Assembly: GCA_045577905.1 (NCBI GenBank)
Contig: JAZNJE010000123.1
Span: 1-56,761, forward strand
DNA length: 56,761 nt
Source of the DNA: Acutalibacteraceae bacterium
Lineage (GTDB): Bacteria; Bacillota; Clostridia; Oscillospirales; Acutalibacteraceae
Direction: 5' to 3'
Part shown: piece after piece, positions 1 to 56,761 of the stretch
How the letters are laid out: the number at the start of each line of letters is the position of its first letter
Numbering within the stretch: the first letter of the stretch is position 1
Translations under genes and position numbers: made by a program
Notes under the pieces: model-generated
The model's input: the letters and a program-made list of their open reading frames with translations, nothing else
Databases searched by the model: none
What the model was told of the DNA's origin: nothing

Positions 1-132
1 GACTTCACAGTTCAAAAATGCTATCGCGCATTTTTGACTGCTTCGACGAACCCTACGGGTTCAAATCCCGTCGCTAAGATTAGCGAAAATAAAAAGAAGA
101 GATTCTAAACGAACCTCTTCTTTTCATTTTTG
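1..132 (+). repeat. 132-bp perfect direct repeat, copy 1 (copy 2 is at 988..1119); it contains a bidirectional hairpin terminator and a T-arm-like hairpin
   Basis: Bases 1..132 are identical to 988..1119 (offset 987). The repeat begins at the window edge, so it may extend further left. Confidence 0.9.
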
Positions 133-189
133 CGAAAAAGCAGTAAAACGGTGCGCAAATGGGGCAAAGAAAATCAATTAGGTGCGCAA

Positions 190-326
190 TTAAAATCTGC
201 TACCAAAATAATACATTCCGTAAATCAGGATGAAATTTTCAAACAATCCTATTACAGACAAAAAATTACCAGCGGTATTGGAGAAGCAACCGCTATGATA
301 CCTGTGACGATCGGTCTGTTCTTCAC
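190..326 (-). pseudogene. Decayed copy of the small membrane-protein gene (intact paralog at 36485..36808)
   Basis: GTG at 326 overlaps the upstream stop (GTGA), just as ATGA does in the intact paralog. The 5' and 3' ends align to 36485..36808. The middle is deleted between two AATTTTTT(C/G)TGTAATA direct repeats, and the frame reaches TAA after 24 codons. Confidence 0.7.
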
Positions 327-676
327 TTTGAATTCTCCTTCGCTGTTTTGCAGGAAGCGATCAGCATTGCTCTTAGGGAAGTGCATTTTGTTGAAAGTGC
401 TTTGAAAGTTTGCTCGTCAATGTATTTCGTTCTAAACAAGAGTTCAAGCCAATAACCCGTTTCGCTAGCTTCTTTCAAGGCGATTTCAAGTTTAGAAATA
501 AAATCCTTCTTACCTTGTGCGTATTGCGCTTCGTGGATATTGGCGCCGATACTTGTGGCACTTCTGCCTATTTGATTGGAGATGATAGACTCCTTGACGG
601 ATTTCAGATGCTTTACCAATTCAATAATATCGACGGAGAATTCCATAGAAAGATTTTTAAGCCTTGATTCTGCCAT
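323..676 (-). CDS. Four-helix-bundle protein (23S rRNA intervening-sequence protein / Avd-like family)
   Basis: Helical protein of ~117 aa with family-typical motifs (IGRSATSIGANIHEA; KLEIALKEASETGYWLELL). RBS GAGGTG lies 6 nt before the ATG at 676, so the ORF-track start at 685 is less likely. Confidence 0.85.
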   Translation of the reverse strand: MAESRLKNLSMEFSVDIIELVKHLKSVKESIISNQIGRSATSIGANIHEAQYAQGKKDFISKLEIALKEASETGYWLELLFRTKYIDEQTFKALSTKCTSLRAMLIASCKTAKENSK

Positions 677-697
677 AATATACACCTCGCTCTTTAT

Positions 698-731
698 ATT
701 ATATCACAATTCAAACTTATTTGCAAATAAG
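698..731 (-). promoter_or_regulatory. Extended -10 promoter (TGATATAAT) of the four-helix-bundle gene, plus a perfect 16-bp palindrome CTTATTTGCAAATAAG (716..731)
   Basis: The same TGATATAAT element precedes the paralog at 36111..36119. The palindrome lies immediately upstream and is operator-like. Confidence 0.5.
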
Positions 732-860
732 TGATAAGCGATGCAGCTGCGCTGTGATAGGTGATGCGATGCTTTCCACCCACGCGCCGAAGGCGTGCAT
801 CACGGGCGAAGCCTGCATCACGCACAAAGTGCGCATCTCGTTCCGTAAGGAACGCAGCAC
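732..860. repeat. Mini-hairpin array A: short words GTGAT(GC) and then GCATCAC, interleaved with 4-6 bp hairpins
   Basis: Hairpins are CGCC-GAA-GGCG (785..795), GGC-GAA-GCC (805..813), CGCAC-AAA-GTGCG (821..833) and CGTTCC-GTAA-GGAACG (839..854). GTGATGC at 761..767 is the reverse complement of GCATCAC at 797..803 and 815..821. Confidence 0.7.
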
Positions 861-862
861 TC

Positions 863-904
863 AAAAAAGTCTCATTTGTCTGGTAGACAAATGAGACTTC
901 TTTT
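863..904. terminator. Bidirectional intrinsic terminator hairpin
   Basis: A 13-bp perfect stem (868..880 pairs with 886..898) is flanked by an A-run and a T-run. It directly follows the CCA-ending tRNA-Glu 3' duplicate on the minus strand. Confidence 0.7.
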
Positions 905-906
905 GT

Positions 907-922
907 TGGTGACCCGGACGGG
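907..922 (-). other. 16-nt duplicate of the tRNA-Glu 3' end including CCA (att-like core or 3' end of a tRNA-like RNA)
   Basis: TGGTGACCCGGACGGG at 907..922 is identical to 1118..1133. Identity is 17 nt if 906 and 1117 are counted. The sequences diverge beyond this. Confidence 0.8.
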
Positions 923-987
923 GTACGGTGCGCTCTCGGTTTGTGCCGACGGCTCCGAGCCGTTATCGGCAAAACCTTCGTGCTGCC

Positions 988-1119
988 GACTTCACAGTTC
1001 AAAAATGCTATCGCGCATTTTTGACTGCTTCGACGAACCCTACGGGTTCAAATCCCGTCGCTAAGATTAGCGAAAATAAAAAGAAGAGATTCTAAACGAA
1101 CCTCTTCTTTTCATTTTTG
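988..1119 (+). repeat. 132-bp perfect direct repeat, copy 2
   Basis: Identical to 1..132. It abuts the tRNA-Glu 3' end and overlaps it by 2 nt. Confidence 0.9.
1081..1117 (-). terminator. Intrinsic terminator of the tRNA-Met/tRNA-Glu operon (lies inside the 132-bp repeat)
   Basis: Stem AAGAAGAG/CTCTTCTT (1081..1088 pairs with 1102..1109) is followed by a T-run on the minus strand, just downstream of tRNA-Glu. Confidence 0.65.
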
Positions 1120-1193
1120 GTGACCCGGACGGGATTCGAACCCGTGTTACCGCCGTGAAAGGGCGGTGTCTTAGGCCTCTTGACCACCGGGCC
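1118..1193 (-). tRNA. tRNA-Glu (anticodon UUC), CCA encoded
   Basis: Manual cloverleaf: GGCCCGG acceptor, anticodon loop CTTTCAC, T arm ACGGG-TTCGAAT-CCCGT, 3' end CCGGGTC-A-CCA. Confidence 0.9.
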
Positions 1194-1197
1194 ATAT

Positions 1198-1274
1198 TGG
1201 TGGCTATAGTAGGATTCGAACCTACGACACTGCGGGTATGAACCGCATGCTCTAGCCAACTGAGCTATATAGCC
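1198..1274 (-). tRNA. tRNA-Met (anticodon CAU; elongator type, although Ile2-lysidine is not excluded)
   Basis: Manual cloverleaf: GGCTATA acceptor, anticodon arm TGCGG-TTCATAC-CCGCA, T arm GTAGG-TTCGAAT-CCTAC, CCA encoded. There is no initiator-type GGG/CCC anticodon stem. Confidence 0.85.
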
Positions 1275-1293
1275 ATAATATAGTGCACGAACT

Positions 1294-1322
1294 ATTATAA
1301 CCGCGACATTTAGTTTTGTCAA
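1294..1322 (-). promoter_or_regulatory. Sigma-A type promoter of the tRNA-Met/tRNA-Glu operon
   Basis: On the minus strand: TTGACA (1317..1322), 17 nt spacer, TATAAT (1294..1299). It lies ~20 nt upstream of tRNA-Met. Confidence 0.6.
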
Positions 1323-1598
1323 TCTTTTTTTACTTAAAATTTTTTGCGTATTTCTTTTACTCGGTTATCATAATGTTGAAAGGTTGCCGAGATGTTTGTG
1401 TTAATAACTCGGTTAAAAACCTTTATAAAACTAAAAAAATGCTTGTTTTTTACCAAAAAAAGGCGAAAAATAGCGAAAAAATCAATTTTTTCGTATAACT
1501 TTTGAAAAAGTTATACACTTTTTTCACAGAGTTATTAACTTTTTACACGTTGCAACAGTTTACATAACAACAATTTTTAGTCCAAATTCAAACTTTTA

Positions 1599-1626
1599 TT
1601 GACAGTTTTGCAGTTATATATATAAT
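1599..1626 (+). promoter_or_regulatory. Sigma-A type promoter
   Basis: TTGACA (1599..1604), 16 nt spacer, TATAAT (1621..1626). Confidence 0.5.
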
Positions 1627-1648
1627 GTTATAATAATGATTGTAGTTA

Positions 1649-1817
1649 GTCGAAGCGCTCTAAAAGCGTTTCGACAAGCCACTTGTTAAGTGGCTTTAGC
1701 AAAATTAAATTATAATATTTAATTTTGCACGACACTCATTTCAACGGAAAAGGACAAATTTTAGTAAAAATTTGTCGCAAAATCAAAGATTTTGTGGCGA
1801 AACAAAATTGTTTCGCC
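1649..1817 (+). other. Run of five consecutive near-perfect hairpins (structured leader or small RNA candidate)
   Basis: Stems are at about 1649..1675, 1676..1696, 1699..1728, 1752..1776 and 1796..1817. They lie between the promoter at 1599 and the EamA gene. Confidence 0.35.
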
Positions 1818-1834
1818 TAACCTATTTCATTATA
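1788..1834 (+). repeat. 47-bp promoter-containing module, duplicated at 49526..49571
   Basis: GATTTTGTGGCGAAACAAAATTGTTTCGCCTAACCTATTTCATTATA differs from the second copy by only a few changes. It contains TTGTTT, a 17-nt spacer and TATAGT. Confidence 0.6.
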
Positions 1835-1855
1835 GTAAAATTAAGGGGGCAGAGG

Positions 1856-2728
1856 ATGAAAAAATCACAATCGGCAAAAGATACGGCACAGTTATTATTT
1901 TCGTATTTTATATTCGGCTCAATCGGGCTTTTTGTCAAAGGAATACCTTTGCCGTCCTCAGTAATTGCATCATTCAGGGGTATCTGCGGTGCAGCATTTA
2001 TCTTCATTTTTATGTTGATGAAAAGAAGTCTGCCAAACCGAAAAGAACTTGGCGAAAACCTATTATGGCTTATACTGTCGGGTGGGGCAATTGGCTTTAA
2101 TTGGATACTGCTTTTTGAGTCATACCGATACACGAGTATTGCAACCGCGACCCTTTGTTACTATATGGCGCCTGTCTTTATGCTATTGGGCTCCGCCCTC
2201 TTTCTAAAAGAGAAAATTGAGATAAAAAGCGTCCTTGCAATAGCGGTTTCGGTGGTGGGAATGCTTTTAATTTCGGGATCGGAACTTTTAAAAGAAAAAA
2301 GTATCCTCGGCATCATTTTGGGACTTGCGGCGGCTATACTTTATGCGGCGGTTATCATTATAAACAAGAAAATGGGAGAAATTTCTTCCGAGACAAGGGC
2401 ATTTGCCCAGATTTTGACGGCAGGAATAACGGTATTACCTTACGCATTTCTAACCGCTAAACCTATCGGCACTCCCCTTGACGGCAGAGCGATAATTCTG
2501 CTTGCAACGGTGGGGCTTATACACACAGGGGTTGCCTATGTGATGAATCTCGGTGCTGTGGCAAAACTTTCGGCGAGCAGTGTGGCGGCGCTTTCCTACA
2601 CCGATCCGATAGTAGCCATTGTACTCGAAAGTATAGTATATCTGAGGTTGCCCGGTGTTGCAATAATAGTAGGCGGACTGTTGATTTTGGGAGGTACGGC
2701 ATTGGCGGTAAATAAGAAAGAGGGCTGA
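1856..2728 (+). CDS. EamA/DMT-family transporter
   Basis: Ten-TM-like ORF with two EamA-like halves. ATG at 1856 is preceded by the RBS GGGGGCAGAGG; the ORF-track start at 1772 is unlikely. Confidence 0.75.
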   Translation: MKKSQSAKDTAQLLFSYFIFGSIGLFVKGIPLPSSVIASFRGICGAAFIFIFMLMKRSLPNRKELGENLLWLILSGGAIGFNWILLFESYRYTSIATATLCYYMAPVFMLLGSALFLKEKIEIKSVLAIAVSVVGMLLISGSELLKEKSILGIILGLAAAILYAAVIIINKKMGEISSETRAFAQILTAGITVLPYAFLTAKPIGTPLDGRAIILLATVGLIHTGVAYVMNLGAVAKLSASSVAALSYTDPIVAIVLESIVYLRLPGVAIIVGGLLILGGTALAVNKKEG

Positions 2729-2759
2729 TTTCCTTTATAAAAAGGGTAATTAGCCCTTT

Positions 2760-3116
2760 TTATTTATCGCTTTTTAAATACCGTATGGCTTCGAGCACCT
2801 GTTCGGCCGAGTATAAAAATTCTTCCTTTGATTCATCTGCCGCAAGAGAGGAGAGCCCCGTCAGTCTTGAATCGACCTCGTATAAAAGGGAGTGATTTAC
2901 ATAAAATGAGAGCAGCCGCCGGCGGTCCTCCCAAAACCGTTTTGCAGAATCAACCGTGTTGGCGGCAGCATTATAGTCTTTACTCCTACAAAGGGAGACC
3001 GAGCGTTCGATGGCAGATGTCATTTCATTGCAGGTTATATCAAAAAATGCGGTGCCGATAACCCCGATAGCCAGAACAATAATAAAGGCGACCACCGCAA
3101 TCATAATTCGTTTCAC
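2760..3116 (-). CDS. DUF4363-family protein (N-terminal TM)
   Basis: Small TM-anchored helical protein whose start overlaps the stop of the upstream DUF421 gene. This is the usual DUF421-DUF4363 pairing in Clostridia. Confidence 0.6.
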   Translation of the reverse strand: MKRIMIAVVAFIIVLAIGVIGTAFFDITCNEMTSAIERSVSLCRSKDYNAAANTVDSAKRFWEDRRRLLSFYVNHSLLYEVDSRLTGLSSLAADESKEEFLYSAEQVLEAIRYLKSDK

Positions 3117-3790
3117 AATCTGTCCTCCCGTTTAACAAGCGTATAGTTCAGTTCCTTGTCAACAGAGAGCAAAAAGACCTCTGACAAGGAAACCTTATTT
3201 TTTCGTATTATATCTTCAACATCCCGTTTATCTATACCGAGTTCCTTTAAAACGTTCTTCATAATAACACCGTCATTTACGGCAGGAAGAGGCACCAGAG
3301 CAGAACTGCCGCTTTTTCCGACATCCTTTTTTGTGGCTGTTTGAAACTGACTTTTTAAAAGGACATTAAGGTTGCCGTTTGTCTCCATAATTGCATAGGA
3401 AACCTGACTTATATCGTAAACATCTCGGTCACGCAGAAGTTCAACCAAATCGGTAACGGTAATACGCAGACTTTTCATCTCCCTTTGGTCGATAACCCCA
3501 TCCCGAATGATAATTCGGCTGCTTCCCGCAAAAAGACGATGCAAAAGGGGGGATTTAAGTGTTAAAACCGAAAAAACAACCTCAAAAAAAACGAGGGTGG
3601 CTATGGCCGAAATGCCTAAAAACACCGGCTGGCTTATATCTTGGAGAGGAATTGCAACCATCTCTGAAATTAGAAGGGTAACAACAAGTTCGCTCGGTTG
3701 CATCTCGCCGATTTGCCTCTTACCCATAAGCCGAAGGCCCAAAATAACAAAAAAGTAAAGCAGGGTCGTGCGGAGAATAATAGTAAACAT
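3113..3790 (-). CDS. DUF421 (YetF-like) membrane protein
   Basis: N-terminal TM segments followed by a YetF-type C-terminal domain (LRITVTDLVELLR, YAIMETNGNLNV). Confidence 0.7.
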   Translation of the reverse strand: MFTIILRTTLLYFFVILGLRLMGKRQIGEMQPSELVVTLLISEMVAIPLQDISQPVFLGISAIATLVFFEVVFSVLTLKSPLLHRLFAGSSRIIIRDGVIDQREMKSLRITVTDLVELLRDRDVYDISQVSYAIMETNGNLNVLLKSQFQTATKKDVGKSGSSALVPLPAVNDGVIMKNVLKELGIDKRDVEDIIRKNKVSLSEVFLLSVDKELNYTLVKREDRL

Positions 3791-3833
3791 AAAAAAATCA
3801 CCGCAATTAGTATTTGCGGTGATTTTGGTTTTA

Positions 3834-4460
3834 TTAACCTTTTTTAATTTTGTAGGAAAGGCGCATCAGGGTGTCGGTAAAGTGAACATTCTCGACCGAA
3901 ACCTGTGGATGGTTAAGGGTTATATCAAAGTGGGAGAAGTTCCAAAAACCCTCAACGCCAAGTTCGATAAGTTTTGGGCAAAGTTTCTCCGCAGCAGAGG
4001 TCGGAAGGCAAATAAAGGCCGCCTTCGGGGAATGTTCCTTGCAAAAATCTTCAAGGTGTGAAATATCCAGAATGTTTAGCCTCGCAACCTCGGTGCCGAC
4101 AACATCGGGACTCTTGTCAAAGGCGGCAATGAGCGAAAAGCCGAGTTTTGTAAAGTCCATATTGTTTGCGACAACCCTGCCCAAATTACCCACCCCCAGC
4201 ATAATGGCGGGAATTTGCTCATCAATGCCTAAAATTGAGCCGATTTCATCGTAAAGAAGATTGATGCTGTAACCGTAGCCTTGCAGACCAAAACCGCCGA
4301 AACAGTTGAAGTCCTGCCTTACCTGACTTGCGGTTAAATTCATTTTTTTTGCGAGTTCCCCCGAAGAAATACGCTCGATCTTCTGCTTTTTAAGGTTGCC
4401 TAAAAACCTGTAATAGCGCGGAAGCCTCTTAATTACCGATGGAGAAATATATTTACTCAT
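3834..4460 (-). CDS. rex: Redox-sensing transcriptional repressor Rex
   Basis: N-terminus RLPRYYRFL, then ISSGELA..TASQVRQDF and a Rossmann motif GVGNLG. Confidence 0.9.
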   Translation of the reverse strand: MSKYISPSVIKRLPRYYRFLGNLKKQKIERISSGELAKKMNLTASQVRQDFNCFGGFGLQGYGYSINLLYDEIGSILGIDEQIPAIMLGVGNLGRVVANNMDFTKLGFSLIAAFDKSPDVVGTEVARLNILDISHLEDFCKEHSPKAAFICLPTSAAEKLCPKLIELGVEGFWNFSHFDITLNHPQVSVENVHFTDTLMRLSYKIKKG

Positions 4461-4593
4461 AAGTTTTACCTGTCCTACATATTATACATAATGTACCCAA
4501 ACAAAGTTGTGCAACTTTTTAACAATATTCATTATACACAATAAAGATGTTTTTGTAAATAGAAAAAACTATGAAAAATTTTTCAAAAAACTC

Positions 4594-4645
4594 TTGACAA
4601 ATCAGTAATCATTGCTATAATAAAAATAGTAACAATTACTGATTT
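4594..4645 (+). promoter_or_regulatory. perR-rbr promoter with two Fur-family-type palindromes
   Basis: TTGACA (4594..4599), 16 nt spacer, TATAAT (4616..4621). Palindromes are AGTAATcATTGCT (4604..4616) and AGTAACaATTACT (4628..4640). A 10-bp inverted repeat AATCAGTAAT/ATTACTGATT brackets them. Confidence 0.6.
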
Positions 4646-4661
4646 GGGGGGTGCTGCAAAA

Positions 4662-5045
4662 ATGAAGAATTATTCAAGACAGCGTGAAGCGATTTTGAAC
4701 CTGCTTTGCAATACAAAGAGTCATCCGACTGCGGCTTGGATATATGAACAAGTAAGGGAAGAAATTCCCAACATAAGTCTCGGTACCGTTTATCGCAACC
4801 TATCGGGTCTTGCCGAGGAAGGAAGAATTAAAAAACTTGCATTTGGCGATTCGTCGGTACATTTTGACGGCGATGTTTCGGTTCACAGTCATTTTTACTG
4901 TGAACATTGCGGCAACATAGTCGATATTTGGCTTGACCAATCAAATATGTTCGGTAAGATTGAGGCCGAATACGGAGTCAAGCCGAGAAGGGTAGATTTC
5001 AACATTATCGGAAAATGCGGTAATTGTTCAAATAAAGAAAAATAA
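4662..5045 (+). CDS. perR: Fur-family regulator, probably PerR
   Basis: Fur-family length with a CxxC...CxxC C-terminus, located upstream of rubrerythrin. ATG at 4662 follows the RBS GGGGGGTG. Confidence 0.7.
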
Positions 5046-5064
5046 AATTTTTGGAGGAAAAACT

Positions 5065-5607
5065 ATGAAAAAATTTGTATGCACAATCTGCGGATATGTT
5101 CACGAGGGAGATTCTGCTCCCGATGAGTGCCCTATCTGCAAGGCAAAGGCAGAAAAGTTCAAGGAGCAGGCAGGCGAAAAGAGTTGGGCAGCCGAGCACG
5201 TAGTAGGGGTTGCAAAGGGCGTTGACGAGAGAATAATTGAAGGCCTCCGTGAGAATTTTAACGGCGAATGCAGTGAGGTTGGTATGTACCTTGCTATGGC
5301 AAGGGTTGCCCACCGTGAGGGTTATCCTGAAATCGGTCTTTATTGGGAAAAGGCAGCCTATGAAGAGGCAGAGCATGCCGCTAAATTTGCCGAACTTCTC
5401 GGCGAGGTTGTAACCGACTCCACCAAAAAGAACCTCGAAATGAGAGTAGATGCCGAAAACGGAGCAACAATGGGCAAGTTTGAACTTGCAAAACTTGCAA
5501 AAGAACTCGGACTTGACGCAATTCACGATACGGTACACGAAATGGCACGCGATGAAGCCCGCCACGGAAAGGCTTTTGAAGGTTTGCTCAAACGTTACTT
5601 TCAATAA
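5065..5607 (+). CDS. rbr: Reverse rubrerythrin (N-terminal rubredoxin-like CxxC..CxxC followed by a di-iron ferritin-like domain)
   Basis: CTICGY..CPICK at the N-terminus and ExxH di-iron motifs (EEAEHA, DEARHG). Confidence 0.9.
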
Positions 5608-5608
5608 C

Positions 5609-6106
5609 GAAACCCAAAAATCTAAAACCGACCCGACCGCACTTTTCAAACTGTCTTACGGTCTTTTTGTGTTGACCGCCAAGGAGGGCGAAAAGGACAA
5701 CGGCTGTATTGTAAACACCGCGTTTCAGGTGGCGAACGAGCCGACAAAGATAGCGATTTCCTGCCAAAAGGAAAACCTGACCCGTGAAATAATCGGAAAA
5801 ACGGGGGAATTCAACCTCTCGGTTCTGACCGAGGAGGTTCCCTTTGAGGTTATCCGTCATTTCGGAATGCAGACCGGAAGGCAGATAGATAAATTTGAAA
5901 ACTGCAAGGAGGAAGTGCGTTCTGCAAACGGTATAAAGTATATACCAAAATATACAAACGCATTTTTCTCGGTAAAGGTAGAACACTCTATCGATCTCGG
6001 CAGTCACGAAATGTTTATCGGCGATGTTGTAGAATCAAAGGTGCTTTCGGACAAACCGTCCTGTACCTATGCCTACTATCATAAGTCGGTAAAGCCGAAA
6101 AAGTGA
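5609..6106 (+). CDS. Flavin reductase-like domain protein; start codon unresolved
   Basis: Family-typical N-terminus ALFKLSYGLFVLTA..DNGCIVNT. The frame is open from 5450 across the rbr stop, but there is no ATG, GTG or TTG between the rbr stop and the conserved N-terminus. The first candidate is GTG near 5669. Confidence 0.6.
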   Translation, partial: ETQKSKTDPTALFKLSYGLFVLTAKEGEKDNGCIVNTAFQVANEPTKIAISCQKENLTREIIGKTGEFNLSVLTEEVPFEVIRHFGMQTGRQIDKFENCKEEVRSANGIKYIPKYTNAFFSVKVEHSIDLGSHEMFIGDVVESKVLSDKPSCTYAYYHKSVKPKK

Positions 6107-6261
6107 AACAGCCGATAAAAAAAGGCGGCCGAGCGCCGCACATTTTAAAGGACAGAGAATGCATTCTCTGTCCTTTTTTGGTCAAAAATACAGGCTATTG
6201 ATATTTTGGTTATTATAAAGTATAATAGACTATGTATTATAGTTTGAATAGAGGTCTTGCT

Positions 6262-7620
6262 ATGAACATTATAATTGTAGGCGGCGGAAAGGTAGGCACA
6301 ACCCTTGCGAATCTTTTTTCAACTGAGGGTCACAGTGTTACCATTATTGATACCGCCCCAAAACTTATTGAAAACATTGTAAACGATTATGACGTAATCG
6401 GTTATTGCGGCAACGGTGCGTCCTTCCCCGTCCAGAACGAGGCAGGGGTATCCGCCTGCGACATTTTTATTGCGGTTACAGGCTCGGACGAACTTAATAT
6501 TATGAGTTGTCTTGTCGCCGAAAAACTCGGAGCAAAACACTCGGTTGCCCGTGTGAGAAACCCCGAATATTCTCTTCAAATGGACTTTTTGAAGGAAAGT
6601 CTCGGCATAGACCTTGTTATAAACCCCGATTATGAGTCGGCAAACGAAATATTCCGTGCTATTGAATTTCCTGCGGCTTCAAAGGTTGAAAGTTTTGCCA
6701 AAGGCAGGATAGACCTTGCCGAAATTACGATTGAAGAAAACAGTCCGCTGAACGGTTTGGCACTTTTTGACCTTAAAAAAGAGATTAAAGTTCCTATGCT
6801 CGTCTGTGCCGTACAAAGGGGAGACGAGGTTATTATTCCCTCGGGTAACTTTGTTATAAAAGCGGGGGATACCATTCACTTTACAGCCGCAAAACATAAT
6901 CTTTCGAAGATATTAAAAGCCCTCGATATGAAGACCAAGAAGATAAAATCGGTTTTGATACTGGGAGGAAGCCGAAGCGCCTATTATCTTGCGAAGGCAC
7001 TGATAAAGGCAGGTATTAAGGTGACGATAGTCGAATCCGACATAGGCAGGGCGACCGAACTTGAAACGGCACTCAGCGAGGCCACCGTAATCTGTGCTGA
7101 CGGTACCGATACCGAATTTCTTAACGAATACCACATTGAAAATATCGGGGCAACGGTTGCACTTACCGATACCGACGAGGAAAATATGGTCTTTTCAATT
7201 TACGCCGCAACTCATAATGTAGAAAAGACAATTTGCAAAATTACCCGTCCCGCACTTATTAAAATGCTTCCCTCGGTAAGCATAAACACAACCGTTATTT
7301 ATCCGCAAAGCATAACTTCAAACATTATTCTCCGCTATGTCAGGGCCGTAAACAATACAAAAGGTTCGCAGGTTGAAACGCTATACCGCTTGTTATACGG
7401 CAAGGCGGAGGCGGCGGAATTTATTGTGTCCGAAAATTCGGCGCTCGTCGGAAAGACTCTTCGTGAAATTACCCTTAAACCCAATGTTATAATTGCCTGT
7501 GTCAGCCGAAAAGGTACCGTAATTATACCCGACGGTAACACAACGGTCGAGGCGGGAGACAGCGTTATCGTAATTACGGCAGGTCAGGGCATTTCCGACC
7601 TTGACGAGATTGTTTTGTAA
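6262..7620 (+). CDS. trkA: Trk potassium uptake protein TrkA (two RCK/NAD-binding repeats)
   Basis: MNIIIVGGGKVG and a second LILGGSRSAYYLA Rossmann motif. ATG at 6262. Confidence 0.9.
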   Translation: MNIIIVGGGKVGTTLANLFSTEGHSVTIIDTAPKLIENIVNDYDVIGYCGNGASFPVQNEAGVSACDIFIAVTGSDELNIMSCLVAEKLGAKHSVARVRNPEYSLQMDFLKESLGIDLVINPDYESANEIFRAIEFPAASKVESFAKGRIDLAEITIEENSPLNGLALFDLKKEIKVPMLVCAVQRGDEVIIPSGNFVIKAGDTIHFTAAKHNLSKILKALDMKTKKIKSVLILGGSRSAYYLAKALIKAGIKVTIVESDIGRATELETALSEATVICADGTDTEFLNEYHIENIGATVALTDTDEENMVFSIYAATHNVEKTICKITRPALIKMLPSVSINTTVIYPQSITSNIILRYVRAVNNTKGSQVETLYRLLYGKAEAAEFIVSENSALVGKTLREITLKPNVIIACVSRKGTVIIPDGNTTVEAGDSVIVITAGQGISDLDEIVL

Positions 7621-7630
7621 GGAGTTTTGT

Positions 7631-9106
7631 ATGAATTACAGAATGGTTTTATATGTCTTAGGCAGAATACTCGGGGTTGAAGCGGCGTTGATGCTCTTGC
7701 CCCTTATCTGCTCGGTAATTTACGGGGAAGGGATACTGCCCTTTGTAATTCCGATTGCAATACTTCTCCTTTTGTTCTTTGCATTTTCCTTTAACCTCCC
7801 GAAAGATTCAACCATGAGGGCGCGCGACGGCTTCGTCTGTGTAGGCCTTTCCTGGATAGTAATGTCAGTATTTGGATGCCTGCCCTTTATTATAAGCGGA
7901 TATATTCCCTCGGTTGTAGATGCATTTTTTGAGACCGTCTCGGGCTTTACAACAACGGGAGCATCAATTTTATCCGACGTGGAGGTCATAGGAAGAGGAA
8001 TACTCCTCTGGAGGAGTTTTACCAATTGGATAGGCGGCATGGGAATACTTGTTTTTGTGATTGCCATTATGCCCCAAACCGACCTTAAAGGCAGCCGCCT
8101 TATGCACTTAATGAAGGCCGAGTCACCCGGCCCTTCGGTGGGAAAGGTAGTACCCCGCCTTGCACAGACGTCGAGGATTATGTACGGCATTTATATTGGA
8201 CTAACCCTGGCTCTTTTCATTTTTTTAGTGGCTGGAAAAATGCCTCTGTTTGATGCTGTATGCCACACGTTAAGTACGGCAGGCACGGGAGGTTTCGGAA
8301 TAAAGAACACCTCGATTGCCTCTTATTCTCCCTACTGCCAGTATGTTTTGGCAGTCTTTATGGTGCTTTTCGGCATCAACTTTAATGTTTATTATTTTAT
8401 GATTATAAGGCAGTTCTTAAAGGCTGTTAAAAGCGAAGAACTTTTTGTATATCTTACGCTAATCGTCCTTTCGGTAACCTCTATTTCACTTTTGGTTTAC
8501 AACTTTTATTCACAAAGTGGGTTCTTTGCCGCCGTATCGGGAGAAGAGGCATTCAGAATGTCCTTTTTCCAGGTTGCATCTATAATTTCAACCTCGGGAT
8601 TTTCGACCGTGGACTTCAACCTCTGGCCATCTTTGACCCACGTTATTTTAATTCTTTTAATGTTTGTCGGAGGGTCGGCAGGTTGTACTGCGGGCGGAAT
8701 AAAGGTTTCACGAATTATGTTGCTTGTTAAAAATGCGGCACGCGAAATAGGATATATTCTGAACCCCCGACTTGTCAAAACGGTTAAACTCGAAGGTAAA
8801 AGAATTGACCACGAAACGCTTAGAGGAACAACCTCCTACCTGATAGTTTATATTATGATTTTCATAGCATCTTTGCTTGCCGTCATTGCGGCGGAGGGCT
8901 GCGATTTGATTACCGGCTTTTCTTCGGTCACCGCCTGCATAAACAATATAGGTCCGGGACTCGGTATGGTAGGCCCTGCGTCAAATTTCGCTTGGATGAC
9001 CGATTTTTCAAAAATCATCCTTACATTTAATATGTTGGCAGGCCGACTTGAACTTTTCCCGATAATAATTCTTTTCTCCCGTTCAACATGGAAAAAGACA
9101 ATATAA
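7631..9106 (+). CDS. trkH: Trk potassium uptake permease TrkH
   Basis: Polytopic membrane protein with TrkH motifs (TTTGAS, STAGTGGF, GGSAGCTAGGIK). RBS AAGGAG precedes the ATG at 7631. Confidence 0.9.
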   Translation: MNYRMVLYVLGRILGVEAALMLLPLICSVIYGEGILPFVIPIAILLLLFFAFSFNLPKDSTMRARDGFVCVGLSWIVMSVFGCLPFIISGYIPSVVDAFFETVSGFTTTGASILSDVEVIGRGILLWRSFTNWIGGMGILVFVIAIMPQTDLKGSRLMHLMKAESPGPSVGKVVPRLAQTSRIMYGIYIGLTLALFIFLVAGKMPLFDAVCHTLSTAGTGGFGIKNTSIASYSPYCQYVLAVFMVLFGINFNVYYFMIIRQFLKAVKSEELFVYLTLIVLSVTSISLLVYNFYSQSGFFAAVSGEEAFRMSFFQVASIISTSGFSTVDFNLWPSLTHVILILLMFVGGSAGCTAGGIKVSRIMLLVKNAAREIGYILNPRLVKTVKLEGKRIDHETLRGTTSYLIVYIMIFIASLLAVIAAEGCDLITGFSSVTACINNIGPGLGMVGPASNFAWMTDFSKIILTFNMLAGRLELFPIIILFSRSTWKKTI

Positions 9107-9139
9107 AAAATCGCTCGGTATCTTACCGAGCGATTTTTA
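9105..9139. terminator. Bidirectional intrinsic terminator
   Basis: An 11-bp stem ATCGCTCGGTA/TACCGAGCGAT is flanked by A and T runs, between convergent genes. Confidence 0.7.
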
Positions 9140-9142
9140 TTT

Positions 9143-9685
9143 TTACAGTTCTACAAAGGTGGGTGTGTGATGGAAATTCGGCAGAAATTTTTCAAGAATA
9201 TCACTCATCTTTATTTTTAAGGAGGAAGAATTGAGACATGGATGGCACCCCAAATATTCATCCTTTAAAAGGTCCTTATCTATAATGAGCCGAACCTTTA
9301 TTTGTCGGTCGAAAATAAGACCCAAAACCGAAGCCGAACCGGGGGTGCAGCCAAGATACTCCTCCATAAACTCGCTCGGGGCAAAGGAAAGGCGGGAACA
9401 ACCGAGTTGAGGAGACAAAAACTTTGTTTTAAAGGGCTTTTCGCCCGGCATAACCAAAAGATAAAAATCGGTCTTTTGGGAGTTACACAAAAACAGATTT
9501 TTTGCTATTTTCACACCCAAAACCTCGGCAATTTCAAAGGTTCCCTCTATGGTGCCGATCTCCTCGTGGCTAACCCTTTGGTAGGGAATATTAAGAGATT
9601 CAAGGGCATCGTAGCAAAGTCCTTCTTTTTCGGTGCAGTCGGGTTTTCTCACCGTATAGACGGTCTTATCCTTGAAAAGTGACAT
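9143..9685 (-). CDS. YbaK/ProX-type aminoacyl-tRNA deacylase domain protein
   Basis: Length and motifs (KNLFLCN, LLVMPG.K, GC.PGS.S) fit the prolyl-tRNA-synthetase-associated editing domain family. Confidence 0.65.
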   Translation of the reverse strand: MSLFKDKTVYTVRKPDCTEKEGLCYDALESLNIPYQRVSHEEIGTIEGTFEIAEVLGVKIAKNLFLCNSQKTDFYLLVMPGEKPFKTKFLSPQLGCSRLSFAPSEFMEEYLGCTPGSASVLGLIFDRQIKVRLIIDKDLLKDEYLGCHPCLNSSSLKIKMSDILEKFLPNFHHTPTFVEL

Positions 9686-11073
9686 TATACCAATCTTCTT
9701 CCCATTAAAACACCCATTACGGATGCCATCATAAGCCCTCTCGTCCAGCCCGAGGAGTCGCCGAGGCAGTAAAGCCCCTTAACGTTTGTGTTGAAATCTT
9801 TATCCATCTTTACTCGGTTTGAGTAGAATTTAAGTTCGGGGGAATAAAGCAGGGTTTCTTCACTTGCAAAGCCGGGAACAACCTCATCGACCGCCTTGAT
9901 GAAATTGATGATGTTCATCATTGCACGGTAGGGCATTGCGGCGGTAATATCGCCTGCAACGGCATCGGGCAGGGTAGGACGGACGTTGGAATGGACAAGT
10001 TCCTTTGCCCAGGTGCGTTTTCCGTCGAGAATGTCGCCGAAGCGTTGTACCATAATATGTCCGGCACCGAGCATATTTGTCAATTCGCCCACCTTAACGG
10101 CATAGTCGATAGGCTGATTAAAGGGCTCAGAGAAGTTGTGAGAAACCAAAATGGCAAGGTTTGTATTGTTGGACTTTAATTCCTTATAAGAATGTCCGTT
10201 AACAACGGCAAGGTCGTTGTCATAATTTTCCTGACTGACAAAACCGCCGGGGTTCTGACAGAAGGTTCTAACCTTGTTTTTAAAGGGTTGAGGATAACCG
10301 ATAAGTTTTGATTCATACAAAACCTCGTTTACCTTTTCCATAATTTCATTTCTTACCTCAACCCTGACACCTATATCTACGGTGCCGGGCTGATGGGCAA
10401 TATCGTGCTCGGCACAGAGTTTTTCAAGCCAGTCGGCACCCCTGCGCCCCGTTGCAACAACAATATCGTCGGCCTCGATAACCTCTGTACCGCTGCCCTT
10501 TTGAATGACGACACCTTTGCAAACCCCGTTTTCGATTACGAGGTCATTACACTCGGCACCAAAAAGAAGTTCAACACCGTTATCGCGAAGATAGTTTTCG
10601 ATTGCAAGGTATATATCCTGTGCTTTTTCGGTGCCTAAGTGACGGATAGGACAGTCAACAAGTTTAAGGCCTGCCTTAATGGCACGCTTTCTTATCTCCT
10701 TAACCTCTGCCTCGTTGCCAATGCCCTCAATGTGACTGTCGGCACCGAAATCAAGATAGATTTTATCGGTGTAATGTATGGTTTCCTGTGCCAAATCTTC
10801 GCCGATAAGACCGGGCAAATCTCCGCCGACCTCATAGGAGAGGGAAAGTTTTCCGTCCGAGAAGGCACCTGCACCCGAAAAACCTGTTGTGATATGACAA
10901 CAGGGCTTGCAGTTTACACATTTGTGAGTTTTGGTTTTGGGGCAAGAACGTTTTTCGATAGGAGCACCCTTTTCAACGATAGCAATTTTTTTCTTACTAC
11001 CGAGTTTTAGCATTTCGATTGCGGTAAAAATACCTGCGGGACCTGCACCTACAATAACAACATCCTTTTTCAT
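9685..11073 (-). CDS. FAD-dependent oxidoreductase (COG2509-like)
   Basis: N-terminal VVIVGAGPAGIF dinucleotide-binding motif, followed by a Cys-rich insert and a conserved C-terminus GDSSGWTRG. Confidence 0.75.
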   Translation of the reverse strand: MKKDVVIVGAGPAGIFTAIEMLKLGSKKKIAIVEKGAPIEKRSCPKTKTHKCVNCKPCCHITTGFSGAGAFSDGKLSLSYEVGGDLPGLIGEDLAQETIHYTDKIYLDFGADSHIEGIGNEAEVKEIRKRAIKAGLKLVDCPIRHLGTEKAQDIYLAIENYLRDNGVELLFGAECNDLVIENGVCKGVVIQKGSGTEVIEADDIVVATGRRGADWLEKLCAEHDIAHQPGTVDIGVRVEVRNEIMEKVNEVLYESKLIGYPQPFKNKVRTFCQNPGGFVSQENYDNDLAVVNGHSYKELKSNNTNLAILVSHNFSEPFNQPIDYAVKVGELTNMLGAGHIMVQRFGDILDGKRTWAKELVHSNVRPTLPDAVAGDITAAMPYRAMMNIINFIKAVDEVVPGFASEETLLYSPELKFYSNRVKMDKDFNTNVKGLYCLGDSSGWTRGLMMASVMGVLMGRRLV

Positions 11074-11085
11074 ACTGAAACTCCT

Positions 11086-11619
11086 TTATTTTAATGCTCT
11101 TTTGAGGGGAGGGAGAAGAGTCTCCCTTATGATAACGCCTGCCGCAGACTGGACAACCAACATTACGGCAGAAAGCGGAACGCGTGAAATAAGCACGGCA
11201 GAGAAGGGCGAGCCGTAAAGAAGGCTTATCCAAAGAGAATTAAGCAGTAAGGATAAGAGAACCTCTTTTAAAAAGAGGCTTATGAGCAGGGAGATTAAAA
11301 AGATGCTTCTCTTATGTTCCCTGTTATCAACAGCACCCACCAGTCCAAAGAAAAATCCGTTTAAAAAAGCCGTCAAAGTAAAACCCGGAAAATAAGGGCC
11401 GAAGGGGAAGAGTAAGGCCCCTACAAAATCAGCAAGGGAGTATGAAAGACCTCCCCAAAAGGGACCGCATAAAAAGGCGGTAACCATAATCGGCAAAAAG
11501 GCAAAGCCAATGCTCATATTCCAGATATTGTAGGACAAAAACCTGCCCAAAACAATAGAAACGGCAGACATTATTGCCGAAAAAATAAGATACCTTAATC
11601 TTCTTTGGTTTTTACTCAT
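11086..11619 (-). CDS. folT: ECF-transporter S component, folate family (FolT-like)
   Basis: Small 5-6 TM protein directly downstream of a THF riboswitch. ATG at 11619 follows the RBS GGGAGGA. Confidence 0.75.
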   Translation of the reverse strand: MSKNQRRLRYLIFSAIMSAVSIVLGRFLSYNIWNMSIGFAFLPIMVTAFLCGPFWGGLSYSLADFVGALLFPFGPYFPGFTLTAFLNGFFFGLVGAVDNREHKRSIFLISLLISLFLKEVLLSLLLNSLWISLLYGSPFSAVLISRVPLSAVMLVVQSAAGVIIRETLLPPLKRALK

Positions 11620-11667
11620 AATAAATCCTCCCTTCCCGACAGTGGCAGAGAGGATAAAAGTTCCGGT

Positions 11668-11772
11668 CTGTTTAGCGGGATGCGGCAAACAAACCGTTGA
11701 AGCCGAACTTCCTTCGTCTGTCGGACAACTCCCCGTCCCGACAGCACTGAACGCTTGAATGCCTACTCTAAC
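11668..11772 (-). promoter_or_regulatory. THF (tetrahydrofolate) riboswitch
   Basis: The minus-strand RNA carries the conserved blocks AGAGUAG, GCGUUCAGUG, GGGA, ACGAAG and GCAUCCCGCU in the canonical order. A downstream AUCCUCUC can pair with the SD GGGAGGAU. Confidence 0.8.
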
Positions 11773-11932
11773 AGTTTATATATTACCATAAAACCCTAAA
11801 AAAAACAAGTTTTTATTAAAATAATCAATTTTATCTGTAAAGTATAAAATTTTTAGTCAAATTTGTTATAGAAATTCAGTCTTTTTTGTAGTATGATATA
11901 ATTGCTAAAATGTTTTATAAAGGGGTATAGAT

Positions 11933-13228
11933 ATGTCTAGCGTATTTACGAGAACCAACAAGACAGAAAAGGTCATTCAGTTTGGAGAGGGAGGCTTCCT
12001 CCGTGGATTTGCAGACTGGATGTTGCAAAAAATGAACGACAACGGCTCCTTTGACGGCAGCATTGTTGTAGTTCAGCCCATCGAACAGGGTATGTGCGAT
12101 ATGCTTGAAGCACAAAACTGCGGATACACCCATATTATCAGAGGTGCAGAGGGTGTTGACAAGACGGTTTGCAATGTTATTTCCCGTTGTGTAAAACCAT
12201 ATGATAATTTTGAGGAATATCTTGCCTTGGCAGAACAGCCCGAACTTCGTTTTGTTATATCAAATACCACCGAATCGGGAATTGTATTCTCGGCAGAGGA
12301 CAAGATAACCGATACCCCCCCGAAAAGTTTCCCCGCAAAGGTAACACTACTTTTAAAGAAAAGATATGAACTCGGTCTTAACGGCTTTGTTTTTCTCCCG
12401 TGCGAACTTATCGACCGCAACGGAGACAACCTTAAAAAATGCGTTTTGCAGTATGCCGACCTTTGGAATCTGGGCGACGGTTTCAAGTCTTTTGTAAACG
12501 ACCAAAACATCTTTACAAACACCCTTGTTGACCGCATCAACACAGGATTCCCCAAGGGCGAGGATATAGACCTCGGATATGAGGACAATATGCTCAACAC
12601 TTCGGAATATTTCCACCTTTGGGTAATCGAAACAGAGCACGATTTGGAGAGCGAACTCCCCTTTACAAAGGCAGGACTCAACGTTATCGTAACACGTGAC
12701 CAGTTAGAGAGATACAGAACCCGTAAGGTAAGAATTTTAAACGGCGCACACACCTCTATGGTTCCATACGCACTTTTATCGGGACTTGAAACGGTAAAGG
12801 ACGCCGTCGAGGACGAGGTAATGTCAAAGCACCTTAAAAAGTGTGTTTTCGATGAGATTATTCCCACCCTTGACCTTGATAAGGAGGAACTTTTGGACTA
12901 TGCCGAGAATGTTATGGTCCGCTTCTCAAATCCCTATATCAAGCATTATCTTTCTTCCATTGCACTAAACTCGGTTTCCAAGTTTAAGGTAAGAGTTTTG
13001 CCTTCTATTCTCGAATATCATAAGCGTTTCGGAAAACTGCCCGAGACACTTACTTTCTCTCTTGCAAAACTTATCGAGTTCTATCATACCGATATGACCA
13101 ACGACGACCCCAAGGTTACCGAATTTATGAAGACCGCCTCTGTTGAAGAGGTTTTGGCAAATACAGAACTTTGGGATACTGATCTTTCATTTATGGTAAA
13201 AGAGGTAAAGAAAAATGTTAATAAATAA
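11933..13228 (+). CDS. uxaB: Tagaturonate reductase (altronate oxidoreductase)
   Basis: Mannitol-dehydrogenase-family protein with the N-terminus IQFGEGGFLRGF, adjacent to uxaA. Confidence 0.85.
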   Translation: MSSVFTRTNKTEKVIQFGEGGFLRGFADWMLQKMNDNGSFDGSIVVVQPIEQGMCDMLEAQNCGYTHIIRGAEGVDKTVCNVISRCVKPYDNFEEYLALAEQPELRFVISNTTESGIVFSAEDKITDTPPKSFPAKVTLLLKKRYELGLNGFVFLPCELIDRNGDNLKKCVLQYADLWNLGDGFKSFVNDQNIFTNTLVDRINTGFPKGEDIDLGYEDNMLNTSEYFHLWVIETEHDLESELPFTKAGLNVIVTRDQLERYRTRKVRILNGAHTSMVPYALLSGLETVKDAVEDEVMSKHLKKCVFDEIIPTLDLDKEELLDYAENVMVRFSNPYIKHYLSSIALNSVSKFKVRVLPSILEYHKRFGKLPETLTFSLAKLIEFYHTDMTNDDPKVTEFMKTASVEEVLANTELWDTDLSFMVKEVKKNVNK

Positions 13229-14588
13229 ACTTGATAATGTCGAGGTAAACCTCGAAACAGGACATAAATTTGCCCGCACCGATATTAAAGAGGGCGAAAA
13301 CATAATTAAGTATGGCAATCCCATCGGTCACGCAGTCTGTGACATTAAAAAGGGCGAGCAGGTACACACCCACAATATGAAAACCAATCTTTCGGGAATT
13401 ATCGAGTATAATTACACCGAATTTAAGGACACCGAGCACGACAGCGAGTATAAGGACAGGACCTTTATGGGATATATCCGTGAGGACGGAAGTGTCGCCA
13501 TCCGCAACGAAATCTGGATAGTAAACACTGTCGGTTGCGTAAACAAGGTGTCTGAGGAACTTGCCCGCCTTACGGGAGCATTGCATTTCCCCCATCCTTT
13601 CGGCTGCTCCCAACTCGGCGATGACCAGTCAACCACCCAAAAGATTTTAAAGGGTATGGTAAACCACCCCAACGCCGCAGGTGTTTTGGTTTTGGGACTT
13701 GGATGTGAGAACAATAATATTGATGTTTTCAAGGAAGTGCTCGGCGAATATAACCCCGACCGAGTAAAGTTCCTCAACTGTCAGGATTTTGAGGACGATA
13801 TTGCCGAGGGCGTAAAACTTATAAACCAACTCAAAGAGTATGCTTCAAGGTTTACCCGTCAGCCGGTACCCGTTTCTGCTCTTAAAGTAGGACTTAAATG
13901 CGGCGGTTCGGACGGATTTTCGGGCATTACCGCAAACCCGTTGGTCGGCAGATTTTCCGATATGCTGATTGATGCGGGCGGAACAAGCGTGCTGACCGAG
14001 GTTCCCGAAATGTTCGGAGCAGAGCATCTTTTGATGGCAAGAGCCGAATCGAGAGAAGTCTTTGACAAAACGGTTGCTCTTATCAACAACTTTAAGGAGT
14101 ATTATGACCGTCACAATCAGGTTATCTATGAAAACCCCTCTCCCGGAAACAAAAAGGGAGGCATTACCACCCTTGAGGAAAAATCGCTCGGCTGTGTACA
14201 AAAGGCAGGCTCACGTGCGGTAGTCGATGTGCTTGATTACGGCGATACACTTACCAAAAACGGACTCAATCTGCTTAATGGCCCCGGCAATGATATTGTT
14301 GCCATAACAAACCTTATGGCGGCAGGCGCTCACATCATTCTCTTCACAACGGGAAGAGGAACCCCCGTCGGTGCACCGGTGCCCACCGTAAAGGTCTCAA
14401 CAAACACCCCCCTTGCCGAGAAGAAGAGCCGTTGGATTGACTATAACGCAGGACAGATTCTTGACGGTATTGACTGTGACAAAGATTTCTTTGAATATGT
14501 CCTCTCGGTTGCAGAGGGCAAGGAAACGGTAAACGAAAAGTATGGATATCGAGAAATCTCAATATTCAAAGACGGCGTAGTACTATAA
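13215..14588 (+). CDS. uxaA: Altronate dehydratase
   Basis: N-terminal SAF domain (GHKFA...G..I.KYG..IG) and a UxaA-family C-terminus. It overlaps uxaB by 14 nt. Confidence 0.85.
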   Translation: MLINKLDNVEVNLETGHKFARTDIKEGENIIKYGNPIGHAVCDIKKGEQVHTHNMKTNLSGIIEYNYTEFKDTEHDSEYKDRTFMGYIREDGSVAIRNEIWIVNTVGCVNKVSEELARLTGALHFPHPFGCSQLGDDQSTTQKILKGMVNHPNAAGVLVLGLGCENNNIDVFKEVLGEYNPDRVKFLNCQDFEDDIAEGVKLINQLKEYASRFTRQPVPVSALKVGLKCGGSDGFSGITANPLVGRFSDMLIDAGGTSVLTEVPEMFGAEHLLMARAESREVFDKTVALINNFKEYYDRHNQVIYENPSPGNKKGGITTLEEKSLGCVQKAGSRAVVDVLDYGDTLTKNGLNLLNGPGNDIVAITNLMAAGAHIILFTTGRGTPVGAPVPTVKVSTNTPLAEKKSRWIDYNAGQILDGIDCDKDFFEYVLSVAEGKETVNEKYGYREISIFKDGVVL

Positions 14589-14590
14589 AC

Positions 14591-14618
14591 AAAAAAGACC
14601 CGCAAGGGTCTTTTTTTG
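14591..14618 (+). terminator. Intrinsic terminator after uxaA
   Basis: AAGACCC-GCAA-GGGTCTT followed by a T-run. Confidence 0.8.
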
Positions 14619-14769
14619 TTATACAAGGAAACAGTCTGATCGATTTCCCAAGCGGATTGCTTTGATTCATAACCGACAGTCGCCGACGCCCATCTCTACA
14701 AGTTTTTATGATTACTTGCTTTCTTTGATTGCAGTCTGCGGCGTGAGTAGGCGGGCTGTTGGCACAAAA

Positions 14770-15615
14770 TTACGATTGTTTTTCAAAGCCTATAAGCAAG
14801 CCGCCTTTTTCGGCATAAAAGCTGCAAAGAGCGGCACAACTATAAATTTGAATGTCGGGATTTTGGAATTTAGAAAGCAGAAGGACCGAGAGTTTTTTGG
14901 CGGCATTTTCGTTAAAACAATGGGTGATTCTTATTTTACCACCGTTATAGCCTTCTTTTTCAAGTTGTAAAACAATGCTTTCGAGAGCACGCTCTTCGCC
15001 GCGGCATTTATGCAGCGGCTGGAGGTCGCCTTGTTCGCTTGCCTTTCCGACAACGCGTATTCCGAGAAGCCCTGCCGCTTTGGCCACGATGGGATTTACT
15101 CTGCCGTTGTTGGCAAGATTTCTCATAGATTCAAGCATAAAGAGAAGTCCGGTCTTTTGGCGATATTCGCAAACCTTTTCGCAAACACTTTGAAAAGGCA
15201 GACCTGATAGCACGAGTTCCTTTGTTTTTTCAATAAGAAGAGCCATTTCGGGACCGGTGGAAAGGGTGTTCATTACGAAAACCTTGCGGTCGGGATGTTC
15301 CTCTTCGTATTCTTGTTTCGCAAGACAAGCCGAATTGTAACTACCCGAAAGGGTAGCCGTAATCGTGAAACAGTATATTTCTTCGGCATCGCCGAAAACC
15401 TTTAACCAATCATTATTGTTTGGGCAAGAGGTGGAAGATTTACCTTTGTATCGGCTGAGGTCATCGATCATTCCTTTGCGGTCGAGATCCTCGGTATCCA
15501 CATACTCTTTTTCATCGGTCAATATTTTAAGCGGGGCCGATTCAAAACTGAAGGAATCGAGAAAAAAGAGGTCGGCAGATGAGTCTGCTACAATTTTTAC
15601 GCGTTTTTCTGACAT
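14770..15615 (-). CDS. DegV-family fatty-acid-binding protein
   Basis: The DegV N-terminus (IVADSSADL) and overall length fit the family. Confidence 0.85.
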   Translation of the reverse strand: MSEKRVKIVADSSADLFFLDSFSFESAPLKILTDEKEYVDTEDLDRKGMIDDLSRYKGKSSTSCPNNNDWLKVFGDAEEIYCFTITATLSGSYNSACLAKQEYEEEHPDRKVFVMNTLSTGPEMALLIEKTKELVLSGLPFQSVCEKVCEYRQKTGLLFMLESMRNLANNGRVNPIVAKAAGLLGIRVVGKASEQGDLQPLHKCRGEERALESIVLQLEKEGYNGGKIRITHCFNENAAKKLSVLLLSKFQNPDIQIYSCAALCSFYAEKGGLLIGFEKQS

Positions 15616-15626
15616 AAAACACCTTC

Positions 15627-16298
15627 CTAAATTATATAAAAGAATATCGAGATGAACTGCAAAATACTGCCTATTACTACAAAGAGGTGGAAAACCGAGT
15701 GGATATATCGGCGCTTTTTACCGAAACCGTAAAAGACGGCGCCTACGGTATAGGATATACCTCCCCAAAGGAGCCACAGAAAACCCCTTAAAGAGACCGC
15801 CTTCAAGGCGATGGGTGCGGCAATAATTATGCACCAGCCCATACCGATATAGCATATCATAGAAAGCACGGAATATTTTTTAAGGTCAACGGCAGTCAGG
15901 GTAACCGCCAAAGCGGTAAGCCCCCACTCGATACCGAAAATGAGCCAACACCAAAGGGGCGATACGGTACGGATTGCCGAAAATAAAATGGGTGTATATG
16001 TTCCCGCTATGAGAAAATATATCGTGCAATGGTCGAGAACCTGAAAGACCTTTTTTGCGGTCGAGCATTTTAATGCGTGGTAAATGCTCGACATTGTGTA
16101 AAGGGCGATTAGCGATGCTCCGTAGATGGCACAGCCTACAACCCCCCAAGGGTCGGACGAAAAAGCGGATTTCAAAACCGTGAGGACGAGCGCAATAACA
16201 CCGAAACCACCGCCGACTGTGTGGGAAACAAAGTTAAAAATTTCTTCGCTCTGTGTGTAGTCGGGCAAAGATCGGGCAGAGAGGGGTGTCCGGTTCAT
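15627..16298 (-). CDS. Hemolysin III / PAQR-family membrane protein
   Basis: Seven TM segments with the SxxxH and HxFVxxG motifs (SSIYHA, HLFVVIGS). Confidence 0.85.
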   Translation of the reverse strand: MNRTPLSARSLPDYTQSEEIFNFVSHTVGGGFGVIALVLTVLKSAFSSDPWGVVGCAIYGASLIALYTMSSIYHALKCSTAKKVFQVLDHCTIYFLIAGTYTPILFSAIRTVSPLWCWLIFGIEWGLTALAVTLTAVDLKKYSVLSMICYIGMGWCIIIAAPIALKAVSLRGFLWLLWGGISYTVGAVFYGFGKKRRYIHSVFHLFVVIGSILQFISIFFYII

Positions 16299-17158
16299 CA
16301 GCGCTCCTTAGCCACGAAGAAAAAGGCAATTGTTCCGGGACCGGAATGTGCGCCGATAACAGGACCGATATCGGTAATATGGGAAACCTCCACACCGCAT
16401 TTTTCTTTAAGCATATCTGCCAAGAGGTTGGCGTCGTCAATGCAGTCTCCGTGAGAAATCCAGGCGGGAGAACCCTGCTTTGCGGTGGAAATATATTTGT
16501 CGGCAAGGGCGTCAAGAGAGGCCTTTCTGCCCCTTGCAACGCTCATTTTAATAAGGTGTCCTTGGTCATCCATATGAAGAACAGGCTTTATTCCGAGAAG
16601 ACCGCCGACAAAGGCAACCGACGGACTTACTCTGCCGCCCCTCTTTAAATATTGGAGGTCATCGACCGTAAACCAATGTGCTAAGCAGGGTAGGGTCTCT
16701 CTTGCAAATTCGCAAAGTTGCTCAAATCCTTTGCCCTCGTCCCGTTCTTTTGCAACAAGGGATACCAAAAGCCCCTGTCCTGCCGAAGCGCAAAGGGTAT
16801 CGACAACCTCGATTTTTCTGTCAGGAAACTCCTCAGCAAGTTCCTCTGCCGCAAGTTTTGCGGAATTATAGGTGGTGCTGAGTCCCGAAGAAAAACCAAG
16901 ATACAAAATATCCTTGCCCTCCTTTAAATAGGGAGCAAAAAACTCCTTGAACTCGGAAATATTAATTGCGGCCGTCTTTGCAACCCCGCCGTTTCTCATG
17001 CGGTCATAGAATTCTTTTGTTTGAATGTCAAAATTCCCGTAGGATTTTTCCTCATCGTCAAAACGGAAGGTAAGAGGGACAAATCCGACCTTGATAGTAT
17101 TAAAAAAATCGGGCGTAAGGTCGCAGGCAGAATCGCTCAGAATAACAAAATCACTCAT
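16298..17158 (-). CDS. DegV-family fatty-acid-binding protein
   Basis: DegV N-terminus (ILSDSACDL). ATG at 17158 follows the RBS AGGAG; the ORF-track start at 17200 is unlikely. Confidence 0.85.
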   Translation of the reverse strand: MSDFVILSDSACDLTPDFFNTIKVGFVPLTFRFDDEEKSYGNFDIQTKEFYDRMRNGGVAKTAAINISEFKEFFAPYLKEGKDILYLGFSSGLSTTYNSAKLAAEELAEEFPDRKIEVVDTLCASAGQGLLVSLVAKERDEGKGFEQLCEFARETLPCLAHWFTVDDLQYLKRGGRVSPSVAFVGGLLGIKPVLHMDDQGHLIKMSVARGRKASLDALADKYISTAKQGSPAWISHGDCIDDANLLADMLKEKCGVEVSHITDIGPVIGAHSGPGTIAFFFVAKER

Positions 17159-17403
17159 AAAATGAACTCCTGTTGTGCAAAAAATTGAATCAGACCGCAA
17201 ATAACGGCCTCGTAAAGAGTATAGCCTAAAAGGACATATAATTAAACCTACCGATGGAAATTTCTGCTATATACATCAAAACCCGGTGGTAGAGTTGACA
17301 AAACAGACTCTACTGTCGGTAGAATAGCCAGAAAACAAAGGCTTGATTTAATAAAAGTTTTGTGGTAGAATACTAAAAAAGTAATCGTTGGAGAAAACGA
17401 AAA

Positions 17404-18015
17404 ATGAAAGATATAAAACCCGTTATTGCAAAAAATATAACCCGTCTTCGTGTGGCGGCAGGAATGACGCAGGTTGAACTTGCCGAAAAACTGAACTACT
17501 CAGACAAGGCGGTTTCAAAGTGGGAAAGAGGAGAGTCGGTTCCCGACGTGGCGGTGCTTTTGGAGGTTGCTGAACTTTTTGGGGTTACCCTTGACTATCT
17601 TGTGCGCCCTCAAAAAGAAGATGTTAAGGTTACACAACTCGGAAAAGACAAAAGGAGAAACAGAGGGCTCATTACCGGAATTTCGGTTGTTCTCGTTTGG
17701 CTTATTGCAACGGTTGCCTTTGTTTCAACCGATATTGCGTCGGTTGAGTTTTCATACCGTTGGCTGGCGTTCCTCTGGGCTGCGCCAGCATCTCTTGTTG
17801 TTTGGCTTGTTTTCAATTCGGTATGGTTTAATAAGTCGGTCAATTTTGCGATAATTTCCCTGCTTATGTGGACGACCCTTGCGGCAGTTTATCTGACCCT
17901 GCTCCTCGCCGCAAGTCTTAATTGGTGGATTTTGTTCGTACTTGGGATACCGGCACAGATAATTATCTTTATGTGGTCGGGAATCAAGGTAAGGAATAGA
18001 AATAAGGAGATATAA
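17404..18015 (+). CDS. XRE-family HTH regulator with a C-terminal multi-TM domain
   Basis: N-terminal HTH (MTQVELAEKLNYSDKAVSKWERG) followed by about four predicted TM helices. Confidence 0.75.
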   Translation: MKDIKPVIAKNITRLRVAAGMTQVELAEKLNYSDKAVSKWERGESVPDVAVLLEVAELFGVTLDYLVRPQKEDVKVTQLGKDKRRNRGLITGISVVLVWLIATVAFVSTDIASVEFSYRWLAFLWAAPASLVVWLVFNSVWFNKSVNFAIISLLMWTTLAAVYLTLLLAASLNWWILFVLGIPAQIIIFMWSGIKVRNRNKEI

Positions 18016-18275
18016 ATTTAGAGATATACATTATAAATAATGGTGCTTTTGTCGGCGCAAGAGTAACCGCCGCAAAGGAGTAAAAAGCCAAAATGTGCGC
18101 GTGTCACAGACAGAACCCCTCTGCGGTGTTTAAATTATAGCGGTTTTTATTAAATTTGCACTAATTTAGCCGCAAATTTTGTAGGAATTAACACTTTTCA
18201 ATTTCACTTTATCGTGCTAAAATGATATAAATGTTAAACGACATTAACAAACAAACTAAATAAAGGAGAATTTTT

Positions 18276-19430
18276 ATGAAATTCGCAAAGATTTTAGCAA
18301 TCGTAATGGCTCTCGTTCTTTGTGTAGGCTGCCTTGCAGGCTGCGGCGGTTACACTGCCAAGAATGAGAAAATCAAGATCGGCTTCTCTGGTCCTCTTAC
18401 CGGCCCTGCTGCAGTTTACGGCGTAGCTGTTCAGAACTCTGCTAAGATGGCTATTGATGAGATTAACGCTGCAGGCGGACTCGACGGAATCGAGTTTGAA
18501 CTTGTTGCTATGGACGACAAGCACGATGCTGCAAACGTTGCAACCAACTATGCAACCCTTCTTGAAGGCGGAATGCAGATTTCTCTCGGAACTGTTACCA
18601 CCGCTCCCGGACTTGAGTTCTCGAAACTCGCTGCTGAGGATAACGTATTCTTCCTCACACCTTCTGCTTCCGGCGACAAGATTCCTGAGTTTGACAACGG
18701 ATTCCAGATGTGCTTCGCAGACGGAAACCAGGGTGCAGTTGCTGCAGACTATGTAAACTCTCTCGGACTTTCTGAGATCGGTGTATTCTTCAAATCTGAT
18801 GACCCGTATTCAAAGGGTATCTATGATCAGTTCAAGGCAAAGCTCAACTCTTCTATCAATGTAGTTGAGACCGTATTCACCGGTGACCTTTCTGATGCTA
18901 CTACTCAGATCAACACCCTTAAGGACTGCAAGTTCATCTTCATGCCCATCTACTATCAGCCCGCTGCTATCTTCATGGATCAGGCTAAGTCTGTAATCGC
19001 TGCTGACGCTGTTTACTACGGCTGCGACGGTTTTGACGGTCTTGCAGGTCAACTTGACCTTTCTACCATTCCTCAAGAAATCTCCATGCTTTCTCACTTC
19101 GACTCTAATGCAACCACAGGTAAGGCAGCAGAGTTCATCAAGAAGTACACCGAAAAGTTCGGCACCGAGACCCTCAACCAGTTCGGCGCATCTGCTTATG
19201 ACTGCGTATATGCTATCTTTGAAGCATTAAAGGCTGCAAAGAAAGACGGCGAGAAATTCAATGTTAAGACCAAAGCTGAAGATTTCTGCGCTATCCTTAA
19301 AAAGCAGTTTGCCGGTGACTTCAAGTTCTCCGGTGTTACCGGTAAGGACGGCTCTGAAATTTCTTGGGAAGCTAACGGCTATGTAAATAAGGAAGCTGTT
19401 AAGTACGTTCTTAAAGAAGCAGACAAATAA
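18276..19430 (+). CDS. Branched-chain amino acid ABC transporter substrate-binding lipoprotein
   Basis: Lipobox LAGC, a type-I periplasmic binding fold signature, and position at the head of the livHMGF-type genes. Confidence 0.85.
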   Translation: MKFAKILAIVMALVLCVGCLAGCGGYTAKNEKIKIGFSGPLTGPAAVYGVAVQNSAKMAIDEINAAGGLDGIEFELVAMDDKHDAANVATNYATLLEGGMQISLGTVTTAPGLEFSKLAAEDNVFFLTPSASGDKIPEFDNGFQMCFADGNQGAVAADYVNSLGLSEIGVFFKSDDPYSKGIYDQFKAKLNSSINVVETVFTGDLSDATTQINTLKDCKFIFMPIYYQPAAIFMDQAKSVIAADAVYYGCDGFDGLAGQLDLSTIPQEISMLSHFDSNATTGKAAEFIKKYTEKFGTETLNQFGASAYDCVYAIFEALKAAKKDGEKFNVKTKAEDFCAILKKQFAGDFKFSGVTGKDGSEISWEANGYVNKEAVKYVLKEADK

Positions 19431-19511
19431 TTTTTGTCAGAGTGAAATAATATTACGATTTGCCGGTGCGGATTTTCGTTCCGGCAATTCGTTTCAGTTT
19501 AGGATGTTTTT

Positions 19512-20384
19512 ATGGAATTTATCGAAACATTGATAAGCGGTCTCAGCATAGGCGGAACCTACGCGATGATTGCTCTCGGCTACACTATGGTTTACGGCAT
19601 CGCAAAGATGCTTAACTTCGCTCACGGCGACGTTATCATGGTGGGCGCATATATGATTTTTGTGACAATGACTGCAAAGGGACACCCTCTTTTGGGCCTT
19701 CTTGGTGCGGTCTTGTTCTGCATACTGCTCGGTATCACAATCGAAAAGGTTGCTTACAAGCCTCTTCGAGGTGCATCACCCCTCGCTGTTCTTATAACTG
19801 CAATTGGTATGAGTTATTTGCTTCAGTCAACAGCCCAGATTATATTCGGCACAGCCCCTCAAAGAGCAAAAATTGCAGAGTTTGGCAGTATAAATATCGG
19901 TTCTGTGAGCATTCAAGTTTATACTCTCATAACCCTTGCCTGCTCGGTTGTAATAATGGTGGCGTTAAGTTTATTTATTAAATACACCAAGACAGGCCGT
20001 GCTATGATTGCTGTCTCTGAGGACAAGGGAGCCGCTCAACTTATGGGTATTAACGTAAATGCGATTATCTCTATAACCTTTGCGATAGGTTCGGGACTTG
20101 CAGCATTTGCAGGCTTCTTTATGCTTATGAAATCTCCTTATGTTACAAATACACTTGGTGCAATGCCCGGAATTAAGGCATTTACCGCAGCAGTTATCGG
20201 AGGAATCGGCTCCGTTCCGGGAGCAATGCTCGGTGGAATTTTAATGGGAATAGTAGAAGCCTTTGCATATACTGTTCCCGCAGTAGCACCCTACACCGAC
20301 GCTATTGAGTTCCTTATCCTCATCATAATACTTCTTGTACGTCCTTCGGGAATTCTCGGCAAGTTAAGAAGGGAGAAGGTATAA
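19512..20384 (+). CDS. livH: Branched-chain amino acid ABC permease (LivH type)
   Basis: Polytopic protein with typical LivH motifs. TAATG junction with the next gene. Confidence 0.85.
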   Translation: MEFIETLISGLSIGGTYAMIALGYTMVYGIAKMLNFAHGDVIMVGAYMIFVTMTAKGHPLLGLLGAVLFCILLGITIEKVAYKPLRGASPLAVLITAIGMSYLLQSTAQIIFGTAPQRAKIAEFGSINIGSVSIQVYTLITLACSVVIMVALSLFIKYTKTGRAMIAVSEDKGAAQLMGINVNAIISITFAIGSGLAAFAGFFMLMKSPYVTNTLGAMPGIKAFTAAVIGGIGSVPGAMLGGILMGIVEAFAYTVPAVAPYTDAIEFLILIIILLVRPSGILGKLRREKV

Positions 20385-21523
20385 TGGCTAAGACATCTGT
20401 TCTAAACCTCAAACACAATTTTAGTTATATTGTTATTGCAATAGTGACCATTGCCTTCGGCTCGGTTTCTCTTTTTGGAACGCTTCCTTCTTCGATTATC
20501 TATCTTCTTGAAAAAATTGCAATCGCTATAATGCTTGCGGTTTCCCTTTCAATGGTAGTAGGCTTCCTTGGAGAACTCTCGCTCGGCCACGCCGGATTTA
20601 TGTGCGTTGGCGCATATCTCGGTGGTAAGGTTTCGGCGGTCTTAGAGGCATCTATGGGCAAGGGCATCGGCAACCTATTGATATCGGTAGTTGTCGGAGG
20701 CGCCGTAGCGGCACTCTTCGGAGTTATTATCGGACTCCCTGCATTAAGACTCAAAGGAGACTATCTTGCAATCGTTACGCTCGCATTCGGCGAAATCGTA
20801 AGATCGGTATTTATGAATACAAGCGACGAAACTTTTGGCGGTGCAGACGGACTTGAAACCCCTCGGTTCCAGAAAAAAGAGTTGTTTATTATTGCCTTTG
20901 TTCTGGTTATCGTTTGTCTGTTTATAATTCAAAACCTTATTCGCTCTAAGCACGGTAGAGCAATTACTGCAATTCGCGATAACGAGATTGCCGCAAAGGC
21001 AACCGGAATCAACGTTACAAAGTATAAACTTGCTGTATTTACCGTGTCGGCACTTTTTGCCGGTGTTGCGGGCGTTCTTTACAGTTTTTCAAACTTTACG
21101 GTTCAGCCCGCAAAGTTCAGTTATAACTACTCGATTGAAATACTTGTAATGGTTGTTCTCGGAGGAATGGGAAGCATTAACGGTGCAATTATTGCGGCGG
21201 CACTCATTACCTATCTTGATACAACCCTCCAGACGGCTCTTACGGGAGAAATGGCAGTTCTGCAAGATCTGCTTTATGCGCTTATCCTTATTGTCATCGT
21301 TATTTACAACAATGCTCCCGCACTTAAAGGCTTCCGTGAGAAGTATAATTTTAAAAATCTCCTTACTAAAATATTCAGACCCAAGCACGATCCCTCAAAG
21401 GTTCACGACGACGAGCATAAGTGGGACCGAGTGCCTACAAAGATTGAGATGAACGAGGTTCTGTCGGTTGACATTCAACCCCAGATGTCCACCGTTGATC
21501 CCGATAAAAAGGAGGGTAAATAA
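20384..21523 (+). CDS. livM: Branched-chain amino acid ABC permease (LivM type)
   Basis: Polytopic protein in the expected operon position. Confidence 0.85.
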   Translation: MAKTSVLNLKHNFSYIVIAIVTIAFGSVSLFGTLPSSIIYLLEKIAIAIMLAVSLSMVVGFLGELSLGHAGFMCVGAYLGGKVSAVLEASMGKGIGNLLISVVVGGAVAALFGVIIGLPALRLKGDYLAIVTLAFGEIVRSVFMNTSDETFGGADGLETPRFQKKELFIIAFVLVIVCLFIIQNLIRSKHGRAITAIRDNEIAAKATGINVTKYKLAVFTVSALFAGVAGVLYSFSNFTVQPAKFSYNYSIEILVMVVLGGMGSINGAIIAAALITYLDTTLQTALTGEMAVLQDLLYALILIVIVIYNNAPALKGFREKYNFKNLLTKIFRPKHDPSKVHDDEHKWDRVPTKIEMNEVLSVDIQPQMSTVDPDKKEGK

Positions 21524-22293
21524 TGTCTCAAATTATCCTCAAAACAGAAAATCTCGGAATATCGTTCGGCGGACTTAAAGCCGTATCCGACCTTAATATC
21601 GAGATAAAGAAAAAGCAACTCTACGGCCTTGTCGGACCTAACGGTGCGGGAAAAACCACCGTTTTCAATATGTTGACCGGCGTTTACAAGCCCACAACGG
21701 GAAAAATTTATCTTGACGGCGACGACATTACCGGAAAAAATCAGGAGACAATAAACCACAAGGGTATTGCGAGAACATTCCAGAACATCCGTCTTTTCAA
21801 CAATATGACGGTTATCAGAAATGTGCTTGTAGGACTTCATAATCAGCCCGAATTCAAGTGCAGTATGATTGAAAGTATGTTCCGTCTGCCTCGCCACTTT
21901 AAGGTGGAGAAGGCCATGCGCGAGCGTGCAAAGGAAATACTCGAAATAGTAGGTCTTTTGGAGGAAAGAAACTTCCTTTCCTGCAATCTTCCCTACGGAA
22001 AACAGAGAAAACTTGAAATTGCAAGAGCCCTTGCAACAAATCCGAAACTTCTTTTGCTTGACGAGCCTGCCGCAGGTATGAACCCGCACGAAACAGAGGA
22101 CCTTATGGCAATCGTTCGCCGCATACGTGACGAGTTCGATATGACGGTGCTTCTTATCGAGCACGATATGAAGTTCGTTTCGGGCCTTTGTGACGAGGTA
22201 ACCGTTCTTAATTTCGGTACGGTGCTTGCACAGGGCGACTGTGAAACGGCACTTAACGACCCCGAGGTTGTTCGGGCATATATCGGAGGATAA
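21523..22293 (+). CDS. livG: ABC transporter ATP-binding protein (LivG type)
   Basis: Walker A GPNGAGKTT, signature motif, Walker B LLLLDEP. Confidence 0.9.
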   Translation: MSQIILKTENLGISFGGLKAVSDLNIEIKKKQLYGLVGPNGAGKTTVFNMLTGVYKPTTGKIYLDGDDITGKNQETINHKGIARTFQNIRLFNNMTVIRNVLVGLHNQPEFKCSMIESMFRLPRHFKVEKAMRERAKEILEIVGLLEERNFLSCNLPYGKQRKLEIARALATNPKLLLLDEPAAGMNPHETEDLMAIVRRIRDEFDMTVLLIEHDMKFVSGLCDEVTVLNFGTVLAQGDCETALNDPEVVRAYIGG

Positions 22294-22297
22294 CGCT

Positions 22298-23008
22298 ATG
22301 GCATTGCTTGAAGTTAAAGATTTACGGGTTTTCTACGGCGTTATTGAAGCCATTAAAGGAATTTCCTTTGAGGTTAACGAGGGAGAAATTGTTACCCTTA
22401 TCGGAGCAAACGGCGCAGGAAAAACCACCACAATGCAGTCTATTATCGGACTTATTCCCAAAAGAGGCGGAAGCGTTGTTTTTGACGGTTCCGACATTAC
22501 AAAAACACCCTGCCACAAGATTATTCGTCTCGGAATGGCACAGGTCCCCGAAGGAAGAAGAATTTTCCAAGAACTTACAGTTTACGAAAATCTTTTAATG
22601 GGCGGATTTTCCGAGAAGGATAAGGGCAGAATAAAGAAGGACATAGAGGCAATCTATGAGCGTTTTCCCCGACTTTCGGAGCGCCGCAACCAAATTGCAG
22701 GAACCCTTTCGGGCGGAGAACAGCAAATGCTCGCAATGGGACGTGCTATGATGAGCCATCCCAAACTTCTTCTGCTTGATGAGCCTTCTATGGGACTCAG
22801 CCCTCTGCTTGTTGATCAGGTTTTTGACATTATAAAGGCATTCCGTGATGACGGAACAACCGTTTTGCTGGTTGAGCAGAACGCAGGAAAGAGCCTTGCA
22901 ATTTCCGACAGAGCCTATGTTTTGGAACTCGGACAAATCGTTCTTACGGGAACAGGTGCGGAACTTGCCGCAAGTGACGAGGTTAAAAAGGCTTATCTTG
23001 GCGGCTAA
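22298..23008 (+). CDS. livF: ABC transporter ATP-binding protein (LivF type)
   Basis: Walker A GANGAGKTT, LSGGEQQ, LLLLDEP. The ATG at 22298 begins MALLEVKDL. Confidence 0.9.
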   Translation: MALLEVKDLRVFYGVIEAIKGISFEVNEGEIVTLIGANGAGKTTTMQSIIGLIPKRGGSVVFDGSDITKTPCHKIIRLGMAQVPEGRRIFQELTVYENLLMGGFSEKDKGRIKKDIEAIYERFPRLSERRNQIAGTLSGGEQQMLAMGRAMMSHPKLLLLDEPSMGLSPLLVDQVFDIIKAFRDDGTTVLLVEQNAGKSLAISDRAYVLELGQIVLTGTGAELAASDEVKKAYLGG

Positions 23009-23059
23009 CACATACAAAATGGGCGAACTTTGTTCGCCCTTTTTTGAAAGGAAAATCTT

Positions 23060-23824
23060 ATGAAAATAGCAATCATTACGGGCGCGTCAAGCGGAATGGG
23101 CAGAGAGTTCGTCCGCAGGATAGCCGACACAAAAAATCTCGACGAAATATGGGTCATTGCCCGCCGCCGAGAGAGACTTGAAGAACTTGACGGTCAGATG
23201 AAAACCAAGGTCAGGGCAATTCCGCTTGACCTTACAAAAAACGAGTCTTTCGAGGAATTAAAGGGTTTGCTTGACTCCGAAAGGCCGGAGGTTGAAGTCC
23301 TTGTTAACGCAAGCGGTTTTGGAGTTTTTGAGGAGTTTTTGAAGATTCCACTTTCACAGCAACTTGATATGATTGACCTGAACGATAAGGCTCTTGTTGC
23401 CGTAACCTACACCGTTTTGCCCTATATGGGTCGGGGCAGCGAGGTATATCAGATAGGCTCCCTTTCGTCTTTCCAACCGGTTCCCTATATCGCAACCTAC
23501 GGCGCAAGCAAGGCCTTTGTACTTTCATTTACAAGGGCGGTAAATGCCGAGTATAAGAAAAAGGGCATAAAAATGATGGCGGTCTGTCCCGGTTGGGTAA
23601 GAACCGAGTTTTTTGATACCGCAGTGGTTGACGATTCGGTAATCGTATATTATAACCAGTTCTTCACAGCAGAGCAGGTTGTAGAAAGAGCCATCAAAGA
23701 TATGAAAAAAGGCAAAGATGTCTCGGTTGTAGGTCCGATGATTCGGCTTCAAGTTCTTGCAACAAAACTTCTGCCCCACAAACTTGTTATGTGGATATGG
23801 CTAAAACAACAGAAGAAATTATAA
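23060..23824 (+). CDS. Short-chain dehydrogenase/reductase (SDR)
   Basis: TGASSGMG cofactor motif and the YxxxK catalytic motif (YGASK). Confidence 0.85.
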   Translation: MKIAIITGASSGMGREFVRRIADTKNLDEIWVIARRRERLEELDGQMKTKVRAIPLDLTKNESFEELKGLLDSERPEVEVLVNASGFGVFEEFLKIPLSQQLDMIDLNDKALVAVTYTVLPYMGRGSEVYQIGSLSSFQPVPYIATYGASKAFVLSFTRAVNAEYKKKGIKMMAVCPGWVRTEFFDTAVVDDSVIVYYNQFFTAEQVVERAIKDMKKGKDVSVVGPMIRLQVLATKLLPHKLVMWIWLKQQKKL

Positions 23825-23825
23825 A

Positions 23826-23872
23826 AACAAAACGGTCGGGGATTTGTGGTGAACTGCCCCGACCGTTTCTTT
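23826..23872. terminator. Bidirectional terminator between the SDR gene and the phage-like locus
   Basis: An 11-bp stem AACGGTCGGGG/CCCCGACCGTT is flanked by A and T runs. Confidence 0.7.
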
Positions 23873-24868
23873 TTATGCTTTTTTGATTATCCTTATCTGC
23901 AAACGGTCAATTTTCTTGCCGTAAACACCTGCATAATCATTGTTATCGGTTACCCACGGATAGTAACTGCCGCCGACCCTTGACACTCGGCACTGAACAG
24001 AGTAAGAAGGCTCGCCCAAAAGCCGTACCCTAACACAGTCAATATCCTTGCCGATGATTCCGGCATAATCCTCTCGGTTTTTAACCCAAGGGAGCCACCT
24101 TCCGCCGAGGGTGTGAACCTGATATTCAATATCCCCTTCGGTCAGTTCGGCATATATGCATTGGATATCCTGCCTCGGCAGTCCTGCATAGTCGCTCTCT
24201 CCGTTTACATTGGGAAGCCAACCGCGTTCGGCGGTATATACCTGATAGAGAACGTCCGGCAGAGCGACCGACTGAGGCTTACAACTCTTCTTTTTGAGTC
24301 CGCAACGGGAGATCAAAACCTCGCTGATTGCCTCGGCACACTGATTTGCGTATTTCTCGCTCAAAATAATCGGAACATCTGCCACCGAGTCCATAAAGCC
24401 AAGTTCAAGCAAGACAGCAGGCATATCGGTCTCTCGCAGTTCGTGAAAATCGGCGGTTGCAAGAGGATTGGCACGGTTGCCCCGAAGCCCGGTTTTGCGG
24501 ATAAGTGCGTTATAAAAATCCACCTTCCAATCGGCGGTTACGGTGTCGGTCGAGGTATATGTGTAGGCAACAATACCACCGCCCGAGCCACCGTTGATAC
24601 CGGCATTATGGTGAATTGAAAGATAAAGATGAGCACCCCATTTATTTGCGGTATCGGTTCTCTTTTTAAGGGAAACGTTGACCTTGCCTGTTATGTCATC
24701 AACCCTTATAAGTTCCGCCCCGTCATATTCCGATAAAATGGCTTGTACCTTATCGCAAATACGGGAGTTAAGGCTCCATTCCCTTGTTTCGTTCGGGTCA
24801 ATAGACTTTAAACATCTTTTACCGGCGGAATAAAGTCCGTGACCGGCGCTAAGAGCAATTTTAAACAC
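23873..24868 (-). CDS. Endolysin: N-acetylmuramoyl-L-alanine amidase (Amidase_3) with three C-terminal ChW-like repeats
   Basis: Catalytic-domain motifs SAGHG, SIHHNAG and ELGFMDS. The repeat Y.V....G.WLPWV......AG..G..ID is present three times. GTG start follows AAGGAG. Confidence 0.85.
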   Translation of the reverse strand: MFKIALSAGHGLYSAGKRCLKSIDPNETREWSLNSRICDKVQAILSEYDGAELIRVDDITGKVNVSLKKRTDTANKWGAHLYLSIHHNAGINGGSGGGIVAYTYTSTDTVTADWKVDFYNALIRKTGLRGNRANPLATADFHELRETDMPAVLLELGFMDSVADVPIILSEKYANQCAEAISEVLISRCGLKKKSCKPQSVALPDVLYQVYTAERGWLPNVNGESDYAGLPRQDIQCIYAELTEGDIEYQVHTLGGRWLPWVKNREDYAGIIGKDIDCVRVRLLGEPSYSVQCRVSRVGGSYYPWVTDNNDYAGVYGKKIDRLQIRIIKKA

Positions 24869-24870
24869 AG

Positions 24871-25131
24871 TTATTCTCCTTTTTCAATAAAAATCTTGAA
24901 TGTTTGATGCAGTCCGGTGGATGCGAGACCCGAAACAAGACCGCCGAGCAAAACTTGGGGGGTAAAAACGAATCTGTTTAGCCAAAAAGCAAGAACTAAA
25001 CCTATTGTTCCCATAATAAGCGGAATGTAGCGGTTAATTTTATCCCCGGGCAAAATATTCTTTATAATATATCCTACGCAAAGACATATTCCAATAATGA
25101 TAAACTCAAAATAATCTTTTAAAAATTCCAT
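24871..25131 (-). CDS. Phage holin
   Basis: 86 aa with 2-3 TM helices and a charged C-terminus, immediately upstream of the endolysin. Confidence 0.7.
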   Translation of the reverse strand: MEFLKDYFEFIIIGICLCVGYIIKNILPGDKINRYIPLIMGTIGLVLAFWLNRFVFTPQVLLGGLVSGLASTGLHQTFKIFIEKGE

Positions 25132-25135
25132 AAAT

Positions 25136-25384
25136 CTAACCTCCTTTGTGAAATTCTTCCAAATCTGCTATTCGGTGGTTTACAACCTTGATTTCTTCGT
25201 TTTGGACGGCATCGCTTTTTTCAAGTTCGCCGACCCGTTCAATCACACGGTTGTGCTTTTCAACCTTTTTTTCAAGTTGCTCTATTCGGTAAAGGGCAAG
25301 CCTGTTGGAAACAAGGATGCCACCAAAGGTGCCGAAAAGGGTACCGATAAGAGAAATTATACTGACAGTAAGTGCTTCGCTCAT
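25136..25384 (-). CDS. XhlA-like TM plus coiled-coil lysis accessory protein
   Basis: 82 aa with an N-terminal TM helix and a heptad-rich tail (IEQLEKKVEKHNRVIERVGELEKSDAVQNEEIK). Its position before the holin and amidase matches the PBSX xhlA-xhlB-xlyA arrangement. Confidence 0.5.
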   Translation of the reverse strand: MSEALTVSIISLIGTLFGTFGGILVSNRLALYRIEQLEKKVEKHNRVIERVGELEKSDAVQNEEIKVVNHRIADLEEFHKGG

Positions 25385-25617
25385 AAAAGGGACCTCTCCT
25401 CATTTTTTATTTTCTCAACAAAACTATTGTACTCTGCAAATTCTTCGGGTTTAGTATCCCTCTGCCTGAGTATTGCGAGTTCATCATCAACCGAATAGAC
25501 CTCACGAATGCGGTTTACCACCCTCTGCTCATAAGGAACAGGAGGAATATCTTTCTGCATTTGGGCAATTTCTTCCTCGGTCATATCTCTGTAAATTCCA
25601 TTATCATATATTCTCAT
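25381..25617 (-). CDS. Small tail-fibre-associated protein (XkdW-like)
   Basis: 78 aa with the motif DDELAILRQRD..PEEFAEYN, which is common downstream of fibre genes in Firmicute prophages. The ATG lies 2 nt after the fibre stop. Confidence 0.45.
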   Translation of the reverse strand: MRIYDNGIYRDMTEEEIAQMQKDIPPVPYEQRVVNRIREVYSVDDELAILRQRDTKPEEFAEYNSFVEKIKNEERSLL

Positions 25618-25619
25618 TT

Positions 25620-27008
25620 TTAACGCCCCCAAACCTTGAATTTTGTGCCTGCTGCAAATCCGTTTTCAGATGTGTTAAACTTTAAATCCTGACCCACGCT
25701 CGATATATAATTATAATTCCTTGCATCATTCATAAAGTAAGTCGAAACTGCTTTAAAGTTTGAACCTGCATTTGACGTAGTATAGTAATAAGAAGTTAGG
25801 TTTCCGTCACAAAAAATCTTATTATCAGGTGATATATATAAATCAGCAACAAAGTATAACTTTCCCGTTGATTTTGGACTTGCTTGTGAAGTCCACAACT
25901 GGGATCCTTCAAACGTCAAGCGAATTGATTGCGATGTTATTGTAGTATCACTCGGTATAACTAATGATTCTATATGGATTTCTTTAAAGCGAAGGTTACC
26001 TTTCGGTATTCGTATCTCCGTTACGGCCTCAGTTAAGGTTATATCCTCTATAAGTTCCCATTCTTTTTGAGCAACGGTTGATATTGCCTCGGCAACCGCT
26101 TTACCGCTTTGAGGGTTCAAACTTTCGGGGGAGTAGGTCTTGTCAACCGCCGACTTATTAAGTTTGTCGGAAACATCCTTAACAGCCTTAACACTGTTTA
26201 AGACAGTCGGATTTATGCCGTCCGAGGTAATATCAAGCAAATATTTATTGCCGACGATATATCCAAGTTCGGCAAATTTATCCAAGGAAGTGCTTTTCAA
26301 AAGACCCTGGCAATCGGTAAAAATCAACTCAAAGTTATTGTCAACGAGAGGCTTGATGTTTATAAGAGTATGGATATTTCTGCCGTTTGTTCCGTAATTG
26401 ATATCAAAAGGTGTTATTTCGGTAAGTTCAAGGTTAGCCTTCTCGACCACATCGGGGGTTTTGCCCGGCTCGCCCTTAAATTCTCCCCGTTCAAGACGGC
26501 CTTCAATGTCAAGCACAAGGTTTTGGGTTTCATTTTTGGTTTCGGTTAGTTCTTCTGCCGACACCCCTGCGCTGAGTATTTCGTCACGAATAGACCTTAC
26601 CGATTCTTCCATTGCCGAAAGGCTTTGGTGGGGCTTATCTTCGGCAAGGGGGCTTCGTTTAAGGGAGGTCAGATGTACCTTTACGGGGAAGGACAAAATT
26701 TCGGCATCGCGGTCGGTTATGACAAAAACCACCTCGACCTCATTGCCGAATCGTGTAGCCGAATAGGGCAGAGGGCGGGAAAAAGCACCCGAGGGGGAGG
26801 GGGTAAGATTCTCCGACGGGTTCCAACCGTCAACCGTGTTAAAATCAATGCGGAAAAGAGCAGATTCGCCGAGCATTTTTTTCAAAGAAGGGTCCATAAC
26901 AAAAGTAAAAAGGGTTGCGTTATCCTCGTACTGCATACCGCCCCAAACCCTCGGCGACGGGGTTTCGCGGTCGGCAGAAACGGTAAAAGTGTAGTTTCTA
27001 ACAGCCAT
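25620..27008 (-). CDS. Tail fibre / receptor-binding protein
   Basis: 462 aa with an N-terminal virion-attachment-like domain, a coiled-coil segment, a short collagen-like GEFKGEPGKTPD stretch and a beta-rich C-terminus. It lies between the tail and lysis genes. Confidence 0.55.
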   Translation of the reverse strand: MAVRNYTFTVSADRETPSPRVWGGMQYEDNATLFTFVMDPSLKKMLGESALFRIDFNTVDGWNPSENLTPSPSGAFSRPLPYSATRFGNEVEVVFVITDRDAEILSFPVKVHLTSLKRSPLAEDKPHQSLSAMEESVRSIRDEILSAGVSAEELTETKNETQNLVLDIEGRLERGEFKGEPGKTPDVVEKANLELTEITPFDINYGTNGRNIHTLINIKPLVDNNFELIFTDCQGLLKSTSLDKFAELGYIVGNKYLLDITSDGINPTVLNSVKAVKDVSDKLNKSAVDKTYSPESLNPQSGKAVAEAISTVAQKEWELIEDITLTEAVTEIRIPKGNLRFKEIHIESLVIPSDTTITSQSIRLTFEGSQLWTSQASPKSTGKLYFVADLYISPDNKIFCDGNLTSYYYTTSNAGSNFKAVSTYFMNDARNYNYISSVGQDLKFNTSENGFAAGTKFKVWGR

Positions 27009-27042
27009 ATTTTTTCTCCTTTATAATCATAATGGTCATTAT

Positions 27043-29004
27043 TTAACGATTCCTACGCGGCGTATAAAAAACCGCAAAATCGTTTATTTCAAGTTTTCCT
27101 TTTGCCGAAATCACAAACAGTATGTCTGTAAGAAAGGCGGGAAGGCGGACTTCGTTCGAGCCGTTAAAAATTTCGGTCGTCATAAAGTGCTCCCCGTCGG
27201 CAAAAACCGAAAGTTCGGCATATCCGTCGGCTTTTATGACGGCAAGTACCGAATGGAGGCGAGCCTGTTCGGGATTATCGAAGGGAGATATTGTAACCGA
27301 GGTTTCAATCGGCAGAGAGTCGGCCTCGTCGGGGTCAAGAGTGCCGAGCAAAAAGCGGTCGCAATCATCTTTCAGGGTAAAAACATATATTGAACTGCTC
27401 ATATTGTTGGCAAGGAAAAAAGCATTGCCCCCAACCGAAAGGGCATTAAGCACCTTGACGGGAAGGTCAAAGGAAGGAATAAAGGACAGGTTTTTGCCGA
27501 TTGGAACCGAAAATACAGAGTTTTCGGTAAAAACCAGATAGTTTTCGCCGTCGGCAACGGCAAAACGGGGCTCCCCGTCCACTTCTCCCGCCTTGTCACA
27601 GGAAAGTGAGGAAGAAAGGGAGAAAATCTCGCCCGATTCGGAGGAAAACAGCATTTTGTCCTCTGTTTTGACGAGGGTTCGGGGAAGAAGGGTTGTTCCA
27701 AGACCGGCAACCGATTCCAAGGTAAGTTTGGGTGTAGAAAAGGAGGAAGGAGGCCTTGTTCCCGATAAAACATCGGGGATTGAATAGGGCTCGGAGGAGA
27801 CAACCTTTGCCGAGAAAACCGTGTGAGGTTTAAAAATTAAGAGTTTTCCTTTAACCGAGTCGAGAGCAACCACCGAACCCGACGGCTCGGGCAGAGAAAC
27901 AGAGCAACTTTTCGGAAAATAAAGGGGATTTACGGGGTCTATCCACAAAAGGTCGTGAGGATAGTATCGGCTTCCCGAAAAAACTGTAACCGATTCCGAA
28001 CCGCTTCCCTTAAAGGCGGCAAGGGTGGTTGAACGGCTCATAGAACATACCCTTAAAGCCTCATCGGGGGAAACCGTCTTGTACCGAAAAGTAAGACTGT
28101 TCGGCCGACCTGCGTAGGGTAGAGGGAAGGTGGCGGGACCGTCATAGAAAATGATTTTACCGCTGCTTCTGTCACAGTACATAACCACCTCGGTTTCGTC
28201 AACCGTTTGGGGAGCCGAATGGGTAGAGCCTGCGGCAATTTCCCATACCGTTTTGTCCCCCTCTGCCGAAACATAGGTAGCCCTGATTTTTTCGGAGGGG
28301 TCAGGCAGTCGGGGCAAAATAAAAATATAGGAATGTCGGTCGGCGGTAAAGGTGCAGTCGATAACCGACGTCAGCAAATTTTCGCTTTCAAAGACGGCGG
28401 GGGCGGGGATATAGAAGTCATCTGCCTCGCCATTTACAAATAGGTTGCCTCTGCCGTTTATAAATGCCGTAGGTATATAAAAATCTCCGTCGCTGAGCAA
28501 TCGCCAGGAATCAAGGGTAGATGCAAGTTCGTAAAATCTTACCGTATCGGGTTGGTTGCCGTAACAGATACGGACGGCAAGATATATGCCGGCACCGTAA
28601 AGGGGTTTGCCCGAGTAAAGGAAAAAGGTATCGGGGACGCCAAAGGTGTAACTGTCGGAACGGGAAAAGAGCACCTTACCGAGGGGCATAATTTCGCCGG
28701 TCTCAAAAAAAGCATTAAAGGCATATGAAATATTGCTGTACCCATCCTCCTCGATAACCGCCGCTATTTGCGCCTGACGGTTATTTATGCCGAGGGTAAG
28801 GTCGGTAACCGAAAATGTTGTATAGGAATCTTCGGTCAGGATAGGGTTAAAAATTACGGGAGACGCAGGTAGGCGCATACCCGACCTTGAAACGAGTTTT
28901 CGGTCTTTCGGCACCATATTTACGGCAGACCGAATTTTATCAAAATTACTCTCCGAATTTACCGACACCCTAACAAGATTTCTCTTTTTTGGGTTAATTA
29001 GCAC
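27043..29004 (-). CDS. Large tail structural protein (unknown family)
   Basis: 653 aa, beta-rich. GTG at 29004 lies 6 nt after GGAGGTG and overlaps the upstream stop by 11 nt. The ORF-track start at 29139 would overlap the upstream gene by 145 nt. Confidence 0.5.
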   Translation of the reverse strand: MLINPKKRNLVRVSVNSESNFDKIRSAVNMVPKDRKLVSRSGMRLPASPVIFNPILTEDSYTTFSVTDLTLGINNRQAQIAAVIEEDGYSNISYAFNAFFETGEIMPLGKVLFSRSDSYTFGVPDTFFLYSGKPLYGAGIYLAVRICYGNQPDTVRFYELASTLDSWRLLSDGDFYIPTAFINGRGNLFVNGEADDFYIPAPAVFESENLLTSVIDCTFTADRHSYIFILPRLPDPSEKIRATYVSAEGDKTVWEIAAGSTHSAPQTVDETEVVMYCDRSSGKIIFYDGPATFPLPYAGRPNSLTFRYKTVSPDEALRVCSMSRSTTLAAFKGSGSESVTVFSGSRYYPHDLLWIDPVNPLYFPKSCSVSLPEPSGSVVALDSVKGKLLIFKPHTVFSAKVVSSEPYSIPDVLSGTRPPSSFSTPKLTLESVAGLGTTLLPRTLVKTEDKMLFSSESGEIFSLSSSLSCDKAGEVDGEPRFAVADGENYLVFTENSVFSVPIGKNLSFIPSFDLPVKVLNALSVGGNAFFLANNMSSSIYVFTLKDDCDRFLLGTLDPDEADSLPIETSVTISPFDNPEQARLHSVLAVIKADGYAELSVFADGEHFMTTEIFNGSNEVRLPAFLTDILFVISAKGKLEINDFAVFYTPRRNR

Positions 29005-29332
29005 AGGGCTCACCTCCGAAAAGAGTGTTGCGGACGGTGTCGGTGCAGGAGAGGTACTTCTTTTTAAGATTGTTATAAACGTCGTTAAACTCAGAGGCCC
29101 CTGCGTCATCCCCCAACAATATACTGATGAGCATTGCAATACCGATTTCGAGGAGTATTTTTCCTCCCCTTTGAAGGGTGGGAATCGGGTCGGTCAAAGA
29201 GCAAACCGACTCGGCACCTATATCACTCAGTATGGTGTTTGTGAAGCCGACCGCCGCCTTTTTAATAAGTTCCGAAGGTGCACCACCTCCGCAGAGGGCA
29301 TAGGCTTCGGTTAAAATATCAATTACCTTCAT
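28994..29332 (-). CDS. Head-tail connector/adaptor-size protein (unknown family)
   Basis: 112-aa helical protein overlapping the portal stop, in the position expected for a head-completion or adaptor protein. Confidence 0.4.
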   Translation of the reverse strand: MKVIDILTEAYALCGGGAPSELIKKAAVGFTNTILSDIGAESVCSLTDPIPTLQRGGKILLEIGIAMLISILLGDDAGASEFNDVYNNLKKKYLSCTDTVRNTLFGGEPCAN

Positions 29333-30935
29333 TTTTAATTTCCTCCATCTGATTTTTTAGGTCCTCAATATCGGGAATGAGGGAAGAAGGCAGTCGCTTT
29401 ACATACTGCAAGGCTGAAATTGCCCCCTTTTCGTAAAGAGAAGTCAGCAGTTTTGCAGAATCTTCTTCACTGCGTGTGACTCCTTCGGACAAGACAACCG
29501 AAACCGACAAAAGAAGGTCACGGTACCGTGCAGAATCGAAGGGGAAATACCACTCTCCGTTTTCGTCGCTTATTTTGAGACCTCTTTTTCCGTACATTGT
29601 CACAAAAAACTCTGCCCAAATAAGGGCAATTTCCTCTATAAAACGGTTGAAGCGGTTTTTGAGGAGAACAAGGGGTTCGGTAGCCGCTGCACGCAGGGCG
29701 ATGATTGCGGATGTATTGTCGGTTGACATGTCACCCAGAGCAGCCATTGTAGCACCGCTTTGGGAGAGGGTATTTACAATAAGTTGAGATACCGATTGAT
29801 TAAAGCCGGAAGAAAAATCAGGCGGATTTATGTATTTTACCGCAGATGAAATTTCCTCCGCATTACCCCAAACACGGATTATTTGTCCGGGGTCGTTGGT
29901 AATGTCCTCGGGGACGAGTTCTCCGTTTACTACCATAAGGGGCATACCGCTTGACACCGCCGACCAAACCGATGCCGTAATCATACGGTTTATTGCAATC
30001 TGATTGGGTATTAAGTAGGTAATTTCGCTGTCGCCGTAAATATTGTTGTCACGGGGCTCCCAAACAAACCCCGCAAGGGGATACAGCCTGACCCCGATGT
30101 CCCACTCTTCACGGACCGTAAAGTCTCGGGTTACCTTAACCGCAAAAATGTGCATACTGCCGTCAGGAAGCCTCTTTTTATAAAGACGGGTCAAAAGAAG
30201 AATCTTTTCTGCCGACTCCTCAGGAGTTGGCTCAGGCAGAGAGGTCTGTCCGAAGAGCCTTGCCTCATAAAGAAGGTCGGCAAGAGGCTTTTTCTCGGCA
30301 AGAATAATAAAGGGTTGAGATTGAAGACGGGTGCAGGTGGGGTCGCCGAAATATACGTTTTCGGCTCGGACAACCTCCGAAACAATGTCTCCGAGTATTG
30401 GTTTTCCACCGATTTTGTCTGCATAAAGCCCCGTTCTTACCGACGGGTCAAAATAGGTGTAGATATATCCGCTTCCCGAAATATATGCGTTTTTAAGGGC
30501 AGAGTCCAAAAGTGCGGGCAGTCCCACCCTTTTGGAGACGGTGTCTCGGTAGGAGTTAAGTGCCGAGGTCATAAGGGCAATTTCATTCTTGCTTTGTATC
30601 GGAGCATAGAGAGAATCTCCCCGCTTTGAAAGAGCCTTTCTTTCTTCCTTGACGGCACGGTCGGTATCCTTGGTGTGGGGGACACCCTCTGCGGTGTAGC
30701 AAACCTTAATCTTCGATGAGACAAGTTGACTCATTTTGAAGTCGCCTATTCTCTTAATAACATTGTGTCTGACCAAAGGGCGGTCGGAAGGAGAGGAAAC
30801 ACCGCTCCACTGGTCGCCCGCAAAAAAGCGTTCGTTAAATTTTATCTGCTCATAAAGTCCTCTGTTTCCTACCGAGGACTTAAATTGCCGAATACGGTTA
30901 TATTCTTCAAAGATTTTTTCGCGGCTTATCTGCAT
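29319..30935 (-). CDS. Portal protein
   Basis: 538 aa with a portal-typical N-terminal motif (NERFFAGDQW), appropriate size and genomic context. The ATG at 30935 lies after a terminator hairpin and the RBS-like GAAAGGA. Confidence 0.7.
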   Translation of the reverse strand: MQISREKIFEEYNRIRQFKSSVGNRGLYEQIKFNERFFAGDQWSGVSSPSDRPLVRHNVIKRIGDFKMSQLVSSKIKVCYTAEGVPHTKDTDRAVKEERKALSKRGDSLYAPIQSKNEIALMTSALNSYRDTVSKRVGLPALLDSALKNAYISGSGYIYTYFDPSVRTGLYADKIGGKPILGDIVSEVVRAENVYFGDPTCTRLQSQPFIILAEKKPLADLLYEARLFGQTSLPEPTPEESAEKILLLTRLYKKRLPDGSMHIFAVKVTRDFTVREEWDIGVRLYPLAGFVWEPRDNNIYGDSEITYLIPNQIAINRMITASVWSAVSSGMPLMVVNGELVPEDITNDPGQIIRVWGNAEEISSAVKYINPPDFSSGFNQSVSQLIVNTLSQSGATMAALGDMSTDNTSAIIALRAAATEPLVLLKNRFNRFIEEIALIWAEFFVTMYGKRGLKISDENGEWYFPFDSARYRDLLLSVSVVLSEGVTRSEEDSAKLLTSLYEKGAISALQYVKRLPSSLIPDIEDLKNQMEEIKNEGN

Positions 30936-30951
30936 AAAATCATCCTTTCTT

Positions 30952-30981
30952 AAAAAAGGGACGGAGGTTGCCCTCCGTCCC
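30952..30981 (-). terminator. Intrinsic terminator-like hairpin between the capsid and portal genes
   Basis: A 10-bp GC-rich stem GGGACGGAGG/CCTCCGTCCC is followed by TTTTTT on the minus strand. Confidence 0.6.
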
Positions 30982-30988
30982 AAAGTGA

Positions 30989-32170
30989 TTACGCTACCGT
31001 AACAGTTGCAACCTCGGAATTAACCGAGTTGGTACCGTCGGCGGTAACCTTACAGAAGAAGTAATATTCTCCTGCGGGAAGGTCGTCAGGAATGTTCATA
31101 GATGCGGCAGTTTCTCCTATAAGACGGGCAGCGCCCCTACCGTTTTTGATGTCAGCCTGATACCATTGGTATGCAAGTTCAACACCTGCTTCGGAGGTTG
31201 CGGCAACCGAGAGAGACTCGTTTATTGCACCCTCGGTTACGGTAATGTCGGAGGGAGAAGACGTAATGGTAAGGGGAGAAGAGAAGAAGCCCCAAACCGT
31301 ATCGGTTGCCGAAGCCTTTACAAATACGTCGTAGTAAATACGGTAATCGAACTTGTAGGCATCGGCGCCGGTGTTCTGTTCAGGTGTGAAAACCCTGAGT
31401 TTTTCGGTTTTCTTTACAAGATGAGCAGCGGTTTTGGGAAGAAGGAGCATATAAATTCCGCGGGCGCCGTCGGCAGGAACAAATCCGCCGACCGCATCGT
31501 TCTTGAAGTTATAGGCGGTCTTCATTCTCTCGCTTACAACGGGAATAATGGCAACACCGTTAATCGACTTAACTTTGAGGTTGATTTCGCCCTGCTTAAA
31601 GTCAGAAACGGTAACAAAGCGTGTAATCTCGGCAGAGGACATAAGTGCGGCATAAGCAACAGAGTCCATAAAGCAAACGAGGTCACGGTCATAGCCTGCA
31701 ACCGACTGAACCTGATTTACAAGGGTAGAAAAAGCCTCGAAAGGTCTTTCAAGGTCGCCTGCAATTGCGTTGCCCTTTGAAAGAGCAAGGTTGCCGAGTT
31801 TTGATATAACATAGGCATCACATTCGGGAACAACCTTTGTTTTAACATATTCGCCGAGCACCTTTCCTGCGAGATTTGCAATGCCGGTCTCGTCCATATC
31901 TTCACGGTCGATGGTAAGCGAACGGGCACGGTCCATTGTCATTGTGTAGGAACTTCCTTTTACCGAAACTGAGCCGCTTGCAAAACCGTTAGCACGGTCA
32001 TAATCGGCTAGTCCGTCAAAGTCAACGTCGGGAATGATAACGGTTTTTGCACCGACAAAACGGGTGCGAAGAATGTTGTCGGCAAGGAATGCGGTGGCAC
32101 TCTTTGCCTCGAAAACACGGTCAAGTGCGCCGGAATAGTTTTCGGCGGCAGCAATAGAATTGATAGACAT
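30989..32170 (-). CDS. Major capsid protein with a C-terminal Ig-like domain
   Basis: 393 aa, immediately after the scaffold gene. The last ~95 aa resemble a bacterial Ig-like domain (ITVTEG....YQWY....AGEYYFFCKVT). Confidence 0.7.
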   Translation of the reverse strand: MSINSIAAAENYSGALDRVFEAKSATAFLADNILRTRFVGAKTVIIPDVDFDGLADYDRANGFASGSVSVKGSSYTMTMDRARSLTIDREDMDETGIANLAGKVLGEYVKTKVVPECDAYVISKLGNLALSKGNAIAGDLERPFEAFSTLVNQVQSVAGYDRDLVCFMDSVAYAALMSSAEITRFVTVSDFKQGEINLKVKSINGVAIIPVVSERMKTAYNFKNDAVGGFVPADGARGIYMLLLPKTAAHLVKKTEKLRVFTPEQNTGADAYKFDYRIYYDVFVKASATDTVWGFFSSPLTITSSPSDITVTEGAINESLSVAATSEAGVELAYQWYQADIKNGRGAARLIGETAASMNIPDDLPAGEYYFFCKVTADGTNSVNSEVATVTVA

Positions 32171-32196
32171 AAATTTTTTCTCCTTAAATAGTTTTT

Positions 32197-32703
32197 TCAG
32201 TTACCCCAAACGCCCTTTAAAAATTCTGCGGCGGTGGGGTCCTGTCGGTCATCTGCCGACAGAGAGCCGGTGGTAGAGGCGGCGGTAAAACATTGATTCT
32301 CGGTTTCTTCTGCCGCCGCCTTTGCCTTTTTATACTCGTAGAGCAGGTACTCAAAAACCAGTCCTGTACCATTATTTTTTGCGGCTGTTTTTACCTCCTC
32401 GGGGAGCATATCGGGTGAGGAAATTTCGGGGAAATGAATACGTAATTGACCAAAATTATCGGGGCTTTCAGCCTGCGCGCGCAATTTTTCGTAGTCCTCA
32501 TAAATCTGGTCAAACTTCATTCCCTTTTGTGCCAGACTGACGGCAGTTTCTCGGTCAAGGTCCAAAATTTCTTTGTTAAACTTGATTTTCATAAAACTGT
32601 CGCAGGGGGAAGGGAGGTCGGGTGTGGTTGCCTCGTCCTTCTCATTTAAAATCTCCTCCTCGGTCTGTGGTTGGACCGAATCATCTTTTAATTTTTCTTC
32701 CAT
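32197..32703 (-). CDS. Scaffolding protein
   Basis: Acidic, helical, 168 aa, with the IKFNKEI..L...A..LAQKGM motif, located upstream of the capsid gene. Confidence 0.6.
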   Translation of the reverse strand: MEEKLKDDSVQPQTEEEILNEKDEATTPDLPSPCDSFMKIKFNKEILDLDRETAVSLAQKGMKFDQIYEDYEKLRAQAESPDNFGQLRIHFPEISSPDMLPEEVKTAAKNNGTGLVFEYLLYEYKKAKAAAEETENQCFTAASTTGSLSADDRQDPTAAEFLKGVWGN

Positions 32704-32873
32704 TTAGAAATTTCCTCCGTTAATTCAAAAATTTTTTCGCTTCCGTCAAAGGACAGGAAGTCATAAAGGCCGACTGCTTCGCCCTTCCTTCGGGTGGCAG
32801 GGGGCTTTTTTGTCCTTCTTTTTCCTAAATTCCAACCGATAATAAGAAAGACAAGTGCAACAAGTGCGGTCAT
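32688..32873 (-). CDS. Small membrane peptide (one TM followed by a basic stretch)
   Basis: The ATG at 32873 overlaps the TerL stop (ATGA). Function is unknown. Confidence 0.4.
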   Translation of the reverse strand: MTALVALVFLIIGWNLGKRRTKKPPATRRKGEAVGLYDFLSFDGSEKIFELTEEISKWKKN

Positions 32874-34117
32874 ACACTCCACCCCCCTTTGTTTCCGTAA
32901 AGCCTCCTCGACGGCTCTCCGCCGTTTTTAACATCGTAAAAGGCATAGCGGAGAGCATCCATAAGGTGGTTGTCGGAGTCCATCGGGGTGTTGGGAAGAC
33001 TCTTGTTCCAACGGTATGAGGAAAGTTCTTCCAGAGTGTTCTTGCATTTTGGGTCAACAATAATTCGGTATTCGCTTATGTTCATAATTCCGTTTATAAT
33101 ACTGTCTTTGCCCTTGACCGACGGCATAAGACGGGTCAGACCGAGCCGTCTTAAATCCTCGTTCGTTTTGGGCTCGGCAGAGTCGGCACGTATCCGTTCC
33201 TTGCCGTAGCCCTTTTGGATAATCAGTCGGGCAATGTCGGAATTGAGCATCTTTTTCTGACAAAACTCATCAAAAATATAAATGATTTTTTCCTCACGGT
33301 TGACCTTGATTGCAATAAAGGCGGTCGGGTCGGTGGTGTAGCCGTAATCGAGGCCGAAAAATGCCTGCCAGTTTCCCTTGGCGGTGTCGGGAACACCCGT
33401 AATCCAGTTTTCATAAACCAGACCTTCGGCAATTCCCCATTCGCCAAGCCCCGCAACAGCATATCGACGGGGATGCTCGGTTTTGAGCCGTTCAAAAACC
33501 GCACGGTCGGTTTGGTCCAAAAATTCGTTTACCAGATAGTTGGTCGAAAAAACCGTACAGTCGGGGGAAGGATTGTCAAAGAAACGGGCTTTCAGCCAAT
33601 GCTTTTCGCTCCAAGGGTTAAAGGTCAAGGTTGTCTGCTTGAAAAGGGGAGGGGGAAGACTTCCCCTCGGCACCGATAAATCAAGTTTTTCAAAGTCGGA
33701 AAGTTCGGCGATTTCATAGGCTTCTTCAACCCAAACAAAATTGAGAAAACCTTTCTCGACGGTGGTTGATGCCAACTTCAAAACGTCGTCAAACCCTCTG
33801 AAAAGTATTTTTTGACCGGTGGGAATATAGGTCATTTCAAGCGGAGCAACACAGTTTTTAAAAAGGTGAGAAACCCCGAGTTTTTCCTGCGCCCATTTAA
33901 GTTGGGCAAAGGTCGAGTCTCGGTGGGTGTTCATAACGGCTCGGACTACAAGAATATTGCTTTGGGGATACCGTATGAGGCGGTAAATAAGATTGAGCGC
34001 AGTTGTCGCAGATTTTTTGGAGCCCTTTCCGCCCTTTAAAACCCTGTAACGGGTCTTACAGTTCCAAAACTCATCGTATCCGTCTCCGACCTTCTCTTTA
34101 AGACTTACCGATGTCAT
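32870..34117 (-). CDS. Terminase large subunit (PBSX family)
   Basis: Walker A GGKGSKKS, Walker B-like FVWVEEA, and nuclease motifs GLDYG, DSAEP and DNHLMDALRYA. The start is uncertain (ATG at 34117 or GTG at 34132). Confidence 0.9.
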   Translation of the reverse strand: MTSVSLKEKVGDGYDEFWNCKTRYRVLKGGKGSKKSATTALNLIYRLIRYPQSNILVVRAVMNTHRDSTFAQLKWAQEKLGVSHLFKNCVAPLEMTYIPTGQKILFRGFDDVLKLASTTVEKGFLNFVWVEEAYEIAELSDFEKLDLSVPRGSLPPPLFKQTTLTFNPWSEKHWLKARFFDNPSPDCTVFSTNYLVNEFLDQTDRAVFERLKTEHPRRYAVAGLGEWGIAEGLVYENWITGVPDTAKGNWQAFFGLDYGYTTDPTAFIAIKVNREEKIIYIFDEFCQKKMLNSDIARLIIQKGYGKERIRADSAEPKTNEDLRRLGLTRLMPSVKGKDSIINGIMNISEYRIIVDPKCKNTLEELSSYRWNKSLPNTPMDSDNHLMDALRYAFYDVKNGGEPSRRLYGNKGGWSV

Positions 34118-34352
34118 CGACAAGGGTAACACCTCCCGAAACCTCTCCGAGTCCGATAATTCCGAGCAGTTCCTTTATTGCGGAAAGTTCTCCTCCCGCC
34201 GCCTTTTTATAGAGTGCGGCGGCAATTACCGTCATACGGGTCGGCTTTTTCACCTTAATTTCCATCTCCGAGAGCCGTTCATCTTCTTCTGCTGTCGCAG
34301 GCAGACGTAACAGACGGAGCAGTTCATCGGATAACTGTTTTTTGCTTTTCAA
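34098..34352 (-). CDS. Short terminase small-subunit-like protein
   Basis: 84 aa with a segment resembling the TerS helix (MTVIAAALYKKAAGGELSAIKELL). TTG start lies 7 nt after AGGAGGTG, and the gene overlaps TerL. Confidence 0.4.
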   Translation of the reverse strand: MKSKKQLSDELLRLLRLPATAEEDERLSEMEIKVKKPTRMTVIAAALYKKAAGGELSAIKELLGIIGLGEVSGGVTLVDDIGKS

Positions 34353-34379
34353 TTCGGCTCACCTCCTGACCGCAGGCAA

Positions 34380-34445
34380 ATTCTACAACAAAACAGTAGG
34401 ACATAAACGGACAAAAAAGCCTAAAAAGCGGACACGGGAGGACAT
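34380..34445 (-). promoter_or_regulatory. Promoter of the phage-like locus: four phased TGTCC direct repeats plus the -10 TAGAAT, with no -35
   Basis: Minus strand reads ATGTCCtcccgTGTCC-N16-TGTCCgtttaTGTCC-N13-TAGAAT. Box start-to-start spacings are 10, 21 and 10 nt. Confidence 0.6.
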
Positions 34446-34505
34446 ACTTTCCCAAAAAAGTAAAACTCCGCCGATTTCCTCGACGGAGTTTAAAAAACAT
34501 ATTAA

Positions 34506-34874
34506 CTAATTTCGGTCATGGGGTTTAAAAATCAGCGAGGCAAAATATCCCGAAACAATTGCCGTCGCAATACCTGCCGCCGTTGCCGTAAGTCCTCCTG
34601 TAAAAATTCCGATAAATCCGTATTGACCAACCGCTTTTCTTATCCCTTCGGCAAGGGAATGGCCGAATCCGGTAAGGGGAACTGTGGCGCCCGCTCCCGC
34701 AAATTCTGCTAAGGGACCGTAAACGCCGACGGCAGAAAGTATTACCCCCGACACCACAAATCCGACAAGAATACGTGCAGGAGTAAGTTTGGTAAAATCA
34801 ATCAGAATTTGACCGACAAGACAAAAACTGCCCCCCACAAGAAAAGCCTTTAAACAGTTTATAAAAATATCCAT
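34506..34874 (-). CDS. spoVAE: Stage V sporulation protein AE (SpoVAE/SpoVAEB type)
   Basis: Strong resemblance to SpoVAE (AFLVGG..C..GQ.L.D.TKLTPA, AGAGATVPLTGFG, IFKP). Confidence 0.8.
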   Translation of the reverse strand: MDIFINCLKAFLVGGSFCLVGQILIDFTKLTPARILVGFVVSGVILSAVGVYGPLAEFAGAGATVPLTGFGHSLAEGIRKAVGQYGFIGIFTGGLTATAAGIATAIVSGYFASLIFKPHDRN

Positions 34875-35094
34875 CTGTAATCACCCGAAGATATTTTTCA
34901 CACAATGCGGATTTTTATACACCCGTTTTCGCAATAAGGGAAGAAAAGGGATGGATTTTTAAATCTTTTGACTTGACTTTTTATCTTCAAATTGTATAAT
35001 GGATAAGGACGGCAAGAAGAAAGAGAATGTTAAAAAAGTAAATTTTTAAACCGTTTTTAATTGGCATTTTTCATAGTTGTTAGGGGTGCCCAAT

Positions 35095-35745
35095 ATGGAT
35101 ATAAAAGCGAAAAAGATGGTTTTTTTGGGAGACAGCATAACCGAAGGATCGGGCGTGCAGGATAAAAACAATCTTTATTGGAAACGCTTTGAGAAAGCCT
35201 ACGGTGCAGAGGTCTATGGCTACGGTATAGGCGGAACCCGTATTGCCCGTCAGCACACACCTAGTATAAACGAGAGGTCAGACCTGTATTTCGGACTCCG
35301 TGTTGAAGGCATGGAGGAGGGCGCAGATATAGTTGTCGTTTTCGGAGGAACCAATGACTTCGGTCACGGCGATGCCGCAATGGGAAAAATGTCCGATCGC
35401 ACCGACGACACCTTTTACGGAGCCCTTCACAATCTTTACACCTCTCTTATTAACAAATACCCCACCGCATTGATAGTAGTTATGACACCCTGCCACTGTG
35501 TGGGAGACCATCTCTATTACGAGGGAAACATCAGAAGAGTGGGAATTTTAAAGGACTATGTTAATGCAATTAAAGAGGTTGCGCAATATCACAGCCTCCC
35601 TGTTTTGGACCTTTATTCGGTGCTTGGAATAAACCCTTCAAACGAAAAACTCAGGGAACTCTATATGCCCGACGGACTTCATCCGAACGATGCCGCGCAT
35701 GAAAGAATTTTTGACCGTCTGCGTCACTTTATAGAGACACTTTAA
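35095..35745 (+). CDS. SGNH/GDSL hydrolase
   Basis: Block I GDSITEG, block III GTND, block V DGLHPN. The ATG at 35095 follows AGGGGTG. Confidence 0.8.
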   Translation: MDIKAKKMVFLGDSITEGSGVQDKNNLYWKRFEKAYGAEVYGYGIGGTRIARQHTPSINERSDLYFGLRVEGMEEGADIVVVFGGTNDFGHGDAAMGKMSDRTDDTFYGALHNLYTSLINKYPTALIVVMTPCHCVGDHLYYEGNIRRVGILKDYVNAIKEVAQYHSLPVLDLYSVLGINPSNEKLRELYMPDGLHPNDAAHERIFDRLRHFIETL

Positions 35746-35799
35746 AAATCCAAGATGCGGCAGGGTGTGATTCCCTGCCACATAAACAACTTAATATTT

Positions 35800-35884
35800 G
35801 CAGGGGTGCTGAAATTGGCATACAGGCTGGCCTCAGACACCAGTGGAGTCATCCGTGCGGGTTCAAGTCCCGTCCCCTGCACCA
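35800..35884 (+). tRNA. tRNA-Leu (anticodon CAG), long variable arm, CCA encoded
   Basis: Manual cloverleaf: GCAGGGG acceptor, anticodon loop CTCAGAC, variable arm TGGAGTCATCCGT, T arm GCGGG-TTCAAGT-CCCGT. Confidence 0.85.
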
Positions 35885-35927
35885 AAAAAGAAGTAACTTT
35901 TGTTTAATAAAAGTTACTTCTTTTTTT
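35885..35927 (+). terminator. Intrinsic terminator after tRNA-Leu
   Basis: A 12-bp stem GAAGTAACTTTT/AAAAGTTACTTC followed by T7. Confidence 0.8.
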
Positions 35928-35929
35928 AT

Positions 35930-36110
35930 CCAAGCCGCAGGCTTGGTATATCATCACGCTTTAACGTGTATATCATCGCCGTAGGCGTATATCATCACCG
36001 AAGGTGCATCTTCCTGCGGCTTGATGAGATACAACACTTCGTGTTGGTGATATACAATGCTTCGCATTGATGATATGCAACGGCAAGCCGTTGATTTGTT
36101 TGCCGGAGTA
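35930..36110 (+). repeat. Mini-hairpin array B: TATATCATC three times, then its reverse complement GATGATATA-like three to four times, each word separated by a 10-16 nt hairpin
   Basis: Hairpins are CCAAGCC-GCA-GGCTTGG, CACG-CTTTAA-CGTG, CGCC-GTA-GGCG, CACC-GAA-GGTG, AACAC-TTC-GTGTT, CAATGC-TTC-GCATTG and CAACGG-CAAG-CCGTTG. In addition, 35931..35941 is complementary to 36013..36023. Confidence 0.75.
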
Positions 36111-36135
36111 TGATATAATACACTTGAAAGGAGTG
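36111..36135 (+). promoter_or_regulatory. Extended -10 promoter TGATATAAT and RBS of the four-helix-bundle gene
   Basis: TGATATAAT at 36111..36119 is the same element as at 698..706 on the minus strand. RBS is AAAGGAG. Confidence 0.5.
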
Positions 36136-36140
36136 TATAT

Positions 36141-36488
36141 ATGTCGAAAAACTATTTACTAACATATTCTGAGCAACTTGCAACAGAGATCGAATTGCTT
36201 TGTCAAAATATAAAAGCCTCTTCCAACACTCTTTTCCAAATCCGTAAGAGTTCAAGCAGTGCATATGCAAATATTCGTGAGGCTAATTACGGACAAAGCA
36301 AAGCGGATATGCTTTCAAAATTTGAAATTGCACTCAAGGAATGCAGTGAAACAGAGGGTTGGTTGCAGTTGTTATATAATACAAAGGGCATCAATGAAAC
36401 GACCTACAAAAGCCACAGAAATCTTTGCGGTCGCATCAGGCGACTGTTGATCGCCTCTTGTAAAACATTAAAGGAGAATGTAAAATGA
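36141..36488 (+). CDS. Four-helix-bundle protein (23S rRNA intervening-sequence protein / Avd-like family)
   Basis: 115-aa helical protein with the motifs KFEIALKECSETEGWLQLL and LIASCKT.KEN, both shared with the paralog at 323..676. Confidence 0.8.
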   Translation: MSKNYLLTYSEQLATEIELLCQNIKASSNTLFQIRKSSSSAYANIREANYGQSKADMLSKFEIALKECSETEGWLQLLYNTKGINETTYKSHRNLCGRIRRLLIASCKTLKENVK

Positions 36489-36808
36489 AGAACAGACCGA
36501 TCGTCACAGGTATCATAGCTGTTGCTTCTCCAATACCGCTGGTAATTTTTTCTGTAATATGGAGTTGGGTGTGGTTTTTCGGTATAGGTATGGGATTGCT
36601 AAACTACGACACTGTTCCTCAATGGATACTTATAGTTTCGCTGCTACCCTTGCTTATTAGTCCGATTTTTGGTTTGTTGGGCACAATTCATGGTATAGTA
36701 AAAATCAAAACGAGGAAAGCGTGGTTGGGAATTTTTTTGTCTGTAATAGGATTGTTTGAAAATTTCATCCTGATTTACGGAATGCATTATCTTGGTAGCA
36801 GATTTTAA
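36485..36808 (+). CDS. Small 3-4 TM membrane protein, translationally coupled (ATGA) to the four-helix-bundle gene
   Basis: 107-aa hydrophobic ORF. A decayed homolog lies at 190..326. Confidence 0.6.
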   Translation: MKNRPIVTGIIAVASPIPLVIFSVIWSWVWFFGIGMGLLNYDTVPQWILIVSLLPLLISPIFGLLGTIHGIVKIKTRKAWLGIFLSVIGLFENFILIYGMHYLGSRF

Positions 36809-36874
36809 TTGCGCACCTATTTGCTTTTCTTTGCCTCATTTACGCACCGTTATACCGCTCTTTTGCAAAGCATT

Positions 36875-36924
36875 CAAACCCGAACCTTTTACCAATCGGT
36901 GAAACGTTCGGGTTTGTTGTTTTC
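36875..36924 (+). terminator. Intrinsic terminator after the cassette
   Basis: Stem CAAACCCGAAC/GTTCGGGTTTG followed by a T-rich tract. Confidence 0.65.
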
Positions 36925-37047
36925 TTAAAAGATGTTAAATAAGCCTTTGTTTGTCGCAGTACGGAGTTAGTCGCTCTGTCGCTGATTATTTGTGCAGAAT
37001 GAACGATACAGAGCAATAAATTTGATTTAAGTTTTACATACGAAGCA

Positions 37048-37088
37048 TGACAGATAAGTTGACAGATGTAAACCTTTGTGCTATAATG
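37048..37088 (+). promoter_or_regulatory. nadABC promoter with a direct repeat TGACAGAT (two copies; candidate NiaR operator)
   Basis: TTGACA (37059..37064), 18 nt spacer, TATAAT (37083..37088). TGACAGAT occurs at 37048 and 37060, and ACAGATGT resembles the NiaR half-site ACAGGTGT. Confidence 0.5.
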
Positions 37089-37129
37089 TTAGGCAAGTTT
37101 TGAATGTTCGGAGATGCGGTTATTAAGAT

Positions 37130-38029
37130 ATGAAAAATCAAATCGAACGGTTAAAAAGGGCGAAGAATGCGGTCATTCTCGCTCATTATTACGCCCCTGC
37201 CGAGGTGCAGGAAATTGCAGATTACGTCGGCGATTCATTTTATCTTGCCAAGATAGCAAAGCAAAGTGATGCCGATATAATCGTATTCTGCGGTGTGCAG
37301 TTTATGGGCGAGAGCGCAAAGATTCTCAATCCCGATAAGAAGGTTCTGATGCCCGATCTGACTGCCGACTGTCCTATGGCACATATGGTTGCAGACGGTA
37401 TTATCGAGGAAATGCGCCAAAGATATGACGATCTTGCAGTTGTCTGCTATATCAATTCTACGGCCGAACTGAAATGCAAGAGCGACGTATGCGTTACCTC
37501 TTCCAACGCGGTTAAGATTGTAAGGTCTCTTCCAAACAAGAATATCTTCTTTATCCCCGACCATAACCTTGGAAGTTTTGTAGCAGAGCAGGTGCCGGAG
37601 AAGAATGTTATTCTTAACGACGGATGCTGTCCAATCCACGCCAAGATTACGGCGGCACAGGTTTACGACCAACAAAAAAAGCATCCCGATGCCGAGGTAT
37701 TGACACATCCGGAGTGCGATGCATCGGTGGTCGAGATTTCCGATTACATAGGGAGTACGGCAGATATTATCGCCTATGCAAAAAAGAGCAAGGCAAAGGA
37801 GTTTATCGTCTGTACCGAGGACGGTGTAGATTATAAACTAATTACCGCGAATCCCGAAAAGCGTTTCTATTATCCAAACCCGCATCCTTGCTGTGCGGAT
37901 ATGAAACTCAATACACTCGGGACCGTTTTGTCGGTTCTCGAAAAAGAAGACAAAGAAGTTATAGTTGACAATTGCATTCGACAAAGTGCACTTGCGCCTC
38001 TTGAAAGAATGTTGGAACTTGCGAGATAA
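37130..38029 (+). CDS. nadA: Quinolinate synthase
   Basis: NadA-typical N-terminus (ILAHYY...VQ..AD.VGDS), Cys ligands and operon context. Confidence 0.9.
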   Translation: MKNQIERLKRAKNAVILAHYYAPAEVQEIADYVGDSFYLAKIAKQSDADIIVFCGVQFMGESAKILNPDKKVLMPDLTADCPMAHMVADGIIEEMRQRYDDLAVVCYINSTAELKCKSDVCVTSSNAVKIVRSLPNKNIFFIPDHNLGSFVAEQVPEKNVILNDGCCPIHAKITAAQVYDQQKKHPDAEVLTHPECDASVVEISDYIGSTADIIAYAKKSKAKEFIVCTEDGVDYKLITANPEKRFYYPNPHPCCADMKLNTLGTVLSVLEKEDKEVIVDNCIRQSALAPLERMLELAR

Positions 38030-38031
38030 TT

Positions 38032-39306
38032 ATGATTACGGATGTTTTAATTGTAGGATGCGGCGTGGCAGGGCTTTACTGCGCGTTAAACCTACCGGAA
38101 GATAAAAAGGTAACGGTCGTTACCAAGAAAGAAGCCCCAAAAAGCGATTCTTTTCTTGCCCAGGGCGGAATCTGCGTTCTTCGTGATGAAACCGATTATG
38201 ATGCTTTTTATGAGGACACGATGAAGGCAGGACACTATGAAAACAATCCCGATTCTGTTGACATTATGATCCGTTCCTCTAAGGAGGTAATTTCTGATCT
38301 TGTCTCCTACGGGGTAAGATTTGAAAAAAACGGAGAGGAATTTATCTATACCTGTGAGGGGGCTCATTCCAGACCAAGAATCCTCTTCCACCAGGATGAG
38401 ACCGGTAAGGAGATTACCTCCCGTTTGCTGCTAAGCGCAAGGAGCAGAAAGAACATCACGCTGATCGAAAACTTTACGATGGTAGATCTGATTTGCAGTG
38501 ATAATATCTGTAACGGCATTGTCGGTTATGATGCAAAAGGAAACTATATGGGCATCAGCGCCGATTATACGGTGCTTGCCACGGGCGGAATCGGAGGTCT
38601 TTTTAAGCACTCAACCAACTACCGCCATTTGACAGGCGATGCTTTGGCTCTGGCACTTAAATACGACATCAAACTACAACATATTGATTACATTCAGATC
38701 CATCCCACCACGCTTTACACCAAAAAGAACGGAAGAGAGTTTTTGATATCTGAATCGGTACGCGGGGAAGGAGCCGTTCTGCTTAACTCAAAAGGGGAAC
38801 GTTTTGTAAATGAACTGTTGCCCCGTGACGTTGTAGCCAACGCCATCTTCAATGAGATGAAAAAAGAGGGTAGCGAGCACGTTTGGCTTTCGATGGCGCC
38901 GATTCCCGAAAAGGAAATTCGCACCCACTTTCCACACATTTATGAACACTGTCTTGATGAAGGCTATGACGCAACCAAGGAGCCGATTCCCGTCGTCCCG
39001 TCACAGCATTACTTTATGGGCGGTATTGACGTTGACTGTTACAGTAAGACCTCTATGGACCGTCTGTATGCGGTTGGAGAGACTGCCTGCAACGGTGTCC
39101 ACGGCCGCAACCGTCTGGCAAGCAACTCGCTGCTTGAAAGCCTTGTGTTTGCCAAAAGAGCGGCAAATCATATAATAAGCAATTATTCCGCATTGGCACA
39201 GCTCGAAGAAATAACCGTTGATGCTTCTGAGTATGAGGGCTATGCTGAAAAATACAAGGAAATAGTCTTAGAAGCCATAGAAAAGGAGAGACACAGCCAT
39301 GAATAA
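38032..39306 (+). CDS. nadB: L-aspartate oxidase
   Basis: FAD motif VLIVGCGVAGL, plus AQGGI and the RLASNSLLE motif. Confidence 0.9.
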   Translation: MITDVLIVGCGVAGLYCALNLPEDKKVTVVTKKEAPKSDSFLAQGGICVLRDETDYDAFYEDTMKAGHYENNPDSVDIMIRSSKEVISDLVSYGVRFEKNGEEFIYTCEGAHSRPRILFHQDETGKEITSRLLLSARSRKNITLIENFTMVDLICSDNICNGIVGYDAKGNYMGISADYTVLATGGIGGLFKHSTNYRHLTGDALALALKYDIKLQHIDYIQIHPTTLYTKKNGREFLISESVRGEGAVLLNSKGERFVNELLPRDVVANAIFNEMKKEGSEHVWLSMAPIPEKEIRTHFPHIYEHCLDEGYDATKEPIPVVPSQHYFMGGIDVDCYSKTSMDRLYAVGETACNGVHGRNRLASNSLLESLVFAKRAANHIISNYSALAQLEEITVDASEYEGYAEKYKEIVLEAIEKERHSHE

Positions 39307-40150
39307 CATTTCGATGAAATTGAATGCAGACAAGCTGATTCTTCTTGCCTTGCAGGAGGATATCACAAGCGAAGATATTACCACAAACTCGGTTATGAGA
39401 GAATCTAAACTCGGAGAAGTGGAACTTATTTGCAAGGAAGACGGCGTTATTGCCGGTCTTGACGTATTTAAAAGAGTATTTGAACTTCTTGACGAGAAAA
39501 CCGAAGTCATATTCAATTGTGCCGACGGCGATGAGGTTAAGAAAGGTCAGAAGTTAGGTCTTGTCCGCGGCGATATCCGCGTGCTTCTTTCCGGCGAAAG
39601 AACTGCATTGAACTACCTGCAACGAATGAGCGGAATTGCGACCTATACCCGAAAAATCGCGGATTTGCTCAAAGGCAGCAAGACCAAACTTCTCGATACG
39701 CGCAAGACCACTCCCGGTATGAGAATATTTGAAAAGTATGCCGTTAAGGTAGGCGGAGGATATAATCACCGTTACAACCTCAGCGACGGCATTCTCTTAA
39801 AGGATAACCACATTGGTGCTGCGGGCGGTGTTAAGGAGGCCGTTATGATGGCAAAGGAATACGCGCCCTTTGTTCGCAAGGTTGAGGTTGAGGTTGAGAG
39901 CCTGGATATGCTGAGGGAAGCGTTGGAAGCCGGTGCCGATATTATTATGCTTGACAACATGAGTGTCGAGGATATGAAGGAAGCGGTAAGACTTACCGCG
40001 GGAAGAGCCGAGACCGAGTGCAGCGGAAATGTAACCAAAGAGAACATAGCAAGACTTGTGGATATCGGGGTTGATTATATTTCCAGCGGTGCGCTTACAC
40101 ATTCTTCTCCCATTTTAGATCTTTCTCTTAAAAATCTGCACGCTATCTAA
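39299..40150 (+). CDS. nadC: Nicotinate-nucleotide pyrophosphorylase (carboxylating)
   Basis: QPRTase motifs (GER.ALN.LQ..SGIAT, DTRKT.PG, LKDNH, IMLDN). Confidence 0.9.
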   Translation: MNNISMKLNADKLILLALQEDITSEDITTNSVMRESKLGEVELICKEDGVIAGLDVFKRVFELLDEKTEVIFNCADGDEVKKGQKLGLVRGDIRVLLSGERTALNYLQRMSGIATYTRKIADLLKGSKTKLLDTRKTTPGMRIFEKYAVKVGGGYNHRYNLSDGILLKDNHIGAAGGVKEAVMMAKEYAPFVRKVEVEVESLDMLREALEAGADIIMLDNMSVEDMKEAVRLTAGRAETECSGNVTKENIARLVDIGVDYISSGALTHSSPILDLSLKNLHAI

Positions 40151-40167
40151 TTTGAAGGGGTGAATAT

Positions 40168-40680
40168 ATGAAGGCGCGTGAGAGAAGAACCGCAATAGCA
40201 AATTTCCTTTTATCCGAGGACAGGGCTGTATCCGGCGGCGAACTTTCCGAGAAGTTCGGTGTTTCAAGACAAATCATTGTCCAGGATATTGCCGTCTTAA
40301 AGGGGTCCGGCTACGATATTCTTTCAACCCATAACGGCTATATTATTCAAAAATCCCCGCTAAAAGAGCGTGTGTTCAAACTATATCATACAACGGAGCA
40401 AACCGAGGACGAACTATCTTTGATTGTTAATCTTGGCGGTACGGTTGTGGATGTTTTTGTGTGGCATAAGGTGTACGGCAAGATGGTAGCCCCGCTGAAT
40501 ATCTTTTCAACCCTTCATATAAAGCAGTTTATCGAAGGTGTCAGAACGGGCAAGTCCTCAGAACTTATGAATATTACGGGGGGATATCACTATCATACCG
40601 TTCGTGCCGAATCGGACGAAAGACTCGACAAAATCGCCAAAGAACTTGACGAGAGAGGTTATATTGCTCAGGGCGAATGA
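40168..40680 (+). CDS. niaR: Transcriptional repressor NiaR (HTH_11 plus 3H domain)
   Basis: R...I...L......SG.ELS..FGVSRQ.IVQDI, a C-terminal 3H-type domain with His residues, and a position downstream of nadC. Confidence 0.85.
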   Translation: MKARERRTAIANFLLSEDRAVSGGELSEKFGVSRQIIVQDIAVLKGSGYDILSTHNGYIIQKSPLKERVFKLYHTTEQTEDELSLIVNLGGTVVDVFVWHKVYGKMVAPLNIFSTLHIKQFIEGVRTGKSSELMNITGGYHYHTVRAESDERLDKIAKELDERGYIAQGE

Positions 40681-40694
40681 AACGGAGATAACCG

Positions 40695-41288
40695 ATGGAT
40701 AAAGATAGATTTGAAAAGCAACTGGCTTTTATCTTGGAGGCCGATAAAGAAAAGAACATTCTTCGCCAAACACATCTGAGTAATCATGGACGAAGAGAAA
40801 ATGATGCCGAACACGCTTGGCATATGGCGATGATGATATATCTTCTAAAAGAATACTCCAACCAAGAATTCGACCTTGCCAAGGCAATGATGATGGCTCT
40901 TATACACGATATTGTTGAGATAGATGCAGGAGACACCTACGCTTATGATGCTGTTGGACTGCAATCGCAAAGAGAACGTGAGGAACTTGCGGCAAAGCGT
41001 ATATTTGGTTTACTTCCCGACGATCAGCGAAATGAACTTCAAGCGCTGTTTTATGAGTTTGAAGACGGCCAATCTGCAGAGGCGAGATTTGCAAAGGCGA
41101 TGGATAATTTTCAACCCGTTTTGCTGAACGACTCCAACGGCGGTGCGGATTGGCGTACACATAAAGTAACAAAGTCTAAAATAGTTGGAAGACAGCAGAC
41201 ATCAAGATATGGTTCGGAGGACATATGGAAATATACCGAAGAACTTATCGATGCCAATGTTAAAAAGGAAAATATCATAGACGAATAA
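40695..41288 (+). CDS. HD-domain phosphohydrolase (YfbR/YpgQ-like)
   Basis: ENDAEHAWHMA and LIHDIVEIDAGD metal-binding motifs. Confidence 0.75.
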   Translation: MDKDRFEKQLAFILEADKEKNILRQTHLSNHGRRENDAEHAWHMAMMIYLLKEYSNQEFDLAKAMMMALIHDIVEIDAGDTYAYDAVGLQSQREREELAAKRIFGLLPDDQRNELQALFYEFEDGQSAEARFAKAMDNFQPVLLNDSNGGADWRTHKVTKSKIVGRQQTSRYGSEDIWKYTEELIDANVKKENIIDE

Positions 41289-41441
41289 TGTTTTATATAG
41301 TTTATCACGAAAATGAAGAGGTGCCTTGGCGGCACCTCTTTTCTCATATTCGCAACACAGGGGAAGGTTCTGTGTGTTAGGTTTGTTTCGGACGCTTTTC
41401 AACACGACCTTTGCTGATTTTGAACAAGAAAAGCAAAGTGG

Positions 41442-41747
41442 CTATTTTTCTTGCTCTTGTGCATTTTTGTCAAGGCGGCGGTTACGAACATATAAAAGCA
41501 GATCGCAGCCAACCATAATGAGGTTGAGTACATAGAAGAAAAGAACATACCAACTTTCTCCGATTTTTTCCATATATCCTTGGTTTAAGAGTTTGCCTGA
41601 GATACCGGCAATATATCCAAAGAAGATAAGCAACAAAAAAGCCAAACTTTTGCCCTTTGCCGTTCTTGCTTTATATGATTTAATAACATTGAGCGGCCAA
41701 GATGCACCAAATGACACAATCATAACAACCTCTAAAATTTCATACAT
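41442..41747 (-). CDS. Small 3-TM membrane protein (PQ-loop/SemiSWEET-like?)
   Basis: 101 aa with three hydrophobic helices and the motif SWPLNVIKSYK. RBS is AAGGGAG. Confidence 0.4.
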   Translation of the reverse strand: MYEILEVVMIVSFGASWPLNVIKSYKARTAKGKSLAFLLLIFFGYIAGISGKLLNQGYMEKIGESWYVLFFYVLNLIMVGCDLLLYVRNRRLDKNAQEQEK

Positions 41748-41899
41748 AAGAGCACTCCCTTTCTGTAATAGTGTATCAAAGAATGTAGTAAATGTAAATA
41801 GAAAAAAGGCTATTTATTGATTAACATACGGCTTGTGCTTGCACTTTTGGTACAAGTATAATATAATAAATATATATATCTATAAAAGGGGAGGAAAAT

Positions 41900-42670
41900 A
41901 TGTTTTCGGTAAACCATCCAACCTTGTTTGTAATCGTCGGAATTATCATTGCTGCGGTGCTCGGACAGTCGGTATTTTTCCTTGTTCGCGCCATTAAACG
42001 TGCCGGTCAACTCGGAATAAGCCGTGAAAAAATCAGAAAGACGGTGGGCTCTTCTGCCGTTTTCACAATAGCACCGGCTATTGCGGTGCTTGTGGGAGTA
42101 GTGGCGCTTTCAAAGACTCTCGGCGTGGCTCTGCCGTGGCTTCGGCTTTCGGTTATAGGCTCGCTGACCTACGAAACGGTTGCGGCAGGCAATGCGATTG
42201 AGGCTCTTGACCTTTCAACCGCAGATACCATAACCGACCCGACCGCCTTTGTTACGGTGCTGTGGGTTATGACCCTCGGAATCGCAATAGGACTTATCTT
42301 GGCCCCCATTATTACCAAGAAGGTGCAAAGCGGTGTTGCCAAAATCGGTATGAAGGACAAAAAATGGGGAGAAATCTTCAACAATGCAATGTTCCTCGGT
42401 ATGATTTCGGCATTTTTGGGCTACGTTTTCTGTGACGTTACATATGCCTTTAACGGTTTTTATCAAGGGCTCACACCCGTTTGCGTAATGCTCGTTTCGG
42501 CGGTTGTTATGGCGGTGCTCGGGCTTCTTGCAACAAAATTAAAAATTCGTTGGCTCACCGACTATGCCTTGCCTATCAGTCTTATAGCGGGCATGGCATC
42601 GGCGATTTTATTCTCAAATATCTTTGACGGGTTTGAGGTTACCAAAGAAATGTTAGAGGGGGTAAAATAA
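41900..42670 (+). CDS. Polytopic membrane protein (DUF5058-like)
   Basis: Hydrophobic 256-aa ORF, first of three co-oriented genes that end with an M20 peptidase. Confidence 0.5.
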   Translation: MFSVNHPTLFVIVGIIIAAVLGQSVFFLVRAIKRAGQLGISREKIRKTVGSSAVFTIAPAIAVLVGVVALSKTLGVALPWLRLSVIGSLTYETVAAGNAIEALDLSTADTITDPTAFVTVLWVMTLGIAIGLILAPIITKKVQSGVAKIGMKDKKWGEIFNNAMFLGMISAFLGYVFCDVTYAFNGFYQGLTPVCVMLVSAVVMAVLGLLATKLKIRWLTDYALPISLIAGMASAILFSNIFDGFEVTKEMLEGVK

Positions 42671-42671
42671 G

Positions 42672-43337
42672 ATGAAAAAGCAAATGTCTTATATGGACTC
42701 GGTTCATTATTACGGCAAACGCTGGGGCATAGCCGTTATGCTTATCATTTTTGCATTCCCCGTTGCGGTATCCTTGATTTTCCAGTGCATCCCCGATTGG
42801 AGGGCGTTGGGACAAGGCCTTTTTGCGACCCTTCCTATGTATTGGGCGGTCGGTCTTGTTGAGATATTTACATATGTTCCGATGCTCGGAGCAGGAGGCA
42901 CATATCTTTCCTTTGTAACGGGCAACATTTCAAACATAAAACTTCCCTGTGCCATAGACGCTATGGAAAGGGCAAACGTCAAGGCATCGAGCGAGGAGGG
43001 AGAGGTAATTTCAACAATCTCCATTGCAGTTTCCTCCATTGTTACCACCGTCATTATTATTTTGGGAGTAATTCTTATAATTCCTTTAACACCGCTGCTT
43101 GAATCTTCTGTTTTAGAGCCTGCATTCGGTATGATTTTACCCGCGCTTTTCGGCGGACTTGCGGTGGTCTTTATCTCAAAGAATGTAAAACTTTCCATTC
43201 TCCCCATAATCTTAATGCTGGCACTCTTCATTTCGGTACCGGCACTTAACGCAGGCACGGTAGGAATTATGGTTCCTGTCGGCGTTGTATTTACGGTTGC
43301 CGTTGCAAGAGTTATGTATAAAAAAGGAATGTTATAA
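42672..43337 (+). CDS. Polytopic membrane protein, unknown family
   Basis: Hydrophobic 221-aa ORF with tight spacing to both neighbours. Confidence 0.5.
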   Translation: MKKQMSYMDSVHYYGKRWGIAVMLIIFAFPVAVSLIFQCIPDWRALGQGLFATLPMYWAVGLVEIFTYVPMLGAGGTYLSFVTGNISNIKLPCAIDAMERANVKASSEEGEVISTISIAVSSIVTTVIIILGVILIIPLTPLLESSVLEPAFGMILPALFGGLAVVFISKNVKLSILPIILMLALFISVPALNAGTVGIMVPVGVVFTVAVARVMYKKGML

Positions 43338-43338
43338 T

Positions 43339-44775
43339 ATGTTCGTACTTTACATGGTTTTAGGGGTTATAGCCTTATTTTTAACCGTTTTGGTTATAAG
43401 AGCCTTAATGTTCACTCCCAAAAAGGGCGTTTCGGCAGACCTGACTGAGGTTAGTTTCGATAAGGAATTGGTAATAAACCGTTTGGTGGAACTCATCCGT
43501 TATAAGACGGTTTCATACCGTGACCCCGTTTTGGAGGACGATGCTGAGTTTAAAAAACTTATAAACAGTCTTCCCCGCCTTTATCCCAACGTTTTTAAGG
43601 AATGTGAATATAAGGAATTTCCCGACAGAGGAATTCTTTTCCGTTGGAAGGGCAAAAATGAAGGAGAGCCCTCCGTTTTGATGGCACATTACGATGTAGT
43701 TCCCGTAAACGAAGAAGATTGGGAGAAACCAGCCTTTGAGGGGATCATCGAGGACGGAGTTCTCTGGGGAAGAGGCTCCCTTGACACAAAGGGCACCTTT
43801 AACGGCGTGCTTTCGGCGGCCGACCACCTTATAGGAGAGGGATTTACCCCCCAAAATGATATTTATTTTGCCTTTTCGGGCGGCGAGGAGATCAACGGCA
43901 AGGGTGCGGTAAATATCGTCGATTACTTTGAGGAAAATGGCATAACCCCCTCTTTGGTTGTTGACGAGGGCGGCGCCGTGGTAGAAAATGTTTTCCCCGG
44001 CGTAAAGGCGCCTTGCGGACTTATCGGAATTGCCGAAAAGGGTATGATGGACGTGAGATATACCGCCAAATCTGCGGGCGGACACGCATCGGCTCCCAAG
44101 CCAAATTCTCCGATTGCCCGTCTGTCAAGGGCATGTTTAAGGCTCGAAAAAAAGCCTTTTAAATCACATATTACCAAGCCGGTTGCGGAACTTTTTGATA
44201 CACTCGGCAGGCATTCCACCTTTGTTTTTAAAATAGTCTTTGCAAGTTTTCCGCTTTTCAAGGGACTGCTTGATGAATTTATGTGCAAAAAATCGGGCGG
44301 GGAGATAAATGCCCTGCTTCGCACAACAGTTGCCTTTACTCAAACCGAGGGCAGCCGTGCAACAAATGTTATACCGCCAAAGGCGAGCATGGTTTCAAAT
44401 ATTCGACTCAACCCCGAGGACAATATAGAATCGGCCCTTTCCTATCTTAAAAAGACGGTCGGTGACGGGGTCGAAATAGAGTTGATTCACGGAATGAACC
44501 CCTCACGCATATCCCGTACCGATTGTGAAGGCTACAACAAGGTGGCGTCGGCGGTTGCATCGACCTGGCGGGGCTGTATAGTATCTCCGTATCTTATGGT
44601 GCAATGCTCCGACTCCCGTCATTGGGGAAGAATCAGCGACCGAGTTTACAGATTTTCAGCCATGGACCTAACCTCCGAAGAGAGGGCAACCATTCACGGC
44701 AACAACGAGAAAATCCGTCTCGATTGTGCGGCTCGCGCGGTTGAGTTTTATATCCGTTTAATGAGGAATTGCTAA
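43339..44775 (+). CDS. M20/M25/M40-family metallopeptidase with an N-terminal TM anchor
   Basis: Motifs MAHYDVVP, GRGSLDTKG and GGEE. ATG at 43339. Confidence 0.8.
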   Translation: MFVLYMVLGVIALFLTVLVIRALMFTPKKGVSADLTEVSFDKELVINRLVELIRYKTVSYRDPVLEDDAEFKKLINSLPRLYPNVFKECEYKEFPDRGILFRWKGKNEGEPSVLMAHYDVVPVNEEDWEKPAFEGIIEDGVLWGRGSLDTKGTFNGVLSAADHLIGEGFTPQNDIYFAFSGGEEINGKGAVNIVDYFEENGITPSLVVDEGGAVVENVFPGVKAPCGLIGIAEKGMMDVRYTAKSAGGHASAPKPNSPIARLSRACLRLEKKPFKSHITKPVAELFDTLGRHSTFVFKIVFASFPLFKGLLDEFMCKKSGGEINALLRTTVAFTQTEGSRATNVIPPKASMVSNIRLNPEDNIESALSYLKKTVGDGVEIELIHGMNPSRISRTDCEGYNKVASAVASTWRGCIVSPYLMVQCSDSRHWGRISDRVYRFSAMDLTSEERATIHGNNEKIRLDCAARAVEFYIRLMRNC

Positions 44776-45287
44776 TGAAAATTTTAATTGCAAGTGATAT
44801 ACACGGTTCGGAATATTGGTGCAGAAAAATGCTTGCGGCATATAAATCTGAAAAGGCCGACAAACTTCTCCTTCTCGGCGACATTTTGTACCACGGACCG
44901 AGAAACGACCTGCCCGAAGGCTACAATCCCAAGGAGGTTATCAACCTTTTAAATGAAATCAGGGATGAAATATTGGCGGTTCGGGGAAACTGTGATACCG
45001 AGGTTGACCAGATGGTCTTAAAATTTCCGATTCTGGCAGACTACGCTTATATTTGCGAGGGTGATACCCGAATTTTCGCAACCCACGGACATAAGTTTAA
45101 CGAGGAAAATCTTCCGCCCCTTAAAAAGGGAGATATTCTGCTTAACGGCCACACCCATGTTCAGGTAAAAAGGGAACACCAAGAATACACCTATATAAAT
45201 CCCGGCTCGGTTTCAATTCCCAAGGAAAACACCGGCCACGGATATGCGATTTTCGAGAATGGAGAGGTAGTGTTAAAATGCCTTTAA
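44775..45287 (+). CDS. YfcE/MJ0936-family metallophosphoesterase
   Basis: Motifs SDIHG, GDILYHG, GNCD, HGH and GHTH. Confidence 0.85.
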   Translation: MKILIASDIHGSEYWCRKMLAAYKSEKADKLLLLGDILYHGPRNDLPEGYNPKEVINLLNEIRDEILAVRGNCDTEVDQMVLKFPILADYAYICEGDTRIFATHGHKFNEENLPPLKKGDILLNGHTHVQVKREHQEYTYINPGSVSIPKENTGHGYAIFENGEVVLKCL

Positions 45288-45652
45288 CACAAAACCCGGT
45301 CCATATCTTTGAACCTAATCCGCTTGCCTGCGGTCAGGCGGTGTTGGCGATGCTTACCGACACCGATGTTGGCGAGATAATCGAACTTGTCGGCACCGAT
45401 AGGGAAACAACCCTTTCGGATATGATAAATACCCTTAAAACTTTGGGCATAGAAATGATAAAAACAAGGGGAGAGGCATCCAAAAAGAGCGACCTTCCGC
45501 AAATTGCCGTTTTAAGCCTTGAAACACCTAAATGTTGGCATTGGTCGCTTTATTTCAGGGGTCGGTTTTATGACCCCGAGTATGGCGTGCTTGACGATTT
45601 TCCGCCCTCAAACAGAAGATATTACTTTGAGATTAAAAGGAGTGTTTTATGA
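45278..45652 (+). CDS. Small C39-like (papain-fold) cysteine peptidase domain protein
   Basis: Candidate catalytic Cys in NPLACGQAVLAML and His in CWHWSLYF; 124 aa. Confidence 0.45.
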   Translation: MPLTQNPVHIFEPNPLACGQAVLAMLTDTDVGEIIELVGTDRETTLSDMINTLKTLGIEMIKTRGEASKKSDLPQIAVLSLETPKCWHWSLYFRGRFYDPEYGVLDDFPPSNRRYYFEIKRSVL

Positions 45653-46245
45653 AAAATGAAACCCTGCAAAGAAGGATAAATGTGGCGGGATATTTTGCCG
45701 TCACCCTCTTTCTTTTAAAACTCATAAACCTTTTTCTTGATTTTTCGGTACTTAAAGAAGGCCCCTATATTGCAGAAAGAGTACTTGAAGTTTTGGCACC
45801 TGTTTTTGTAGCAATATTTTGTCTTTTAAACCGAAAGAACCAAAAAATCAGGTGGTGGCCGATAACGGTCGGCTTTTCTGCCCTTTGCCTTTCGGGCCTT
45901 ATAGGGTACAGTTCGGCAGTAATGTCCATTTCGGTGGGGTCAAACGGTTTTGTTCTGTCGCTTTTTCTAGCAACCACACTTTTTAACATAGCGGGCATAT
46001 TGGTTGTGGCAGGAAGTCTTTTCGATTTTGAGTATAAAGTGCTCTTCGCCGCAGGCACCGCACTTTCGGCACTCTCGGTTGCGGCAAGCCTGGTTATAAC
46101 AACCCTTTATTTGGCATTTCTTGGTGCATTTGCCGAGCAGGGACTTAGCGGAATTAACCTTCCCAAAACGCTTGAACAAATTATAGAAGTTTTATTCTAT
46201 ATTTCGTTATTCATTCTAAATTCAAAGGAAAAAAAGGAGCAGTAA
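45649..46245 (+). CDS. Polytopic membrane protein, unknown family
   Basis: Hydrophobic 198-aa ORF that overlaps the upstream gene by 4 nt. Confidence 0.5.
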   Translation: MKNETLQRRINVAGYFAVTLFLLKLINLFLDFSVLKEGPYIAERVLEVLAPVFVAIFCLLNRKNQKIRWWPITVGFSALCLSGLIGYSSAVMSISVGSNGFVLSLFLATTLFNIAGILVVAGSLFDFEYKVLFAAGTALSALSVAASLVITTLYLAFLGAFAEQGLSGINLPKTLEQIIEVLFYISLFILNSKEKKEQ

Positions 46246-46246
46246 A

Positions 46247-46747
46247 ATGGACACTTTTTATGAACAAATAGTAAGTATGAAGAAAACGGGCAAAGATTAC
46301 GCCATTATCGCAGGCTCATTTTTGTTGGCGCTTTTAATTTGCTATATAAATTTCTTATTTATATTTATCATACTCCCTCCCCTCGGCATAGTCGTTATGT
46401 TTGGAGTTATATGGGCACTGTATAAGGTATTTATGATTACCTTTGTTGAGTATGAGTATATCTTCACAAACGGCGACCTTGATATAGACAAAATTACTGC
46501 AAAATCTTCCCGTAAGAGGATGATAACAATCAAATGCGGCAAGGTTGAAAAGTTTGCAAAATACACGGCCGAGGTTACACCTCCCGCATCGGTTAAAAAG
46601 GTTTTCACCTTCTGCGATAAAAACGACGATAGGGCAAGGTATATCATTGTCCCCACTAAAAAACACGGAACGGTAATGGTGATTTTTGCCCCCGACGACC
46701 GCATTTGCGAAGTTGTCGAAAAATCCATACCAAGGATTGCACAATAA
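46247..46747 (+). CDS. Membrane protein with a two-TM hairpin and a soluble C-terminal domain, unknown family
   Basis: 166-aa ORF, tightly packed with its neighbours. Confidence 0.5.
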   Translation: MDTFYEQIVSMKKTGKDYAIIAGSFLLALLICYINFLFIFIILPPLGIVVMFGVIWALYKVFMITFVEYEYIFTNGDLDIDKITAKSSRKRMITIKCGKVEKFAKYTAEVTPPASVKKVFTFCDKNDDRARYIIVPTKKHGTVMVIFAPDDRICEVVEKSIPRIAQ

Positions 46748-48258
46748 TGAAAATAATTACCGCAAAAACAATGAAAGATGCCGAAGAAGCGGCGGTGCAA
46801 AGAGGGCTCGGATACGATGTCCTTATGGAAAATGCAGGTGCCGCAGTCGGTGCTTTTATAAAGGAGACACTTCCTCTTAAAGGAAAAACCGCCGCGGTCA
46901 TTTGCGGTGCGGGAAACAACGGAGGGGACGGATTTGTTATTGCCCGAAAACTTTTTGAGCAGGGTGCCGCCGTCTCGGTAATTCTTGCAAACGGTTTGCC
47001 CAGAACCGAGCAGGCGGGCATTATGTACCGCCGACTGCCGACGGGGGTTACCGTCTATGATGCCGAAAAGTTTTCCTCTGCCTGCCTTCGTATAATTTCG
47101 GCGGCAGACATAACGGTAGATGCTATAATCGGTTCAGGGCTTAATGCACCTCTTCAAGGATTTGCCGCCCAAGCGGTCAATGCCGCAAACCAAAGCCAAA
47201 AGGCAGTTCGTTTTGCGGTAGATGTTCCGTCGGGACTATTGGCCGACGGAGGTTTTTTTGAGCCCTGTTTTTCGGCACATTATACCGTTACCTTTGAGGC
47301 AGTCAAACTCTGCCACGTGCTATTTCCCGCAAATCGGTATTGTGGAGCCGTTAGGGTTGCCACTATCGGGATAGACACCGCAATATTTGACTCCCTGCCC
47401 ATCGAAGCACAGACTATTGACTCGGTTTCGATTAAAAATAGGGAACGGAACACCCATAAAGGAAACTACGGAACCGCCCTTTCGGTTACCGGTTCCTACG
47501 GAATGGCGGGAGCCTCTGTTTTAGCATCAACCGCGGCACTTAGAATGGGCGTGGGAATAATGAAAACTGCGATTGTTCAGGAAAACTATGTTCCTGTTGC
47601 GGTTGCGGTGCCCGAATCGGTGCTTATTCCCTGCGAGAGTACGGCGGGAAGATACTCTGTAATGGCACTGCCCACCTTAAAGGAACATCTTAAAACTGCA
47701 TCGGCTTTGCTTATCGGATGCGGACTCGGTGTAACAAAGGATACCGCCTATATAACAAAGGAACTATGCCTTTCATCGACGGTTCCTGTAATAGTTGATG
47801 CCGACGGCATAAATTCAATAGCCTCCGACATAGAATTTACAGAACAGATGAAGGCCCCCCTTATAATGACACCCCATCCGGGGGAAATGTCTCGGCTTAT
47901 CAATATGAGCACTGCCGAAATAGAGGCGGACCGAATTGGAGTGGCACGCAGGTTTGCAACCCTTAAAGGTGTGTATCTGGTTTTAAAGGGCGCTTATACC
48001 GTCATAGCGGCACCCGACGGAGAGGTGTTTATAAACACCTCGGGCAATGCCGGAATGGCGACGGGCGGCACAGGGGATATGCTTGCAGGAATGATATTAT
48101 CCCTTTTGGCGCAGGGCTATGAGGTAAAAGAGGCTCTGAAAATCGGGGTAAGACTCCACGCACTTTCGGGCGATACGGCAAAGGAAAAGGTCGGAGAGGT
48201 CTCACTTTTGCCCCGCGATATGCTTGAACAACTGCCTTCTCTGTTGAAAAACATTTAA
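46747..48258 (+). CDS. nnr: Bifunctional NAD(P)H-hydrate repair enzyme (epimerase/dehydratase)
   Basis: N-terminal YjeF_N motif (GAGNNGGDG) and a C-terminal carbohydrate-kinase-type domain (GGTGDMLAG). ATG at 46747. Confidence 0.9.
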   Translation: MKIITAKTMKDAEEAAVQRGLGYDVLMENAGAAVGAFIKETLPLKGKTAAVICGAGNNGGDGFVIARKLFEQGAAVSVILANGLPRTEQAGIMYRRLPTGVTVYDAEKFSSACLRIISAADITVDAIIGSGLNAPLQGFAAQAVNAANQSQKAVRFAVDVPSGLLADGGFFEPCFSAHYTVTFEAVKLCHVLFPANRYCGAVRVATIGIDTAIFDSLPIEAQTIDSVSIKNRERNTHKGNYGTALSVTGSYGMAGASVLASTAALRMGVGIMKTAIVQENYVPVAVAVPESVLIPCESTAGRYSVMALPTLKEHLKTASALLIGCGLGVTKDTAYITKELCLSSTVPVIVDADGINSIASDIEFTEQMKAPLIMTPHPGEMSRLINMSTAEIEADRIGVARRFATLKGVYLVLKGAYTVIAAPDGEVFINTSGNAGMATGGTGDMLAGMILSLLAQGYEVKEALKIGVRLHALSGDTAKEKVGEVSLLPRDMLEQLPSLLKNI

Positions 48259-48270
48259 GAAGGCGACATT

Positions 48271-48774
48271 TTGAAAAAAATAATCTCCCTTATCATCATT
48301 TTAATAACCCTTGCGGCATGTTCCGGCAAAGAGGGGGTAAAACCGCAACTTTGCGGAATATCTTTTACTGCCGATATAACCTATTATAATGAGAATTATA
48401 AGGGAGATTTTACGGTCTTGGATAACGGGGATATGACCGTTATAATTCGGGAGCCCGAAATTTTAGAGGGATATACCGTAACGGTAGCCAACGGCAAAAT
48501 GACCGCCGAGTATTTGGGACTCACCTTTGTTCCGGGCACGGGGAATATGCCGTTTTCGGGAGTGCTTGACGAGGTTTATTCAAAACTAACCGAAATAAGG
48601 GGTTCATCCTTGTTGGCCAATCTTAAAAACGGCGAATATATACTCAAAGACGGCAAGGACCTGTCGGAATACACCCTCTATGTTTCGCCTACGGGACTGC
48701 CTCAAAGACTGCTGATTCCCGACGAAGCCTTTTCGGTGTATTTTTATAATGTGAGCATAATAAACAAGGGGTAA
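48271..48774 (+). CDS. Lipoprotein, unknown function
   Basis: Signal peptide with the lipobox LAAC. TTG start. Confidence 0.55.
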   Translation: MKKIISLIIILITLAACSGKEGVKPQLCGISFTADITYYNENYKGDFTVLDNGDMTVIIREPEILEGYTVTVANGKMTAEYLGLTFVPGTGNMPFSGVLDEVYSKLTEIRGSSLLANLKNGEYILKDGKDLSEYTLYVSPTGLPQRLLIPDEAFSVYFYNVSIINKG

Positions 48775-48803
48775 TTAACAGATTGCCGTAGCAGGGGAAT
48801 TTT

Positions 48804-49310
48804 ATGAACAAGGAAAATTATATTAAAATAATGTCGTGGTGGCAAAGCCACAAAAAACTGCTTAAAGTAACAGCAATGGCCGAAAGGATTTTGGAAATTG
48901 TTACGGTGGTTGGCTATCTTGTGCTGCTTTTATATTCGGCGTATGTCAATGGTGGACTTCTGCTTCGTTCGGCAGTAACGAGCGTTATTGCCCTTTACGG
49001 ATGCACCCTTTTGCGCTTTACGGTAAACGCACCGCGTCCATACCAAAAATATGATACCCTACCTGCCATTAACAAGTACACTAAGGGTCAGTCCTTTCCG
49101 AGCCGACACTTAACCTCGATTTCAGTTATTTCAATCAGCATGATGTATATGAATACATATGTAGGCATAATATTTATCTTATTTACATTTATGATGGGCG
49201 CCCTTCGGGTTCTGCTCGGAGTTCACTTTGTAAAGGATGTTGCGGTCGGTGCCGCAATCGGTTGGATTATCGGCATCACGGGAATCTACCTGATTCCGTT
49301 GCTGTTTTAA
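48804..49310 (+). CDS. PAP2-family phosphatase
   Basis: Motifs PRPY, SFPSRH and GVHFVKDV. Confidence 0.8.
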   Translation: MNKENYIKIMSWWQSHKKLLKVTAMAERILEIVTVVGYLVLLLYSAYVNGGLLLRSAVTSVIALYGCTLLRFTVNAPRPYQKYDTLPAINKYTKGQSFPSRHLTSISVISISMMYMNTYVGIIFILFTFMMGALRVLLGVHFVKDVAVGAAIGWIIGITGIYLIPLLF

Positions 49311-49487
49311 GAGACAGCCGTTAGTAAATATCCCCGAAAATTATGTGTCACTATAAGGTTTTAATTAACTTAAATTAAAGAACACAAGCTAAATAAAACA
49401 CCTATGGCAGTTTGCGCCATAGGTGTTTTAATAGGCGGAAGATAGGCTTGGCTTCTTGTGTAAAAGAATTATGCCGACAAAGAACGA

Positions 49488-49516
49488 TTGATTTTTATGT
49501 GCAAATGTGTTAGAAT
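49488..49516 (+). promoter_or_regulatory. Sigma-A type promoter upstream of tRNA-Arg
   Basis: TTGATT (49488..49493), 17 nt spacer, TAGAAT (49511..49516). Confidence 0.55.
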
Positions 49517-49525
49517 GATGATTGT

Positions 49526-49571
49526 GATTTTGTGGCGAAACAAAATTGTTTGGCTGACCTATTTCATTATA
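49526..49571 (+). repeat. Second copy of the 47-bp promoter-containing module (first copy at 1788..1834)
   Basis: GATTTTGTGGCGAAACAAAATTGTTTGGCTGACCTATTTCATTATA. Confidence 0.6.
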
Positions 49572-49583
49572 ACAAAAATATTT

Positions 49584-49660
49584 CCGCTCGTGGCGCAGTT
49601 GGATAACGCAGCAGATTCCGATTCTGAAGAACGGGGGTTCGAATCCCTTCGAGCGGGCCA
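49584..49660 (+). tRNA. tRNA-Arg (anticodon CCG), atypical, CCA encoded
   Basis: Manual cloverleaf: acceptor CCGCTCG/CGAGCGG (C1:G72), anticodon loop TTCCGAT, T arm GGGGG-TTCGAAT-CCCTT with two G:U pairs, and one D-stem mismatch. Confidence 0.7.
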
Positions 49661-49911
49661 AAGAAAACGACAAGTTTCGATAGAACCTTGTCTTTTTCAG
49701 TTATATTCGCCTTGCGGCGAGTTAGGCACAATATCACTTAAAACTGTAGGGGTTCAAACACATAGGTTGACTTTTTGAAAGGTATCGAATCTACACACCC
49801 TTTCCAAATAAAAATGAGCCTACCGTAAGGTTTCGGCTTGTTTTTATTTTGTGATAACTATGAGGGATGAGAAGCAGGAGTAGTAGCGAATACTATAGTT
49901 TTATAAAAAAG

Positions 49912-49991
49912 ATGTCCTTTTTTTTCGCGTTTTATGTCCACCTGTGTCCATATTTTTTACTTTATAATAATTCTTGCAAATCGATTTGCAA
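49912..49991 (+). promoter_or_regulatory. Islet promoter: three phased TGTCC repeats, N13, the -10 TATAAT, then a perfect 18-bp palindrome
   Basis: ATGTCC (49912), ATGTCC (49934) and TGTCC (49945), then 13 nt, then TATAAT (49963..49968). The palindrome TTGCAAATCGATTTGCAA is at 49974..49991. Confidence 0.6.
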
Positions 49992-50018
49992 TTTTTATTA
50001 TAAAGGAGTATTATTAAA

Positions 50019-50576
50019 ATGAGTTTTTTTAGCGAATTGTTTTCTGCCGGAGTGGGGGGTGAGAAAACACCTGCTGCACCGAAATGGAACAAATGGATAC
50101 ATCGTAATTTAAGTGATAATCATTGTCCAGAATGTCTGATGCTCGATAGTTGTTGGTTTCAAAGAGAGAAAACGCCCAAGTGGCCACACCATCCGTTTTG
50201 TCATTGTATCTTAGAAGATATCCCGTATAACGATGTATTAACCAAAACCACATCTGATAGCGCTTATAGTAAATTTGATATATACTTATTCAACACAGAA
50301 GGTAGATACTCTGACACTAAAAAGCATTTGTTTGAAAGTTGGGGATATACCGTTGAAGATGGTAAGTGGTTGCAAAGCGAAATTAATAAACAAGGGTTAG
50401 AAAAGTATATTTCGGGCAATTATGTATTAGGAAAATTGAATAAAGACGGGCAACGAATTAGTATTCGAATTGAAATTCCAAGAAAAGATAAAACTGAAAA
50501 AGTTTCTTTTATTACCGGTTGGATGGCATATCCAAACGGACATATACAGTTAACAACGCCTTATGGAGGTAAATAA
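50019..50576 (+). CDS. Mini MuF/SPP1-gp7-type zinc-ribbon motif fused to a DUF6883-like C-terminal domain (toxin-like or effector-like)
   Basis: W...L.D..CPEC..LD......P..P.HPFCHC matches the C-terminal signature of phage head-morphogenesis (MuF) domains. The C-terminal ~110 aa fit the DUF6883 pattern (K...YL......K..F...GY....W..L ... TGWMAYP). Confidence 0.55.
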   Translation: MSFFSELFSAGVGGEKTPAAPKWNKWIHRNLSDNHCPECLMLDSCWFQREKTPKWPHHPFCHCILEDIPYNDVLTKTTSDSAYSKFDIYLFNTEGRYSDTKKHLFESWGYTVEDGKWLQSEINKQGLEKYISGNYVLGKLNKDGQRISIRIEIPRKDKTEKVSFITGWMAYPNGHIQLTTPYGGK

Positions 50577-50577
50577 T

Positions 50578-50826
50578 ATGAAAATGATGGATTGTGTAGA
50601 AGTAATTGTTGAAAAAGAAAAGTATGTTAAGGACGGAGTTCATAAAGGAATGCAGGGCTGGATTTGTTTGGAACAACGAACCGACGGATATTGGCTTGTG
50701 AATTTTCCGCAATACGGCGAAAAAGAGGATATTGCCGAAATCTCAATTAGCGAAGAAGATTTAAAACTTATTCCCAAAATGGATGCGAGAGTTAACGAAC
50801 AAATAAAAGCTAAATTCGGCGATTAA
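50578..50826 (+). CDS. DUF4926-like small protein (putative immunity/antitoxin partner)
   Basis: 82 aa with an SH3-like pattern (D.VEVIVEK...V..G..G.I......DGYWLVNF). The ATG lies 8 nt after GGAGG and 2 nt after the upstream stop. Confidence 0.5.
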   Translation: MKMMDCVEVIVEKEKYVKDGVHKGMQGWICLEQRTDGYWLVNFPQYGEKEDIAEISISEEDLKLIPKMDARVNEQIKAKFGD

Positions 50827-50852
50827 CATTATGTATATTTGAATCCCTTTCC

Positions 50853-50887
50853 AAAAACAAGACAGTCTTTGGACTGTCTTGTTTTTA
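50853..50887 (+). terminator. Intrinsic terminator after the islet genes
   Basis: An 11-bp stem ACAAGACAGTC/GACTGTCTTGT followed by TTTT. Confidence 0.75.
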
Positions 50888-50888
50888 T

Positions 50889-50985
50889 CCAAGCCGAAGG
50901 CTTGGTATGTAATCTGCGATAGCGGAATGTAGTCATGTTTAAACGTGTATGTTATCAACGCAAGGCACATCTTCGGCTTGATTAC
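50889..50985 (+). repeat. Mini-hairpin array C (orphan, degenerate left half of the array type seen at 35930)
   Basis: It starts with CCAAGCCGAAGGCTTGGTATGTAATC, compared with CCAAGCCGCAGGCTTGGTATATCATC in array B. It contains TCTTCGGCTTG, complementary to its own first hairpin. No four-helix-bundle gene follows. Confidence 0.6.
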
Positions 50986-51067
50986 GGCGCGATTTAAAAG
51001 ATCTCGGCTTTGCCGACAAATGAATAAACCTGAAAAATTATGACCAAAATATTTTTGGGTGTTTTAT

Positions 51068-51682
51068 ATGAAGATTAAAGGTTTAATTTCAGGACTTCTG
51101 GCAGCGGTCATTGCTGCCGGCGCGTTTTTTTTGTCGGCACTTATTATGTTGCCATCTCTGAGTGTAGAGGAGCCGTCCTCTCCCACCCCTGCCGGAGATT
51201 CGGTTTCGGAAATCGACTACTATAATACCGAACCTGCGGTTATTCTCTGCCTTTTTGATGACGGCTCGGGACTTCTTTTAAATCTTGATTTTAGCGGGGC
51301 TTCGCTGAATGCCGTATTTTATTCAAATCACGCCGAGGAGCAGGCATACGCAGGACGGCTCGGCATAAATTATGAAATAAAAATGGGACGGGAATTTCTT
51401 TGCGTTTTTTGTGATAGAATCGGCGGCATTGAGATTGCCGAGGGAGGGGCAACGAGACGCTATCTTTCGGGCGGACTCCGCCAAAAATTAAAAGAGCACA
51501 ACGGTTTTGAGGATAAAATACAAATCATAGAGGCTTTTTTAACCAAAATTGCAAAAATAGGTTTGACCTCGGACGATTTTAAGTTTATAATTAGGGAGAG
51601 CGAAAATAATCTTTCTTATCCTGTTTGCTACGACTGGATTCCCCATATTTCGCAACTTTTTGAGAACAGAGTTTTAAATTAG
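51068..51682 (+). CDS. TM-anchored hypothetical protein (weak LytR/CpsA/Psr-like pattern)
   Basis: N-terminal TM helix followed by a soluble domain. The ATG at 51068 has a weak RBS. Confidence 0.35.
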   Translation: MKIKGLISGLLAAVIAAGAFFLSALIMLPSLSVEEPSSPTPAGDSVSEIDYYNTEPAVILCLFDDGSGLLLNLDFSGASLNAVFYSNHAEEQAYAGRLGINYEIKMGREFLCVFCDRIGGIEIAEGGATRRYLSGGLRQKLKEHNGFEDKIQIIEAFLTKIAKIGLTSDDFKFIIRESENNLSYPVCYDWIPHISQLFENRVLN

Positions 51683-51831
51683 GGGAAAGCGATGGATTCG
51701 ACACAGAGGAGGTGCGGCTTTCTGCGTTAAGCAGATACGCCCAAAGAAGAAAAGACTTCGCTCATTTATCTAATCGGAGTCTATAAATACCCGAACGGCA
51801 AAACTGTATAAATTATCTGCGGAGGATTTTT

Positions 51832-52425
51832 ATGAGCAAAAAATTCGTTATCACAATCGCAAGGGGCTTTGGCTCAGGCGGAAAGGTTATAGCAAGAGAG
51901 TTGGCGAAGGAACTTGGCATACCTTGTCACGAACACGACATTTTAACCCTTGCGGCAGAAAAAAGTGGATACGACAGAGAGCAGTTTGCCAGGGCGGACG
52001 AAAAATTAGTTCATCACACGATTTTTGACACTATGAGCAGAAAATTTGTGCCGAATGATGTTTTGTTCCGTCATCAGGCAGAGACTATAAAGGAACTTGC
52101 CGATAAGGAGTCCTGCGTAATCGTAGGAAAATGTGCCGACTATGTTCTTCGCGGCCGTGAAAACGTGTTCAGTTTTTATATTGAAGCCACCCGTGACGTA
52201 TGCCTGAAAAATGTTATGGCAAAAATGGAGGTCACCGAGGCAGAGGCAAATGCAATTATAACCGAGACCGACCAATACCGTGCTGACTACTATAAATATT
52301 ACACCCACGGAAATTACTGGACCAACCCCGTAAATTATGACCTTACCTTAAACTCGGGCAAACTCGGTCAGGAAAAATGCGTTGCGGTAATTAAAAATTA
52401 TGTTGAAATGATGCTTAAAGACTAA
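51832..52425 (+). CDS. Cytidylate kinase-like family protein
   Basis: P-loop-like ITIARGFGSGG, with a length and pattern typical of the family. Confidence 0.7.
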   Translation: MSKKFVITIARGFGSGGKVIARELAKELGIPCHEHDILTLAAEKSGYDREQFARADEKLVHHTIFDTMSRKFVPNDVLFRHQAETIKELADKESCVIVGKCADYVLRGRENVFSFYIEATRDVCLKNVMAKMEVTEAEANAIITETDQYRADYYKYYTHGNYWTNPVNYDLTLNSGKLGQEKCVAVIKNYVEMMLKD

Positions 52426-52463
52426 CATAGCAGCCGACCCAAAAGGCTGATTTACACAAGTAT

Positions 52464-52496
52464 AAAAAACCTCGATGAACTTCATCGAGGTTTTTC
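52464..52496. terminator. Bidirectional intrinsic terminator
   Basis: A 10-bp stem CCTCGATGAA/TTCATCGAGG is flanked by A and T runs, between convergent genes. Confidence 0.75.
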
Positions 52497-52512
52497 TTGT
52501 GTTTATCGGAAT

Positions 52513-53784
52513 TTATTTTATAATGTCGCAGCCCATATACTTTCTGAGCGCTTCGGGTACCGTGACGGAACCGTCGGCATTCTGATAGTTTTCGAGAATT
52601 GCGGCAACCGTTCTGCCCACCGCAACACCCGAACCGTTAAGGGTGTGAACGTATTGAGCCTTATCCTTAGGTGTTTTCTTAAATCTGATGGAGCCGCGTC
52701 TTGCCTGATAATCTTCAAAGTTGGAGCAGGAAGAAATTTCAACATATCTTCCGTATGAAGGCATCCAAACCTCAATGTCATAGGTCTTGGCAGATGAGAA
52801 ACCAAGGTCGCCCGAGCAAAGGCAAACAACACGGTAGGGAAGGCCGAGTCCCGCCAACACCCGTTCTGCATCAGCGGTCAGTTTTTCGAGTTCCTCGTAA
52901 GAGTTTTCCGGGTCGGCAAACTTAACAAGTTCAACCTTGTTAAACTGATGCTGGCGGATAAGACCGCGGGTGTCTCTGCCGGCAGAACCTGCTTCGGCCC
53001 TGAAACAAGCCGAATATGCACAATACTTTATGGGAAGGTCCTTGCCGTCCAGAATTTCGTCGCGGTGCATATTGGTAACGGGCACCTCGGCGGTAGGAAT
53101 AAGGAAATACTCGTTATTCGAAAGTTTGAAAGCATCTTCTTCAAACTTGGGAAGTTGTCCCGTTGCGGTCATCGAAGCACGGTTTGCCATAAAGGGAGGT
53201 AAAATTTCGGTATAGCCGTGCTCGGTATGTGTGTCAAGGAAATAAGAGATAATTGCACGTTCAAGACGGGCGCCGAGACCCTTATAGAAATGAAAACGGG
53301 TGCCGGTAACCTTTGCGGCAGTTTCGGGGTCCAAAATTCCCAAATCTGCACCTATATCCCAATGTGCTTTGGGCTCAAAATCAAACTTTTTGGGCTCGCC
53401 GTTTCGCCTCAGTTCGGGGTTGCAGGAGTCATCGGTTCCGACAGGCACCGTGTCGGAAGGTATGTTTGGAATCATAAGAAGCAGTTCACGCTGTTTTGCT
53501 TCAAGTTCTGCAAGTTTGGCGTCGTCTGCCTTAATCTTCTCGGAAATCTCCTTCATTTCGGCAAAAATTGGGGCAACATCCTTGCCCTCCTTTTTAAACT
53601 GGGGTATCTTTTTGGAAACATTGTTCTGTTCCGCCTTCAAAACCTCAACCGAAGCAATAATTTCTCGGCGGTGAGCATCGGTTTCCAAAAGCATATCAAT
53701 CTCTCGGTCAAGGTTTCCGTTGCGGTTTTTAACCGCCTGCTTAACCCTGTCGGCTTCCTGTCTTACAATCTTAATGTCCAACAT
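52513..53784 (-). CDS. serS: Seryl-tRNA synthetase
   Basis: N-terminal coiled-coil MLDIKIVR..., class II motifs (FRAEAGS, GSG.AVGRT). Confidence 0.95.
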
Positions 53785-53795
53785 AATATTATCTC

Positions 53796-54635
53796 CTAAT
53801 CTGCTATTTTCTTTGCGAGTTCAGTGAGTTCTTCATCACTGTAAAATTCAAGTGTAAGGGTTCCCTTTCCGGCAGAAGTCGGCGAAATCTTTACCTTTCT
53901 ACCGAGTTCGTTTTTAAGGGCAAGTTCAACCTCTTTATAAAAATGAGGCTTTTCGGTCTTAGGCCGTTTTGGAGAAACCTTATTTGCCTTGGCGACTGCT
54001 TCAAGATCACGCACCGAGGCACCGTTTTGACTTAAACGGAAAAGGGTTGCACGAAGTTCGCTGCCCTTTTCGGCAGAGAGCAGAACCCTTGCGGCACCCG
54101 ACGAAAGTTTACCCTTTTTAAGGGCTTCGGTCTCTTCGGGGGTCAGTTCCAAAAGACGGAGGGTGTTTGCGACTGCGGGACGGCTTTTTCCGACCGCCTC
54201 GGCAACCTGCTCCTGAGTCAGAGAATAGGATACCATAAGCGAACGGTAACCGAGAGCCTCTTCCACGGGGTTAAGGTCCTCTCTTTGGAGGTTTTCGATA
54301 AGAGCCGCCTCCATAACCTCGCGCTCGTCCATTTCACGGATAACGACGGGAACGGTGCGAAGTTCTGCCATACGGCAGGCACGCCAACGGCGTTCTCCCG
54401 CAACTATTTCATATCCGCCCATAGGCTTCGGGCGAACCAAAATGGGTTGCAAAAGCCCGTGCTTTTTTATCGACTCGGAAAGTTCGATAAGAGCCTCCTC
54501 GTCAAAGTCTTTTCGGGGTTGGTCGCGGTTGGGCTCAATCTGAGAGAGCATAATTTCGGTGACCGAACTGTCGTTACCGTTTGCCTCCAAAAGAGAGTCG
54601 AGTCCTCTGCCGAGACCTCCTAATGTTTTAGCCAT
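53796..54635 (-). CDS. spo0J: Chromosome partitioning protein ParB/Spo0J
   Basis: [11 protein letters not shown]-terminus, the ParB box LLQPILVR...[12 protein letters not shown], and an HTH. Confidence 0.95.
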
Positions 54636-54642
54636 TTACAGT

Positions 54643-55410
54643 TCACCTGCCGTTTCTCATAATAAATTCGTCTGCAAGGGCATCGTATGACTTGGCACCC
54701 TTGCCCTTAGGGTCGTAATACTGTATCGGCATACCGTAACTCGGGGCTTCGGAAAGCCTTACTGCCCTTGGTATTGCGGTTGCAAAGAGTTTTTTATCAA
54801 AGAACTTTTTAACTTCGGCTACAACCTGCTGTGTGAGGTTGAGGCGGCCGTCATACATGGTGAGAAGCACCCCTTCAAGTTCCAACTCGGGGTTATAAAG
54901 CCTTTTAATCTTCCTGACCGTTGCCATAAGTTGGCTTAGCCCTTCAAGAGCAAAATATTCGCACTGAATGGGAACAAGCACCGTGTCGGAAGCGCATAGC
55001 GAGTTGATGGTTATAAGCCCGAGAGAGGGAGGGCAGTCGATAAATATAAAATCATAGTCTCCCTTAATAAGGCAAAGTGAATTTTTAAGTTGCGACTCTC
55101 GGTTTTCGATGCTTATAAGTTCAATTTCGGCGCCCGCAAGGTCCATATTACAGGGAATGATGTCAACACCTTCAAACTGGGTTTTGATTATCGTTTCTTT
55201 TGCCTTTTTTGCACCGATTAAAAGTTCATAAGACGAGGAGGAAAGCCCCTGCTTATTGATGCCGTAGGCAGAGGTGGTGTTTCCTTGCGGGTCGGCATCT
55301 ATAAGAAGAATCTTTTTGCCCCGCCGACCGAGTGCCGAGGCTAGGTTGACGGCGGAGGTTGTTTTACCGACACCGCCTTTCTGATTTACGACAGAGATTA
55401 TTTTGCCCAT
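54643..55410 (-). CDS. soj: Chromosome partitioning ATPase ParA/Soj
   Basis: Deviant Walker A NQKGGVGKTT and a ParA-type length. Confidence 0.95.
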   Translation of the reverse strand: MGKIISVVNQKGGVGKTTSAVNLASALGRRGKKILLIDADPQGNTTSAYGINKQGLSSSSYELLIGAKKAKETIIKTQFEGVDIIPCNMDLAGAEIELISIENRESQLKNSLCLIKGDYDFIFIDCPPSLGLITINSLCASDTVLVPIQCEYFALEGLSQLMATVRKIKRLYNPELELEGVLLTMYDGRLNLTQQVVAEVKKFFDKKLFATAIPRAVRLSEAPSYGMPIQYYDPKGKGAKSYDALADEFIMRNGR

Positions 55411-55429
55411 AAGGCATCTCCTTTTTATA

Positions 55430-56761
55430 TTATTTTACGCTGAAAAGCATATCCCCGTAGGACGGATAGGGCCAAATTGCCGAATCGCAGATTTTTTCAA
55501 GGGAGTCAACATAGAAACGAAGGGTATCCATTGAGGAAAGAACCTTTTCTCTGTAATGTGTGGCAAGAGCAAGAGAATCTTTTATCTCTTTCGCTGAACT
55601 TACAGCATCTTCCAAAACAGCAAGTTCCTTTGAAGCCGAGGAGATGAGCGAAGAAGCCTTTTCAAGGGTTTCAAGTTCATATTCGCAGGAAATCTTGCCT
55701 TTTATGGCCTTGACGGCACCCTTCGAGATAACCGTGTCGCTCAAATTTTTGGTAAAGAGGGATGCGGCGGGAAGAATGTCCCTGTGAACCATATCAATCA
55801 TAGTAAGGGCTTCGATATTTACAACCTTTGAATAGTTATCCAGCAAAATTTCGTAGCGGGAATGAAGTTCAGTCTCGGAATATACCTTGTGGGTAGAGAA
55901 AAGCGCTATATTCTTTTCCTTTAAGAGGTAAGGCAAGCAGTCGGGGGTCGATTTGAGATTCAAAAGGCCACGAATTTCGGCCTCCTTCTCCCAAGTTTCG
56001 TCATAGGAGTTGCCGTTAAAGATAATCCTTTTATGCTCGCGGAAGGTTTTCTTGATAAGTTCGTGGAGATCGGTTTCAAGATTTTCTGACGATTCCAGAA
56101 CATCTGCAAATTGACGGAGAGATTCGGCAACAGCGGTGTTAAGAACAACATTAGGTTCCGAAACCGAAGCGGCAGAGCCGAGCATACGAAGTTCAAACTT
56201 ATTGCCCGTAAAGGCAAAGGGAGAGGTGCGATTGCGGTCGGTTGTATCCTTAGGGAATTTGGGAAGAACGTGAACGCCGACCTTCATCAAGGTCTTTTCC
56301 TTGCCGTCATAGGTCGTATCATTTTCGATTGCTTCGAGAATTTCGGTCAATTCTTCGCCGAGGAAGATTGAAAGTGCCGCAGGAGGAGCCTCGTGTGAGC
56401 CGAGACGGTGGTCGTTTCCTGCCGAGGCAACCGAAATACGGAGCAAGTCCTGATAATCGACAACAGCCTTGATTACAGCACAAAGGAAAAGCAGGAACTG
56501 CGCGTTGTCATAGGGAGTTTCACCGGGCTCAAGAAGATTAACGCCCGTGCTTGTTGATATTGACCAGTTATTGTGCTTGCCGCTTCCGTTAACACCCTCA
56601 AAAGGCTTTTCGTGAAGCAGGCAAATCATATCGTGCTTCTTTGCAACCTTCTGCATAATCTCCATCGTGAGCTGATTATGGTCAGTTGCAAGGTTGGTTG
56701 TCAAGAAAATCGGAGCAAGCTCGTGCTGAGCGGGAGCCGCCTCATTATGCTCTGTTTTTGC
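55430..56761 (-). CDS. glnN: Glutamine synthetase type III, C-terminal part (gene continues beyond the window)
   Basis: Motifs LHEKPF.G.NGSGKHNNWS and NDHRLG..EAPP, with the long C-terminal extension typical of type III GS. The frame is open to the window edge. Confidence 0.85.
   Translation of the reverse strand, partial: AKTEHNEAAPAQHELAPIFLTTNLATDHNQLTMEIMQKVAKKHDMICLLHEKPFEGVNGSGKHNNWSISTSTGVNLLEPGETPYDNAQFLLFLCAVIKAVVDYQDLLRISVASAGNDHRLGSHEAPPAALSIFLGEELTEILEAIENDTTYDGKEKTLMKVGVHVLPKFPKDTTDRNRTSPFAFTGNKFELRMLGSAASVSEPNVVLNTAVAESLRQFADVLESSENLETDLHELIKKTFREHKRIIFNGNSYDETWEKEAEIRGLLNLKSTPDCLPYLLKEKNIALFSTHKVYSETELHSRYEILLDNYSKVVNIEALTMIDMVHRDILPAASLFTKNLSDTVISKGAVKAIKGKISCEYELETLEKASSLISSASKELAVLEDAVSSAKEIKDSLALATHYREKVLSSMDTLRFYVDSLEKICDSAIWPYPSYGDMLFSVK

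Follow-up and report, generated by a model that had tools for sequence, protein, structure and literature searches.

The compact operon described here, with a gene set for a phage head, a short tail, DNA packaging and lysis, raises the question of what such genes do in the chromosome of a gut Clostridia bacterium (Acutalibacteraceae). They could be the late region of a prophage or what is left of one, or they could form a particle maker that the host has made its own. Known here from its genes alone, the operon is probably host-owned and similar to gene transfer agents (GTAs).

The window, the whole stretch of 56,761 nucleotides that was analysed, contains 13 co-directional open reading frames at positions 23873-34352 of the minus strand, the strand of all operon features given below. 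Several overlap slightly, and the set of tightly packed genes listed in an earlier note on this DNA was found to be real, with its coordinates. The operon spans about 10.5 kb. A bidirectional terminator hairpin (23824..23874) lies at its end, common to the operon and an SDR gene (23060-23824), and the spoVAE terminator (34491-34463) at its other side, next to a SpoVAC/SpoVAEB gene (34506-34874); the two flanking genes were identified by Pfam, and flanks and terminators are as the earlier note had them. That note saw no flanking direct repeats, and no credible ones were found around the operon. Its by-eye impression of a chromosomal base composition was borne out by a GC3 of 0.483 for the element versus 0.467 ± 0.045 for host genes, and codon use is host-like as well. 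A Pfam scan of all larger open reading frames outside the locus, two Liv-type permease frames at 19512-21523 (housekeeping by context only) excepted, detected no integrase, recombinase, phage repressor or replication family in the 56-kb window, in agreement with the earlier claim, and identified ParA/ParB, SerS, Trk, NadABC and Liv-type ABC genes.

Packaging is represented by two genes. The TerS-like protein (34098..34352) is short, 84 aa, and is so named from its position directly upstream of TerL, which its gene overlaps; it is kept in 42 loci, matched no Pfam, PHROG or NCBIfam family and has no recognisable DNA-binding domain. With hhalign it paired only with the C-terminal half (residues 79-127 of 128) of an HTH-bearing phage TerS (probability 78%, E 1.9e-5), a single moderate profile alignment that suggests truncation, and all 40 of its library relatives are short. 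TerL (32870..34132, likely ATG start 34116) carries Terminase_3 and Terminase_3C and scored 146 bits against the NCBIfam PBSX-family model TIGR01547 (cut-off 105), confirming the family first proposed. Between TerL and the scaffold lies a membrane peptide of 61-64 aa (32688..32882), whose family was found in 55 loci and whose place is taken in phage contigs by an open reading frame of similar size.

The capsid gene is preceded by that of an acidic scaffold-like protein (32197..32703) from a family in 72 loci, with 168 aa versus 255-296 aa in phage relatives. The major capsid protein (30989..32170, 393 aa) matched phrog_422, major head protein, with E 1.9e-71; it consists of an HK97-type core of about 290 aa and a C-terminal domain of about 100 aa, and is 30-35% identical to capsids of 34-56-kb phages. 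Most phage relatives have capsids of 295-317 aa without the C-terminal domain. The capsid assignment of the earlier note thus stands, while the Ig-like domain that it placed at the C-terminus had no Pfam match, though the sequence reads Ig-like. In the gap between capsid and portal lies a GC-rich hairpin followed by a T-run (30958..30981), which may be an attenuating terminator. The 538-aa portal (29319..30935, in a reading frame of 29319-30983) is of podovirus type: it was identified by phrog_156 and by the portal of Bacillus phage Page, itself described as 'podovirus-type', with which it is 29% identical along about 90% of its own length, and some of its homologues bear the Pfam domains P22_portal or Head-tail_con. 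It does not have the C-terminal extension of about 70-100 aa present in phage relatives.

The proteins that follow are candidates for tail roles by their position. A 112-aa protein (28994..29332), candidate head-to-tail adaptor, matched no Pfam or PHROG profile and no PDB entry; in all 71 loci with a member of its family, the gene is flanked by those for the portal and the large tail protein. The latter (27043..29004, 653 aa), a candidate nozzle or tail knob, belongs to a family known from 70 loci; phage relatives also have members, of 711-755 aa. Its identity of about 20-31% points to fast evolution and its dN/dS of 0.2-0.3 to constraint; the sole PDB match, a 'nozzle protein', was non-significant (E 0.14). 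The 462-aa protein (25620..27008) is by position a variable distal tail, fibre or receptor-binding candidate, and other clades hold here a 390-aa GHL10 protein, a 407-aa protein with a tail-fibre C-terminus (phrog_2712) or a 573-aa protein. A small protein of 78-83 aa (25381..25632) comes after the fibre gene in several clades and matched no Pfam or PHROG family; the label XkdW-like, given earlier to a peptide of this operon, found no match in either collection. Position and conservation are the basis for assigning the TerS-like protein, membrane peptide and scaffold as well as the 112-, 653- and 462-aa proteins.

The operon ends in a lysis cassette. Its 82-aa membrane protein (25136..25384) matched phrog_1863 with E 8e-11, and its XhlA-like label was not confirmed by Pfam, where PF10779 (E 3.6e-4) reached 21 bits against a cut-off of 34.7. 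The holin (24871..25131) was verified by Phage_holin_5_2 and phrog_1129. In the endolysin (23873..24868) the predicted Amidase_3 domain is present (also phrog_435) and phrog_3393 covers a C-terminal domain of wall-binding type; the ChW domain claimed for it was not confirmed, as Amidase_3 was the sole Pfam match even at E≤1.

A promoter directly after the spoVAE terminator had been proposed, and one is found at 34380..34445, although it looks activator-dependent. Tandem TGTCC boxes (34430-34444 and 34399-34413; consensus ATGTC[C/G]) precede a −10 element, TAGAAT (34385-34380), with the last box beginning 18 nt ahead of it, and no −35 consensus is found; a sigma-70 consensus promoter was ruled out in favour of the activator type. 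The window holds three sites of this type versus 0.28 expected, and of 37 related loci, 21 have the same boxes 5′ of the TerS-like gene (expected 0.5%). The phasing of box to −10 is fixed at 18 nt in clades A, C and D and amounts to 28 nt in clade B. Within a clade, many species have almost the same box sequence, which in clades C and D is ATGTCGGTGAATGTCGCA. Phage relatives have the same promoter type directly after a gene for a sigma-r4/DUF1492-type activator. This late activator and a CI-like repressor are found only in phage-like relatives and are gone from the compact elements; neither the window nor the 10 kb on either side of any compact locus yielded an activator homologue, so that a phage, infecting or co-resident, could control expression in place of the host.

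A second promoter of the same type (49912..49968, plus strand) has boxes ATGTCC (49912), ATGTCC (49934) and TGTCC (49945), with TATAAT 18 nt after the last. It precedes a two-gene cassette (50019-50826) that sits 15.5 kb from the operon. The first gene (50019..50576, plus strand) encodes a protein of 185 aa whose N-terminus has a CxxC...HHPFCHC motif and which carries a DUF6883 domain (PF21814, 30.8 bits, cut-off 27). Nearly all of its 524 homologues have 185 aa, and the best 120 of them show 58-85% identity. Its AlphaFold model (pLDDT 88) had as top viral fold matches 'minor capsid protein' (E 5.5e-6 and 7.3e-5), and the gene adjoins related head-tail modules in two other loci (L121 and L059). 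The protein is a candidate for a MuF-like minor capsid protein under the same control as the operon. An 87-aa partner (50563..50826, plus strand) is always encoded 3′ of it. The earlier note had contrasted this AT-rich islet (49.7-51.0 kb) with the locus; it bears the same promoter motif, and the islet probably belongs to the operon's system. The locus is less self-contained than that note had it: its promoter looks activator-dependent, without an activator in cis, and a co-regulated cassette lies elsewhere.

The module is widespread: species-representative genomes gave at least 535 matches, and its portal has more than 2,200 homologues. An eight-gene core has the same order without exception in 54 further loci from related gut MAGs, and in essentially all of these compact loci the core genes are intact single open reading frames where the contig covers them, which speaks against simple decay, with its patchy presence and frameshifted genes. 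The same module lies between housekeeping genes in chromosomal contigs of 66-637 kb. On the long ones (217-637 kb) the flanks are housekeeping and no integrase or replication module adjoins the element, so that the adjacent integrase, replication or lysogeny module by which the earlier note would have recognised an ordinary prophage was found neither there nor in the window. A decayed siphophage tail remnant adjoins the element in L003, L010 and L011. Insertion sites are clade-specific, with a TrmA-Maf site in nine species and a MetG-SSF site in six. In the closest clade the site varies: L013 has the SDR/ABC side in common with the window locus, and these two differ from L003/L011 and from L010, L009 and L012. 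Core and flank identity are correlated in two clades (r = 0.95 for 36 pairs and 0.84 for 15 pairs, the species pairs being non-independent), and dN/dS is 0.06-0.17 for TerL, capsid and portal, with dS saturated. The synteny and purifying selection that the note had proposed to look for are thus both present, and the element is vertically inherited; in dozens of species it co-diverges with its host and is subject to purifying selection. The compact loci form one clade (49 of 50 bootstraps) nested among 31-39-kb podophages, and have arisen inside a phage group in which the CI-like repressor and the late activator persist.

We consider it somewhat probable (about 0.55) that the operon is a domesticated GTA-like particle maker, the late module of a podophage with free relatives of 31-39 kb that is now a resident chromosomal operon. 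The candidate domesticated podovirus-like particle of the earlier note is supported by intactness, synteny, co-divergence and dN/dS. An activator encoded in trans would bind the tandem boxes and turn the operon on in a fraction of cells, together with the unlinked minor-capsid-like cassette. The truncated TerS, without its DNA-binding domain, would let the terminase begin packaging on any DNA, and since the locus would be neither excised nor replicated, the heads would fill with pieces of the host chromosome. Holin and amidase would lyse the producer cell, and the fast-evolving tail proteins would bind related cells. If true, such activation, packaging, lysis and adsorption would amount to gene transfer agent behaviour. 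Counted against this reading are the capsid core, about 50% identical to that of phages packaging 31-39 kb, the lack of an activator homologue in the window and in the ±10-kb flanks of relatives, and the variable chromosomal site within the closest clade.

That variable site would suit a minimal element that transduces itself, packaging in situ from a site in the operon into a head of at least about 11 kb, moving the locus with its flanks and being installed by homologous recombination. A locus of 10.5 kb fits the size range of small phage heads, but flanks co-diverge in two clades, TerS has no recognisable pac-recognition domain and no replication function would amplify the locus, which makes this quite improbable. 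The promoter leads to another alternative, a defence or piracy element that responds when a related podophage, infecting or co-resident, makes its late activator, and whose effect would be early lysis, capsid competition or, at the phage's cost, the packaging of host DNA. The promoter type common to phage relatives, where it directly follows the activator gene, and the lack of an activator homologue in the window and within 10 kb of any compact locus agree with it. Near-invariant boxes within a clade nevertheless fit an inherited host regulator better than fast-evolving phage regulators, constrained tail and fibre genes are needless for a purely intracellular defence, and the activator search covered the window and the flanks of relatives rather than the whole genome; we find this rather unlikely.

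An unlikely role is also that of a killer or cargo-delivery particle, similar to PBSX in function, which would kill related strains or deliver a protein, its packaged DNA being a by-product that is not productively transferred. The PBSX-family TerL, a PBSX-like order of fibre, small proteins, XhlA-like protein, holin and amidase, the rapid diversification of tail proteins and the co-regulated minor-capsid-like gene followed by its 87-aa partner could all be read this way, whereas a contractile tail, sheath or tape measure is missing, no toxin domain was found, and polymorphic toxins vary more than the length-invariant 185-aa protein. That every gene is phage-derived, and that remnants do accumulate beside the element, as the three siphophage tail remnants attest, would suit an ordinary prophage late region or an inert remnant. 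This explanation is highly improbable with intact reading frames in about 55 species-level genomes, purifying selection, host co-divergence, and with the window and the relatives' flanks alike free of a lysogeny or replication module; a decaying prophage is contradicted by the intact frames, dN/dS and co-divergence.

A short-tailed GTA-like element in Clostridia was earlier thought unusual, but a precedent exists in FpGTA of Faecalibacterium prausnitzii (Borodovich et al., Nat Commun 2026; PMC12946183), which forms 40-nm particles with 8.4-8.9 kb of random host DNA and whose genes are described as homologous to those of short-tailed phages. Both are chromosomal operons of gut Oscillospirales of about 10.5 kb with genus-wide conservation, and both combine a small TerS without DNA-binding domain, TerL, portal, scaffold and capsid with short-tail-type genes, holin and endolysin and without replication or integration genes (PMC12946183). 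The operon is analogous, not homologous, to FpGTA. In FpGTA the capsid is annotated as N4-gp56 family, the TerL is labelled 'Terminase-like family' and a gene for a Prp protease separates capsid from portal (PMC12946183), whereas this operon has a phrog_422 capsid without NCBIfam N4-gp56 match, a TIGR01547 TerL, no protease and the order TerL-scaffold-capsid-portal. FpGTA consists of two operons separated by 125 kb, of which the second carries the tail and lysis genes, while here these share the operon with the head. FpGTA particles and their DNA content were demonstrated experimentally (PMC12946183), whereas the present family is known from genes.

The uncultured 31-39-kb podophages of IMG/VR (e.g. 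IMGVR_UViG_3300045988_114625) have the same order of TerS, TerL, small peptide, scaffold, capsid, portal, a protein of about 120 aa and a tail protein of about 720 aa, with identities of 40-49% for portal, 46-60% for capsid and up to 69% for TerL, and some bear the same tandem-box promoter. They differ in having about 25-30 kb more genes, arranged in blocks around the head-tail module and in part encoded on the opposite strand. A late activator gene immediately precedes TerS in some phage contigs, and a CI-like repressor occurs in the prophage-like relatives found in genomes; TerS in the phage relatives has 123-188 aa with an HTH or Terminase_2 domain, the portal 565-650 aa and the capsid protein, which has no C-terminal domain, about 300-315 aa. 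Bacillus phage Page (Pagevirus) is a more distant relative of the element than these podophages.

With PBSX the element shares the TerL family, the gene order from fibre to amidase and a chromosomal, non-replicating state. PBSX of Bacillus packages random 13-kb pieces of host DNA and is a 28-kb myovirus-like locus with sheath, tube, tape measure, baseplate, and in cis an Xre repressor and a sigma-like activator; here those tail genes and a cis regulator are absent. Agents of the RcGTA type in Alphaproteobacteria are likewise vertically inherited head-tail clusters under purifying selection, with a TerS without DNA-binding domain, accessory genes at other loci and a regulator encoded elsewhere, as would also apply to this element. 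RcGTA is regulated by CtrA/GafA. It has no sequence relationship to the operon, is siphovirus-like and keeps its lysis genes elsewhere. The capsid-forming PICI satellites (cf-PICIs) are similar as islands of about 10-15 kb with their own terminase, capsid and portal, and the promoter here may answer a phage factor. They are mobile, with integrase, regulatory and replication genes and att sites, and have no tails or lysis genes, whereas the present element, with none of the mobility genes, carries both tail and lysis genes at fixed sites.

The phage-type genes at 23873–34352 in the window very probably constitute a selectively maintained, particle-producing operon. As described in the earlier note, they form 13 co-directional ORFs on the minus strand with short overlaps, five of which have clear profile support. 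TerL harbours Terminase_3 and Terminase_3C domains (Pfam) and belongs, as had been proposed, to the PBSX family (NCBIfam TIGR01547, 146.5 bits against a cut-off of 105). The major capsid protein was assigned by phrog_422 (E 1.9e-71) and the portal by phrog_156 together with its similarity to the "podovirus-type" portal of Bacillus phage Page (29% identity, about 90% of the length aligned), while the holin and the Amidase_3 endolysin were recognized by profile matches. The TerS-like protein, the membrane peptide, the scaffold, the 112-aa protein and the tail proteins of 653 and 462 aa are named from position and conservation. Among the more specific labels suggested earlier, XhlA received a sub-threshold profile match, and "XkdW-like", "ChW" and "Ig-like" found no confirmation in Pfam. 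The 112-, 653- and 462-aa proteins had zero matches in Pfam, PHROGs and NCBIfam; PDB sequences searched with profiles of the 112-aa and 653-aa families gave only a non-significant "nozzle protein" (E 0.14), hhalign against the tail proteins of phage Page returned nothing, and neither portal nor capsid matched a PDB sequence. An AlphaFold model of the 653-aa protein (pLDDT 38.5) was set aside; its alignment held three sequences because the word-indexed homologue search gave two relatives only. A 10-bp GC-rich hairpin with a T-run (30958–30981, minus strand) is positioned exactly between the stop codon of the capsid gene and the start codon of the portal gene and may be a transcription attenuator favouring capsid excess. 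The gap between TerL and scaffold is occupied by a peptide of about 62 aa with an N-terminal transmembrane helix (32688–32882, minus strand), which matches no known family and has equivalents in about 55 loci, compact elements and phage relatives alike.

A Pfam scan of all larger ORFs of the window outside the locus, except two Liv-type permease ORFs (19512–21523) taken as housekeeping from their context, detected no integrase, recombinase, phage repressor or replication protein. The ORFs with family matches were housekeeping or unrelated (TrkAH, DegV, a Liv-type ABC transporter, NadABC, SerS, ParA/ParB and a GlnA-like protein). Sheath, tube, tape measure and baseplate families were found neither in the locus nor in the window, and no att-type repeats flank the operon. 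Both terminators (that of spoVAE and the shared, bidirectional one), the flanking genes and the absence of flanking repeats agree with the first description, and the host-like base composition judged earlier by eye is now supported by a GC3 of 0.483 in the operon, against 0.467 ± 0.045 in host genes, and by host-like codon usage (r = 0.93). Immediately upstream of the operon promoter lies a lone SpoVAC/SpoVAEB-family gene with its own terminator (34506–34874, minus strand), with no spoVAD or second spoVA gene adjoining. Two paralogous ORFs of the 23S_rRNA_IVP four-helix-bundle family are present at 323–685 (minus strand) and 36141–36488 (plus strand), the latter 1.8 kb upstream of the operon, past a tRNA-Leu (35800–35884). 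About 6 kb from the lysis end, an ORF (17404–18015, plus strand) encodes an Xre-type HTH protein whose C-terminus spans the membrane several times; it is no repressor of the CI/LexA type, and no link to the element was found.

The window's capsid protein has no identical counterpart on record in public assemblies. Portal homologues number more than 2,200 in the protein collection, and relatives are encoded by at least 535 stretches of species-representative genomes. Of these, the 80 best came almost all from Acutalibacteraceae or unclassified Clostridia MAGs of human, ruminant and other animal guts. On long chromosomal contigs (66–637 kb) the same module of about 10 kb is situated between housekeeping genes without an integrase; the lack of an adjacent integrase/replication module, claimed for the window and seen in its Pfam scan, extends to these relatives. 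ORF clustering over all loci revealed an invariant eight-gene core, in the order short TerS, TerL, ~62-aa peptide, scaffold, capsid, portal, ~112-aa and ~660-aa protein, after which come fibre and lysis genes that vary. The 54 related compact loci, which lack phage early genes, have each core gene as an intact single ORF where the contig covers it, with one to three possible exceptions; frameshift decay, named in the earlier note as a refutation, is thus not what was found. Five loci (L041, L042, L057, L063 and L084) form a sub-clade in which the usual lysis cassette is missing and four to five extra conserved genes follow the tail genes, downstream of a ~390-aa protein: a ~627-aa protein (not in L041), two paralogous proteins of ~372–404 aa and a ~473-aa protein, one region of which resembles a glycosyltransferase. 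In three of the window's closest relatives, a decayed siphophage tail remnant (L003 at 1553–6428, L010 at 67–5089 and the equivalent in L011) directly precedes the compact element; it is made up of a phrog_372/DUF859 tail protein, a phrog_18190 protein and the C-terminal part of a tape measure. The idea that these genes form an "operon II" was discarded, since they encode distal tail proteins and part of the tape measure of a siphophage. In L033, L038 and L039, the genes that separate Maf from the element were likewise dismissed as regulators, as their sequences are those of sugar-nucleotide metabolism genes.

In a portal tree including IMG/VR phage contigs, the compact loci formed one clade (49 of 50 NJ bootstraps) nested among phage-like relatives, and they have a single origin. 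The chromosomal site is fixed within sub-clades, with TrmA-Maf beside the element in nine species and MetG-SSF in six; the window and L013 have the SDR-ABC side in common, and the site varies within the window's own sub-clade. The BLAST identity of the core (portal, TerL and capsid) tracked that of flanking housekeeping proteins with r = 0.95 (36 pairs) and r = 0.84 (15 pairs), the pairs being non-independent. Against the six closest relatives, with synonymous sites saturated, dN/dS was 0.06–0.08 for TerL, 0.06–0.17 for the capsid, 0.08–0.14 for the portal, 0.06–0.12 for the amidase and 0.2–0.3 for the tail proteins. The checks of synteny and selection proposed earlier are therefore favourable, with shared sites within sub-clades and dN/dS of 0.06–0.17 over TerL, capsid and portal. 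The element is inherited vertically with its host under purifying selection, and no prophage turnover is seen.

The phage ancestry remains visible. IMG/VR contigs of 31–39 kb encode portals 40–49% identical to that of the element in the same unusual order (TerS, TerL, peptide, scaffold, capsid, portal, ~120-aa, ~720-aa and ~325-aa protein), surrounded by about 25–30 kb of other genes, part of them on the opposite strand. Since the gene order is the same in these phages, the minimal tail is ancestral to the phage group and not a product of decay. The compact TerS of about 85 aa has no family match, whereas those of phage relatives have 123–188 aa with HTH_Tnp_1_2 or Terminase_2 domains; it aligns to the C-terminal half only of a phage TerS (hhalign probability 78%, E 1.9e-5), and all 40 of its 40 relatives in a library of 1.84 billion proteins are short. 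The portal (518–555 aa against 565–650 aa in phage relatives) and the scaffold (163–233 aa against 255–296 aa) are also shorter, while the capsid protein (~390 aa against ~300–315 aa) has an extra C-terminal domain of about 100 aa. In some phage contigs and genome-resident phage-like relatives a sigma-r4/DUF1492-type ORF lies directly upstream of TerS, and the latter relatives also carry a CI/LexA-like repressor (phrog_4). By profile search, neither such an activator nor a CI-like repressor was present in the window or within 10 kb of any compact locus. The operon thus has none of the hallmarks of a temperate podophage (CI-like repressor, late activator and early or replication genes beside the module) when set against the IMG/VR relatives and the genome loci L048–L085. 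Because the phage ancestors are identifiable, it is possible to trace how domestication proceeded: repressor, activator and early genes were lost, TerS is without a recognizable N-terminal DNA-binding domain, and portal and scaffold became shorter. Two rearranged relatives (L051 at 7903–11409 and L072 at 16443–19940) may represent an intermediate stage. Next to host genes they harbour portal, adaptor, TerL, fibre and lysis genes, then, on the opposite strand, a 570-aa membrane protein and a CI-like repressor, and finally a DUF1492-like activator, short TerS, peptide and scaffold; the regulatory pair is retained beside the tandem-box promoter.

That promoter is shared by all four compact sub-clades. 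The operon is not preceded by a sigma-70 consensus; what lies upstream of the TerS-like gene is a set of tandem TGTC[C/G] boxes with a period of 10–11 nt, exemplified by ATGTCGGTGAATGTCGCA in clades C and D and by repeated ATGTCC in clade A, which includes the window. The strict pattern occurred within 150 nt in 21 of 37 loci, with 0.5% expected. Clades A, C and D place the start of the last box exactly 18 nt before a TAnAAT hexamer, and clade B places it 28 nt before. Some phage relatives carry the same boxes immediately after their activator gene. The architecture is that of a predicted activator-dependent late promoter, with the activator now putatively supplied in trans. Of the "self-contained" locus proposed earlier, its own promoter stands; full self-containment does not, the promoter being of an activator type with no activator in cis. 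The Spo0A tandem 0A box reads TGTCGAA, and Spo0A was considered for the similar TGTCGGT-N3-TGTCGCA boxes; it was dropped as the main reading because clade A uses TGTCC and the phage relatives place the boxes after their own sigma-r4-type activator.

The motif TGTCS-N5-TGTCS has three sites in the whole window (0.28 expected). Two are in the operon promoter, and the third (49935–49949) is found 18 nt before a TATAAT, upstream of two ORFs (50019–50576 and 50563–50826) encoding 185 and 87 aa. This cassette lies in an AT-rich islet (49584–50886, 35% GC) directly after a tRNA-Arg. The islet had been cited as a contrast to the locus, a use undone by the shared promoter motif, and it probably belongs to the regulon of the operon. 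The 185-aa product combines a DUF6883 domain with a CxxC...HHPFCHC motif, and nearly all of its 524 homologues are 185 aa long. Its model (pLDDT 88) matched predicted phage "minor capsid proteins" (E 5.5e-6 and 7.3e-5) and nothing in a fold search of the PDB, and a search of the GenBank phage collection found no similar gene. A MuF toxin was ruled out because length and sequence are conserved and no toxin fold was found. Elsewhere the cassette is solitary between housekeeping genes (~33–34% GC, many on very short contigs) or adjoins related head-tail modules (L121 and L059), and in L169 it has the clade-C/D promoter form with the same 18-nt spacing. It looks like a mobile accessory module under the same regulator, since its GC content is ~33–36% regardless of host and the promoter is shared.

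As expected of a gene transfer agent (GTA), the window and its relatives harbour chromosome-resident structural and packaging genes without replication, integration or excision functions, vertically inherited and under purifying selection. A trans-acting activator would turn on operon and cassette, and a terminase whose TerS is without a recognizable DNA-binding domain would package any DNA at hand, presumably host chromosome since the locus neither excises nor replicates. Holin and amidase would then set short-tailed particles free, and the rapidly diverging tail proteins would decide which cells these bind. The truncated TerS and the multi-locus layout are indirect hints of such random packaging. 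We give this full GTA-like reading, predicted from genes, a probability of slightly more than one half. A more ambitious version is tentative, with odds somewhat below even: the element would be an ancient GTA present in much of the Acutalibacteraceae, the outcome of a single domestication of a ~39-kb podophage. With head, tail, packaging and lysis genes all in one 10.5-kb operon, it would be the most compact of the known complete systems for making particles. Its conserved trans activator, acting on tandem ATGTC[C/G] boxes, would also control the mobile AT-rich minor-capsid-like cassette.

The full GTA-like reading has three main alternatives. The operon may depend on the activator of a related phage, serving defence or piracy, for which the placement of the boxes in phage relatives speaks. 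It may form a PBSX-like killing or cargo particle, for which a shared terminase family and lysis-cassette order speak and the lack of a contractile tail module does not. Lastly, it may transfer itself by in-situ packaging. Simple decay, or the late region of an ordinary prophage, is contradicted by purifying selection, by the co-divergence of core and flanks and by the intact core ORFs.

To our knowledge, gene transfer agents have long been known almost only from Alphaproteobacteria. Long-read virome work of 2024–2026 has revealed that gut Clostridia commonly package bacterial DNA in a GTA-like manner, and the only gene cluster for it that we know of is that of Faecalibacterium. The present locus is a second, independently domesticated, podovirus-derived candidate; the species-level genomes that carry it, at least 54 in number, belong to a neighbouring family and come from the guts of humans, ruminants and other animals. 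It appears to be an independent and widely distributed member of the GTA-like class whose domestication can still be followed. Should it be active, abundant but poorly cultured gut bacteria would have in it a major route of gene flow. The sharply defined promoter motif offers a handle on regulator and regulon. The ancient-GTA reading, if true, could explain some of the GTA-like packaging signals in gut viromes that lack identified gene clusters.

A literature search found no paper describing the family of this element. PBSX has the terminase family and the lysis-cassette order in common with it and differs in its contractile tail and cis regulators. The cf-PICIs carry an integrase, regulatory and replication genes and att sites but no tail or lysis genes, and the element is the opposite in these respects. 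From Butyricicoccaceae, a 2026 mouse preprint describes a candidate cluster of 12.7 kb with a transcriptional activator among its genes. The closest published system is FpGTA of Faecalibacterium prausnitzii, with a 10.5-kb operon I, a 5.5-kb operon II and 40-nm particles holding 8.4–8.9 kb of random host DNA, presented by its authors as the first podovirus-like GTA-like element; they also report GTA-like packaging, with genes not identified, in several other Oscillospirales and Christensenellales taxa (PMC12946183). The GTA-like interpretation of the earlier note withstood the refutation tests that could be run, while its view that such an element would be unusual in Clostridia is weakened by FpGTA. 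By its genes the element follows the same plan as FpGTA, in a different family. Annotation places the FpGTA capsid in the N4-gp56 family and labels the FpGTA TerL "Terminase-like family", whereas the capsid of the element belongs to phrog_422, with no NCBIfam match at E≤0.1, and its TerL to the PBSX family. In FpGTA the order is TerL, portal, Prp protease and capsid, with tail and lysis genes in operon II; the element, in contrast, has no protease and arranges TerL, peptide, scaffold, capsid, portal, tail and lysis genes in one operon.

Follow-up and report, generated by a model that had tools for sequence, protein, structure and literature searches.

The window, that is, the whole stretch of 56,761 nucleotides of Acutalibacteraceae DNA analysed here, carries two promoters 15 kb apart that share phased TGTCC repeats. 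Judging from sequence, these promoters are probably copies of a sigma-A promoter module that depends on an activator and coordinates a domesticated phage-particle system whose genes are spread over the genome. Comparison across hundreds of gut-Clostridia relatives reveals a conserved and portable module, a putative "on-switch" that ties a stripped-down particle operon to scattered accessory genes.

The original prediction had described TGTCC repeats at both loci, and direct reading of the window agreed with its sequence and spacings to the base. At the particle locus, the minus strand at 34445..34380 reads ATGTCC-tcccg-TGTCC-N16-TGTCC-gttta-TGTCC-N13-TAGAAT. The boxes start at 34444, 34434, 34413 and 34403, which gives spacings of 10, 21 and 10 nt. 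The elements of this promoter are the following:

34463..34491, minus strand: terminator-like hairpin and T-run of the intrinsic type, ending the upstream SpoVAC/SpoVAEB gene
34440..34444, minus strand: box 1, TGTCC, preceded by A at 34445; distal member of the upstream pair (direct read; within a TGTCC-N5-TGTCC match)
34430..34434, minus strand: box 2, TGTCC, 10 nt past box 1 (direct read; pair scan)
34409..34413, minus strand: box 3, TGTCC, 21 nt past box 2, at about -40 to -36 from the predicted start (invariant column in alignment A2)
34399..34403, minus strand: box 4, A-TGTCC, the proximal box, at about -30 to -26, with the -10 13 nt downstream (direct read; alignment A2)
34380..34385, minus strand: -10 hexamer TAGAAT of the particle operon (direct read), at the modal box distance of homologous promoters

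SpoVAC/SpoVAEB, a host sporulation gene, adjoins the particle promoter, and the hairpin is the predicted insulator between the two.

At the second promoter, the plus strand at 49912..49968 reads directly as ATGTCC-N17-TGTCC-acctg-TGTCC-N13-TATAAT. Its boxes start at 49913, 49935 and 49945, with spacings of 22 and 10 nt:

49913..49917, plus strand: distal box, A-TGTCC (direct read)
49935..49939, plus strand: middle box, A-TGTCC, 22 nt past the distal box (direct read; pair scan)
49945..49949, plus strand: proximal box, G-TGTCC, with the -10 13 nt downstream (direct read; pair scan)
49963..49968, plus strand: -10 hexamer TATAAT (direct read)
49974..49991, plus strand: perfect 18-bp palindrome TTGCAAATCGATTTGCAA at the predicted transcript start (direct read)
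50019..50576, plus strand: 185-aa MuF-like protein of minor-capsid type, with a Cys/His motif and DUF6883 (PF21814 match)
50563..50826, plus strand: 87-aa partner gene, always found alongside the 185-aa gene (co-occurrence)

Searches against Rfam families found no structured RNA at either window promoter.

The pair TGTCC-N5-TGTCC occurred 3 times on the two strands of the window, against 0.04 ± 0.2 expected from 100 dinucleotide-preserving shuffles of the window, and all three pairs sit in the two promoter intergenic regions. The lone ATGTCC hexamer was not enriched in the window (24 observed, 20 expected). About 70 Acutalibacteraceae genomes have a homologous particle operon of 10 kb preceded by tandem TGTC[C/G] boxes with a 10-bp period. 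About 45 of 80 loci lack two perfect boxes and carry degenerate forms such as TGTCGGTGAATGGCG or AGTCGGTGAAAGGCA. The tandem motif was found 44 times in 1.37 Mb of related genome sequence, at no fewer than 31 loci, directly 5′ of the first operon gene. Elsewhere in this sequence it lay in 2 effector promoters, and the remaining occurrences, only about 7, were all within genes, so that a spread over random intergenic sites, which would have spoken against the original prediction, was not seen. The conservation that it had expected in orthologous promoters was found for both gene sets, 13 nt from the -10. The exact motif had 0 matches in IMG/VR. Real phages carrying this promoter were considered and rejected, as the viral-contig relatives of the terL have an ordinary terS and no boxes.

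The particle-locus promoter stands before an operon at 23873-34352 on the minus strand:

34098..34352, minus strand: first operon gene, an 84-aa protein in the TerS position, with a TTG start and AGGAGG at 34367..34362
23873..34132, minus strand: rest of the particle operon (Pfam and PHROG matches), with the genes below
32870-34132, minus strand: terL
30989-32170, minus strand: major head protein
29319-30983, minus strand: portal
24871-25131, minus strand: holin
23873-24868, minus strand: amidase

A 64-aa ORF and a scaffold-like protein of 168 aa lie between terL and the head protein; proteins of 112 aa and 698 aa, a 462-aa fibre-like protein, one of 83 aa and an XhlA-like one of 82 aa lie between the portal and the holin. 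The core operon genes are kept in 61–80 of 80 loci. Homologues of the 84-aa first gene are present in 57–65 of the 80, and 12 of 18 members of its family match phrog_2412, which is unannotated. The description of this gene as TerS-like is borne out by its position before terL but not by family or structure: it had no Pfam or PDB match and no detectable DNA-binding family, and a known DNA-binding protein was rejected as its identity on these grounds. The operon contains no integrase, repressor or replication genes, and no att-like repeats flank it. The surrounding host genes differ between species, so there is no conserved chromosomal position. The module would thus head a 10-kb phage-derived structural and lysis operon that appears to have lost its own regulator, integrase and replication genes.

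A consensus scanner found no sigma-70-type -35/-10 pair at the terS-side promoter. The -35 positions of the window promoters read GTTTAT (particle operon) and ACCTGT (185-aa gene), and both promoters, which are of the C type at the fifth box position, have neither a -35-like hexamer nor an extended -10. The box site spans about -40 to -24 and ends 11–13 nt from the -10. When the -10 was not imposed, the best -10-like hexamer lay 13 nt from the proximal box in 22 of 35 homologous promoters and 14 nt from it in 3. The invariant elements of alignment A2 are the boxes, the T-tract and TA.A.T; the spacers vary, and that of the window MuF promoter is the same as in the terS promoters of L001, L002 and L005. 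T-tracts lie between box pairs. Relatives carry 2–8 in-phase box copies at spacings of 10 and 21 nt, including contiguous head-to-tail arrays of up to four boxes at 10 bp (L005). The proximal box of an intermediate clade lies 23 nt from the -10 and is embedded in a hairpin. Most relatives are of the G type and have a weak GTGAAT or TTGAAT at 17-nt spacing, between the boxes or overlapping them, often beside a consensus TATAAT that is sometimes TGn-extended. The claim that the boxes replace the -35 therefore holds strictly only in the window's clade, because most relatives carry this weak -35-like hexamer.

We propose that the TGTCC boxes are putative binding sites of a trans-acting activator. 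With the sigma-A-type -10 that follows at a distance of exactly 13 nt, they would form a compact module of about 35–70 bp, insulated by an upstream terminator. The factor would occupy, head to tail, box pairs of 10-bp period whose centres lie near -28 and -38; in the window's clade extra pairs would be bound one or two further double-turns upstream; this period and these offsets place all box copies on one face of the helix. It would supply the RNA polymerase contact normally given by the -35 hexamer (class II-type activation), and the lack of a detectable -35 in the window promoters argues for a need for activation. We infer activation rather than repression, with presumed transcription start sites placed from the -10 only, near 34373 on the minus strand and 49975 on the plus strand.

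The opposite reading takes the boxes as an operator at which a repressor (Spo0A~P is one possibility) would cover the -35 region and silence the lytic particle genes. The boxes do overlap this region, and Spo0A represses the early promoters of phages phi29/Nf via tandem boxes overlapping core promoters (PMC2731898). The G-type promoters, with TATAAT and a weak xTGAAT at 17 nt, could have intrinsic activity, and in these relatives the boxes could act as an operator. This reading is nevertheless improbable, as the C-type promoters should be nearly inactive unaided, a constant 13-nt distance to the -10 would be unnecessary for an operator, and arrays stretching to about -115 along one face of the helix (L001, L002, L005) fit recruitment better than occlusion. 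The fixed distance to the -10 and the conservation of both elements could also mean that an alternative sigma factor uses the proximal box as its -35. That is hardly tenable: sigma-70-family promoters need more than 13 nt between -35 and -10, the -10 itself is an ordinary sigma-A TATAAT, and the 2–8 in-phase copies at 10 and 21 nt are left unexplained. Two further identities of the boxes were tried and rejected. SpoIIID was compared through its consensus by way of GGACA, the reverse complement of TGTCC; it was rejected, since the reverse complement of the majority box is CGACA and the -10 elements belong to the sigma-A type. The DnaA-box consensus gave only a 6/9 match, with mismatches at conserved positions, and no DnaA boxes were present near L174.

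The module is not confined to the particle operon. A metagenome scan with the exact pattern yielded 69 loci with the module, among them about 14 terS-terL operons and about 17 orthologues of the window's pair of 185-aa and 87-aa genes. Other loci carry MuF-C (PF04233) with a barnase-type RNase (PF00545) and Barstar (PF01337), or a PBECR4 nuclease; further ones carry collagen-repeat fibre-like genes or XhlA/amidase lysis cassettes. The strict pattern contained the -10 and GTGAA, so the scan recovers only near-copies of the module. Module-headed cassettes lie on stretches of 7–15 kb without core particle genes. Their boxes always point toward the gene, 13 nt from the -10 and 20–70 nt from the start codon. 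Part of this "regulon" may be a promoter-cassette spread by recombination rather than the product of independent selection. The toxin/immunity pairs in some cassettes suggest protein delivery. In our proposal, the module would also head unlinked cassettes that complete the particle: the MuF-like gene and its 87-aa partner in the window, and tail-fibre-like, lysis and MuF-C toxin/immunity cassettes in related genomes. Its presence at all these loci implies that one factor encoded elsewhere would switch the distributed set on together.

These cassettes also bear on the reading of the repeats as a packaging (pac) site, similar to SPP1 pacL, for the TerS-position protein rather than a transcription signal. 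TerS oligomers wrap phased repeats, and phased repeats with T-tracts between the pairs do lie directly 5′ of the TerS-position gene. But the boxes also occur in promoter register at unlinked cassettes far from terminase genes, and neither a DNA-binding family nor a structural match was detected for the TerS-position protein, which makes a packaging site very improbable.

The position-5 type of the box (C or G) is a genome-level property common to unlinked promoters. All 35 boxes at terS promoters of the window's clade are TGTCC (35/35), and so are those of the window's cassette and of the 85%-identical cassette of a clade-mate (L258). In the MAG JAZRZR01, TGTCG is found both at the operon (L068) and at the cassette (L261), which are on separate contigs. 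That unlinked promoters switch together between TGTCC and TGTCG argues for one trans-acting factor. The common control of the two loci, as first proposed, thus gains from the concerted switch and from the 13-nt register shared by orthologous promoters. The original prediction had seen no obvious candidate regulator next to either locus, and none that fits was found within the 56-kb window. Nor was one linked to the loci in the 15 kb between them, in the clade-mate flanks or in the recurrent flank clusters of the 80 loci, and the genes downstream of the module at the 69 metagenome loci include no obvious regulator. Regulators met near the loci (Rex, PerR-like, NiaR and XRE-type) stand with housekeeping genes, and none is conserved with the element. 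A two-component system between the loci was rejected, since the 221-aa gene has no Pfam match and the 496-aa gene is an M20 peptidase.

Three types of factor were weighed for the activator. Spo0A, or a Spo0A_C paralogue that lacks the receiver, is a possible though tentative candidate, with the boxes as modified 0A boxes. Particle production would then be tied to entry into stationary phase or sporulation, much as RcGTA is coupled to the cell cycle through CtrA. In the 0A box, TGTCGAA, the contacted bases are G2, C4 and G5, and a G5A change lowers the affinity about 10-fold (PMC3485338). Spo0A~P dimers bind two boxes 3 bp apart, which makes a 10-bp tandem (PMC2731898). Both boxes of the majority consensus ATGTCGGTGAATGTCGCAAA retain TGTCG at the 10-bp period, and in this core, its direct tandem and its period the consensus resembles the Spo0A promoters spoIIA and abrB and A2c of phi29/Nf. 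The otherwise particle-private regex also found the spoIIAA-spoIIAB-sigF promoter (L234/L235) as TGTCGAAgtgTGTCGAA in forward orientation. In L230, the promoter of a Spo0A_C paralogue contains TGTCGCAA in reverse orientation; at this site the orthologue in L238 shows an exact TTCGACA. Gut-Clostridia chromosomes and prophages commonly encode free-standing DNA-binding domains of Spo0A whose recognition helix is intact, and some of these prophages have a terL related to this element. The host itself has sporulation genes, of which SpoVAC/SpoVAEB adjoins the promoter.

Other features fit Spo0A less well. The 3-bp-separated tandem is present in the window, with the same 10-bp distance between box starts as in the spoIIAA promoter of L234, but the TGTCGAA core is absent: 7/7 window boxes and 35/35 clade boxes have C at the contacted position 5, and A6 and A7 are conserved in no clade. 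The particle boxes share the forward orientation of the spoIIA-type boxes, but at 13 nt they sit much closer to their -10, which is of the sigma-A type; the spoIIA-type boxes lie well upstream of a sigma-H-like promoter. In the paralogue promoter (L238) the box is reversed and the distance to the -10 is 21 nt. A clade-wide switch from G to C is hard to square with a pleiotropic regulator of invariant helix. Finally, Spo0A_C genes are absent from the window and from the 10 kb on either side of every box-bearing locus. Promoters of abrB type (L038, L044), tried as a control for Spo0A, had no 0A boxes and were uninformative.

The original prediction had named a winged-helix regulator. Its geometry stands, since the sites are like Pho boxes and OmpR-PhoB class II sites in having head-to-tail repeats at about -40 to -24 that replace the -35, upstream pairs and one helical face. 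The identity of the factor does not follow: the majority variant is closest to a tandem 0A box, and the Ltr precedent is equal. A Pho box takes the place of the -35 and stops about 10 bp short of the -10, the Pho half-site CTGTCAT has TGTC in common with the boxes here, and the OmpR F1–F3 arrays are contiguous 10-bp repeats. The direct repeats of 10-bp period, in arrays of up to four boxes, and the fixed register of a site that overlaps or replaces the -35 agree with an OmpR/PhoB-type response regulator acting in Pho-box mode. Such a factor is still unlikely. The period here is 10 bp rather than 11 bp, and WalR and PhoP(Bsu) use an 11-bp period; to our knowledge, no winged-helix regulator consensus matches TGTC[C/G] at 10 bp. 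The only OmpR-family gene met belongs to a WalRK-like pair (L164) on a single contig, and there is none in the window or in the conserved flanks. Nothing in this analysis discriminates in favour of this family. The WalRK-like system itself was rejected as a neighbour in one contig only.

Phage-type late activators provide the third candidate. Ltr proteins activate the terS promoter via 2–4 direct repeats with a terminator upstream, and they are necessary and sufficient (PMC3753634). The window promoter, directly 5′ of the terS position, resembles the Ltr/Alt late promoters (RinA, ArpU, LtrA-C, TP901-1 Alt), which drive morphogenesis and lysis, and it shares their short direct repeats and preceding terminator. 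Related true prophages in the same bacterial family use Ltr-type control: those with a related terL (L034, L040, L048, L054, L070, L142) have a RinA/ArpU-family gene (TIGR01636, 32.9 bits) directly 5′ of terS. A dedicated, fast-evolving activator would also explain the clade-wide box switch. In the window, by contrast, the gene directly upstream of the terS position is SpoVAC/SpoVAEB and not an Ltr activator, so the gene of a RinA/ArpU/LtrC-type or Alt-like factor would have to have moved from there. Homologues were absent from the window (tblastn E < 10) and near box-bearing loci (E < 0.01), and the 69 metagenome loci offer no regulator downstream of the module. The late promoters of the Ltr-bearing prophages lack the TGTC[C/G] tandem, and the present module differs in that its repeats reach the -35 position in a fixed 13-nt register and that it is reused at many unlinked loci. 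On balance an Ltr-type or Alt-like factor appears rather unlikely. The remaining probability, after the Spo0A-type, OmpR/PhoB-type and phage-type activators, falls to some other factor.

The comparison with the gene transfer agent RcGTA of Rhodobacter capsulatus, drawn in the original prediction, proved apt at the level of architecture. In RcGTA, which is controlled by CtrA/GafA, scattered essential fibre, lysis and maturation genes are co-regulated by an unlinked factor. Both systems have a phage-derived structural cluster without its own regulator, integrase or replication genes, and both have accessory particle genes at unlinked loci; here these loci share a promoter module, identified in silico. 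They differ in lineage (Clostridia here), particle genes and cis-element, and DNA transfer is a putative function here. Its particle locus, unlike that of RcGTA, is not syntenic between species, and some of its cassettes encode toxin/immunity pairs. A wider reading, which we regard as speculative and unlikely, is that Acutalibacteraceae have domesticated a scattered particle system whose TGTC[C/G] code is read by the sporulation master regulator Spo0A or by a receiver-less paralogue of drifted specificity, a Firmicute counterpart of CtrA/GafA-RcGTA that possibly delivers toxins and DNA.

If the activator-dependent module is correct, a 35-bp sequence would be enough to list every gene of the particle system from raw genomes or metagenomes, and a major family of gut bacteria would possess a previously undescribed phage-derived particle system. 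A structural operon with scattered co-regulated cassettes is an architecture so far known mainly from alphaproteobacterial gene transfer agents. It would be linked here to MuF-type toxin/immunity cassettes, whose delivery route was speculative. The boxes would give a direct handle on the regulator and on when gut Clostridia make particles, including a link to sporulation.

The MuF-like assignment of the 185-aa protein agrees with its fold but not with Pfam. The AF2 model (pLDDT 85.5) had its best viral fold matches to "minor capsid protein" (E = 8e-6), with weaker matches to MuF-like proteins, and PF04233, whose C-terminal part is matched by sister cassettes, was not matched even at E = 10. 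The family counts 524 homologues, nearly all of 185 aa; it is of fixed length, conserved and not polymorphic. BLASTP of the window's protein against the MuF-C/barnase protein was not significant, and a Cys/His motif shared by eye, together with the fold, suggests that the two may be related. The related cassettes resemble the MuF polymorphic toxins of temperate phages in joining a MuF C-terminal fragment to a barnase-type RNase/Barstar or PBECR4, but they are short, stand-alone and outside any prophage. Their MuF-C toxins are about 190 aa long and retain only the last approximately 50 residues of the MuF domain. Only 5 loci have neighbours in common with the window's second locus. The palindrome at 49974..49991 recurs in near-identical form in the clade-mate cassette (L258/L260) and in none of the G-type cassettes; it may serve as a second operator or form a 5′ stem-loop.

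Direct reading showed that the first promoter, ahead of the particle operon, carries ATGTCC-tcccg-TGTCC-N16-TGTCC-gttta-TGTCC-N13-TAGAAT on the minus strand (34445 to 34380). The second promoter, ahead of a 185-aa gene, carries ATGTCC-N17-TGTCC-acctg-TGTCC-N13-TATAAT on the plus strand (49912 to 49968). The box spacings of 10/21/10 and 22/10 nt and the 13 nt to the −10 at both promoters, as given in the original prediction, agreed exactly with the sequence. A consensus scan found no −35/−10 pair at the first promoter, which bears out its supposed lack of a recognisable −35. TGTCC-N5-TGTCC occurred three times in the window against 0.04 times in shuffles, and all three sites fall within the two promoter intergenic regions and nowhere else in the window. 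One mismatch permitted in the window scan gave one further site, which is intragenic. The single hexamer ATGTCC was not enriched in the window, and no Rfam family overlapped either window promoter. The features concerned are as follows.

34491-34463: terminator hairpin (consensus scan), directly upstream of the first-promoter boxes
34352 to 23873, minus strand: particle operon, headed by the first promoter
Operon gene 1: 84-aa protein in the TerS position
Operon gene 2: terL (PF04466/PF17288)
Operon gene 3: 64-aa ORF
Operon gene 4: scaffold-like protein
Operon gene 5: major head protein (phrog_422)
Operon gene 6: portal (phrog_156)
Operon, after the portal: 112-, 698- and 462-aa proteins without family matches
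Operon, toward the 3′ end: XhlA-like protein, then holin (PF16079), then amidase (PF01520)
Second promoter, first gene: 185-aa protein (PF21814, DUF6883)
Second promoter, overlapping the 185-aa gene: 87-aa protein

Integrase, repressor and replication genes are all absent from the particle operon, no att-like repeat pair was found for it, and its upstream neighbour is a SpoVAC/SpoVAEB gene. The 185-aa and 87-aa pair is located just downstream of tRNA-Arg in the window. The tRNA-Arg (49584-49660) lies immediately 5′ of this cassette (50019-50826), as it does in the related locus L164 (~8330-9200). Elsewhere the cassette occurs in unrelated contexts (ABC transporter, GH127, nrdD/proBA), which is the behaviour of a mobile two-gene module. 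With serS, parB and parA at the right end of the window (52513-56704), the second locus is near the region of the chromosomal origin.

The 185-aa family comprises 524 database clusters. Nearly all are exactly 185 aa and they are 58-85% identical, which indicates a fixed component and not a variable toxin. The AlphaFold model (40 homologues as input, pLDDT 85.5) matched predicted phage 'minor capsid protein' structures at E = 8e-6 and 1.6e-4, and MuF-like and head-morphogenesis structures more weakly. The protein had no match in the PDB or among deposited phage genomes, and Pfam PF04233 was not matched. Judged by the predicted fold, the label 'MuF-like' seems reasonable.

A terL relative was present in 177 species-representative genomes, almost exclusively Acutalibacteraceae MAGs; 80 of the loci were retrieved for comparison. 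The core particle genes were present in 61-80 of the 80, and the host genes flanking the operon differ between loci. The closest relatives (L001, L002, L005) have 7-8 TGTCC boxes ahead of the first gene, with 10/21 phasing as in the window; L003 and L004 have three boxes upstream of theirs. An intermediate group (L006-L017) has TGTCC distally and a proximal ATGTCG embedded in a hairpin, and the remaining relatives mostly have aaagATGTCGGTGAATGTCGCAaa...TAtaaT upstream of the first operon gene. In L006-L017, ~60-100 nt before the first operon gene (e.g., ~8700-8770 in L006), a 10-bp inverted repeat (CCGGTTTACC...GGTAAACCGG) holds the proximal ATGTCG in its loop and has a T-run after it; the proximal box is 23 nt, not 13 nt, from the −10. 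This arrangement looks like a terminator overlapping the promoter.

The tandem motif was counted on both strands of 1.37 Mb of related genomes. It occurred 44 times directly upstream of the operon, at no fewer than 31 loci, as well as at the second promoter of the window and at a further, divergent promoter of the related locus L018, upstream of a PBECR4 nuclease gene (PF18813). The other occurrences (~7) were all intragenic. With at least 31 such loci, the boxes are conserved in orthologous operon promoters, a point on which the original prediction turned. A search for the best −10-like hexamer run that imposed no −10 placed it exactly 13 nt from the proximal box in 22/35 promoters. The alignment of six C-type promoters (boxes reading TGTCC; G-type, TGTCG) showed invariant columns at the boxes, a T-tract and TA.A.T. 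A sigma −35 element would leave the 13-nt spacing and the multiple phased copies unexplained. Where a weak −35-like xTGAAT lies at 17 nt, as in the G-type promoters, the boxes are possibly an operator; an operator is unlikely at the window's promoters because this element is absent there, and the fixed register also counts against it. On sequence grounds, we consider the boxes and the −10 to be a conserved, portable promoter module that is almost certainly activator-dependent. A full-text literature search found no publication describing this element or motif.

Public metagenomes were scanned for the exact pattern ATGTCGNTGAATGTCG-N13-TANNNT, which gave 69 loci, including a few evident chance matches from soil and marine data. 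The downstream genes were as follows.

terS-terL operon: ~14 loci
Orthologues of the window's 185-aa and 87-aa pair: ~17 loci
~190-aa MuF C-terminal end (PF04233) with barnase-type RNase (PF00545), then Barstar (PF01337)
PBECR4
Collagen-repeat fibre-like proteins, then LRR-like proteins
Lysis cassettes, XhlA-like protein with amidase
VapE-like genes
ClpP-like SDH protease
dnaA: once

No core particle genes were found near the cassettes on stretches of 7-15 kb, and the particle system is therefore genome-distributed. A pac site is unlikely, since unlinked cassettes carry the same boxes in promoter register. In Acutalibacteraceae, the module defines the predicted regulon of a phage-particle system that is domesticated and genome-distributed. 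The ~190-aa MuF-C/barnase proteins and the stand-alone PBECR4 nucleases are all under the same module, which suggests toxin/immunity cargo co-expressed with the particle. MuF-C/barnase with Barstar and stand-alone PBECR4 were observed at the metagenome loci L195, L211, L212, L216, L225 and L187, and at L018 (6149-6736) and L192. VapE-like primase/helicase genes and the ClpP-like SDH protease also have the module directly upstream (L208/L209; L205). On one contig (L174), the module lies at 189-223, 175 nt upstream of a full-length dnaA (start at 399). The dnaA, VapE-like and SDH-protease promoters may link particle induction to DNA replication or satellite elements.

In the window's clade, position 5 of the box is C in 35/35 boxes. 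The intermediate clade combines a distal C with a proximal G, and the remaining relatives have G-G or, sometimes, G-C. The metagenome cassettes are orthologues of the window's 185-aa cassette and share its 5′ UTR and N-terminus, but they have TGTCG where it has TGTCC. The cassette of L258/L260 encodes a protein 85% identical, in another chromosomal context, under TGTCC-N5-TGTCC-N5-TGTCC-N13-TATAAT. The MAG JAZRZR01 has its operon (L068) and its cassette (L261) on separate contigs, and each is G-type. Because operon and cassette box types agree, the variant is common to unlinked promoters of one genome, as would be expected under one trans-acting factor. The window's second promoter has the spacer GTTTTTTCGCGTTTTA in common with the L001, L002 and L005 operon promoters. 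The second promoter (49905-49978) is closer to these (L001 5160-5255, L002 8545-8640, L005 4820-4915) than to the operon promoter of the window itself, which implies module exchange or duplication. Promoter exchange would thus contribute further to the box similarity between promoters. Ahead of the 185-aa gene, the stretch from the −10 to the ribosome-binding site contains a perfect 18-bp palindrome (TTGCAAATCGATTTGCAA, 49974-49991). The clade-mate cassette L258/L260 has a near-identical one, which is missing from G-type cassettes. The palindrome may act as a second operator or form a 5′ stem-loop.

No linked regulator was found in the window, in the 15 kb between the loci or in the flanks of relatives, so the earlier statement that no candidate is adjacent held for the window and these flanks. 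The 15 kb encode NAD biosynthesis, peptidases and similar functions, and the flanks are housekeeping genes. Rex, a PerR-like protein, NiaR and an XRE/RstR-like protein are present in the window; none is conserved with the element, and they were rejected as its regulator. The box arrays fit the geometry of Pho boxes and OmpR arrays. Nothing beyond this geometry was found in favour of an OmpR/PhoB-type winged-helix regulator. Class II activation of both loci by one dedicated factor stood in outline, on the fixed register and the concerted box variant.

Phage Ltr activators are another candidate class. At terS promoters, RinA, ArpU and LtrC recognise 2-4 direct repeats on the upstream side, and a terminator precedes these (PMC3753634). 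In true prophages whose terL is related (L034 and others), a normal terS has a RinA/ArpU gene immediately before it. However, these prophages lack TGTC[C/G] tandems and the box-bearing loci lack an Ltr gene, so the two features are complementary.

For the family overall, the named candidate that matches best is a Spo0A-type domain, but its fit to the boxes of the window itself is poor. The 0A box reads TGTCGAA and is contacted at G2, C4 and G5 (PMC3485338), and Spo0A dimers bind two boxes 3 bp apart (PMC2731898). The G-type module agrees with the 0A core and period. In a different gut Clostridium, the tandem-box regex also recovered the promoter of spoIIAA-spoIIAB-sigF (TGTCGAAgtgTGTCGAA, forward), and this hit was its natural positive control. 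There, two perfect tandem 0A boxes (L234/L235, 1609-1625) lie upstream of a sigma-H-like AAAGGAAAA...GAAT. Spo0A DNA-binding domains that lack a receiver but keep the recognition helix intact are also common. However, G5 is missing from the window's boxes, and no clade conserves A6 and A7. The particle boxes are 13 nt from a sigma-A −10, whereas the spoIIA-type site lies further upstream. A G-to-C switch across a whole clade would also be hard to square with a pleiotropic master regulator.

Gut-Clostridia prophages (L034 3814-4146; L040, L054, L070; L237 8001-8333; L248-L257) carry stand-alone Spo0A DNA-binding domains of ~110-115 aa that retain an intact recognition helix, SRVERAIRHAIE; their genes lie in the early region or just ahead of the late genes. 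Chromosomal receiver-less Spo0A_C paralogues of 159-177 aa (L230-L236, L238-L247; 6001-6516 in L230, 1501-1980 in L238) occupy conserved housekeeping positions, between adhE and gatCAB or near spoIIA-sigF-spoIID. The L238 paralogue promoter has a perfect 0A box, TTCGACA, which is reversed and 21 nt from TATAAT, unlike the particle boxes.

Two paralogous genes for a PF05635 '23S rRNA-intervening sequence protein' were observed in the window (323-685 and 36141-36488), and homologues lie a few kb from the particle locus in L021, L022 and L062. A THF riboswitch (RF01831, 79.6 bits) was annotated at 11671-11772 on the minus strand, upstream of an ECF-transporter S-component gene (11086-11688).

Follow-up and report, generated by a model that had tools for sequence, protein, structure and literature searches.

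The array of short hairpins and repeated words that follows the tRNA-Leu gene near position 35,930 of the window (the whole 56.7-kb stretch of DNA analysed here) is the conserved non-coding head of a very abundant family of ~1-kb cassettes, which stand behind tRNA genes in gut Clostridia and appear to have gone undescribed so far. As to what the array does, we tentatively favour a cis-acting DNA platform of hairpins and words that is bound by an Avd-like protein next to the cassette promoter, a reading that we consider plausible if somewhat short of probable.

Anatomy of the array and its cassette

All of the array features listed in the original prediction are present and lie far beyond chance expectation (Table 1). 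There are exactly three copies of the word TATATCATC, at 35947, 35969 and 35988, followed by four reverse complements with one mismatch each (36023-31, 36046-54, 36069-77 and 36109-17), in keeping with the order of direct and then inverted copies that had been described. The last copy had also been equated with the promoter -10, and this fourth inverted word (36110-36117) does overlap the -10 (TATAAT) of the predicted promoter, whose -35 runs into the 3′ arm of the hairpin preceding it. Across the window, 24 word matches with at most one mismatch were counted against 9.0 ± 3.0 expected (0 of 100 shuffles reach 24); seven of these matches are packed into 171 nt, and the word clusters only at the cassette. 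The loops of the first half, read on the plus strand, are GCA, CTTTAA, GTA and GAA, and those of the second half are TTC, TTC and CAAG, which agrees with the earlier description of GNA-type loops giving way to mostly TTC loops.

Table 1. Features of the cassette behind tRNA-Leu(CAG) and of the second cassette in the window.
Feature	Position	Strand	Remarks
tRNA-Leu(CAG)	35800..35884	+	ARAGORN; Rfam tRNA 46 bits
T_unit	35884..35926		bidirectional intrinsic terminator (A-run, 21-nt arms at 35884-35904 and 35906-35926, T-run); left end of the cassette
hp0	35930..35946	+	palindrome CCAAGCC-GCA-GGCTTGG, loop C-GCA-G
First half	35947..36006	+	three modules of word TATATCAT(C) plus variable hairpin (CACG-CTTTAA-CGTG, CGCC-GTA-GGCG, CACC-GAA-GGTG); mini-hairpin (GNA) strand +
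Variable spacer, then centre	36007-36012; 36013-36023	+	centre CCTGCGGCTTG, which repeats the hp0 5′ arm and loop in inverted, truncated form
Second half	36024..36093	-	three inverted modules, words ATGAGATA, GTGATATA and ATGATATG (hairpins CAACAC-TTC-GTGTTG, CAATGC-TTC-GCATTG, CAACGG-CAAG-CCGTTG); mini-hairpin (GNA) strand -
Predicted cassette promoter	36091..36119	+	TTGATT-17-(TG)TATAAT; consensus scan only, 10/12 matches
Four-helix-bundle (4HB) gene	36141..36488	+	PF05635/TIGR02436 (Avd/S23p) family, 115 aa, pI 9.2
Cargo ORF	36485..36808	+	107-aa membrane protein; start overlaps the 4HB stop codon (ATGA)
Cassette tail	36809..36866	+	right end; two ~28-nt direct repeats (…GCGCACCTATTTGCTTTTCTTTGCC… / …ACGCACCGTTATACCGCTCTTTTGC)
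Gene-less 'solo' unit	36875..36982	+	terminator 36875-36925 and tail-like motif 36942-36982
Second cassette	132..906	-	behind tRNA-Glu, left end of the window; T_unit 906-862, GTGATGC/GCATCAC-word array, promoter, clade-2 4HB gene 676-323, cargo, tail

The cassette begins right behind the 3′ CCA of the tRNA. Homologues of its T_unit share the loop gtctacc with covarying stems and are found behind various tRNAs as well as behind the tails of other cassettes. A 56-aa ORF that runs across the array (35900-36070) was rejected as coding, since hairpins differ in length from locus to locus by numbers of nucleotides that three does not divide. The array as one part of a larger cassette and the second cassette at the left end of the window were both additional to what had been noted before; the cargo of this second cassette is internally deleted, its clade-2 4HB protein has thousands of close homologues, and the main and clade-2 cassette types coexist in one window.

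Related arrays and stem covariation

The word/hairpin plan recurs, with compensatory changes in its stems, in more than 100 related arrays from gut MAGs of the Oscillospiraceae and Acutalibacteraceae, families that are common in the animal-gut samples examined. The shared plan starts at a tRNA 3′ end or at the tail of a previous cassette with a bidirectional terminator and hp0, continues with about three units of YATATCATC plus a variable hairpin, the truncated inverted hp0 and about three inverted modules, and ends with a sigma-70 promoter, in many cases a PF05635 (Avd-like) gene, then a cargo ORF with an ATGA overlap, and a 60-nt tail. This architecture is kept in nearly all of the 79 loci that were found via the 4HB protein; in a pattern scan using the word only it is kept in 13 loci, the remaining 107 pattern matches having non-palindromic spacers. 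The position of the cassette promoter is kept in related loci, although many loci carry a second promoter type ~45 nt further downstream, so that the overlap between hairpin and -35 is not universal.

Across 166 distinct hairpins the stem positions comprise 978 Watson-Crick, 34 G·T, 15 A·C and 36 other combinations: 90% are paired, compared with 64% after partner arms were swapped between hairpins. Within the set of 31 distinct hairpins of 15 nt, pairing holds in 98.9% of cells versus 72.6% in shuffles (0 of 500 shuffles reach 98.9%), both-sided changes occur in five of the six pairs, and sliding the partner by 1-3 columns lowers pairing to 25-44%. Pairing is likewise preserved in the hp0 variants CCATTGC-GAAA-GCAATGG, CCAAGTC-GCA-GACTTGG and CCAAGCC-GACA-GGCTTGG, one hp0 variant is literally GCGAAAGC, and the centre covaries with hp0 in at least four variant classes. 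The complementarity of 35931-35941 to 36013-36023 reported earlier is indeed 100%. As for the closed domain of three mini-hairpins that had been built upon it, covariation supports the pairing, but an inverted duplicate of hp0 explains this covariation equally well.

As single-stranded DNA the 170-nt array folds at -42.1 kcal/mol versus -20.4 ± 2.8 in shuffles (z = -7.7), and as RNA with z = -5.6. The minimum-free-energy folds of both contain a 'ladder' in which words pair with inverted words. This ladder is not supported by the related arrays: the variable position of the innermost word pair is non-complementary in 33 of 48 distinct arrays, and the module numbers of the two halves are often unequal.

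Loop rule and strand preference

On the strand that carries the word, GNA accounts for 52 triloops and TNC for four (p = 1e-11), with 50 of the 52 GNA triloops closed by C-G, whilst the tetraloops include 18 C-GNNA-G loops that are mostly not GNRA. The same strand favours G·T over A·C (34 versus 15, p = 0.009), and the strand favourable to mini-hairpins switches at the array centre. At the sequence level, these loops match the DNA mini-hairpin motif GCGNAGC/GCGNNAGC, whose rule is a G-N(N)-A loop closed by C·G on a GC stem (PMC13037366, PMC3201870). Because the loop asymmetry and the wobble asymmetry both change strand at the centre, no one transcript can account for the two halves and a single structured RNA is disfavoured: loop rule and strand flip point to hairpins at the DNA level. 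The original prediction had left a single-stranded DNA or RNA element and a protein-binding array side by side; the DNA-hairpin and protein-site readings are those that gain from this result.

The four-helix-bundle protein as a candidate reader

Stand-alone PF05635/Avd-like proteins form a large family for which we know of no role outside diversity-generating retroelements (DGRs) and 23S rRNA intervening sequences. The 4HB protein of this cassette matches PF05635 (E 8e-17; 68.3 bits against a cut-off of 24) and TIGR02436 (E 6e-19; 61.8 bits against 33.8), and it aligns with PDB 2RLD (E 5.5e-16; E 4e-35 with a profile). Its AF2 model consists of four helices (pLDDT 92.7), for which Foldseek returned 2RLD (TM 0.85), 2GSC and then bAvd (4DWL, TM 0.80), together with chains of the DGR RNP 8UB7; a PADLOC search with the protein gave no meaningful match to a defence system. 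PF05635 has been equated with Avd (PMC10053308), and the bAvd pentamer binds an RNA stem-loop with flipped-out foot bases, such stem-loops being found in 207 of 278 DGRs (bioRxiv 10.1101/2023.10.23.563531). DGR targets, for their part, require a DNA hairpin in which the stem sequence is free and the GRNA loop is strand-specific (PMC3240598).

The platform that we tentatively favour would work as follows. Each module comprises a short GC-rich palindrome, which could extrude as an unusually stable mini-hairpin (C-GNA-G or C-GNNA-G), and then the 8-9-nt word with its CATC core, with about three modules on the plus strand facing about three on the minus strand and hp0 and its truncated inverted copy bracketing them. 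Left to itself, relaxed duplex DNA does not extrude stems as short as 4-7 bp, which speaks against the proposal. When replication, or supercoiling upstream of the promoter, transiently unwinds the DNA, the modules might be read as a hairpin plus a single-stranded word, and the reader could be the cassette family's own Avd-like 4HB pentamer, acting in cis or in trans much as bAvd grips its stem-loop and flipped-out foot bases. The resulting nucleoprotein array would abut the -35, and it may thereby set the expression of the 4HB-cargo operon and insulate this operon from the tRNA gene. Towards the 4HB protein as reader we note its basic nature (pI 9.2), its Avd fold and the overlap of the last hairpin with the -35; counting against it, the documented specific ligand of bAvd is RNA and not DNA.

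The words themselves differ between 4HB clades. Two further clades share the T_unit loop, but their words are GCATCAC and ACATCGTT, and one of them (clade-2) shares the tail as well; the L178-type cassette likewise has its own word, in a terminator-plus-array layout with only a tail remnant readable. As other words are used in other clades despite common ends, this co-variation of word and clade, which covers only three clades, argues that the word reader is probably clade-specific and that the shared ends do not read the word. The association of the array with 4HB genes, in turn, is frequent but not obligatory: in a sample collected independently of the 4HB protein, the gene lies behind only ~3/8 of the readable arrays, and the abundance of the array in DNA metagenomes exceeds that of this 4HB gene 7- to 58-fold. 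Most arrays would therefore be read in trans or by something else.

Cassette distribution and a possible role in recombination

The link to tRNA genes extends well beyond this genome and is general: arrays occur behind tRNAs of at least 20 anticodons in other genomes, and tandem cassettes are found too. Across the 79 loci the cargo comprises lipoproteins, GNAT, nucleotidyltransferase, NUDIX, EEP, ICMT-like proteins and immunity-like DUFs. Similarity between loci extends from the tRNA through the 4HB stop codon and then returns only in the tail; a BLAST search recovered 29 tails, every one of them followed by a terminator.

The array might be a recombination or transposition site, its modules serving as folded DNA that is recognised by a recombinase or HUH/Y1 enzyme acting in trans to move or shuffle the cassettes, as known for attC, REP/RAYT or the ends of IS200/IS605. 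We regard this reading as unlikely, yet it accounts for several observations: the cassettes are without a recombinase of their own and are nevertheless spread over these many tRNAs and in tandem, the same cargo cassette occurs behind different tRNAs, and cassette heads of 74-89% DNA identity sit between unalignable flanks, with 4HB proteins that are 87-99% identical whereas the nearest outside relative of the neighbouring GDSL gene reaches 66%. The hairpin types of this array recur elsewhere in shuffled order, and a palindromic insert was found within the hp0 loop. Conserved structure with free sequence and strand specificity are, moreover, hallmarks of attC and REP sites, and the conserved CATC beside each hairpin recalls the GTAG of REPs. 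Against this stands the anatomy of the cassette, whose boundaries are at the T_unit and tail and hence outside the array, no half-array being left behind the last cassette at its distal end; for the same reasons we rejected an integron-like boundary at the array centre. Clade-2 has T_unit and tail in common with the main family, yet uses another word, and therefore the shared, presumed mobility ends are not the array. Among the called genes, no recombinase or integrase was found within ±10 kb of two cassette loci or in the smaller flanks of clade-2 loci, attC cores are absent, and plain homologous recombination between conserved head and tail could explain the exchange of cargo.

A related and rather less likely proposal is that the array and the Avd-like protein together form the module for targeting and landing in a system of cassette capture, which would be the functional counterpart of integrons in Clostridia, a group with few reported integrons to our knowledge. 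Here, the hairpin/word sites behind tRNA genes would direct the insertion or exchange of promoter-bearing cassettes, possibly with the 4HB pentamer recruiting a reverse transcriptase or HUH enzyme that acts in trans.

Further signs of mobility were sought at the locus and in sequence collections. The nearest relatives of the flanking GDSL gene are at most 66% identical and not syntenic, and they supplied no empty site for this locus. An invertible segment between the 11-nt inverted repeats that flank the first half was rejected, as the related arrays that were read have the same orientation, and no strand-changing joints were seen in the contigs of eight metagenome and metatranscriptome runs, in which rare forms could be missed. 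One run (X29) contained a single loose end, with the tRNA 3′ end joined to 36866, which is ambiguous because the sequence from 36866 onward is itself multi-copy. A phage or plasmid origin of the cassette was likewise rejected: IMG/VR gave one match, at a contig end, plasmids gave none and phages gave one weak match to the protein-coding part. Known phages, known plasmids and Rfam gave no match that explains the array, and the literature search returned no description of it or of tRNA-linked cassettes with PF05635 genes.

Transcript evidence and the remaining readings

A more doubtful reading places the function in RNA, with the first half carried on tRNA read-through transcripts and the second on divergent antisense transcripts ending at the bidirectional terminator, their hairpins being bound by the 4HB protein. 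The tolerance of G·T (G·U) on the word strand, the z-score of the RNA fold, the bidirectional nature of the terminator and the known bAvd ligand, an RNA stem-loop (bioRxiv 10.1101/2023.10.23.563531), are all consistent with it, as are some array-matching contigs in runs labelled RNA. However, a strong terminator stands ahead of the array, no convincing leftward promoter was seen, the loops fit the DNA GNA/GNNA rule and not the RNA GNRA/UNCG rule, and clade-2 arrays are arranged in reverse relative to the promoter. No Rfam family reached its threshold, the best being Gut-1 with 19-20 bits against a gathering score of 50. The transcript evidence consists of Logan contigs only, and neither part of it favours RNA elements: in the 'RNA' runs X29, X25 and X33 the array-to-gene depth ratio equals that in DNA runs and is thus uninformative, and in the sole run in which the gene exceeds the array (X39, a metatranscriptome) the array falls at least 20-fold short of its share in DNA and contig coverage starts at ~36145.

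It is very unlikely that the two halves are paired single-strand initiation signals (priming or SSB-excluding) on opposite strands, like G4 oric or RSF1010 ssiA/ssiB, which would aid complementary-strand synthesis or restart when replication passes behind a busy tRNA gene or after uptake of single-stranded DNA. Mini-hairpins of the C-GNA-G and GCGAAAGC types are known from the G4/St-1 origins, RSF1010 ssiA and N4 promoters and resist SSB and nucleases (PMC13037366); the array resembles these signals in showing such mini-hairpins on opposite strands in its two halves and in the hp0 variant that equals one of them. Those signals are, however, parts of phage or plasmid origins with dedicated primases, whereas the array is chromosomal, multi-copy, interleaved with words and unlinked to a replicon: the cassette holds no replicon functions, no plasmid or phage relatives were found, and clade-specific words would go unexplained.

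Equally improbable is a modular repeat like BOX or MITE elements, selfish or neutral, in which gene conversion among many copies maintains uniformity and which has no function of its own. This would suit the very high copy number (word depth 760-4800 in three DNA metagenomes versus 6 for the single-copy cargo in run X1), the variation from two to five modules per half and the rearranged and truncated arrays (L072, L139, L003), but compensatory stem changes, strand-specific C-G-closed loops, a word near-invariant across many species and the three-way hp0/centre covariation are not expected without selection. The stretch of the solo unit is multi-copy as well (depth 211-351 versus ~6 for cargo in run X1), and many contigs end in arrays, which thus break metagenome assemblies.

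Comparison with known systems

If the platform reading is correct, the Oscillospiraceae and Acutalibacteraceae would carry a hitherto unnoticed platform in which each genome has tens of small cassettes that express themselves, are anchored at tRNA genes and are common to several species, with a cargo that resembles the accessory and immunity gene pool of integrons. Stand-alone PF05635/Avd-like proteins would gain a testable ligand in the form of a defined DNA hairpin plus word, the d(C-GNA-G) mini-hairpin, so far seen in a handful of phage and plasmid origins, would be under selection at hundreds of chromosomal sites, and the arrays would offer a natural system for hairpin extrusion in vivo.

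The earlier view that the array is neither a CRISPR array nor a REP/BIME or attC element stands, given its repeat geometry, the lack of attC core motifs and palindromes that are neither conserved in sequence nor dispersed. CRISPR arrays have direct repeats of ~23-47 nt and unique non-palindromic spacers of similar length; here, the repeat measures 8-9 nt, the spacers are 11-22-nt palindromes from a recurring repertoire, and half of the repeats are inverted.

REP/BIME elements with their RAYT come closer, as these too are extragenic palindromes with a short conserved foot motif and alternating orientation at the 3′ ends of transcription units, and are thought to act as folded single-stranded DNA. 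REP stems, however, are conserved in sequence within a genome and dispersed over hundreds of sites, and their motif is GTAG; in our case 166 distinct stems vary freely around a conserved 8-9-nt CATC-core word (YATATCATC), modules occur only in ordered arrays at cassette heads, and no RAYT was identified in the 56.7-kb window and the short loci covered.

Integron cassettes share with the present family a small and diverse accessory cargo (acetyltransferases, nucleotidyltransferases, immunity-like proteins, lipoproteins), a tandem arrangement at a fixed chromosomal anchor and a strand-specific cis site that is conserved in structure rather than sequence. In integrons, a single imperfect hairpin sits at the 3′ end of a promoterless cassette. 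The cassettes described here, by contrast, have their own promoter and terminator, lie behind a tRNA 3′ end, carry the structured site upstream of a promoter-bearing gene and have their boundaries outside this site; no R/L cores (RYYYAAC … GTTRRRY) are present in 35881-36140, and no intI was detected among the genes called in the ±10-kb surroundings of two loci or in the smaller clade-2 flanks.

Arrays such as parC of plasmid R1 and other iteron or centromere arrays consist of phased short direct repeats in two sets by a promoter and are bound by a small protein encoded downstream, a layout that the proposed platform would resemble, except that their repeats are direct and their spacers contain no selected hairpins. 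The BOX elements of pneumococcus are also modular with variable copy number, but the sequence of each module is conserved and there is no link to tRNA genes.

The DGRs provide a relative on the protein side, Avd being of the same family and fold (PF05635; TM 0.80 to 4DWL) and binding a stem-loop together with flipped-out foot bases (bioRxiv 10.1101/2023.10.23.563531), and the DGR target hairpin, with its strand-specific G..A loop, is located just upstream of avd in phage BPP-1 (PMC3240598). The array loops are of the G-N(N)-A type with a C-G closing pair, but they are mostly of 3 nt, on stems of 4-10 bp, multi-copy and on both strands, where a DGR has one hairpin with a GC-rich stem and a 4-nt GRNA loop on the sense strand. 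No TR/VR pair was noticed, and no reverse transcriptase accompanies the hairpins: YxDD was absent from window ORFs of at least 150 aa, as were RT Pfam domains from the neighbourhoods examined.

Organisation of the array

Re-reading of the region behind tRNA-Leu reproduced exactly the layout given in the original prediction. A palindrome (hp0) heads modules of a word and a hairpin, which run on the plus strand in the first half and inverted in the second, with a truncated inverted copy of hp0 (the centre) in the middle (Table). The complementarity claimed between 35931-35941 and 36013-36023 is perfect, and the last inverted copy, which had been equated with the promoter -10, is a fourth inverted word overlapping the -10 of a TTGATT-17-TGnTATAAT promoter; the downstream gene, predicted to encode a four-helix bundle (4HB), matches PF05635/TIGR02436. 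At up to one mismatch the word has 24 matches across the window, where 9.0 ± 3.0 would be expected, and 7 of them fall within 171 nt. The predicted fold of the 170-nt array stretch is much more stable than those of shuffled sequences, both for DNA (z = -7.7 on one strand and -6.9 on the other) and for RNA (z = -5.6 and -5.7).

Features of the array, its cassette and related units in the window
Feature	Position	Strand	Detail
Second cassette	132-906	-	behind tRNA-Glu, window left end
tRNA-Leu(CAG)	35800-35884
Bidirectional terminator	35884-35926		21-nt arms
Main cassette unit	~35885-36866
hp0	35930-35946		CCAAGCC-GCA-GGCTTGG
Word TATATCATC	35947, 35969, 35988		three exact copies, small palindrome behind each
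First-half palindromes			CACG-CTTTAA-CGTG, CGCC-GTA-GGCG, CACC-GAA-GGTG
Centre CCTGCGGCTTG	36013-36023		preceded by CATCTT
Inverted words	second half		three, one mismatch each, palindrome behind each
Second-half palindromes			CAACAC-TTC-GTGTTG, CAATGC-TTC-GCATTG, CAACGG-CAAG-CCGTTG
Gene-less 'solo' unit	36875-36982		terminator + tail-like motif (…GTTAGTCGCTCTGTCGC), between cassette and nadA

The arms and loop of hp0 vary jointly with the centre in at least four variant classes: CCAAGCC-GCA-GGCTTGG with centre CCTGCGGCTTG, CCATTGC-GAAA-GCAATGG with CTTTCGCAATG, CCAAGTC-GCA-GACTTGG with TCTGCGACTTG and CCAAGCC-GACA-GGCTTGG with CTGTCGGCTTG. This co-change may reflect long-range pairing by which the first half is closed; a second, inverted copy of one protein site would account for it equally well. 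A ~45-nt palindromic element (TAGGGGTTCCCCGAAGCGAGC…GCTTTGGGGGTTCCC) is found within the hp0 loop (L020:2205-2260; L071, upstream of the array; sequencing run X3, at window 35935-35940) and looks like a nested hairpin element targeting a hairpin loop. At the junction of terminator T-run and hp0 (window 35923-35938), all related arrays read TTATCCA (TTATCCAAG or TTATCCATT). The DnaA box consensus is TTATCCACA, which this junction fits at 7 of 9 positions; this may be coincidence.

The array heads a tRNA-linked cassette family

It is firmly established that the array is a dyad-organised set of mini-hairpin/word modules under selection, and that it heads a very abundant family of tRNA-linked cassettes. 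A protein-based search of species-representative genomes yielded at least 409 relatives; the 79 loci kept all belong to gut MAGs, ruminant ones for the most part, of uncultured Oscillospiraceae, Acutalibacteraceae or 'Eubacteriales'. Nearly all loci with enough upstream sequence share one plan: the terminator and TATCC-hp0 are followed by about three YATMTCATC words and their hairpins, then by a short spacer that varies and the truncated inverted hp0; about three GATGAKATR words, again with hairpins, lead up to the promoter. A protein-independent search of metagenome contigs for three words at array spacing returned 120 stretches: 13 are true arrays with palindromic spacers (stems of 5-10 bp), human-gut contigs included (L122, L139), and the other 107 are unrelated tandem repeats without palindromic spacers, which provide the search with an internal negative control.

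In every locus with upstream sequence, the terminator before hp0 begins directly behind the CCA end of a same-strand tRNA (at least 20 different anticodons), unless the tail of another cassette precedes it, as in L012, L068, L073, L049, L080 and L178; one metagenome contig joins 36869 to another terminator and then to 35918, placing cassette behind cassette. Since different tRNAs are followed by homologous terminators, which share the gtctacc loop and have covarying stems, the terminator is part of the cassette unit. At most loci the 4HB gene and a second ORF overlap by ATGA, stop codon on start codon. This cargo differs completely from locus to locus: lipoprotein, membrane protein, GNAT acetyltransferase, nucleotidyltransferase, NUDIX protein, EEP nuclease, ICMT-like methyltransferase, and WapI-like, DUF4279, DUF4275 and DUF6678 immunity-like proteins. 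Behind it lies a conserved ~60-nt tail of two ~28-nt direct repeats, always followed by another terminator, and in loci with the same tRNA pair DNA similarity is limited to this tail and the stretch from tRNA through 4HB (74-89%). One reading of the array is a recombination site for some enzyme, which we consider unlikely. Neither the cassettes nor the neighbourhoods examined contained a recombinase, reverse transcriptase or transposase, and window ORFs of 150 aa or more lack the reverse-transcriptase YxDD motif. Homologous exchange between conserved heads and tails would suffice for cargo swapping.

For the 4HB protein there are thousands of relatives at 87-99% identity; the closest outside relative of the neighbouring housekeeping GDSL protein is 66% identical. 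In three DNA metagenomes the array word reaches a depth of 760-4800 vs 10-290 for the 4HB gene (single-copy cargo depth in run X1: 6). Many contigs end within arrays. The solo unit is likewise multi-copy in metagenomes.

Variant loci were also encountered. Broken 4HB genes lie behind intact arrays in L049, L063 and L070 (ORFs of 41, 74 and 37 aa), and rearranged arrays are present in L072:1-630 (second half and -35 fused onto a first half without hp0), L139 (first half, then unrelated sequence and a non-4HB gene), L003/L008:1027-2500 (an opposite-strand 333-aa ORF separates the array from the last hairpin and promoter) and L024.

Hairpins, loops and strand

The array hairpins are selected structures. 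We read word-to-word spacers in the orientation that shows the word as TATATCAT; the pairing test is not circular, because spacers were selected by their flanking words alone. Stem positions of 166 distinct spacers comprise 978 Watson-Crick, 34 G·T, 15 A·C and 36 other combinations, and pairing amounts to 90%, vs 64% after swapping 3' arms between equal-length hairpins. Among the 31 distinct 15-nt hairpins, pairing extends to 98.9% of cells vs 72.6 ± 2.0% in shuffles (0/500), both sides have changed in 5 of 6 pairs, compensatory cells number 50 vs 12.6 expected, and sliding the partner by 1-3 columns lowers pairing to 25-44%.

The loops follow the d(GCGNAGC)/d(GCGNNAGC) DNA mini-hairpin rule: on the word strand there are 52 GNA triloops vs 4 TNC (p = 1e-11), with a 5'-C·G-3' closing pair in 50 of the 52, and 18 tetraloops are C-GNNA-G, the majority not GNRA (GTCA, GTTA, GACA). 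Such mini-hairpins owe their stability to the C·G closing pair and to sheared G·A pairing (PMC13037366, PMC3201870); GCGAAAGC itself is present within one hp0 variant. The word strand also shows more G·T than A·C (34 vs 15, p = 0.009). As the second-half words are inverted, the favoured mini-hairpin strand is plus in the first half and minus in the second, a pattern that a single RNA cannot fit, and thus the signal is most simply DNA-level. A pair of convergent RNA elements would accommodate the two orientations; we regard this as improbable. Poorer still are the prospects of two further readings, namely a pair of single-strand priming signals, which the hairpins on opposite strands might bring to mind, and a modular repeat without function, against which the compensatory changes speak.

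Energy minimisation produced a 'ladder' fold in which words pair with inverted words. The variable position of the innermost word pair is non-complementary in 33 of 48 distinct arrays and the words do not covary as partners. It follows that the ladder merely reflects the inverted symmetry of the array; recognition of the words by their sequence is more likely. A C/G variant (TATCTCAT or ATGAGATA) is carried by exactly one innermost word in 33 of 48 distinct arrays, an association opposite to the base-pairing expectation (Fisher p = 0.03).

Clade-specific words and the Avd-like protein

The 4HB protein of the second cassette is 46% identical to the first and has thousands of close relatives of its own. 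Cassettes of this second clade share the terminator loop and tail with the main family; their array word is GTGATGC/GCATCAC, of which the four direct copies are accompanied by TNC-loop hairpins and the inverted copies behind them by none. In a third clade (L178) the word is AACGATGT, present in four copies with hairpins whose loop is TTC, and a main-clade member at 74% identity retains the main word. Read on the mini-hairpin strand, all clades' words have a CATC core in common. Two words in one genome with common cassette ends argue for a clade-specific reader of the word; the sole clade-specific product of the cassettes is the 4HB protein, a word-protein link drawn from three clades only.

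AF2 models this protein with confidence as a four-helix bundle (pLDDT 92.7), best matched by the pentameric S23p-family structures 2RLD and 2GSC and next by bAvd (4DWL, TM 0.80) and Avd in the DGR ribonucleoprotein (8UB7 and related entries); PF05635 is regarded as the Avd family (PMC10053308). In the DGR ribonucleoprotein, one stem-loop is gripped by all five Avd protomers, with flipped-out bases at its foot entering the inter-protomer crevices, and stem-loops with stable tetraloop caps are predicted in 207 of 278 DGRs (bioRxiv 10.1101/2023.10.23.563531). We tentatively favour the modules as candidate binding sites of an Avd-like pentamer, although the odds are somewhat below even: each putative site would consist of a hairpin and its adjoining word, exposed on DNA unwinding, and the bound pentamer would control or insulate the abutting cassette promoter. 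Since only about 3 of 8 readable arrays in the protein-independent sample have a 4HB gene behind them, such binding would commonly have to act in trans.

Several further observations concern the window itself. Behind tRNA-Met and tRNA-Glu, a gene-less hairpin-rich unit 'X' (1117 to ~924, minus strand) is followed by a 17-nt repeat of the 3' end of tRNA-Glu (923-907; an att-type core repeat lookalike), the clade-2 cassette and a second 'X' that runs off the window (131-1). At its right end, 'X' carries GCGCACCGTA, a match to the first box of cassette tails, and at 990-1060 (+) and 1-70 the unit holds a tRNA-like T-arm/acceptor motif ACGGGTTCAAATCCCGTCGCTAAG without a matching 5' half, at which neither ARAGORN nor Rfam calls a gene. 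A block of large minus-strand ORFs (23873-34352), which stops ~1.5 kb before tRNA-Leu and ends at a PBSX-family large terminase (32870-34132; its sole annotated member) with a possible small-terminase ORF (34098-34352), may be a defective prophage or GTA-like element. Downstream of tRNA-Arg(CCG), at 49661-49760, a terminator is followed by TATATTCGCCTTGCGGCGAGTTAGG, which resembles the word-adjoining CTCGCC…GGCGAG hairpins of L048 and L071 and may be a decayed cassette head.

Comparison with known systems

No comparable element was found in Rfam, phage or plasmid collections, PADLOC or full-text literature searches. DGR retrohoming requires a DNA hairpin downstream of VR with free stem sequence and a strand-specific GRNA loop (PMC3240598). 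The cassettes resemble DGR/Avd systems but are not members of them; neither a reverse transcriptase nor TR/VR was found here. The nearest known systems are REP/BIME elements, attC/integron cassettes, the DGR hairpin with Avd, and ssi signals; every one of them has a property or two in common with the array but fails the defining ones.
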